Part shown: piece after piece, positions 1 through 20,000 of the stretch
Position numbering within the stretch: the first letter of the stretch is position 1
Layout of the letters: the number at the start of each line of letters is the position of its first letter
Origin: an uncultured virus (IMG/VR IMGVR_UViG_3300025759_000075)
Taxonomy: Duplodnaviria > Heunggongvirae > Uroviricota > Caudoviricetes
DNA: 20,000 bases
Direction: 5' to 3' (one strand)
IMG/VR virus record: IMGVR_UViG_3300025759_000075
Location: 55,940 to 75,939 of that record
Translations under genes and position numbers: made by a program
The notes under the pieces: model-generated
The model's database searches: none
What the model saw: only the letters and a program-made list of their open reading frames with translations
Told to the model about the DNA's origin: nothing

Positions 1-2
1 AA

Positions 3-524
3 TTTCCTCTGCCCGACGATTATGGCAGCTTTCCTATCAAGGGAGACGTGCAGGACTATACGACGTGGGCGTGGGGGTATCACCACTACACCGACCTCGA
101 TACGTTCCTGTTCGATCAGGCGCGCAACTTCAACGCACTACCGGGCGGCTGGATTATCTACGGCGACCTGATGCGGTTCTCGCCTGTTCCGGGTGAGACT
201 GTGCAGGCGCGCTTCCCGTATCTGACAAAGAACATCGTCCGTGCGTTTTCCACAGTTCCGAAAGAAGAGTTCACGGCAGACGACGATACGTTTCTTCTGC
301 CCGAACGCCTTCTGACGCTTGGACTCGTATGGCGCTGGCGCGAGAATAAAGGTCTTGCTAGCACTGGCGACCAGGAAGCGTATATCAAGGCTCTCGACGA
401 TTACGCAGCAAAGAGTAAGGGGCCGGTTGTGATCAGACGTAACGGCGCAAGGCACTTTCCAGGAACGCACGCCGCCTTTCCATGGCCCCTCGGTGAGGGT
501 GCCAATTACTGGCCCGCTGGCTGA
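3..524 (+). CDS. Putative head-to-tail adaptor / tail tubular protein A-like, 5' truncated
   Basis: The frame is open from base 3 (FPLPDDYG...). The C-terminal DDDTFLLPERLLTLGLVWRWRENKGL is typical of phage adaptor proteins, and the gene lies directly before the nozzle-like gene (TGATG overlap). Confidence 0.6.
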   Translation, partial: FPLPDDYGSFPIKGDVQDYTTWAWGYHHYTDLDTFLFDQARNFNALPGGWIIYGDLMRFSPVPGETVQARFPYLTKNIVRAFSTVPKEEFTADDDTFLLPERLLTLGLVWRWRENKGLASTGDQEAYIKALDDYAAKSKGPVVIRRNGARHFPGTHAAFPWPLGEGANYWPAG

Positions 525-2440
525 TGGTTTATCCTCGCCGCCGAATGCAACCCAAGCCAAGGCGCTCGCAGACGCGTAAGTGGCCTGCGCCTGTCTCCGG
601 CTGGGTATCCAATCGCATGCTGTCTGATCCCAAGTCCATTGAGGGGCCGGGCGCTGCGGTCATGGATAACTTCTTTCCCCGCTCGACGGGTGTTGCGCTG
701 CGCAGGGGCAAAGCGCGCTATGCCACGCTTGAAGATGAGGCGTTGGATGTCGAGGCTTTGTTCACCTATCACGATGGCACAAGCGAGCAGATGTTTGCGG
801 CAAATGAAACGACCATTTATGACGTAACCAACGTGGTATTCCCTGAGCCGCAAGACCTGGGCGATGGTGACGGCGATTCCTTCGGGGACGGTGAAGGCAA
901 TATCATTGGCTGGAACTCGACGGCGGGCCTTGATGTGGCAGGCGGTTATACCTCCGGCGACTGGTCGGTTATCCAGTTTGCCACAACAGGCGGGATTTAC
1001 CTTGTCGGGGTCAATGGTTCGGATCTGGGCTTTATCTTCGACGGTGAGCGGTTTTATCCGGCTGTCGATGGCGGCACGACGCAGCTTAATTATGACGGGC
1101 TGACAGAAGACTTCGTAACCGGCGAAACGATCACGGGCGGCACAAGCGGGGCGACAGCTACGCTATGGCGGCAAGAAGTGGCAACCGATACAACCGGACA
1201 GCTATTCCTCTACAACGTGACAGGCACGTTCGTGGATGACGATGTTCTGACGGGTGAAACGGCAGGGGAGGCAGATGCGATTGGCGCGCCTATTCCTGAC
1301 GTAGCGCCGGGGATGGACTTCGGATCGCTGACTAGCGCAGACATGTCGTTCGTGTGGTCCTACAAGAACAGGCTCTATTTCGCGCAGAAGAACAGCCTTT
1401 CGGCATGGTATCTCGACGTTGATAGCATCGGCGGCACGGCAACCGAATTTCCGATGGGGGGCATTTTCGCCAACGGCGGTTCGCTGATGTTCGGGCAGCG
1501 GTGGTCGCTGGAATCGGGCGGTTCTGGCGGTCTGTCGGAGCAGAACATATTCGTGTCGACCGAAGGCGAGGTGGCTATCTATCAGGGCACGTCGCCTAAC
1601 GAAGCCTCTACATGGTCGCTGGTCGGGGTTTATCGCATTGGTGCGCCGCTTGGGAAACGCGCTTACATTCGCGGAGGTGGCGACTTGGCCATTGCCACGT
1701 CGGTCGGGCTGGTGCCGCTTTCCAAGGCTATTTCGCTGGATGTCACGGCCATGAACGTAGCATCGATCAGCTACAAGATTGCCGACGCTTGGACGGAGGC
1801 TGTCAATCTGCGCGGAGAGCAGAACTGGCAGTGCATGATATGGCCGGAAAAGAAGATGGCCGTTATCGCGTTGCCAGACATGGTGGGGGGCAGCGATCCG
1901 GTGATGTTCGTTTCCAATACCGAAACGGGCGCATGGGGGCGTTATACGAACTGGCAGGGCCTTTCGATGGCGGTCTATCAGGGACAGCTTTATTTCGGCT
2001 CGCCTGAGGGGCGTATCTATCAGGCAGAAACAGGCGGGCTGGATGATGGGGAAACCTATTCGGGCGCAGTTGTGCCGCTGTTCGATGACATGGCGTTCTC
2101 TGCCGGCTCCAAGGTTGGCAAGATGGCGCGTGCGCGCGTGCGTGCCTCGACTACGATTGTCGATAATGTATCCCTGTTGGCCGATTATGACGTGACGCTT
2201 CCGCCTGCTCCCGATGCGACTGCCGTGTTCGCGTCCAACACATGGGGCGCAGGCGTATGGGGGCAATCGACATGGGATTCCGCAACGCCGAACGTGCTTA
2301 ATCAGGAATGGCGATCTGCGGGCGCTATCGGGTATTCGCTTGCACCGTGTTACCAAGTAAGTAGCGGAAGTCCTGCGTCGATACAGGTCGAATTGATCGA
2401 TATTGAAATGCTCTACGATGTCGCTGAGGCGGTGACTTGA
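524..2440 (+). CDS. Putative tail nozzle / packaged-DNA stabilization protein (tail tubular B / P22 gp10-like), 638 aa
   Basis: Beta-rich protein with PAPVSGW, MDNFFP, YKNRLYF, IFVSTEGEVAIYQGT and TGAWGRYT motifs. Size and position fit this role. Confidence 0.7.
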   Translation: MVYPRRRMQPKPRRSQTRKWPAPVSGWVSNRMLSDPKSIEGPGAAVMDNFFPRSTGVALRRGKARYATLEDEALDVEALFTYHDGTSEQMFAANETTIYDVTNVVFPEPQDLGDGDGDSFGDGEGNIIGWNSTAGLDVAGGYTSGDWSVIQFATTGGIYLVGVNGSDLGFIFDGERFYPAVDGGTTQLNYDGLTEDFVTGETITGGTSGATATLWRQEVATDTTGQLFLYNVTGTFVDDDVLTGETAGEADAIGAPIPDVAPGMDFGSLTSADMSFVWSYKNRLYFAQKNSLSAWYLDVDSIGGTATEFPMGGIFANGGSLMFGQRWSLESGGSGGLSEQNIFVSTEGEVAIYQGTSPNEASTWSLVGVYRIGAPLGKRAYIRGGGDLAIATSVGLVPLSKAISLDVTAMNVASISYKIADAWTEAVNLRGEQNWQCMIWPEKKMAVIALPDMVGGSDPVMFVSNTETGAWGRYTNWQGLSMAVYQGQLYFGSPEGRIYQAETGGLDDGETYSGAVVPLFDDMAFSAGSKVGKMARARVRASTTIVDNVSLLADYDVTLPPAPDATAVFASNTWGAGVWGQSTWDSATPNVLNQEWRSAGAIGYSLAPCYQVSSGSPASIQVELIDIEMLYDVAEAVT

Positions 2441-2841
2441 TCGTAACCGGCGAACACGTCGCGCAATTCGTTTCCCAAAAGATAGGCGTGGGGTTGTGCC
2501 CACCTTACACGACGCTTGGGCTAGAGCGCGATGGTGTGCTTGTCGGCGGTGTCGTGCTGAATTGCTGGGAGGGTGCAGACATACATCTAACGGCAGCGGG
2601 GGCGCATTGGACGCCGGGTTTTATGCGTGCTGTAGGACGGTATGTTTTTGATCAGCTTGGATGCCTGCGTTTCACGATGGAAACGGAAAAGCCTGCAGTG
2701 GCGGAATATGCCAAGAGGCTCGGCGGTGTGGTTGAGGGGAGATTAAGGGACCACTTTGGCGAGGGCCGCGATGCGATCATTATCGGGGTCTTGAAAAAGG
2801 ATTACGCTTACTATAGACATGGCGAAACCGAGCGCCGCTGA
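2437..2841 (+). CDS. GNAT (RimJ/RimL-like) acetyltransferase-fold virion assembly protein, 134 aa
   Basis: TTG start overlaps the upstream stop. YVFDQLGCLR...LGGVVEGRLRDHF resembles the RimJ/L fold, and the gene sits between the nozzle and ejection genes as in many podoviruses. Confidence 0.7.
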   Translation: MIVTGEHVAQFVSQKIGVGLCPPYTTLGLERDGVLVGGVVLNCWEGADIHLTAAGAHWTPGFMRAVGRYVFDQLGCLRFTMETEKPAVAEYAKRLGGVVEGRLRDHFGEGRDAIIIGVLKKDYAYYRHGETERR

Positions 2842-2878
2842 ATTCCTTCAGGTGCTTCCACTAAACAGGAAGCATGCC

Positions 2879-3697
2879 TTGAAATCTCCTAAGCAGCCAA
2901 CTCCGCCAGATCCTAACGTGGTCGCGCAAGCCCAAGCCGGGATGAACATCGACACGGCTCTTGCTCAGCAGAGCCTCAACATGGTTGATACGGTGAACCC
3001 GTGGGGCACGACCAGCTATGCGCAAAACGGCCAGACAAGCTTTGTCGATAGCAACGGTCAGCGCGTTACGCTGCCGCGCTATACCCAAACCACTAACTTA
3101 TCGCCAGAACAACAGGCGATTTTCGACGCCTCGCAGGGCGCGCAGACGAACCTTGCCAATATCGCGCAGGAACAGTCTGGCCGTGTGCAGGAAACTCTTT
3201 CCGACCCGTTCCAGTTTACCAATCAGGATGCAGCCGATTGGGCCTATGATCTGGGCCAGTCACGCATTGCTCCCCAGCAGCAGCAGACCGAAGCCGCGCT
3301 TCGTGATCGGCTGATCAATTCCGGCATTCGCCCCGGCACACAGGCTTGGGATTCGGAGATGGCCCGCATGACGCAGGGCTTTAACGATCAGAACAACCAG
3401 TTAGCTTTGCAGGGCCGTGGACAGGCGTTTTCCGAGAACCTTGCCACGCGGAATCAGTCGCTTAATGAGTTGTCCGCGCTACTCTCCGGCTCGCAGGTAT
3501 CGAACCCTGCGCAGATGTCGTCTGCCACGCCTCAAGTAGGGGTCGGTGGGGTCGATTATTCCGGCATGGTCCAGAACAATTACAACAACCAGATGCAGCA
3601 GTATAACGCCCAGATGCAAAATCGCGGCGGTATGCTCGGTGGCTTATTTGGCTTGGCAGGCTCGCTTGGCGGCGCTGCTATTCGAAGGGGTTTCTGA
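2879..3697 (+). CDS. Putative DNA ejection / internal virion protein 1
   Basis: Q/N/A-rich with a Gly-rich hydrophobic C-terminus (GGMLGGLFGLAGSLGG). Preferred start is TTG 2879 (MKSPKQPTPPDP), with AGGA 8 nt upstream. ATG 2819 is an in-frame alternative. Confidence 0.6.
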   Translation: MKSPKQPTPPDPNVVAQAQAGMNIDTALAQQSLNMVDTVNPWGTTSYAQNGQTSFVDSNGQRVTLPRYTQTTNLSPEQQAIFDASQGAQTNLANIAQEQSGRVQETLSDPFQFTNQDAADWAYDLGQSRIAPQQQQTEAALRDRLINSGIRPGTQAWDSEMARMTQGFNDQNNQLALQGRGQAFSENLATRNQSLNELSALLSGSQVSNPAQMSSATPQVGVGGVDYSGMVQNNYNNQMQQYNAQMQNRGGMLGGLFGLAGSLGGAAIRRGF

Positions 3698-4461
3698 TGA
3701 TCCTCCCACAGTCTGCAATGGCCGCAGTCGATCCCGTAGCGCAGGCTTTGACGCCTGAAGCCGCGTTCACTTGGGCGCATGGTGGCTTGAAGATGACGCC
3801 GGAACAAGCGGCAATGCAGCGTCAACAGGGTATGGCGCGTAGCCGGGGTGATTACTCGCCTATCCAGCATTGGACACAGGGCCTTGCGCGTGTGGCGGAT
3901 AACGTCATGGGTGCACTAGAGGCACGTAAAGCCGACAAGCAGATTGCAGCGGGTGCAGATGCAGACCGCGCGCTGATGGAAGCGATTGCGGGCGGTGGTG
4001 TGGATGACACCATGATCGCCCGCGCACTAATGGACCCTAATGTAGGGCAGGGCGTGAAAGAGTTTGCGGGCATGGAGTATGCCGCGCGTAGGCCCAAGCA
4101 ACAGGCTCCGCTAGAGGTTGAGCGGCTAGCTATGCTGGCGAACGATCCCAGCGCAGCGCCTTACGTGCGCGAGGCAGCAGCGGCCAAGCTTCGCAATCAA
4201 AACGATCCGCTTATCACAACGACCTTGCCGGGTGACAGGTTCTATTCGGGGCCGCAATCCGGTCTGGCAGCAGCATTGGGAGGAGGTGGTCAAGAATCTG
4301 GGGCACAGTCTACGGCGGTGCCTCCCGAGGCGGTGGCGGACCTAATGGCCGATCCGTCACCGCAGGCTATGGCAGAGTTTGATGACGCATTCGGACAGGG
4401 TGCGGCAGAGCGCGCTCTAGGAGGTCAGGCGTCCGCGCCTGATCCCTTTCCCGCAAGTTAG
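3697..4461 (+). CDS. Putative DNA ejection / internal virion protein 2, 254 aa
   Basis: Ala/Gln-rich helical protein (IQHWTQGLARVA motif) within the ejection cluster, coupled to the upstream gene by TGATG. Confidence 0.6.
   Translation: MILPQSAMAAVDPVAQALTPEAAFTWAHGGLKMTPEQAAMQRQQGMARSRGDYSPIQHWTQGLARVADNVMGALEARKADKQIAAGADADRALMEAIAGGGVDDTMIARALMDPNVGQGVKEFAGMEYAARRPKQQAPLEVERLAMLANDPSAAPYVREAAAAKLRNQNDPLITTTLPGDRFYSGPQSGLAAALGGGGQESGAQSTAVPPEAVADLMADPSPQAMAEFDDAFGQGAAERALGGQASAPDPFPAS
4418..4453 (+). promoter_or_regulatory. Candidate +1 ribosomal frameshift signal (SD, hairpin, CCC.UUU.C)
   Basis: TAGGAGGT at 4418-4425, perfect hairpin TCAGGCG-tccg-CGCCTGA at 4425-4442, then in-frame CCC TTT CCC. 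The +1 frame is open into ATG 4469. Confidence 0.5.
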
Positions 4462-4468
4462 CGGAAAC

Positions 4469-4843
4469 ATGCTCGACAACATCACTATGCAGGCCGAAAG
4501 TAATGGCAGGCGTTATGGTGCAGGCGGTGGACTGCTGCGCTCACCTAAGGGAGCGATGGGGGAAATGCAGGTAATGCCAGCGACAGCCCGAGATCCCGGC
4601 TATGGCGTGCGCCCTTGGGACGGTTCGTCGCCGGATGATCTAGCCCGCGTTGGCCGCGATTATCGCAGGGCCATGGAGCGGGAGTTCGGCGGGGACTATG
4701 CGGCGATGTTCGGGGCTTATAACGCTGGGCCTGGCCGCGTAAGGCAATTGCTGGATCGTTACGGCGGCGACTGGTTGCGCTATGCTCCTGCTGAAACCCG
4801 TAACTATGTAAACAAAAACATGCGCGCTCTGAGGGGCAGATAA
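4469..4843 (+). CDS. Lytic transglycosylase (SLT domain), virion-associated, 124 aa
   Basis: Catalytic QAES, SPKGAMGEMQVMPATA, AYNAGPGRV and PAETRNYV motifs. Confidence 0.92.
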   Translation: MLDNITMQAESNGRRYGAGGGLLRSPKGAMGEMQVMPATARDPGYGVRPWDGSSPDDLARVGRDYRRAMEREFGGDYAAMFGAYNAGPGRVRQLLDRYGGDWLRYAPAETRNYVNKNMRALRGR

Positions 4844-7599
4844 TGGCTGAAAATCGTTTCCAGAAATATGTCCAGCCACAGCAGGGCGTAGTGTTCACCG
4901 ATCCGAACGCGGCGGCGGAGCAGCAGCGCGAAGAAGATCGCCTTGCGATGGATCGCGAGCGCATTAGGTTAGCTCGCGAAGCTGCCGACAGAGCAGCGGC
5001 TAACGACGCCATCACGCGCGAAGAAAAGGCTGCTGAAAAAGCGCAAGCTGACAAGGAGGCTGCGGCACTAGAGGCCGCGCAGCGTAGCCAAGTGCGCGAA
5101 ACTGCCGCTACTATGAGCACGGTTATCGAGAAAGCAAAGGAGGCGAAGCGTAGATCGAACGATTGGTTCGCTACTGGCTTTGGCGCGGAAACTGCTCTTG
5201 ATTGGGGCGGCTCGGCAGCGGCAGACGTTCGAGAACTGCTTGCGCCGATTAAGGCTAATCAGGCTTTCACCACGCTTCAGAAAATGCGCGAGGCTTCGCC
5301 AACTGGTGGCGCGCTTGGTGCGGTATCCGAACGCGAACTTGCCCTGCTTCAAAGCACGATCACCGGCCTTGAGCAGTCGCAGTCTGATGCGCAATTCCAG
5401 TATGCAATGGACGAGATTGTCCAGCGTTACACGCGCGCCCTTGCCGCGCTGGAAGATGGCGACCGCTATTACCGTGAAAACGGCTCGATGGAAGGCTATG
5501 TCGGCCCTTCAGATGAATATCTGAACAGCTACAATCCTGACAATCCAGAGCCTAGAGGAGCCGCGGGTTCCGGCGCTACGCAAACCAGCCTTGAACTGCC
5601 GCAGGAATACCAGGATCGTCACGCGGCCTATCTGCGCCAGAATTGGGGCAATATCACGCCTGATGGTTATGCGCAGTTCCGTGCTGGGCTTGATAACGAG
5701 TTCCCAGAGTACGGCTCGCCTAACCTTGAGGCATACCGCGATATTGTTCCCTCCTTCAACCAGATGGCGGCAGAGGGGCAACCTCCTGAAGCCGCAGGGC
5801 AGGTTCCTGCTGCAACGCGCGAACTGTCTGGATTCGATCAGTTCCGTAATAATATTATCTCAGACCCTTTAGGTACAGGGGTAACGTCCGCGATCAATAG
5901 TGCCACAGGCGGCCTTCCTGATTTGCTCGCGGGTCGCAGGTTGCAGGCGGCGGAAGAGCTTAACCCTAAAGCAGCCTTTGTGGGCGACCTTGTTGGCAGT
6001 ACGGCAGGATCTGCACTTTTTGGTAGCGGCCTGACTGTTGCGGGGGCGGGCAAGTTCGCTCCGTTTCTCGGTGATGCGCTTTACGGGACAATGTACGGCG
6101 CAACCAGCGATGAAGACCCTGTAACTGGCGCATTGCTTGGCTTAGGTTCGTCTATAGTGGGCGACCAGGCTGGTAAATACGCGGGCCGTGCAATCAACTC
6201 GATCCGTCTGCCTGATATGAACCTTTCCGAAGGGCAGCGGGTCATTACCCAGACGGTGCGCGAAGCGGGTAATCAGGATGAAATCGCACGCGCGCTAATG
6301 AGCGCCGATGAACTTGGCGTGCCGATGACGCTGGCCGACGCATCTCCTGAATTACAGTCTCTTGCCGGTTCGGCAGTTCGCTTCTCTCCGACCACGGCGG
6401 GCGTAGCGCGGCAGACCATGGCGCGCAGGAACGAAGGCCAGTTTGACCGGCTTGCCGAGGCAGTGGCGCGTGATCTTGGCCCGGTTGAGAATATCCCTCA
6501 GCGCAGCGCCGATCTATTGCAGCAGGCACGCACTAATGCAGGGCCGTTGTATGAGCAGGCTTATGCGGCTCCAGGTGCGGATATGGTGGACCTTACCGAC
6601 CTTGCCGACCGTCCGACATTCGAAAAGGCATTGCGCGAAGCCTATAACGAGGTGCTTGACGAAGGTCTTGACCCGTCTGCCGCTGGCATTGTCCAGACTG
6701 AAGGTGGCATGGTCATGGCCTCGCCGTCATGGCAGTCCTTGGACTATGCGAAGCGCGGTCTGGACAACATTATTGAACGCGGTATTCGGCAAGGCGATAT
6801 GCCGGAAGTACGCCGTGCACAGGCTATGAAATCAACCCTATTGCAGCGCATGGATGAAGCCAATCCCGCCTATGCGGAGGCTCGTCGCGCTTATGCAGGG
6901 CCAGCGCAGGAGCGTTCGTTTATGGAGCGTGGACGCAACGTGTTCAAAGAAGATTCCGAACAGTTGGGCGTGGATATAGCCAATCTGACGCCGGAACAAA
7001 TCGGCCAAACGAGGCTCGGCGTTCAAAGCGGCACGATGCGCGAGGCGCGCAAGGTGCGGAACAACGGCAACCCGTGGGGTAGAATGGACAACCCTGAACG
7101 GGAAGCCATCTATAAAAATGTCTATGCCAGCGCCGAAGATGCCGACATCGCGCGGCTGCTGTCTCAGCGGGACCTGGAACTTCAGCTTGCAGGAAGCGCC
7201 AATCGTCTCATTGGCAACAGCGCCACGGCGGAACGCGAGATTCAAGACGAGTTCTTCAAGCATCGCACCGGCATGGGCGGCGATGTCGCAATGGGTATTG
7301 TTGAAACCGGCGCGCTCGGTGGGCCGTGGCTGACCGTAGGCAAAGGTATTGCAGATCGCGTGTTCAAGGATCGTCGCGAAAAAGCTGCAGCAACCGCAAA
7401 CCGCGCACTAGCCGACGATCTTGGCCCGCTGTTGCTCAATCAGTCGCCTACAAGCTCGGTTGATGCCTTGTCGCAGATGATGGCTGAGGATGAAGCCTAT
7501 CGCGCTATTGCGGAAAGCCTGACGCAGCAGGGTGACATGTGGGGCCGCCGTATCGGAACAGGGGCAGCTACGGCGCTAACCGATTACCTGGCTTACTAA
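4843..7599 (+). CDS. Large DNA ejection / internal virion protein, 918 aa
   Basis: Long Ala-rich helical protein with a GGALGAVSEREL motif, a central Gly-rich hydrophobic stretch and a GNSATAER motif. It is the last gene of the ejection cluster. Confidence 0.7.
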   Translation: MAENRFQKYVQPQQGVVFTDPNAAAEQQREEDRLAMDRERIRLAREAADRAAANDAITREEKAAEKAQADKEAAALEAAQRSQVRETAATMSTVIEKAKEAKRRSNDWFATGFGAETALDWGGSAAADVRELLAPIKANQAFTTLQKMREASPTGGALGAVSERELALLQSTITGLEQSQSDAQFQYAMDEIVQRYTRALAALEDGDRYYRENGSMEGYVGPSDEYLNSYNPDNPEPRGAAGSGATQTSLELPQEYQDRHAAYLRQNWGNITPDGYAQFRAGLDNEFPEYGSPNLEAYRDIVPSFNQMAAEGQPPEAAGQVPAATRELSGFDQFRNNIISDPLGTGVTSAINSATGGLPDLLAGRRLQAAEELNPKAAFVGDLVGSTAGSALFGSGLTVAGAGKFAPFLGDALYGTMYGATSDEDPVTGALLGLGSSIVGDQAGKYAGRAINSIRLPDMNLSEGQRVITQTVREAGNQDEIARALMSADELGVPMTLADASPELQSLAGSAVRFSPTTAGVARQTMARRNEGQFDRLAEAVARDLGPVENIPQRSADLLQQARTNAGPLYEQAYAAPGADMVDLTDLADRPTFEKALREAYNEVLDEGLDPSAAGIVQTEGGMVMASPSWQSLDYAKRGLDNIIERGIRQGDMPEVRRAQAMKSTLLQRMDEANPAYAEARRAYAGPAQERSFMERGRNVFKEDSEQLGVDIANLTPEQIGQTRLGVQSGTMREARKVRNNGNPWGRMDNPEREAIYKNVYASAEDADIARLLSQRDLELQLAGSANRLIGNSATAEREIQDEFFKHRTGMGGDVAMGIVETGALGGPWLTVGKGIADRVFKDRREKAAATANRALADDLGPLLLNQSPTSSVDALSQMMAEDEAYRAIAESLTQQGDMWGRRIGTGAATALTDYLAY

Positions 7600-7839
7600 G
7601 AGGCAGACCGAGAGAACCCCGCCGATTGCATATAGCGGCCAGCGGGGTTTCGGTTCTTCATAACCTGCTTTGAATCCGGCCAGATAGGCTTGGCGCACCA
7701 TGCGGTCTTTGATGCCCTGCAATGACGCTTCGTTAAGCCTGCGACGTGAACGGCGCGCAAGAAAGCCTTCTGCCTCGCTTTCCTTGAAACGGGCGCGGTG
7801 TATTTCCCGCTCAATAGCCTCGATATTCGCGTCTGCCAT
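7576..7839 (-). CDS. Small antisense moron protein with C-terminal transmembrane segment, 87 aa
   Basis: MADANIEAIER...WPLYAIGGVLSVCLLVSQVIG fills the gap between late genes and has its own promoter-like sequence just upstream. Confidence 0.6.
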   Translation of the reverse strand: MADANIEAIEREIHRARFKESEAEGFLARRSRRRLNEASLQGIKDRMVRQAYLAGFKAGYEEPKPRWPLYAIGGVLSVCLLVSQVIG

Positions 7840-7846
7840 GCCGGTC

Positions 7847-7875
7847 TTGATAGCATTCGCCCTATCGTGTAACAA
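7847..7875 (-). promoter_or_regulatory. Sigma70-like promoter for the antisense moron (probably leaderless mRNA)
   Basis: Minus strand reads TTGTTA-N17-TATCAA with an extended -10 TG, ending 7 nt before ATG 7839. No SD is present. Confidence 0.45.
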
Positions 7876-7936
7876 GGGACAACGCGGTTGAATCCACCTC
7901 ACGCGATTGCCTTGAAACGCAAGCGGAGTTCAACCT

Positions 7937-8722
7937 GTGCCACGAAATTCATCTGGCGATTATTCTCTACCGGCTGGCACCACTGTCAACACAGGGGATA
8001 CGCTGCTGGTTAGCCAGCACAATCCACCATTCCAGGATGTCGCACAGGCGCTTTCATCGTCTCTCGACCGTGACGGTAAGGGCGGAATGCGCGCCAACCT
8101 GCAGATGAATGGTAACAAGATCACGGGCGCGGCACCGGGAACTGATCCTACAGACGTTGCTACCGTGTCTCAATTGCCCGTTGGTGCGACATCGGGTGTC
8201 CCTATCGGGGCGGTAATCGACTATTGGGGGGCAACACCTCCTGCAGATTACCTCTTTGCTGCAGGTCAGGCTGTTTCGCGTACGACTTACGCGGCGCTGT
8301 TCGCGGTTATCGGCACAAGCGCGGGCGCTGGCGATGGATCCACTACGTTCAATCTTCCCGATTATCGCGGCAGGGTCGGGGCTGGACGTGAGAATATGGC
8401 AACACCTGCAACAACTCGCCTCAATACGCTGTCGAGTTCAACGCTTGGTGCTTCTGGCGGTGCGCAGACGCACACCCTGACCGAAGCGCAGATGCCGGTT
8501 CATAACCACAGCGTTACCGATCCAGGCCACTCTCACACTTATACGCGGCCTGTGTTCGCCTTGGGCAATCCCACGACGACAGATTCCGCGCTGGCTTCCA
8601 CCTCATCGGCTACGACCAACCTTGCCACGACCGGCATAACAATCGGCAACAAAGGTGGAGGTGAGGCGCATAACATCGTCCAGCCCACCATCATCTGTCA
8701 AAAAATAATCAGGATAAGCTAA
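7937..8722 (+). CDS. Tail fibre protein with phage tail-collar domain, 261 aa
   Basis: GTG start with a GGAG SD. N-terminal anchor MPRNSSGDYSLP, collar motif VPIGAVIDYWG...GQAVSRTTYAALFAVIGT...FNLPDYRGR, and HxH motifs in the tip. Confidence 0.88.
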   Translation: MPRNSSGDYSLPAGTTVNTGDTLLVSQHNPPFQDVAQALSSSLDRDGKGGMRANLQMNGNKITGAAPGTDPTDVATVSQLPVGATSGVPIGAVIDYWGATPPADYLFAAGQAVSRTTYAALFAVIGTSAGAGDGSTTFNLPDYRGRVGAGRENMATPATTRLNTLSSSTLGASGGAQTHTLTEAQMPVHNHSVTDPGHSHTYTRPVFALGNPTTTDSALASTSSATTNLATTGITIGNKGGGEAHNIVQPTIICQKIIRIS

Positions 8723-10515
8723 TGGCTGTCATTCCTCCCAGAGACTTGAACGCGGCAGCTTCGGTTTCCGATACTGATGTTCTAATCGTCGACAAAGGGT
8801 CTTCGGTTGAAAAGGCCCTGCCGTCACAGATCGTGGATGCGGCTATTCCCTTGGCCTCACAGGTCGAAGCTGAGGCTGGAACTGACAACGCCAAACGCGT
8901 CACGCCGCTACGGGTCAAGCAGGCGATCGATGCCATTGGTGTTTCTGCGGATTCTCTGGCTGCTGGATTGGCAACCCGCGTTTCGACCTCTGCACTGGCC
9001 GATCCTGAAGGTGCTGCGCTAGCGGGCTTTAAACAGCTCGGTGTCGGTGCGGCGAACAGAAACGTACTGGAGAAACTGCGAGACACCATAAGCGCCAAGG
9101 ATTTCGGCGCAGCGGGTGACGGCGTGACGAATGATACACCTGCGCTTCAGGCTGCGATTGACAGCTTCGGCGCTGGTGGCGGTACGGTTATCGTTCCGTA
9201 CGGGATGCGCTGCCTGGTCGACGCCAGCCTGACCGTGAAGTCCAACGTCTCACTGGTTGGACCGCACGAATATATCGGGTCGCCCAACAATAATACGGAC
9301 GCGCCCTACGGCAGTGTCGGCGGGGCTCTGATCGTCAATTCCAGCGCGACAATCACCCTGAAGGGCGGCGCGTCTTTGAAGGGCCTGCTAATCTACCGCA
9401 AGGGCATGACGTTCCCTGCGGCGAACTCGTCTGCCTTCGCTGGCACGGCGGTAACGATTGGCGGCGATGATGCCGCCGCTTCCTGCTCCATGATCCTTGG
9501 GTTCGAAAAGGCCGTCCTTAGCGATGGATACCAGCGCCCCCGCTTCTACAATTTGTGGCTGGATAACGTCAACGGCATTTCGATAACCGATGCCTATGAC
9601 ATCCCGCGCATCGAAAATGTGCATTGCTGGCCTTTCGCCACGATTGAGCAATATGCCATTGACCTCTTGCCCTCGCAACTACAGCGCAGCGGCACGGCGT
9701 TCCTGCTTGAAGGGGTGTCGGATTGGGTCAAGCTGAATAACTGCTTCGCCTATGGCTATTCGCGCGGGTTCGATCTTAACAACGTCAACACGCCCACGCT
9801 GGTTAGCTGCACCGTGGACGGCACGGCCCCACCTAATGTGCTGGCAGGTTCGCGCGGTTTCTCGATTCGTGGCACGTCCTATGACGCAAAGCTTATCGGG
9901 TGCCAGGCTGCGAGTCAGGAAATCGGGTTCTATCTCGACACGGACGCGAATATCCAGAACCAGCTCATCGATTGCATCGCTTGGAACGGCACCAGCCACG
10001 GCTTCTTTATCGGGTCGGGCGATTGGGTGTTTATGGGTGGCGCTACGCGACAAGTCTCGAACGGTATTCTTTACAACAATGCCGCATCGCGGGTGACGTT
10101 GCGCGGGTTTCAGTTCGGGGCCTCGCTTACCAACCCGATTAACCTCAACGTCACGCCGACTACCGGCTTCGTGGACTTCGACGGGGTGCAGGCCCCATCG
10201 GTTGCGGCGGGCGGTACGTTGGTTGCGGGCACCTCTGCCACAATCTCGGTGGCATCCGCGCAGCCATTGCTTGTCCCCGCGACGGGGCGGGCTTTCAACA
10301 TTACCGGAAGCACCAACTTTAGCAACCTGCAAAGCGGGTGGGCGGGGCGTGAAGTTACGCTGATTTTTACTGGCGCGCTGACCGTTGTGAGCGGTACGGG
10401 CGCACCCGACGCCATTCGCCTGAAGGGAAATTCCAACTTTACCACCACGGCGGGCTCTACTTTGACCTTGTGGCATAACGGTACGCAATGGTATGAAAAA
10501 TCAAGCGCGGCATGA
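8722..10515 (+). CDS. Tailspike / depolymerase with pectate-lyase-3-like right-handed beta-helix, 597 aa
   Basis: EKLRDTISAKDFGAAGDGVTNDTPALQAAID motif, followed by beta-helix-like repeats and a C-terminal beta domain. Confidence 0.85.
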   Translation: MAVIPPRDLNAAASVSDTDVLIVDKGSSVEKALPSQIVDAAIPLASQVEAEAGTDNAKRVTPLRVKQAIDAIGVSADSLAAGLATRVSTSALADPEGAALAGFKQLGVGAANRNVLEKLRDTISAKDFGAAGDGVTNDTPALQAAIDSFGAGGGTVIVPYGMRCLVDASLTVKSNVSLVGPHEYIGSPNNNTDAPYGSVGGALIVNSSATITLKGGASLKGLLIYRKGMTFPAANSSAFAGTAVTIGGDDAAASCSMILGFEKAVLSDGYQRPRFYNLWLDNVNGISITDAYDIPRIENVHCWPFATIEQYAIDLLPSQLQRSGTAFLLEGVSDWVKLNNCFAYGYSRGFDLNNVNTPTLVSCTVDGTAPPNVLAGSRGFSIRGTSYDAKLIGCQAASQEIGFYLDTDANIQNQLIDCIAWNGTSHGFFIGSGDWVFMGGATRQVSNGILYNNAASRVTLRGFQFGASLTNPINLNVTPTTGFVDFDGVQAPSVAAGGTLVAGTSATISVASAQPLLVPATGRAFNITGSTNFSNLQSGWAGREVTLIFTGALTVVSGTGAPDAIRLKGNSNFTTTAGSTLTLWHNGTQWYEKSSAA

Positions 10516-10547
10516 TCGCCGGCTCGTATCGAAGGAAAATGACATGA
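10512..10547 (+). CDS. Possible 11-aa coupling micro-ORF (MIAGSYRRKMT)
   Basis: ATGA overlaps with both the tailspike stop and the next start. Confidence 0.25.
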   Translation: MIAGSYRRKMT

Positions 10548-10648
10548 AACACTACGCCGTATCGTCCATGTTCTACGCAACCCGCAAACCCAAGCCCCTG
10601 CCGCCTGTGCTTCAGCCGAAGCCGTTTGTCGACGACGCGCGGGGATGA
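10544..10648 (+). CDS. 34-aa Pro/Lys-rich microprotein
   Basis: GAAGGA SD; sequence MKHYAVSSMFYATRKPKPLPPVLQPKPFVDDARG; ATGA overlap with the next ORF. Confidence 0.45.
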   Translation: MKHYAVSSMFYATRKPKPLPPVLQPKPFVDDARG

Positions 10649-10737
10649 AAACTATTCTCGCCGTGATCGGTCTGCTATGGATCGTGAGTAGCCTGGAGCG
10701 TCACCGGCGCTTCTGGGCGACGGCGAGGCTCTGGTGA
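10645..10737 (+). CDS. 30-aa hydrophobic microprotein
   Basis: Sequence MKTILAVIGLLWIVSSLERHRRFWATARLW; coupled by ATGA upstream and TGATG downstream. Confidence 0.5.
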   Translation: MKTILAVIGLLWIVSSLERHRRFWATARLW

Positions 10738-11087
10738 TGCCGGATTCAGGAAACGCAGAACAAATCAGAATGGTTGCCGAGCAAGTGGCGGACACAGCCA
10801 TATCTCGGTTCGCGTCGCAACATCCCGAGATAAGAAGGGGCACCGTGGTTTCTGAAATACCCGCACCACTAAAGTGGGCGGCTGCTGTGGTCGCAGCCCT
10901 ATTCACCGCGGGGACTGCAACCCTCGCATTCTGGTTGTTCAATTCGGTTTCGCTGATGAGCGTCACCTTGGCGCGCATGGACGAGCGCATGGCCAATTAC
11001 GCCACCGCCCAGGAGGCTCGGATCGACCAGCTTGAAGGTCGGGTCGAAGGGCTGGAATTATATCACCGACAGGGACCTGTGAGATGA
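10737..11087 (+). CDS. Single-TM plus coiled-coil membrane protein of the lysis region (holin/antiholin-like)
   Basis: TM segment WAAAVVAALFTAGTATLAFWLF followed by a heptad-like tail, immediately upstream of the holin and endolysin. Confidence 0.6.
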   Translation: MPDSGNAEQIRMVAEQVADTAISRFASQHPEIRRGTVVSEIPAPLKWAAAVVAALFTAGTATLAFWLFNSVSLMSVTLARMDERMANYATAQEARIDQLEGRVEGLELYHRQGPVR

Positions 11088-11428
11088 AATGGACCGAATT
11101 TCTCCGCGGACACAACGGCGGACTGGAGATCAATCGGCTTGTTGGCTTCATCGGCGGTGTTGCCTACATCGCCAGCGCCATCACGTTCCAATGGTGGAAC
11201 TGGGCAACCTTCGACGTCACGGCCTTCTGCCTAGCCTTCTCTGGCGGCTTGTCGGTCATCGTGGGTGGCACGGCTGGCGCGGTGGCCCTGAAGGATCGGC
11301 AGGTAGCTTCTGCCGCTGTCATCGCCGAAACAGGCAGCAAACCTGCCAAGCCCCCTGCACCCGCTCCGAAGCCGCAAGAGGGGCTGGATGATGGGGCAGA
11401 AGACAAGCGGCCTCCGTATGCTCGGTGA
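11084..11428 (+). CDS. Putative holin (two TM segments, charged Pro-rich tail), 114 aa
   Basis: Two hydrophobic helices; directly precedes and overlaps the endolysin. Confidence 0.6.
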   Translation: MKWTEFLRGHNGGLEINRLVGFIGGVAYIASAITFQWWNWATFDVTAFCLAFSGGLSVIVGGTAGAVALKDRQVASAAVIAETGSKPAKPPAPAPKPQEGLDDGAEDKRPPYAR

Positions 11429-12203
11429 ACCGCAATGGGCCTTAATCTTTGGCGCGGCCCGCAAGCGCGGAGCAACGTGGGATGACCTCGCAGACGTAAA
11501 CGCCTTCAAGCGCGAGATCGAGGTGGCCTTGGATGACGGCACCATCATCGTCACGGGGAACAAGCCCCCCGAAGTCCTGCCATGGGCAGACATGCTTGCC
11601 AGCATCACGAACACGAACGCCCCAGCCCTCACGCAAGACGATTACGAGCGCGCCGCCGTCGAGTTGGGCAATGGTGTCACCCCCAAGCACATGCGTGCCA
11701 GCAAGACGGTTGAGGCGCCGCGTGGGGCATTCGATGACAATGGCCGGCCTTCGATCCTCTACGAGCGCCACGTATTCGCCCGCAACACCACGCCCAAGGG
11801 GCGGTTCAATTCATCCTACCCCGACCTGTCGGCCATCCGTGGCTATGGTGCAGGCGGCTATGGGCCGTTCTCGTCGCAATACACCAAATTGCAGCGCGCC
11901 TACGCGCTAGATCCGGAATCGGCTTTTGAGGCGTGTTCATGGGGCGCGTTTCAGGTGCTTGGTGAGAATGCGGTGCAACTAGGTTATGCGTCTGCCCGCG
12001 ATATGGCCTGCGAACTGGCCAAGAGCGAAGCGGCGCACCTCGATAGCTATGTGCGATTCATCAAGGTCAATGGACTGGCAGACGAACTAGGCAGATGCCG
12101 CGCTGGCGATCCTGAAAGCTGCATACCCTTTGTCGAGCGATACAACGGCAGCGGGTTTCGCAAATTCAGTTACCATGTCAAATTCGCGGAGGCTCTGCTA
12201 TGA
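11388..12203 (+). CDS. Endolysin, N-acetylmuramidase (DUF3380-type)
   Basis: Motifs VE(A)...F...GRPSILYERHVF, SWGAFQVLGEN and YNG. The start is uncertain (11388, 11391 or 11418). Confidence 0.88.
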   Translation: MMGQKTSGLRMLGEPQWALIFGAARKRGATWDDLADVNAFKREIEVALDDGTIIVTGNKPPEVLPWADMLASITNTNAPALTQDDYERAAVELGNGVTPKHMRASKTVEAPRGAFDDNGRPSILYERHVFARNTTPKGRFNSSYPDLSAIRGYGAGGYGPFSSQYTKLQRAYALDPESAFEACSWGAFQVLGENAVQLGYASARDMACELAKSEAAHLDSYVRFIKVNGLADELGRCRAGDPESCIPFVERYNGSGFRKFSYHVKFAEALL

Positions 12204-12289
12204 ACGATAGGCTATGCAAAGCAATGCCCACGATAGCCCTTGCGCTGACCTGCTTGGCGCTTGGCCTGTTTATAGGAGTTACGGCATGA
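12200..12289 (+). CDS. 29-aa single-TM microprotein in the lysis cassette
   Basis: GGAGG SD 7 nt upstream; sequence MNDRLCKAMPTIALALTCLALGLFIGVTA; ATGA overlaps at both ends. Confidence 0.6.
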   Translation: MNDRLCKAMPTIALALTCLALGLFIGVTA

Positions 12290-12545
12290 TTGCGGAAGTA
12301 GCTACCCTTTACGAAACCAACGCGCGTTCGATTCCTGACATGCTTCGCCAAGCGGCGGATAGCATCGAAGAGGAAGCCAGCGAAGATTGCTCACCGACCG
12401 TTGCCATGGTGGCTGTCCAAATATCAGAAAGCGGTCAGGTGCATGTTTATGGATGGGGCGACACTGATGACCTCCGCGCTATTGGCCTAATGGAGCGCGG
12501 AAAGCATAGCCTCTTGGCTTCTATCGAGGAACTTACGGCATGATT
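12279..12545 (+). repeat. 13-bp direct repeat TTACGGCATGATT at 12279-12291 and 12533-12545
   Basis: Exact copies span the start codons of two consecutive genes. Confidence 0.8.
12286..12543 (+). CDS. Hypothetical phage protein, 85 aa
   Basis: AGGAG SD before ATG 12286; ATGA coupling at both ends; acidic and apparently soluble. Confidence 0.7.
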   Translation: MIAEVATLYETNARSIPDMLRQAADSIEEEASEDCSPTVAMVAVQISESGQVHVYGWGDTDDLRAIGLMERGKHSLLASIEELTA

Positions 12546-12911
12546 ACCACATTCTTTGCCTCGACCATCAATAAGGTATTCGCAGGTGTCGTTCTCGCGC
12601 TTCTGGTGGCCCTTGGGATAGCCATGTGGTCGAACGCCCGCAAGGACGCCACAATTGAAACCCTGCGCAACGCAGTGGCCGTCTCGGAGGCACAGCATAG
12701 CGTAACCGCTGCATCACTGGACTCACTGACCCGCCGCATGAAGGAGCTTGTCGAACAAGGGCAGTTGCGGGAAAGCCTGCTAGCCGAAGCCATGAAGGAA
12801 GCGGAAGAAGAAACGTCCGAATTGCAGGACGAAGCCGACGCCCTACGCAAGGAAGGTGTTACCGACCAGTGTGTGACGCCCGCTGGGGTGCTTCGAAGCC
12901 GTGGCTTGTGA
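12540..12911 (+). CDS. Inner-membrane spanin (Rz-like), 123 aa
   Basis: N-terminal TM, long coiled coil and a C-terminal Cys (DQCVTP); lies downstream of the endolysin. Confidence 0.75.
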   Translation: MITTFFASTINKVFAGVVLALLVALGIAMWSNARKDATIETLRNAVAVSEAQHSVTAASLDSLTRRMKELVEQGQLRESLLAEAMKEAEEETSELQDEADALRKEGVTDQCVTPAGVLRSRGL

Positions 12912-13029
12912 TGCTGCGGCGGGTCAGGATTTGAACCTGAGACTGACCCGCCTTCGATCCACTAGGGCCATCGACGCAGCGCTCTATCCTACAGGGCTTG
13001 GCTCCCTTCTGAGCTACGCCGCCGCAGCA
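12912..13029 (-). ncRNA. tRNA-like structured element (remodelled or pseudo-tRNA), 118 nt
   Basis: Minus strand shows terminal stem TGCTGCGGCGG/CCGCCGCAGCA, TA-GCTC-AG...A-GAGC D arm, and perfect T arm TCAGG-TTCAAAT-CCTGA. The D loop and anticodon arm are enlarged, and there is no CCA. Confidence 0.65.
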
Positions 13030-13041
13030 AGGAGAAACTAG

Positions 13042-13311
13042 ATGAAACGCATCGCCATCGCAAGCCTGTTGTTGCTTTCCGCCTGCAATCACCCGCAGCC
13101 TGGAATTGAGATACGTGAAATCCCGGTTGTCGTACCATCCCCTTGCTTGGCCAAAGACGACATCCCACCCGAACCAGCCCAAGTAGGCGACCAGCTAACC
13201 GGCAATGCCGCGTCAGACCTGCTTATCGTGGCGGCGTCTGCGCTGGAATTGCGGGCGGCGGTTATCACGATGAGAAGCGCGCTTTTGGCTTGTGCGGAGG
13301 GTGAGGGTTAG
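13042..13311 (+). CDS. Outer-membrane lipoprotein spanin (Rz1-like), 89 aa
   Basis: AGGAGA SD; signal peptide with lipobox LSAC; Pro-rich mature region with further Cys residues. Confidence 0.8.
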   Translation: MKRIAIASLLLLSACNHPQPGIEIREIPVVVPSPCLAKDDIPPEPAQVGDQLTGNAASDLLIVAASALELRAAVITMRSALLACAEGEG

Positions 13312-13568
13312 CTGTTCCTGTAGGCGCTATATGCGTCCGCAACATCGGCAAGAGCGTTGGCGTGGAACCCTTCGTCAATGGCACTGTAATGTTCAGCGCG
13401 TTTGCGAAGGTCGGCCACGACAATAGCGATAGCGGCGTCTGCGTCAGGCAGCCAGCAATCAACCATCTCAGCCACGTCTGTTTCAGACAAGCTTGGGAAG
13501 TTCCGGCGGATCATCGCCTTCGCCACTTCATCCCTAAGCATACCACACTCCTTCCCCTGCGCCGTCAT
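13308..13568 (-). CDS. Hypothetical phage protein, 86 aa (last gene of the leftward operon)
   Basis: ATGA coupling to the upstream gene; its stop overlaps the convergent o-spanin stop. Confidence 0.7.
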   Translation of the reverse strand: MTAQGKECGMLRDEVAKAMIRRNFPSLSETDVAEMVDCWLPDADAAIAIVVADLRKRAEHYSAIDEGFHANALADVADAYSAYRNS

Positions 13569-13885
13569 CCGGCATTCTCGGTTAGTATGCCAGAGGGTTT
13601 GGGCGCATGAACCGCGCTTTCGTCCTTCGGATCGAGCCCTTCGGTCTCGCCGGTTCCCGCTTCAATCGCTTGCGCGAGTATCCGGCTCAGCTCGGGGTCT
13701 GGCTTAGGCGGGTGGCACCATTCGCAAGGGCGGATGCATAAACAAGAACCCTCGCCTTCATCGTAGGTGTCGCATTGCCAATCCCACGAGCATCCGTAGA
13801 TAAAGCCTTCGCCGTGGCAATTCGCGCAATCGCTTTCATCAAAATCCCAGTAGGGGTCATCCCCCCGCTCAATACCAATCGGCAT
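13565..13885 (-). CDS. Cys-rich acidic protein (CxxCxGxG zinc-finger-like), 106 aa
   Basis: GGAG SD before ATG 13885; motifs CANCHGEG and CLCIRPCEWC. The C-terminal tail is encoded by structured element A. Confidence 0.65.
   Translation of the reverse strand: MPIGIERGDDPYWDFDESDCANCHGEGFIYGCSWDWQCDTYDEGEGSCLCIRPCEWCHPPKPDPELSRILAQAIEAGTGETEGLDPKDESAVHAPKPSGILTENAG
13603..13675 (-). repeat. Structured element copy A (73 nt, multi-hairpin, GAA triloops)
   Basis: Minus strand reads GCGCA A GCG ATTGAAG CGG-GAA-CCG G CGAG AC C-GAA-G GG CTCG A TCC-GAA-GGA CGAAAG CGC GGTTCA TGCGC. It is homologous to 14095-14166. Confidence 0.8.
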
Positions 13886-14183
13886 CGGTCTGCTCCATAA
13901 AACCAAGGGGGTAATTTTCTGGCAAGGGCATCCAAATGGCACCGCGCAGAAAATCATCGCCCAGAGGAAAGGCGTCTTCGCCATCAAGCGGACCATCGTC
14001 GCTCATCATCGCAAGGGATGACGAGCAGCCATCATCGCAGACTATGACAACCTTTTGCCCTGGTTGCGGCGGGTCGATTTCCCAAGACGCCCACGCGTCA
14101 GGGATTGAAGCCTTTGGTGGAGACGGCACGGCTCCATCGCGAAGCGACGAAAGCCCGCCCGGACGCACATCATCCTTATCCAT
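13869..14183 (-). CDS. Hypothetical protein, DUF551-like, 104 aa
   Basis: W...PP.PGQKVVIV...WMPLPE pattern; TGATG coupling. The N-terminal extension is the antisense reading of element B. Confidence 0.6.
   Translation of the reverse strand: MDKDDVRPGGLSSLRDGAVPSPPKASIPDAWASWEIDPPQPGQKVVIVCDDGCSSSLAMMSDDGPLDGEDAFPLGDDFLRGAIWMPLPENYPLGFMEQTDADWY
14095..14166 (+). repeat. Structured element copy B (72 nt), inverted relative to copy A
   Basis: Plus strand reads GCGTC A GGG ATTGAAG CC-TTT-GG T GGAG AC G-GCA-C GG CTCC A TCGC-GAA-GCGA CGAAAG CCC GCCCG GACGC. Confidence 0.8.
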
Positions 14184-14335
14184 CACACCCTCCCTCCGTT
14201 AAGCGCATCCAGAGCGGCTTTAAGCAAAGACCTGCGGGGTGTTTCCATGGGCAATATCCGCCCGGTGTAGCGATGACCTCCGCCGAATGCGTGGGGATCG
14301 CGATTAGTGCGGGTAAGGCGTTCTATGCGGCTCAC
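14183..14335 (-). CDS. 50-aa basic microprotein, FGGG..Y..RILPME family copy 1
   Basis: GTGA coupling; paralogous to 15724-15864. Confidence 0.65.
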   Translation of the reverse strand: MSRIERLTRTNRDPHAFGGGHRYTGRILPMETPRRSLLKAALDALNGGRV

Positions 14336-14637
14336 TTTGCGGCTCCTTTCAGGGATCGGATGGCTTGGGCAACATCGTTGCAAGCCTCATTGTAGATGTC
14401 GGGCCGCATGTCTCCAGCAGACGCAGAGGCATCAACGTAGTGCTGCGCATAGCGTTCGCCTTCAGCAGACTCCGCCGCCCGCTCGTATGCCTCTCGCACC
14501 TGTTCCTCCAACCGAGTGTTACGGGCTTCGAGTGCGGCGATGTGGTCGCGGGCAGCAAGGAACGTGCACTCAGGGCGACCGCACTTGCAATCGAGCAAGA
14601 CAAGCATGTCCTGCGTCTGCTGTGCTAGATCACTCAC
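14332..14637 (-). CDS. Hypothetical coiled-coil protein, 101 aa
   Basis: GTG start overlaps the upstream stop; contains AARDHIAALEARN...IRSLK. Confidence 0.65.
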   Translation of the reverse strand: MSDLAQQTQDMLVLLDCKCGRPECTFLAARDHIAALEARNTRLEEQVREAYERAAESAEGERYAQHYVDASASAGDMRPDIYNEACNDVAQAIRSLKGAAK

Positions 14638-15239
14638 TGGCCTGATCCTTCGTTGAGTAGGTTGTCGATGCGAGTGATAGCCTCCCATGCGATTGCATCG
14701 TTCATTTCATGCCCACCGCCGGGGTCGCCTTCGCAAACCGCACAGCCACGACAATTGTTGCTTATGCGCTCCAGATACTCCCTCACTGTCATGAACCCTT
14801 CCCGCTCTCGCGTGGGGGCGGATAGGGCGGCGCAAGAGGGGCATGGCAGACCTAAATCAGACGGCAGCATGGTGCGGTGGCCAACGGGTGGATCGACTGC
14901 ATAAACTCGAGCGGCTTCACGCGCCGCTGCCACCTTGTCGGCTTCGGTTTCGCAGGCGTCCTTATCCCAAGCCAGTTTTGCCAAAAGGCCCGTTGCCGCC
15001 TCGACGTTTGCCACCCAGTCGGCAAACTCATCCCGATAGCGGTCGTCGTCCCATTCATACGGCCCGCGCCCTTCCAGCAGCCAGCGATGCCCGTTGAGCG
15101 CGCGTTTAATGTGGCCAAGTGCGATTGCCACAATGTAGCGATCACGGTCGAGCAGATGGCGCATGTCTTCCAACCCCGCCGCGCTCGGCTCGGTCTTGGC
15201 GGATTTCAGCATTTCTCCTGCTTTGTTACCATCGGTCAT
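14634..15239 (-). CDS. Hypothetical phage protein, 201 aa, with CxxC motifs
   Basis: GAGG SD and ATGA coupling; contains WLLEGRGPYEWDDDRYRDEF, CPSC and CRGCAVC. Confidence 0.7.
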   Translation of the reverse strand: MTDGNKAGEMLKSAKTEPSAAGLEDMRHLLDRDRYIVAIALGHIKRALNGHRWLLEGRGPYEWDDDRYRDEFADWVANVEAATGLLAKLAWDKDACETEADKVAAAREAARVYAVDPPVGHRTMLPSDLGLPCPSCAALSAPTREREGFMTVREYLERISNNCRGCAVCEGDPGGGHEMNDAIAWEAITRIDNLLNEGSGQ

Positions 15240-15724
15240 GTGTTATTTCCTCGTCTGGCGAGACTAACGGCACGGTGACGCAAATTCTTGCATGCCTTGC
15301 ATCTCTTATATCCCGTCTTTTTGTTTATATATGTATTCTCTGGCGTGTACTCGTGGCCCCGTCCACAATGGGTCATCCCCTGAGTGGCCATCTTCCTAGA
15401 AATGCCACTGTTGCCCCTCTGAATGTTCACAATGTGGGTAACGGGCTCAAGGTGTTCTGGATTGCAACACGCCCGATTGCGGCACAAGTGGTCAACTACT
15501 AAGTCTGTAGGAACCCGCCCCTTAGTAAGATGGTAGGCAAATCGGTGAGACGATACCCGACCGAGCGGCTTGAAGTTGAATGACCCATAGCACTTAGGAT
15601 TTAGATAGCCTTTCCACATCCAGCATTGGTCGCGCGTTCCGCGGTCTATTTTTGACCAAAACCTATCCTTCACTTTTTGCGAGATCGCTTCTGGGTCTGG
15701 GATGGGTTTGATTTTAATAGGCAT
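15236..15724 (-). CDS. HNH (His-Me finger) endonuclease, 162 aa
   Basis: CWMWKG...HRFAY...VVDHLCRNRACCNPEHLEPVT...N, plus a C-terminal THCGRGH...RCKAC zinc motif. The DNA is visibly more AT-rich than its neighbours. Confidence 0.92.
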   Translation of the reverse strand: MPIKIKPIPDPEAISQKVKDRFWSKIDRGTRDQCWMWKGYLNPKCYGSFNFKPLGRVSSHRFAYHLTKGRVPTDLVVDHLCRNRACCNPEHLEPVTHIVNIQRGNSGISRKMATQGMTHCGRGHEYTPENTYINKKTGYKRCKACKNLRHRAVSLARRGNNT

Positions 15725-15864
15725 CACCTCGATCCTTTAAATATCCGCGCAAACAGTCCGGGCCTCTCCATGGGCAGGATGCGCGCGTTGTAGTGGTAGC
15801 CGCCGCCAAAGTTCTGGCGGGGTGCGAACCTGTGGCTGCGTTCGTATGTGTGCGAGCGGGTCAT
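15724..15864 (-). CDS. 46-aa basic microprotein, FGGG..Y..RILPME family copy 2 (absent from the ORF track)
   Basis: Sequence MTRSHTYERSHRFAPRQNFGGGYHYNARILPMERPGLFARIFKGSR; ATGA and TGATG coupling. Confidence 0.7.
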   Translation of the reverse strand: MTRSHTYERSHRFAPRQNFGGGYHYNARILPMERPGLFARIFKGSR

Positions 15865-16196
15865 GATGCGCCTCGGGCTTTGGCGATGGCGGCGCGGGCG
15901 CGTCGCTCACACTGTCCCTTGATCGTGAATCCGCCATGCTCGCGCAGGCATTCCTCCAGCGCTTCCAGTAATTCCGGTGCGGCTGCGATTAGGCGAGCGT
16001 TTGCCTCCCAAGGATCCGTCCCGGCTTCACGATGCTTGGCCAGCGTGATTGCATCCCTCGCTTCCGGATCAGAGGCTTGGCAGATGATGCCTCCACGGAA
16101 TTGCCCCTGCTCGGTGACAGGTGCGCGGACACAACCCCAATCGTCATACTCATCGGGTCGGTAAGCCCACGGTCCCGGCGTGTGGTTCGTTCCCAT
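15861..16196 (-). CDS. Conserved phage protein (HTPGPW...ANARLIAAAPELLEAL type), 111 aa
   Basis: Carries these widespread phage early-gene motifs. Confidence 0.8.
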   Translation of the reverse strand: MGTNHTPGPWAYRPDEYDDWGCVRAPVTEQGQFRGGIICQASDPEARDAITLAKHREAGTDPWEANARLIAAAPELLEALEECLREHGGFTIKGQCERRARAAIAKARGAS

Positions 16197-16197
16197 C

Positions 16198-16386
16198 TCA
16201 AACACTCCCTGCCATTGATTGTGCGTCGTCTATGGATATGCCCTGCGCTGCCAGCGATCGCACAAGTGCGGCAAAGGCGTCTGCATGTCGCTGCTCGACC
16301 TCGGGATATTCGCCTGTGCCGTCTGCTGCCATTTCCACGGCCAGGTTGGCGTCCTTCATTTCGAGATAGGCTTCCTTGATGGTCAT
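16198..16386 (-). CDS. Hypothetical protein, 62 aa
   Basis: AGGA SD and ATGA coupling. Confidence 0.65.
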   Translation of the reverse strand: MTIKEAYLEMKDANLAVEMAADGTGEYPEVEQRHADAFAALVRSLAAQGISIDDAQSMAGSV

Positions 16387-16754
16387 GGCTGCTTCCTTTT
16401 GGCGAGGATGGCGCGAAGGCCAGCCAATGCATTGGCTTGTTGATCGATGAGGCTGCGGAGATTGCCTTTGGCGTCCCGCATCTCTGCGTTGGACAGGGCG
16501 TCATACGCCGCAGGGAAAAGTCGTACCGCCTCCATCGCCTCATCCAGTTGAGCACGTAGGTCTGCTATCTCTGCCGTGAGGGGGCGGGCGGCTTCGGTGC
16601 GGTGGCGGGCAAAGGCTTTGACGATGGGAAAGTGGTCACCTTGTCCCAGCCGAATTTCTTTGGCCTGCCAGTCTTGGCCACCGGCTTCCAAAAGACGAAC
16701 TGCACCATTCCGATCAGCCTGCGTCACCTCCGGCACGTCCTTGGTCCTATCCAT
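16383..16754 (-). CDS. Hypothetical phage protein, 123 aa
   Basis: AGGAGA SD before ATG 16754; contains VTQADR...VKAFARHR and a coiled coil. Confidence 0.7.
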   Translation of the reverse strand: MDRTKDVPEVTQADRNGAVRLLEAGGQDWQAKEIRLGQGDHFPIVKAFARHRTEAARPLTAEIADLRAQLDEAMEAVRLFPAAYDALSNAEMRDAKGNLRSLIDQQANALAGLRAILAKRKQP

Positions 16755-17172
16755 GGGTTTCTCCTGTGGGGGTTTCGGTGTGTTCTTTTCGAATTTCGCG
16801 CTCACGGATAAAAATCCGGTCTAGGGTATCATGCGGAACCAGCTCAATCACCGCTCTACGGAAGGCGTCTGCATCTTGAATATCGTGCATCCGCTGATTG
16901 ATAAGCGTGAGACGCTTCTGGATGCTCTGATGCTTTAAACCCAACGCCTCGACAGACCGCTTATCCCCCTCAGCTTTCGCTCCCATCAATTCATTCTGAA
17001 TGCGGACAAGCTCGGTTACCAATTGCCGTCTCTCGCTAAGGCATTCATCCTTGGAATAGTTCGCAGCCGACTGAATTAGGTCATCTTCAGCGACGAAACC
17101 CGCCTGAGCCACGGGAGCAACAACAGTTCGGCGCGCCCTACGCTGAAGGCTGCGTGATGTGCCTTTATACAT
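16747..17172 (-). CDS. Hypothetical coiled-coil protein, 141 aa
   Basis: GGAGG SD before ATG 17172; helical and charged. Confidence 0.7.
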   Translation of the reverse strand: MYKGTSRSLQRRARRTVVAPVAQAGFVAEDDLIQSAANYSKDECLSERRQLVTELVRIQNELMGAKAEGDKRSVEALGLKHQSIQKRLTLINQRMHDIQDADAFRRAVIELVPHDTLDRIFIREREIRKEHTETPTGETHG

Positions 17173-17173
17173 A

Positions 17174-17473
17174 TCAGGCCTCCATCCAATTCCGCCTGCG
17201 CGGATCAACGCCGTGATAAGCACGCATAGCCGCAGCATGGTGTTCCGCGTCGAAAACGTCCTGACGTTCGATCATCTCCCGCAGTTCCGCGTCGTCTCCC
17301 GTGTCGATTGCAGCCTGTGCTTCATCCATCCACTGTTGGCGGGTGAAGAGAGGGTAATCGGCCTTGGGGAGGTCGCCTGAGAGGATGGCGTAAGCACGCT
17401 CGCGGTGCGGCAAGCTGCGGGCCGTCTGGTTGTAGGCGGTTAGGGCGCGGGTGAGCGGGGTTACGGCGTTCAT
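17174..17473 (-). CDS. Hypothetical protein, 99 aa
   Basis: GGAGG SD and ATGA coupling. Confidence 0.7.
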   Translation of the reverse strand: MNAVTPLTRALTAYNQTARSLPHRERAYAILSGDLPKADYPLFTRQQWMDEAQAAIDTGDDAELREMIERQDVFDAEHHAAAMRAYHGVDPRRRNWMEA

Positions 17474-17799
17474 GCCAGACCTCCGCGCGGGCATTCCCAG
17501 TCGCATTCTTCGGATCCTGCCTTTGAGCAGTAACCGTCCGGCATCATCCCACAGTCGAAGTTATTCCGGCAATGCTCCCACGTCTCGCCGCAGCAATCGC
17601 AAAGACCATCATCATCCTCTGGTCCGCAATGATATTCGGCAACCGCTTCAGCGTCCGGATAGCCACACTGGCGGCATTCGTCGGGAAGGTGAGCGCCATC
17701 TTCCAGCCACTCCGATCGAGCGATAAGACCGCCGCAGGAAGGGCACCAATGTCCATCCTCGTTGACAGACCAGCAAGCCACTTCGTCATCCAACGTCAT
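17470..17799 (-). CDS. Cys-rich acidic zinc-ribbon-like protein, 109 aa
   Basis: Motifs CPSCG, CRQCG, CDCC and CSKAGSEECDWEC; ATGA coupling. Confidence 0.7.
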   Translation of the reverse strand: MTLDDEVACWSVNEDGHWCPSCGGLIARSEWLEDGAHLPDECRQCGYPDAEAVAEYHCGPEDDDGLCDCCGETWEHCRNNFDCGMMPDGYCSKAGSEECDWECPRGGLA

Positions 17800-17990
17800 G
17801 CGCCTTGCTCCAGCGCGAGATCCGCGTCTTCTACCGCCTCGGCAGCCTTGCGAAGGTGATCCTGCGCGCAGATGGATGAGTCCAGAACTGCATCAATCAG
17901 TTCATAAGCCTGCTTGAGGCGGCTGTCGTACCAATCGGTGGATTGGCTCTGCACCCCACCCTCGGCGCGTTCGATCTTGGAGGGGGTCAT
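17796..17990 (-). CDS. Hypothetical protein, 64 aa
   Basis: GGAG SD and ATGA coupling at both ends. Confidence 0.6.
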   Translation of the reverse strand: MTPSKIERAEGGVQSQSTDWYDSRLKQAYELIDAVLDSSICAQDHLRKAAEAVEDADLALEQGA

Positions 17991-18208
17991 TTCCAGCTCT
18001 CCACCTGATCGCAAAGCGGGCAGAACCCATCAGCAGCGGGTGTTGAAAAAGCCTTCCGGTCCGCCTCTGTTGCGGTGCGCACCCTTGTGATGCGGTATAT
18101 CCCGCCAGCCAAGCGCGGCTCGCCATCTTTGTAGATGAATGCGGCGCAATGGTTCGGCAGGTTCGCGGAGAGGATCATTGCCTCATATCCGCTGTCTTGC
18201 TCAGCCAT
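17987..18208 (-). CDS. Hypothetical protein, 73 aa, first gene of the leftward operon
   Basis: GGAG SD before ATG 18208; C-terminal CPLC; no HTH evident. Confidence 0.6.
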   Translation of the reverse strand: MAEQDSGYEAMILSANLPNHCAAFIYKDGEPRLAGGIYRITRVRTATEADRKAFSTPAADGFCPLCDQVESWK

Positions 18209-18265
18209 CGGTGAAACTCCCACCCGACAGATCTGCGGGATGCAGTCCTTCGTCGGTGTGGGGCC

Positions 18266-18356
18266 TTTCTGTACGACTTTAGCACCCATGTCAACAACAG
18301 AATGTGCGATTATCGAAAATAAATGTCTTGCACGGGGTGCGATTATCATGCAGAAG
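18266..18356. promoter_or_regulatory. Divergent promoters with three operator-like sites
   Basis: Leftward TTGACA(18294-18289)-N17-CAGAAA and rightward TTGCAC(18328-18333)-N17-CAGAAG. Imperfect palindromes GTGCGA-N3-TCGCAC start at 18271, 18304 and 18337. Confidence 0.7.
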
Positions 18357-18362
18357 CTGGTT

Positions 18363-18566
18363 ATGGAAAATGCAAAATCATATGCGAGCCGGGTGATTGA
18401 TGCACTTGGGGGCACAACCAGCGTGGCGAAGGAAATAGATTCGCCAAAGTCTACAGTTCATAGCTGGAGGGTCAACGGTATTCCGTCTTCCAGGCTATCT
18501 CACCTCAAGCTGCTTGCGTGGTCAAAACGCATCGACTTGCCCGAACAGGATATTGGCAATGAGTGA
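18363..18566 (+). CDS. Cro-like HTH transcriptional regulator, 67 aa
   Basis: VIDALGGTTSVAKEI...STVHSWRVNGIP pattern; first gene after the rightward promoter; apparently leaderless. Confidence 0.8.
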   Translation: MENAKSYASRVIDALGGTTSVAKEIDSPKSTVHSWRVNGIPSSRLSHLKLLAWSKRIDLPEQDIGNE

Positions 18567-18807
18567 ATGGCAAGACATTTCGACTGCGCCGAAGGATGGG
18601 ACGTGGATACTGGTAGCGGGCACCGTTTGGGCCGGCGAAGTCGCCGGCATTGCAAGAAACGCAAAGCCTGAAGTGAGTATAGCGAACTACACAGGCGGCA
18701 ACAGCGATTATCCCGGCGATTGGTGGAATGAGGCTGGTGGAGATTATTACGCTTGCTGGTGCCAACCCACCCACTGGCAGCCCCTTCCCACCCCTCCCGA
18801 ACAGTAA
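18559..18807 (+). CDS. DUF551-like phage protein, 82 aa
   Basis: Sequence MSEWQDISTAPKDGTWILV...PTHWQPLPTPP. Confidence 0.8.
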   Translation: MSEWQDISTAPKDGTWILVAGTVWAGEVAGIARNAKPEVSIANYTGGNSDYPGDWWNEAGGDYYACWCQPTHWQPLPTPPEQ

Positions 18808-18814
18808 GGAACGC

Positions 18815-18958
18815 ATGATGGAATACTACGAACACAAGCCGGTTGAATACCCAAACCTACCCATCGGACTTCGCATCCTGTCATGGGCTATCGGCGCTGC
18901 AATAGGCACTGCGCTTTATCTGGTGGCCTATCACCTTGCACAGGTTCTTGCGGCATGA
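18815..18958 (+). CDS. Small membrane protein, 47 aa
   Basis: AAGGA SD; one hydrophobic segment. Confidence 0.6.
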   Translation: MMEYYEHKPVEYPNLPIGLRILSWAIGAAIGTALYLVAYHLAQVLAA

Positions 18959-19137
18959 CCCCCGACTACCGCGACCGCTACTTGCAATCCAGGATCCAGT
19001 TAGCCGACACCAAGGCTGCTCTTGGAAATGTGACCCACGCACTCCTACTCGCCTGCAAAGCTTTGGAGAGCGAGGGCCACGATGTCAGCCACCTTAGAAC
19101 AGCCGCAACAGAGACTGAAGGATTACGCTATGAATAG
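18955..19137 (+). CDS. Hypothetical protein, 60 aa
   Basis: ATGA coupling; begins MTPDYRDRYLQSRIQL. Confidence 0.6.
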   Translation: MTPDYRDRYLQSRIQLADTKAALGNVTHALLLACKALESEGHDVSHLRTAATETEGLRYE

Positions 19138-19687
19138 GCCAGTGGAGATAACCCCTGCTGTCCTGCGCGATCTCATATCATACGATCCGGAAACTGGCGA
19201 TATGGTATGGAAAGAAAGGCCCGCAAAGTTTTTCATCGGAGCGAAAAGGGACGGCGATTGGTCGGCTAAGCAGTGGAATAGTCGGCTAGCGGGTAAGCCA
19301 GCTTTGGCTTCGGTTGCCGCTACCGGTTGCCTCAACGGAAGCGTTTTTGCGCAACCCCTTCTGGCTCATCGCGTGGCGTGGGCCATCTACCATGGAGAAT
19401 GGCCTAAAAATGAAATTGACCACATCAATGGGAATAGGGCCGATAACCGAATTGTTAATCTACGAGATGTTCCGCGCTCTTTGAACGTCAAAAACTGCAA
19501 ACGCCGAAAAGACAACACTTCAGGTTTCGCAGGAGTGTACCGGTATAAGAACCGATACCTCGCCCATCTTCGCATTAACGGAAAACTGAAGATCGTTGCT
19601 CGGTGTGACACGCCAGAAGAAGCTTTCGCCATTCGCGAGCAGGAAAAACTCAAATATGGCTTTCACCCAAACCACGGAAGAGATTGA
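19130..19687 (+). CDS. HNH endonuclease with C-terminal AP2-like domain, 185 aa
   Basis: Motifs YDPETG, AHRVAWAIYHGEWP..IDHINGNRADNRIVNLR, NTSGFAGV and PEEA. Confidence 0.92.
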   Translation: MNRPVEITPAVLRDLISYDPETGDMVWKERPAKFFIGAKRDGDWSAKQWNSRLAGKPALASVAATGCLNGSVFAQPLLAHRVAWAIYHGEWPKNEIDHINGNRADNRIVNLRDVPRSLNVKNCKRRKDNTSGFAGVYRYKNRYLAHLRINGKLKIVARCDTPEEAFAIREQEKLKYGFHPNHGRD

Positions 19688-19689
19688 GA

Positions 19690-20000
19690 ATGAACGATAT
19701 TTTTCTTGATTGCGAGACACTGCCAAGCCAATCGGCTGAATACCGCGCAGAGGTCCGCGACAGCATTACCGCCCCGGCACAATACAAGAAGCCGGAAAGC
19801 ATTGCGCAGTGGATCGCAGACAACGGCGATGCGGCGGCTGACGAGATTGTAGCCAAGACTAGCTTTAATCCCGCGCACGGCCATATCTGCACGATTGGTT
19901 TTGCGATTGGTGATGAGCCAGTAGAAACTCTCAGTATTGGGTCAAATATTGATCTTGAGTGGGATATCCTACACGAGTTCTTCGAAGCACTCCCCACGCA
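19690..20000 (+). CDS. DEDD 3'-5' exonuclease (PolB exonuclease-like), 3' truncated
   Basis: Own translation: MNDIFLDCETLP (ExoI DxE)...APAQYKKPE...KTSFNPAHGHICTIGFA...E..IL.EFF; open to the window end. Confidence 0.8.
   Translation, partial: MNDIFLDCETLPSQSAEYRAEVRDSITAPAQYKKPESIAQWIADNGDAAADEIVAKTSFNPAHGHICTIGFAIGDEPVETLSIGSNIDLEWDILHEFFEALPT

Follow-up and report, generated by a model that had tools for sequence, protein, structure and literature searches.

The 3' end of the gene for a 254-aa internal virion, or ejection-type, protein (P0001) in the window, i.e., the whole 20,000-nt stretch of DNA analysed here, carries a compact unit of GGAGG, a GC-rich hairpin and UUU_C at which a programmed +1 ribosomal frameshift very probably adds an SLT lytic transglycosylase domain to the virion protein. 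The same unit (hereafter, the cassette), consisting of GGAGG, a hairpin, 4-6 unpaired bases and then UUU_C or UUU_UGA/UAA, was found in 50 of 74 related junctions; it occurs widely among uncultivated podoviruses and is also borne by a prophage of Sphingobium faniae (L243).

In the window, the GGAGG lies within TAGGAGGT (4418-4425), whose TAG is the last stop of the +1 frame, so that this frame is open from 4421 onwards, and a conceptual translation in which TTTC is read as one step gives a product of 381 aa (Table 1). The stem is perfect over its seven pairs, reaches 9 bp through G4424-U4443 and G4423-C4444, and is followed by the codons GAT CCC TTT CCC GCA AGT TAG. The anatomy proposed by the sequence-only reading, that is, a Shine-Dalgarno (SD) sequence, a perfect 7-bp hairpin extendable to 9 bp with a GU pair and the codons up to the TAG, is therefore confirmed to the base. 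The same applies to its proposals that a +1 slip would open into the SLT ORF (the 381-aa product does hold the junction peptide it predicted), that the catalytic Glu lies ten residues into that ORF and that the ATG of the latter is poorly served by an SD, since only GGAA is found ahead of ATG 4469. The 35 nt between 4418 and 4452 have a predicted stability of -19 kcal/mol, vs. -8.6 +/- 2.2 for their shuffled versions (z = -4.65), none of the 200 shuffles matching it. The pentamer GGAGG is no more frequent in the window than expected (40 sites vs. 40.6), so the weight rests on its conservation and not on this single copy. The junction was free of substitutions and indels in contigs from four freshwater metagenome runs of four studies (two of them possibly the source), no promoter-like or terminator-like site was found in 4200-4700, and a search of Rfam matched no family (best E = 0.99, far under the gathering scores).

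Table 1. Positions of the cassette and of the reading frames around it in the window.
Feature	Positions	Strand	Remarks
0-frame ORF P0001, 254 aa	3697..4461	+	Frame 1; internal virion / ejection-type protein; predicted short product without the shift
TAG, final stop of the +1 frame	4418..4420	+	5' edge of the region where a shift could be productive
GGAGG, internal Shine-Dalgarno-like element	4420..4424	+	Codons GGA GGT = Gly242 Gly243
Hairpin, 7-bp stem 4425-4431 / 4436-4442, loop UCCG	4425..4442	+	Begins right at the end of GGAGG; 4 nt 5' of UUU
UUU_C, candidate shift site	4447..4450	+	tRNA-Phe would re-pair from UUU (4447-4449) to UUC (4448-4450)
0-frame stop TAG	4459..4461	+	3 codons past UUU
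Putative +1-frame reading from the shift site	4448..4843	+	7-codon linker, then SLT lytic transglycosylase domain
Annotated SLT ORF P0002, 124 aa	4469-4843	+	Frame 2 = +1; catalytic Glu codon 4496-4498 = residue 10

Regarding the two proteins that the shift would join, P0001 has no match in Pfam or PHROG and no similarity to Bbp11 by BLASTP (best E = 0.46). Its residues 21-101 resemble the N-terminal end of a Rhizobium phage protein of 659 aa that has a lysozyme domain, and in distant relatives the N-domain of P0001 is found in frame with a muralytic domain. Its neighbours are virion genes, namely those for the SU10 adaptor, the nozzle and a 292-aa virion protein, together with a 918-aa ejection-like ORF. 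The downstream ORF matches the SLT family (PF01464; E = 2.5e-9, 37.2 bits vs. a cut-off of 21.3), and in the family alignment (A5) the Glu of its Glu-Ser catalytic motif (E267) is invariant and the Ser (S268) nearly so. The Pfam match begins at profile position 21 of 117 on the fusion and at position 22 on the free ORF, i.e., there is no gain. Comparison of the region by blastn with the phage collection gave no match, and patterns taken from the P0001 alignment found no relative in the genome contigs.

The family was assembled through its SLT domain. These searches gave 212 loci with a tblastn match, corresponding to 153 distinct junctions (two of them too short), and the analysis set comprises the 74 whose SLT reaches 50% identity with any of eight family SLTs; the other 77, with distant and mostly cellular SLTs, were left out. 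The set contains 44 UUU_C cassettes, 6 UUU_UGA/UAA cassettes, 21 in-frame fusions and 3 separate SLT genes with their own ATG. The SLT lies in the +1 frame with a cassette in 50 of the 53 split junctions and in the -1 frame in none, although, given that the cassette sequences share kinship, such locus counts exceed the number of independent events. The proteins on both sides of the cassette are varied, with 18 clusters of the upstream protein at 40% identity and pairwise identities between SLTs down to 44%.

The signal is strictly tied to the +1 arrangement. Two in-frame fusions (L037 and L209), whose in-frame sequence matches the linker of the window, retain GGAGG and TTT, with hairpins that have become weaker (-8.6 and -5.6), and at the position of the cassette the 19 remaining in-frame forms all lack GGAGG; in cultured Rauchvirus phages the SLT lies within one long protein. 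This distribution bears on the idea that GGAGG and the hairpin serve some other role, such as a pause for the folding or assembly of the virion protein or the processing or stability of the mRNA, while UUU_C shifts at a low level unaided. In the available text of PMC5009743, UUU_Y is indeed described to shift in bacteria without stimulators, and internal SD-like sequences have been reported to slow ribosomes (bioRxiv 10.1101/2020.04.16.045807, as far as its available text goes). This idea is nonetheless very unlikely: the unit is confined to frame-change junctions in all 50 cassettes, its hairpin has decayed in the two recent in-frame fusions, GGAGG is missing from its position in the 19 others, the fixed distance to UUU matches the place where synthetic hairpins are described to stimulate +1 shifting, and 4200-4700 has no terminator-like site.

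The evidence for the hairpin comes from both stability and covariation. It is found at the same place in all 50 cassettes, which include 44 distinct spacer sequences, and the base of its stem lies 4 nt 5' of UUU in the window and 4-6 nt across the family. The 44 spacers have a median minimum free energy of -13.4, vs. -6.9 for dinucleotide shuffles; for 27 of them at most 1% of the shuffles do better, and at most 2.7% of 9350 windows of the same length from the upstream ORFs (median -3.9) are equally stable. In the 8-bp class (20 spacers), all 160 cells pair, with changes on both sides in 8 of 8 pairs, vs. 21-67% of cells pairing in slid controls, and in the 7-bp class (14 spacers) 99% of cells pair with covariation in 4 of 7 pairs. 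As for the class of the window itself, the second pair appears as C-G, U-G and U-A, and the third changes from A-U to C-G. On the 3' side of UUU, no conserved structure was found (median z of -0.09, with 0 of 50 under -2). The placement of the stem, adjoining the ribosomal E site, and its upkeep by selection fit a putative upstream stimulator of the refolding-hairpin type.

The sequences at both ends of the unit are also constrained. GGAGG is exact in 49 of the 50 cassettes and is separated from UUU most often by 25 nt (37 cassettes), otherwise by 22 nt (9, the window included), 28 nt (3) or 26 nt (1), a gap that shrinks to 4-6 unpaired nt only when the hairpin is formed; what points to a role for GGAGG is this invariance together with its position relative to the hairpin. 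UUU is present in all 50; a C comes next in 44 of them, and the other 6 have a stop codon there. Elsewhere in these genes GGA accounts for 11.5% of the Gly codons and TTT for 35% of the Phe codons, yet both are fixed at the site. The stop of the 0 frame comes 0-10 codons after UUU, mostly 1-3, and the distance from UUU to the catalytic Glu varies from 8 to 19 codons among relatives. With respect to the CCC_UUU_C site of the sequence-only reading, its UUU_C part extends to the family, as UUU_C or UUU_stop, but the CCC belongs to one lineage, the codon ahead of UUU being GGC, GGG, AAC, ACC, AGC, ACG or CGG in 42 of the 50 cassettes.

Since the cassette also encodes a conserved peptide (GG, 7-8 residues and F), part of this conservation could act on the protein. 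Might the whole signal be a by-product of a conserved Gly/Ala-rich C-terminal peptide, with no frameshift at all and a free 124-aa SLT made from ATG 4469 by translational coupling? The window and nine other cassettes do have an ATG at that position, the gap of 7 nt between the 0-frame stop and ATG 4469 is typical of coupled genes, and the three separate SLT genes of the family have their own ATG. However, the peptide encoded by the stem varies freely while its pairing stays, two minority codons are fixed, GGAGG is lacking at the position of the cassette in the 19 unrelated in-frame forms, and the ATG of the window is preceded only by GGAA. Start codons are also scarce where coupling would use them: in 16 of the 50 cassettes ATG, GTG and TTG are all absent from the stretch leading from the shift site to the catalytic Glu, and in another 15 the sole start lies no more than five codons ahead of that residue. 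Taken together, these points make coupling without a frameshift very unlikely.

The same survey indicates how far the downstream ORF would depend on a frameshift. For the 16 cassettes without a start before the Glu, this would be the only route to the SLT domain, and the start codon of the window is missing or displaced in 40 of the 50, so the ATG with which the sequence-only reading began the SLT ORF, although present in the window at 4469, is not a feature of the family. The downstream ORF is thus probably shift-dependent at the family level. For the window itself this does not apply: a free SLT is possible from ATG 4469, and the fusion need not be the sole source of the domain here. Other expectations of that reading fared better, in that homologues keep the motif and its frame relation, with the SLT in +1 and a covarying hairpin, and the fusion it proposed is backed by natural in-frame proteins that match the predicted junction and by the lack of a usable SLT start in most members. 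Its further ideas, that only a minority of the subunits would be fused and that the hairpin would collapse the distance between SD and shift site, are compatible with the geometry and may hold.

A strong SD that lacks a start codon at a normal distance and precedes a hairpin is also what makes up a split SD, in which the hairpin would bring GGAGG near the start of the SLT for its initiation or re-initiation, as reportedly happens in genes 38 and 25 of phage T4. A second, weak stem (4451-4454 with 4461-4464) does lie ahead of ATG 4469. For this junction such a mechanism is improbable in the extreme, considering that 26 nt still separate the hairpin from ATG 4469, that the distance from the cassette to the SLT start is variable (as reflected in that from UUU to the Glu) when that from SD to UUU is fixed, that most members lack a start codon there and that structure is not conserved 3' of UUU.

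From these sequences we infer that shifting at UUU_C occurs and that GGAGG and the hairpin stimulate it, the former as an anchor. In the mechanism that we propose, ribosomes translating the 254-aa gene would arrive with UUU (4447-4449) in the P site, where in a fraction of them tRNA-Phe (anticodon GAA) would re-pair one base ahead, on UUC. The shifted ribosomes would continue in the +1 frame up to 4843, giving the 381-aa protein with its C-terminal SLT domain, and those that do not shift would stop three codons on and give the 254-aa form. GGAGG and the hairpin would form a two-part signal that stimulates the shift from upstream. Once the ribosome has passed it, the GC-rich hairpin would refold with its base adjoining the E site, 4-5 nt short of the codon in the P site, at the position where the SD:anti-SD helix acts in prfB. 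In turn, the GGAGG immediately 5' of it would pair with the 3' end of the 16S rRNA and keep the 5' arm of the hairpin tethered to the ribosome; as the stem closes, it would then pull the mRNA in the +1 direction.

Other routes could lead to the same change of frame, namely transcriptional slippage, a -2 shift or a slip of tRNA-Pro at CCC_U, another +1-prone context, instead of tRNA-Phe at UUU. In the window, a slip at CCC_U (4444-4447) would give the identical protein. All of them are nevertheless highly improbable, as the 44 UUU_C cassettes offer a run of just three T, which is not enough for polymerase slippage, as CCC gives way to seven other codons across the family when UUU never varies, and as no length variation was seen at the site in the DNA contigs. 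Slippage of tRNA-Phe on UUU_C remains the preferred reading and has several precedents, as far as the available texts go: UUU_Y is +1-prone in bacteria (PMC5009743), UUUC gives 4-13% of +1 shifting in the FseA gene of Mesorhizobium (PMC4755241), synthetic hairpins adjoining the E site of 70S ribosomes stimulate +1 shifting to around 60% of the SD effect (PMC6321510), and an SD duplex can be accommodated at a distance of 5-6 nt from the P site, where the closure of a stem may pull the mRNA 5'-ward (PMC3639245).

A slow codon in the A site would be another way to favour the slip. Nevertheless, the codon after UUU is CGC in 16 of the 50 cassettes, with a frequency of 39 per 1000 and the commonest of its codon family; in the window it is CCC (8.5 per 1000, vs. 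17 for CCG), and a stop codon occupies the A site in 6 of the 50. The A-site codon is mostly not rare, so a classical hungry-codon or stop pause could apply in only these 6, and the codon frequencies do not support the hungry-codon idea across the family. There may be in these viruses a natural two-part 5' stimulator that has not been described, in which an anchor on the 30S platform and the closure of a stem reel in the mRNA and make UUU_C efficient with neither a hungry codon nor a stop. It would be the sole route to the SLT in most members, would therefore set how many ejection subunits bear the enzyme relative to plain ones, and would give the synthetic hairpins their first natural parallel in bacteria; to this fuller picture we give about as much credence as doubt.

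The cassette was also searched for by its own sequence. A degenerate DNA pattern retrieved 118 stretches from viral contigs; only ten loci (L062, L075, L086, L104, L108, L123, L136, L165, L167 and L168) also encode relatives of P0001 or of the SLT, and the rest look like chance matches. A covariance model (R1) built from the 8-bp class proved too short to discriminate, giving the cassette of the window only 7.2 bits (E about 4). Its best match in the window (14146-14197, minus strand) opens at a GGGAGG about 4-9 nt upstream of the start of a GTG-initiated ORF (14186, minus) and was read as an ordinary SD. On G000 and two Sphingomonadaceae genomes it gave no match, which is uninformative either way.

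Programmed +1 frameshifts are few in bacteria, and prfB stands almost alone in having a defined 5' stimulator. Against this background, the cassettes would constitute a large natural family (50 distinct junctions and 44 hairpins, with versions of the site ending in sense and in stop codons), usable as a natural mutagenesis series on how structures at the mRNA exit side push the frame forward, for which there were previously only engineered hairpins. Regarding phage biology, these podoviruses would put a cell-wall-cutting domain on part of the copies of an internal virion protein. And from the point of view of annotation, many of the SLT ORFs in viral contigs that look like orphans and lack a start codon would be parts of fusions, to be annotated as joined coding sequences.

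Among known systems, one close in principle is prfB, the gene of release factor 2, where a U-rich codon lets the tRNA in the P site slip +1, aided by an internal SD that pairs with the 16S rRNA (PMC5009743, in its available text); six members of the family even have UUU_UGA_C or UUU_UAA_C, with C after the A-site stop, like the CUU_UGA_C of prfB. However, prfB has its SD 3 nt from the shift codon, and in the cassette the 22-28 nt that separate the two include a hairpin; the A site of most cassettes is taken by a sense codon, and their product would be a structural fusion protein in place of the autoregulation of RF2. The FseA system (msi172-msi171 of a Mesorhizobium ICE) shares the UUUC, the move of tRNA-Phe from UUU to UUC, the alphaproteobacterial setting, a G-rich region upstream and the coexistence of two-ORF and single-ORF variants. 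FseA is, though, an unrelated transcription activator, and no covarying hairpin is described in the available text on it between its G-rich region and UUUC (PMC4755241). In the refolding hairpins of the Chang laboratory, a stable GC-rich stem at the E site likewise mimics the SD:anti-SD helix, with an effect that depends on stability and proximity (PMC6321510 and PMC3639245, in their available text). Those constructs are engineered, on CUUUGA or a Ty1-derived site, and bear either an SD or a hairpin, whereas the cassette is natural and has both in a fixed order.

More distant parallels concern the site and the product. The UCC_UUU_CGU of influenza A PA-X has, as many cassettes do (NNC_UUU_CGN), UUU_C followed by an Arg CGN codon; unlike them, it is eukaryotic, uses the rare CGU codon and, in the available account, has neither an SD nor a 5' hairpin (PMC5009743). 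In PSA, a phage structural protein is also extended at its C-terminus by a +1 shift near the end of the gene, but that shift, as described in the same available text (PMC5009743), takes place on a proline codon beside a 3' pseudoknot or a stop codon, and the cassette has a Phe codon, putative 5' stimulators and no 3' structure. A search of the literature, with subscription-only papers outside its scope, returned no described frameshift in the SLT or internal virion proteins of podoviruses, nor a natural +1 stimulator made of an SD plus a hairpin. The cassette is most likely a variant of +1 frameshifting of the prfB/FseA type, set apart by its combination of SD and hairpin. Its product would also have its counterparts. 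Muralytic domains are carried by podovirus internal virion proteins such as gp16 of T7, and in Bbp11 of the Bordetella phage BPP-1 and gp040 of the Caulobacter phage Jess A an SLT domain belongs to an ejection or internal virion protein encoded, as here, after the nozzle gene; in those two, by contrast, it lies in frame inside a single protein of 720-760 aa.

P0001 (a 254-aa virion-protein ORF) and P0002 (the downstream SLT lytic transglycosylase ORF) are neighbours in a run of virion genes. The sequence-only reading had described at their junction a Shine-Dalgarno (SD) sequence, a hairpin and a site where a +1 slip from UUU to UUC would fuse P0001 to the SLT, and all details of that description were right according to sequence, ORF and frame checks. 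The stem, which lengthens to 9 bp in the fold with one G-U pair, is followed by the codons GAT CCC TTT CCC GCA AGT TAG. Relative to P0001 the SLT lies in the +1 frame, which is open from 4421, and a product of 381 aa with the expected junction results if TTTC is read as a single step. The local fold is unusually stable (z = -4.65; 0/200 shuffles equally stable), and GGAGG alone does not stand out in the window (40 sites observed vs 40.6 expected). The junction is not an assembly error, since it recurs without change or indel in contigs from four freshwater metagenome runs.

Features of the virion gene run and of the P0001/SLT junction
Feature	Position	Strand	Basis
SU10-type adaptor	3-524	+	virion gene run
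Nozzle-like protein, 638 aa	524-2440	+	virion gene run
Small acyltransferase	2437-2841	+	virion gene run
Virion protein, 292 aa	2819-3697	+	virion gene run
P0001, 254-aa ORF	3697-4461	+	virion gene run
TAGGAGGT	4418-4425	+	window sequence
Perfect 7-bp stem, loop UCCG	4425-4431 with 4436-4442	+	window sequence and fold
P0002, SLT lytic transglycosylase ORF, 124 aa	4469-4843	+	virion gene run
Ejection-like ORF, 918 aa	4843-7599	+	virion gene run
Collar fibre and tailspike	downstream of 918-aa ORF	+	virion gene run

Regarding the other genes, the small acyltransferase (134 aa, acyl-CoA N-acyltransferase-like) matches phrog_4470 (E = 5e-20) and overlaps both virion-gene neighbours, and a gene of this kind occupies the same position in the Rhizobium phage RHph_I3_18. 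The 638-aa ORF matches phrog_5107, labelled 'amidase' (E = 3e-150), with no Pfam match; it occupies the nozzle/neck position of relatives, annotated there as 'neck protein', and the PHROG label may be misleading. The SLT ORF end and the 918-aa ORF start overlap at 4840-4845 (TAATG) in a -1 frame relation, an ordinary stop-start coupling from which the cassette is absent. Past the tailspike (10500-20000), the minus strand carries many of the longer ORFs listed.

The putative +1 frameshift draws its support from comparison. A search that started from the SLT protein and continued with eight aligned SLTs yielded 212 loci with a tblastn match and 153 distinct junctions, two of them too short. The 74 junctions kept have an SLT that shares 50% identity or more with a family member, a cut-off of our choosing (as is the first ATG taken as ORF start), and the 77 more distant ones left out are mostly cellular SLTs from alphaproteobacterial genomes. 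The cassette (GGAGG, hairpin, 4-6 unpaired nt, then UUU_C or UUU before a stop codon, with the SLT in +1), whose conservation the sequence-only reading had proposed to check, is present in 50 of the 74: 44 have UUU_C, five UUU_UGA and one UUU_UAA. Another 21 are in-frame fusions, with both proteins in a single reading frame, and in three the SLT is a separate gene that begins at an ATG of its own; since the loci are related, they cannot be counted as independent events. Every cassette has a 0-frame ORF that is open over 188 codons or more on the upstream side and stops 0-10 codons past UUU. GGAGG is exact in 49, and its spacer to UUU measures 25 nt in 37 cassettes, 22 nt in nine, 28 nt in three and 26 nt in one. 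GGAGG is separated by 0-2 nt from a stem of 6-9 pairs, whose loop measures 3-5 nt and is often GCAA; a further 4-6 nt separate the stem from UUU. At 40% identity the upstream proteins fall into 18 clusters, the least similar pair of SLT domains shares 44% identity, and one cassette resides in a Sphingobium faniae prophage.

The hairpin itself appears to be selected. The 44 distinct spacers have a median MFE of -13.4 kcal/mol, against -6.9 when dinucleotides are shuffled, and for 27 spacers no more than 1% of shuffles are equally stable; for 9350 same-length windows tiled across the upstream ORFs the median is -3.9, with at most 2.7% as stable in any gene. Covariation was counted in the 8-bp (20 spacers) and 7-bp (14) classes, the remaining 10 spacers (22-, 26- and 28-nt classes) being set aside. 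Standard pairs fill 160/160 and 99% of the cells, respectively; 8/8 and 4/7 pairs are changed on both sides (46 and 10 cells), no column shuffle reached the covariation score in either class (0/500 each), and sliding the partner by 1-3 columns leaves 21-67% and 31-40% of cells paired. As the encoded peptide varies freely while pairing is kept, the constraint at the stem acts on the RNA. That the GGAGG-hairpin unit serves some other purpose is improbable and would leave unexplained the restriction of the unit to +1 junctions.

Closer to the window, all close relatives of P0001, found at 57-83% protein identity in contigs from viruses and metagenomes, have GGAGGT, the hairpin, GATCCCTTTC and the +1 relation. 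Within this subfamily the second stem pair goes from C-G through U-G to U-A and the third from A-U to C-G, and two members carry an entirely different stem. In three relatives whose DNA is 64-68% identical overall, the core of 32 nt at 4419-4450 is 97-100% identical, a conservation that puts it in the top five of 1115 windows; in the three others the hairpin is rewritten. The identical 32-mer also occurs in a co-occurring, otherwise diverged phage of the metagenome assemblies, and is a point at which the assembly graphs of the runs fork. The 75.9-kb virus record itself holds two diverged module copies (18675-19367 of the record and 3697-4461 of the window; 67% protein identity), each with a cassette. 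It may be two related phage genomes joined, and another public contig (80.6 kb) has the same pair of modules.

Is the SLT made by independent initiation only, or does a split SD serve its start? Both readings are contradicted: start codons are missing or displaced, the distance of the signal to UUU is fixed whereas that to the SLT varies, and the signal is tied to the frame change. From the shift site to the catalytic Glu, 16 of the 50 cassettes lack any ATG, GTG or TTG; in 15 more a start codon lies only within five codons of Glu, and its use would delete the conserved L-D-x-I-T helix, whose codons directly follow UUU_C in five members. An ATG at the position of the window's M1 exists in only 10/50. 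At the site TTT and GGA are fixed, although TTT otherwise encodes only 35% of the Phe and GGA 11.5% of the Gly in these genes. Transcriptional slippage is unlikely, the run being of just three T's and the DNA contigs showing no length variants. In the in-frame fusions L037 and L209, which look like cassettes minus one base, the same linker is part of the single frame, GGAGG is kept and the stem is weakened (-8.6 and -5.6 kcal/mol); GGAGG is at the cassette's position in 0/19 other in-frame forms. Distant relatives have the P0001 N-domain in frame with an SLT or phage-lysozyme domain, and in cultured Rauchvirus phages the SLT lies within a single 720-760-aa protein, all cultured relatives found being in-frame. 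Cassettes with no usable start, in-frame fusions, distant relatives and Rauchvirus proteins thus make the fusion architecture the norm, which the cassette is predicted to be one way of producing.

As for the mechanism of frameshifting, the site is invariant in UUU followed by C or a U-initial stop codon, and the preceding codon varies (GGC, GGG, CCC, AAC, ACC, AGC and others), which points to tRNA-Phe as the slipping tRNA, not tRNA-Pro on the window's CCC. It would move from UUU to UUC or, in the stop variants, from UUU to UUU. No conserved 3' structure was found past the site (median z -0.09; 0/50 below -2), and a hungry A-site codon is not supported as a general feature (CGC follows UUU in 16/50 cassettes); the stimulators would therefore have to be 5' of the site. 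GGAGG always adjoins the 5' arm, the stem base lies 4-6 nt from the P-site codon, and the closed stem leaves 4-8 unpaired nt between GGAGG and UUU. We infer that pairing of GGAGG with the anti-SD would hold the 5' arm on the ribosome and that stem closure would then pull the mRNA forward, in agreement with the collapsed spacing suggested by the sequence-only reading.

No description was found in the literature searched of a fixed SD, hairpin and shift-site combination in a large natural family, nor of a frameshift that fuses the lytic transglycosylase of a podovirus to an internal virion protein, and the combination is absent from Rfam. Its elements are already known singly: the UUU_C or UUU-before-stop shift site, stimulation by an SD (prfB) and, in synthetic systems, by an upstream hairpin. 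UUU_C-type sites are +1-prone in bacteria, according to PMC5009743 and PMC4755241, the latter giving 4-13% shifting at this site in the Mesorhizobium ICE gene FseA. PMC6321510 and PMC3639245 report that engineered refolding hairpins at the place of the stem base boost +1 shifting on 70S ribosomes, with about 60% of the prfB SD effect, and that an SD:anti-SD helix can reside there as well. In six relatives (L184, L198, L203, L216, L224 and L227), UUU_UGA_C or UUU_UAA_C replaces UUU_C behind the GGAGG-hairpin unit, and the SLT Glu codon follows the cassette at about 30-45 nt. These share with prfB an A-site stop codon followed by C, and shifting in such phages could respond to release-factor activity.

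Follow-up and report, generated by a model that had tools for sequence, protein, structure and literature searches.

PriA-type primosome assembly sites carry a conserved AAGCGG/GAAGCGG motif. The IncQ plasmid RSF1010 has two related hairpin signals, ssiA and ssiB, on opposite strands, which act as a pair; they are single hairpins of about 40 nt within oriV, recognized by RepB', the primase that the plasmid itself encodes. REPINs are chromosomal, occur in many near-identical copies and are tied to a RAYT transposase. On conjugative plasmids, hairpins in the transferred (T) strand aid the conversion of single- to double-stranded DNA, and Frpo is the sole type named in the available parts of the papers concerned (PMC10085688, PMC11541004, PMC12672017). 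How a transferred plasmid strand or a displaced phage strand becomes duplex, and how the early anti-defence genes are turned on, is so far understood for one type of signal alone, the Frpo of F- and I-type plasmids; in the literature searched, no such signal was found for the broad-host-range IncW, IncN and PromA plasmids, for ICEs or for most phages. The element studied here, designated E, would be a directly testable candidate for this missing signal, as it is compact and sharp-ended and lies on the inferred transferred strand. The same literature yielded no description of E.

The window, i.e. the whole 20-kb stretch of viral DNA that was analyzed, contains two copies of E, A and B, in inverted orientation (Table 1). 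The sequence-only reading had listed their helices and the shared motifs ATTGAAG and CGAAAG, every detail of which was confirmed in the sequence; that one copy is sense and the other antisense to the minus-strand operon is likewise evident from the sequence and the ORFs. Copy B is without the CCA tail and is followed by ACATC instead.

Table 1 Copies of element E and neighboring genes, with positions in the window
Feature	Position	Strand	Description
Copy A (element E)	13598..13675	-	sense to minus-strand operon; R1 core match 13612-13669(-)
Copy A P1	13675-13671 paired with 13607-13603	-	GCGCA/TGCGC
Copy A bulged A	13670	-	sequence read
Copy A P2	13669-13667 paired with 13616-13614	-	GCG/CGC
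Copy A ATTGAAG	13666-13660	-	unpaired motif
Copy A H1	13659-13651	-	CGG-GAA-CCG
Copy A H2	13650-13632	-	(C/G)GAGAC...GGCTC(G/C) form
Copy A H3	13631-13623	-	TCC-GAA-GGA
Copy A CGAAAG	13622-13617	-	unpaired motif
Copy A tail CCAAA	13602-13598	-	sequence read
Copy B (element E)	14095..14166	+	antisense to operon; R1 core match 14101-14158(+)
Copy B P1	14095-14099 paired with 14162-14166	+	GCGTC/GACGC
Copy B bulged A	14100	+	sequence read
Copy B P2	14101-14103 paired with 14154-14156	+	GGG/CCC
Copy B ATTGAAG	14104-14110	+	unpaired motif
Copy B H1	14111-14117	+	CC-TTT-GG
Copy B H2	14118-14136	+	(C/G)GAGAC...GGCTC(G/C) form
Copy B H3	14137-14147	+	TCGC-GAA-GCGA
Copy B CGAAAG	14148-14153	+	unpaired motif
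Spacer	13676..14094		419 bp between the 5' ends of the copies; contains end of gene X and Cys-rich core of gene Y
Gene Y	13565..13888	-	107 aa from ATG at 13888; longest ORF start 13996; small Cys-rich protein
Gene X	13869..14186	-	105-aa ORF; start and GGAGG-like site just outside 3' end of copy B
Last gene of leftward operon	13308..13568	-	86 aa; ATG overlaps stop of gene Y (ATGA)

Judged alone, the A/B pair would be weak evidence, and proof beyond chance comes from comparison. BLAST at E-values ≤10 did not link copy A to copy B, a repeat search revealed only seeds of 18 nt and 12 nt amid many chance ones, and DNA folding of each copy on its own gave unremarkable z-scores (-1.15 for A, -0.93 for B). 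By contrast, the covariance model R1, whose seed consisted of 21 other IMG/VR loci and contained no sequence from the window, identified with filters off exactly two sites in the 20 kb: copy A (37.1 bits, E-value 1.3e-9) and copy B (29.8 bits, E-value 2.6e-7). The third-best site scored 9.9 bits (E-value 0.44), and no R1 score above 12 bits was obtained in the remainder of the 75.9-kb record. A and B are thus genuine members of an extensive family of small nucleic-acid elements with a common fold, which apparently has no name as yet. The plan of E, typically about 75-90 nt with a range of 65-112 nt, comprises a 5-bp closing helix (P1) that begins with G, a bulged A, a 3-bp helix, ATTGAAG, the hairpins H1 and H2, optional extra hairpins capped by GNA triloops, then ACGAAAG and finally a CCA tail. 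The length of P1 is exactly 5 bp in 96 of 110 elements; the tail positions are C in 95, C in 79 and A in 60 of the 110, and the base ahead of P1 is C in 46, T in 35, A in 12 and G in none. H2 is near-invariant (GAGAC/GGCTC with an A.G mismatch or a bulged A).

R1 matched 28 of the 34 loci that an initial pattern scan had yielded, and each of the 80 loci fetched from a second scan, in which no constraint was placed on H2; GAGAC was nonetheless retained at 83-96 of 96. The retrieval patterns had ATTGAAGC and CGAAAGCCC fixed, and the invariance of these two motifs is therefore partly by construction. Across 105 distinct sequences, 95.9% of cells were paired and 11 of 12 pairs had changed on both sides, with the reservation that alignment A4 was fitted to the model, so that its pair counts lean towards the structure; none of 500 shuffles reached as high a value, and slid controls collapsed. 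The independent model and the family covariation together uphold the claim that A and B are covarying members of one structured family. E ranges from phages of Bacteroidia to plasmids of Proteobacteria, with finds in 28 + 80 IMG/VR loci, in numerous bacterial genomes and in some 400 plasmid records. In the cultured-phage database it occurs only in Microcystis phage Mvi-Yong1342-1, to which copy A is 89.6% identical over 77 nt within unrelated flanks. No gene lies consistently beside E, although terS is downstream in three loci; other neighbors are a major head gene, an anti-restriction gene or genes without assigned function.

In the window, both copies overlap reading frames. The non-conserved C-terminal tail of gene Y is read through copy A, and gene X has its first ~30 codons on the reverse complement of copy B; neither gene has a Pfam or PHROG match. 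The layout of start, reverse complement of E, spacer, E and stop recurs in three other loci (L001, L136, L137), and the spacers of 19 doublets showed no mutual tblastx similarity at E-values <1e-3. A homologue of gene Y in a sister genome unit (L040:10823-11128(-)) is identical at 38 of 63 positions of the Cys-rich core (E-value 1e-27), with the homology ending ~25 nt ahead of copy A. The sister unit, which belongs to the same record, contains no copy of E; its comparison with the window at copy A indicates a gene tail that was replaced rather than cleanly inserted, and it offers no clean empty site. Both copies are open in one frame, read as AQAIEAG.. in A and ASGIEAF.. in B. The frames of the family differ, however: copy A reads GCG ATT GAA GCG, and the ATG-led frame that crosses the L022 copy reads GGA TTG AAG. 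In low-GC phages, as in plasmids, E is intergenic. A protein-coding repeat was rejected on these grounds, in agreement with the earlier view that protein coding cannot explain the conservation.

The same reading had interpreted the inverted pair as a folded single-stranded DNA element that forms a bidirectional origin. The divergent arrangement itself proved to be recurrent, as 16 of 21 close pairs in phages are divergent doublets, which recur in high-GC phages. The origin was not borne out: the sister unit is without E, complete relatives carry from one to eight copies in arrays, and plasmids and ICE-like islands carry co-oriented arrays, not pairs. A GC-skew inflection, suggested as a check, coincides with the gene-strand switch at 13311 and is thus unusable as evidence. 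The GAAGCGG motif associated with PriA, to which attention had been drawn, is present in copy A but reads GAAGCCT in copy B and is not a feature of the family; GAAGC is kept, but it is followed by C in 78 and by G in 23 of 101 sequences, and E was not accepted as a PriA-type site by motif. A nut/put-type antitermination pair was also dropped, because one copy of each doublet is antisense to its operon. The other part of the claim, a fold in single-stranded DNA, receives support of an independent kind from the conjugative plasmids.

Plasmid records with an E match were typed as conjugative in 35 of 41 and in 338 of 372 cases. In nearly all of the matches listed E lies in unannotated DNA, and all 79 places in E. 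coli are on plasmids. In five conjugative plasmids, all 12 copies (L263 4/4, L264 3/3, L265 2/2, pSB102 2/2, pXap59 1/1) lie opposite the relaxase coding strand and hence on the inferred transferred strand; these copies are not independent, as they include within-plasmid duplicates and two of the plasmids are both PromA. In all five, the strand was assigned by indirect criteria rather than by a mapped nick. For the two MOBF plasmids, L263 and L264, the criterion is that the stb/ssb side is the leading region, as stated in a passage on R388. For the three MOBP plasmids, it is only the rule that the relaxase operon is the last to enter. One copy in both L263 and L264, located between stbC and the SprT-like gene, has the same sense as its neighbors and the other copies are antisense, all on one strand, such that the constant is the strand, not the transcript. 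In IncN-like, IncW-like and PromA plasmids, E is situated at the upstream extremity of early operons of small genes, 3' of hairpin-rich GC regions on the same strand; in the IncN-like L263, the copies at 18983, 21654, 22279 and 23811 occupy gaps upstream of leading-region operons. Anti-restriction, ssb, SprT/ArdC-like and DUF932 genes are among the neighbors. In phages, the orientation of E relative to genes is mixed. Since the plasmid copies are always on the strand inferred to travel single-stranded, E is most likely a folded single-strand DNA signal.

The composition of the fold points in the same direction, and folded DNA is favored over RNA. The earlier emphasis on GNA triloops as loops of DNA is matched by the whole family, in which the strand of E bears 212 GNA triloops vs three TNC. 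The hairpin loops include 319 triloops and 177 tetraloops, 43 of the latter being GNRA and one TNCG. Folding with DNA parameters makes E more stable than the complementary strand in 110 of 115 cases; RNA parameters do so in 85 of 115. G-U wobbles make up ~1% of paired cells, and P1 mismatches (A.C 7 vs G.T 5) reveal no wobble asymmetry; the few G-U pairs may merely reflect short, strongly selected helices.

Based on these observations, we propose, with a probability of roughly 0.45, that E is a folded single-strand DNA signal that probably initiates complementary-strand synthesis. It is solely from the strand and position of the element that we infer the priming role. A and B are two diverged members of a widespread element which, according to this scenario, would adopt its fold in single-stranded DNA, always on a given strand, with the unpaired junction strands ATTGAAG and ACGAAAG flanking H1 and H2. 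That strand would be exposed when a plasmid enters the recipient and, in a phage, as the displaced or lagging strand during replication or recombination. The GC-rich, triloop-capped fold would remain free of single-strand binding protein and be recognized by a conserved priming or helicase-loading enzyme, whereupon complementary-strand synthesis would begin at E and proceed towards its 5' side. In plasmids, the adjacent promoter and early operon would thereby quickly become double-stranded. In the phage studied here, one copy per strand would mean that either exposed strand bears a signal; E would act as an accessory signal, not as the primary origin of the phage. Counting against priming is that we know of no obligatory single-strand entry stage in double-stranded phages; the ordinary stability of the single-sequence folds of A and B and the missing CCA tail of copy B are further points against it. 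E could provide a handle on a host enzyme that recognizes folded DNA, and it would reveal that genome annotation overlooks an entire family, because E is concealed in gaps that carry no annotation or, in the case of GC-rich phages, within ORF ends.

A bolder version, which we regard as a long shot, is that E is a natural, conserved multi-helix DNA fold, a DNA 'aptamer' or even a self-processing DNA, read across phyla by a universal bacterial replication or transcription enzyme and adopted by phages, by conjugative plasmids and by ICEs alike as a shared landing pad on the exposed strand. If so, it would be the first complex (non-hairpin) functional DNA structure common to all three classes of mobile elements, and its sharp ends, Y|G1...CCA, would indicate a fixed point of initiation or cleavage.

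It is unlikely, in our estimate, that E is instead a structured RNA, either a small non-coding RNA or a processing module (an RNase P-like substrate or a new self-cleaving ribozyme) with ends at Y|G1 and after CCA and with a junction and H2 that bind a host factor. Covariation, a near-invariant junction, optional stems and scattered contexts are the signature of ribozymes and small RNAs, and the 85 of 115 cases in which RNA parameters prefer E over its complement agree with it. The junction conserved across phyla, the pyrimidine at -1, where G is absent, the G at +1 with which P1 starts and the CCA tail fit a processed RNA as well. A pyrimidine before G1 and a CCA tail resemble the determinants of bacterial RNase P substrates. 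Arguing against this possibility is that one copy of the phage doublets is always antisense to the operon, that gut-type phages carry E antisense to both neighbors and that on plasmids the inferred transferred strand, not the gene strand, is constant. In the sequences inspected, no conserved promoter precedes E, several loci having a sigma-70-like promoter downstream, and E is without a U-run terminator. The scarcity of G-U pairs without G.U excess over A.C, and GNA triloops in place of GNRA/UNCG tetraloops, are also adverse to an RNA. Rfam 15 gave no gathering-score match in the 20-kb window, none on E within 13300-14500 at E-values ≤10, none in 12 canonical loci at E-values ≤1, nothing meaningful on a 121-nt canonical copy at E-values ≤10 and nothing on E in an IncN-like plasmid region. 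The families covered include hammerhead, twister, hatchet, pistol, HDV-like, C4, STAXI and DUF1874; Rfam presumably contains the motifs of the DUF1874 paper, and E matches no Rfam model. C/D-box snoRNA-like matches at 13959-14039 were below half of the gathering scores and were treated as chance. ARAGORN detected 0 tRNA/tmRNA genes in 26 loci, and a tRNA- or tmRNA-like gene was discarded because neither a cloverleaf nor a tRNA-like domain was recognized there. The resemblance to hammerhead, HDV-like or DNAzyme cores was dismissed because the junction topology does not fit.

Also doubtful is a folded-DNA recombination or mobility module, attC-like or REPIN/MITE-like, which would bracket small genes for shuffling or copying between mobile elements, with the doublet as the unit. 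Copies do occur in consecutive intergenic regions around single genes (L036, L012, G007, G008, G010 and ICE-like loci), their number varies from 0 to 8 among related phages, the sister unit having none, and a phage that is otherwise unrelated has a copy ~90% identical to copy A. The ends of E are sharp and joined by P1, the cargo inside doublets is non-homologous, the Mvi-Yong doublet has a gene for a XerD-type recombinase ~350 nt away, and the IncN CUP repeats, with which E may coincide, are reported in the available part of one paper to mediate homologous recombination (PMC5371602). Nevertheless, no recombinase or transposase accompanies E across contexts, its sequence is far more conserved than that of attC and lacks R/L-box symmetry, and no target-site duplication was seen by eye in the inspected flanks. 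Within a genome the copies are not near-identical but diverged with compensatory changes, which suggests long-term selection on the fold rather than recent spread; the lack of a clean empty site in the sister unit is a further objection.

A folded single-strand DNA element with a function other than priming, as an accessory to a single-strand promoter, in controlling SSB/RecA loading or as a decoy against host defences, seems to us improbable. The strand and loop evidence is the same as for priming, and the location of E, which borders long hairpin-rich GC regions on their 3' side, ahead of early operons and near anti-restriction, ssb, SprT/ArdC-like and DUF932 genes, would suit such roles. 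E nevertheless contains no -35/-10 mimic and measures ~80 nt vs the ~300 nt of the Frpo classes as described in the accessible parts of the reports (PMC11541004, PMC12672017), and no link connects it to any defence system. A chance resemblance of A and B in GC-rich coding DNA, or a shared peptide, to which the common open frame, the missing BLAST link and the unexceptional folds might be ascribed, is refuted by the selection of exactly these two sites by an independent model, by the hundreds of covarying relatives, including those of the second scan, that are intergenic in low-GC phages and plasmids, and by the different frames of copy A and the L022 copy.

Among known systems, REP/REPIN sequences resemble E as small structured units that occur singly or as inverted doublets with a short spacer, whereas the copies of E are few, diverged and located on mobile elements. 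The attC sites and the DUF1874 motif are, in the portion of the paper available, folded single-strand sites in consecutive intergenic regions, antisense to the cassette genes, like E (PMC5737381). Unlike attC, E is not associated with an integrase, lacks R/L boxes and is much more conserved in sequence. P1 and its flanks read GAGTTAGCG or GCGCAAGCG, with GTT 5' and AAC 3'; this polarity is the reverse of that of an integron attC (RYYYAAC/GTTRRRY), and with no integrase in most contexts, E was not assigned to that class. The CUP repeats of IncN plasmids are described, in the passages available, at the 5' ends of leading-region operons, and in the IncN-like plasmid the four copies of E occupy the long gaps at such ends (ccgAII, ssb, TrfB/ArdK-like); compared by description, they are double-stranded promoter and ArdK-operator repeats, and those passages mention neither a folded module nor phage relatives. 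The Frpo/ssi class 1-3 sequences of F and IncI plasmids are, according to the accessible parts of two reports, likewise T-strand folds; they lie in the leading region and precede early anti-defence genes (PMC11541004, PMC12672017). These are long hairpins of ~300 nt that rebuild -35/-10 boxes, in contrast to the ~80 nt of E without boxes, and E was rejected as a Frpo-type single-strand promoter given its 65-112 nt and a consensus without a -35/-10 mimic. With ssiA/ssiB of RSF1010 the phage doublet shares the strand logic; E is larger, multi-copy and not at a known origin, with no dedicated primase identified. The ssi and primosome sites in general, of the G4 type read by primase and the phiX174 type read by PriA, are, like E, folded hairpins on the strand that becomes single-stranded; they likewise occur in phages as well as conjugative plasmids and are located upstream of the stretch that is copied. 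All 12 plasmid copies of E lie on the strand that would be so exposed if the presumed nick polarity holds. What distinguishes E from these sites is its compact multi-helix junction, with near-invariant unpaired motifs that are conserved across phyla.

Copies A and B by themselves are weak evidence of a relationship, as BLAST finds no link between them, a repeat finder returns just an 18-nt and a 12-nt seed amid many chance seeds, and the DNA folding z-scores of the single copies are modest (-1.15 for A, -0.93 for B). The sequence-only reading had nonetheless described them exactly: ATTGAAG and CGAAAG are unpaired and common to both, and the five helices differ in sequence but still pair. The CCAAA tail is present in A and absent from B. 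A scan of IMG/VR with the shared-motif pattern revealed 34 loci, 28 with the whole architecture and 6 chance matches. From 21 of the pattern-scan loci, with the window sequence excluded, a covariance model (R1) was built that spans only P2, H1 and H2 of the element, designated E. With filters off, R1 matches the window at exactly two places, 13612-13669 on the minus strand (37.1 bits, E-value 1.3e-9) and 14101-14158 on the plus strand (29.8 bits, E-value 2.6e-7); the third-ranked site scores 9.9 bits, and in the remainder of the 75.9-kb record nothing exceeds 12 bits. A covariance model made from other loci thus recovers A and B and no further site in the window.

A second scan of IMG/VR, in which H2 was left unconstrained, yielded 93 loci; all 80 that were fetched match R1, with 114 matches altogether, and one of them (L071) is the same phage as that of the window. 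In 105 distinct E sequences, whose alignment was fitted to the model, 95.9% of the cells are paired and 11 of 12 pairs are changed on both sides. None of 500 shuffles reaches the observed values and the signal collapses when the partners are slid. H2 stays nearly invariant as GAGAC/GGCTC. ATTGAAGC and CGAAAGCCC were prescribed in the scans, so that their invariance is in part built in. Copies A and B belong to a large and real family, and a chance resemblance between them is excluded.

E measures 65-112 nt in total. The closing helix P1 starts with G, is exactly 5 bp long in 96 of 110 elements and is directly followed by a bulged A in 87. The base 5' of P1 is C (46), T (35) or A (12) and never G, whereas P1' is followed on its 3' side by C (95 of 110), C (79) and A (60) and then by an A-rich run. 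Optional hairpins are H3, between H2 and ACGAAAG, and H4, between P2' and P1'. Loops, wobble pairs, orientation to genes, and occurrence and strand on plasmids all indicate that E folds as DNA, on the strand here termed the E strand. GNA triloops form unusually stable mini-hairpins in DNA; in 115 elements they are retained on the E strand as the sequence-only reading anticipated, with 212 GNA versus 3 TNC mini-hairpins. The same elements contain 319 triloops and 177 tetraloops, among the latter 43 GNRA and one TNCG. With DNA parameters 110 of 115 elements fold more stably on the E strand than on the complementary strand; with RNA parameters 85 do. G-U accounts for ~1% of the paired cells, and P1 mismatches comprise seven A.C versus five G.T/T.G, such that wobble is tolerated no better than A.C. 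In phages the orientation of E relative to the genes is not fixed.

E is not confined to phages. It occurs at no fewer than 121 loci in bacterial genomes, and two scans found 41 and 372 plasmid records with E, of which 35 and 338 were typed as conjugative. In E. coli all 79 E places are on plasmids, and among the plasmid matches listed nearly all lie in unannotated DNA. The E strand was compared with the strand of the relaxase gene on five plasmids. Where the relaxase gene is on the minus strand, E is on the plus strand, in L263 (IncN-like, MOBF; 4 of 4 copies), L265 (PromA, MOBP; 2 of 2) and pXap59 (MOBP; 1 of 1); where it is on the plus strand, E is on the minus strand, in L264 (IncW-like, MOBF; 3 of 3) and pSB102 (PromA, MOBP; 2 of 2). 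The transferred strand, which extends from oriT into the leading region in the 5' to 3' direction, would carry all 12 copies; for the three MOBP plasmids this polarity derives solely from the rule that the relaxase operon is the last to enter. For L263 and L264 it derives from a passage on R388, in which the stb/ssb side is the leading region. In both of these plasmids one copy, located between stbC and the SprT-like gene, has the sense orientation relative to its neighbours and the remaining copies are antisense, so that the constant is the strand and not a transcript. E is also co-oriented within each ICE-like chromosomal cluster. ICE-like islands in Cupriavidus (L189), Dechloromonas (L142), L212 and other beta- and gammaproteobacterial loci carry at least two co-oriented copies ~1.2 kb apart, adjoining DUF736 and GNAT acetyltransferase genes.

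In PromA plasmids E is located within a noncoding gap of ~0.9-1 kb rich in GNA-triloop hairpins and flanked on one side by small unknown genes that form a leftward block and on the other by the transfer operon, which is rightward. In the IncN-like plasmid every copy is placed at the upstream extreme of an early operon, and E is followed by ~400 nt of hairpin-rich GC DNA, an AT-rich promoter region and the gene. On the 5' side of E, on the same strand, 400-700 nt of GC-rich DNA in L261 and L263 (PromA and IncN-like) contain a dense series of additional GNA-triloop mini-hairpins, together with GGTGACA...TGTCACC repeats.

The window is the terminal 20 kb of a record that comprises two tandem related lambdoid-type podovirus-like genomes of ~38-41 kb each, with E in the second only. 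The two units are non-identical but have the same gene order (TerL 516/517 aa, portal 771/766 aa, a further protein 933/918 aa); the record represents either tandem prophages or an assembly join. The doublet, two E copies on opposite strands, lies near the distal end of a leftward operon of small unknown genes that contains an HNH endonuclease gene and directly adjoins the convergent lysis cassette, which closes the rightward late operon and ends with an ORF that looks like an o-spanin.

Coordinates of features in the window, the record and fetched loci
Feature	Location	Strand	Remark
Copy A	window 13603-13675	-	direct sequence reading
Copy B	window 14095-14166	+	direct sequence reading
Gene Y	window 13565-13888	-	
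Gene X	window 13869-14186	-	
Cys-rich core	window 13709-13846	-	small protein
Cys-rich homologue	L040:10823-11128	-	
Leftward operon	window 13308 to ~18800	-	
Lysis cassette	window 11388-13311	+	
Endolysin	window 11388-12203	+	lysis cassette
Rz-like i-spanin	window 12540-12911	+	lysis cassette
89-aa lipoprotein-like ORF	window 13042-13311	+	signal peptide ends LLSAC
HNH endonuclease	window 15236-15727	-	
HNH endonuclease	window 19082-19687	+	
HNH endonuclease	L041:4888-5634	+	
468-aa early protein	L040:14019-15425	+	
Methyltransferase	L041:2477-3076		
Methyltransferase	L041:3332-4102		
TerL, first unit	record 6446-7996		
TerL, second unit	record 47542-49095		
GC-rich 5' side of E	L261 3263-3980		
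GC-rich 5' side of E	L263 23430-23800		

The start of gene X is immediately outside copy B, and the gene runs through the reverse complement of B. The reading frame of gene Y crosses copy A and ends 38 nt past it, overlapping the next start codon; the Cys-rich core of gene Y is 38/63 identical to the sister-unit homologue (E-value 1e-27), with homology ceasing ~25 nt before A. The E-encoded peptides are therefore non-conserved extensions, in line with the passive termini proposed earlier. The Cys-rich protein, without a match in Pfam or PHROG, keeps the motif C-x2-C ... C-x-C ... C-x2-C in both units and is a possible zinc-binding early protein. Microcystis phage Mvi-Yong1342-1 and the loci L136 and L137 share the order of start, reverse complement of E, spacer, E and stop. 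Doublet spacers are mutually non-homologous. In the window spacer (13959-14039, minus strand) weak matches to archaeal C/D-box snoRNA models (sR14, 19.8 bits versus a gathering score of 38) were judged to be chance. Three free-standing HNH endonuclease genes are scattered in the early regions of the second unit; the 468-aa early protein has PHROG matches to both DNA methyltransferase and DNA primase, and two further methyltransferase genes lie downstream in the rightward operon.

The divergent pairing expected from the sequence-only reading is frequent: 16 of 21 non-redundant neighbours at most 800 nt apart have their 5' ends inward, two are convergent and three direct. Complete relatives of ~42 kb possess 6-8 copies in both orientations, spread over ~8-15 kb, and low-GC phages and proviruses 1-4 copies, all co-oriented per genome. 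In three of the low-GC phages (L022, L018, L010) a sigma-70-like promoter (TTGACA, ~17-19 nt, TATAAA-like) is situated 30-60 nt downstream of E, which places E upstream of the promoter and not in a 5' UTR; in L018 and L022 the small terminase gene follows. Among deposited phages only Mvi-Yong1342-1 is similar to 13000-15300, with 89.6% identity confined to 77 nt of copy A and unrelated flanks.

E has a conserved fold on one strand, follows a strand rule on plasmids and recurs as a doublet; the fold presumably serves as a signal that is recognised when single-stranded DNA is exposed. The most likely role of E would be to start complementary-strand synthesis or to load a primosome; a candidate start point, by analogy with ssiA of RSF1010, is the CC(A) tail that is conserved on the 3' side of P1. 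In the IncN-like layout, priming at E on the transferred strand would lead to synthesis across exactly the adjoining promoter and operon. In PromA and IncN-like plasmids E may be the 3' edge of a larger folded single-strand region. In the window phage, with E on each strand, either displaced strand would carry the signal. The original observation is confirmed and its interpretation partly supported: the geometry of diverging helicases is correct as geometry, but a primary bidirectional origin is unlikely, as the sister unit has no copy, copy number varies and copies occur in arrays. A single-strand DNA element with another role is an alternative to priming. A recombination or mobility module resembling attC or REPIN would account for the arrays, for the varying number of copies and for the occurrence of a near-identical copy in an otherwise unrelated phage, but no recombinase accompanies E. 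A processed small RNA or ribozyme would be consistent with a junction that is conserved and with ends of the form Y|G...CCA, yet at odds with the orientation data, the loops and the wobble counts.

The Rfam comparison that had been suggested gives no match of E to any family of Rfam 15, and full-text literature searches, with supplements and some key papers outside their scope, retrieved no description of E. IncN CUP repeats are placed by two papers (PMC6289460, PMC5371602) at the kind of site that the E copies occupy in L263, and in IncN plasmids E may overlap the CUP repeat region. E is unlike the Frpo/ssi class 1-3 promoters, which PMC11541004 and PMC12672017 describe as long, ~300-nt hairpins with rebuilt -35 and -10 boxes. 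Structured single-strand DNA motifs beyond hairpin complexity would be rare according to a passage in Weinberg et al. 2017 (PMC5737381). The E family, apparently unnamed, is large and strand-specific, is cross-kingdom among mobile elements and lends itself to direct testing; it is best classed with the folded single-strand DNA signals.
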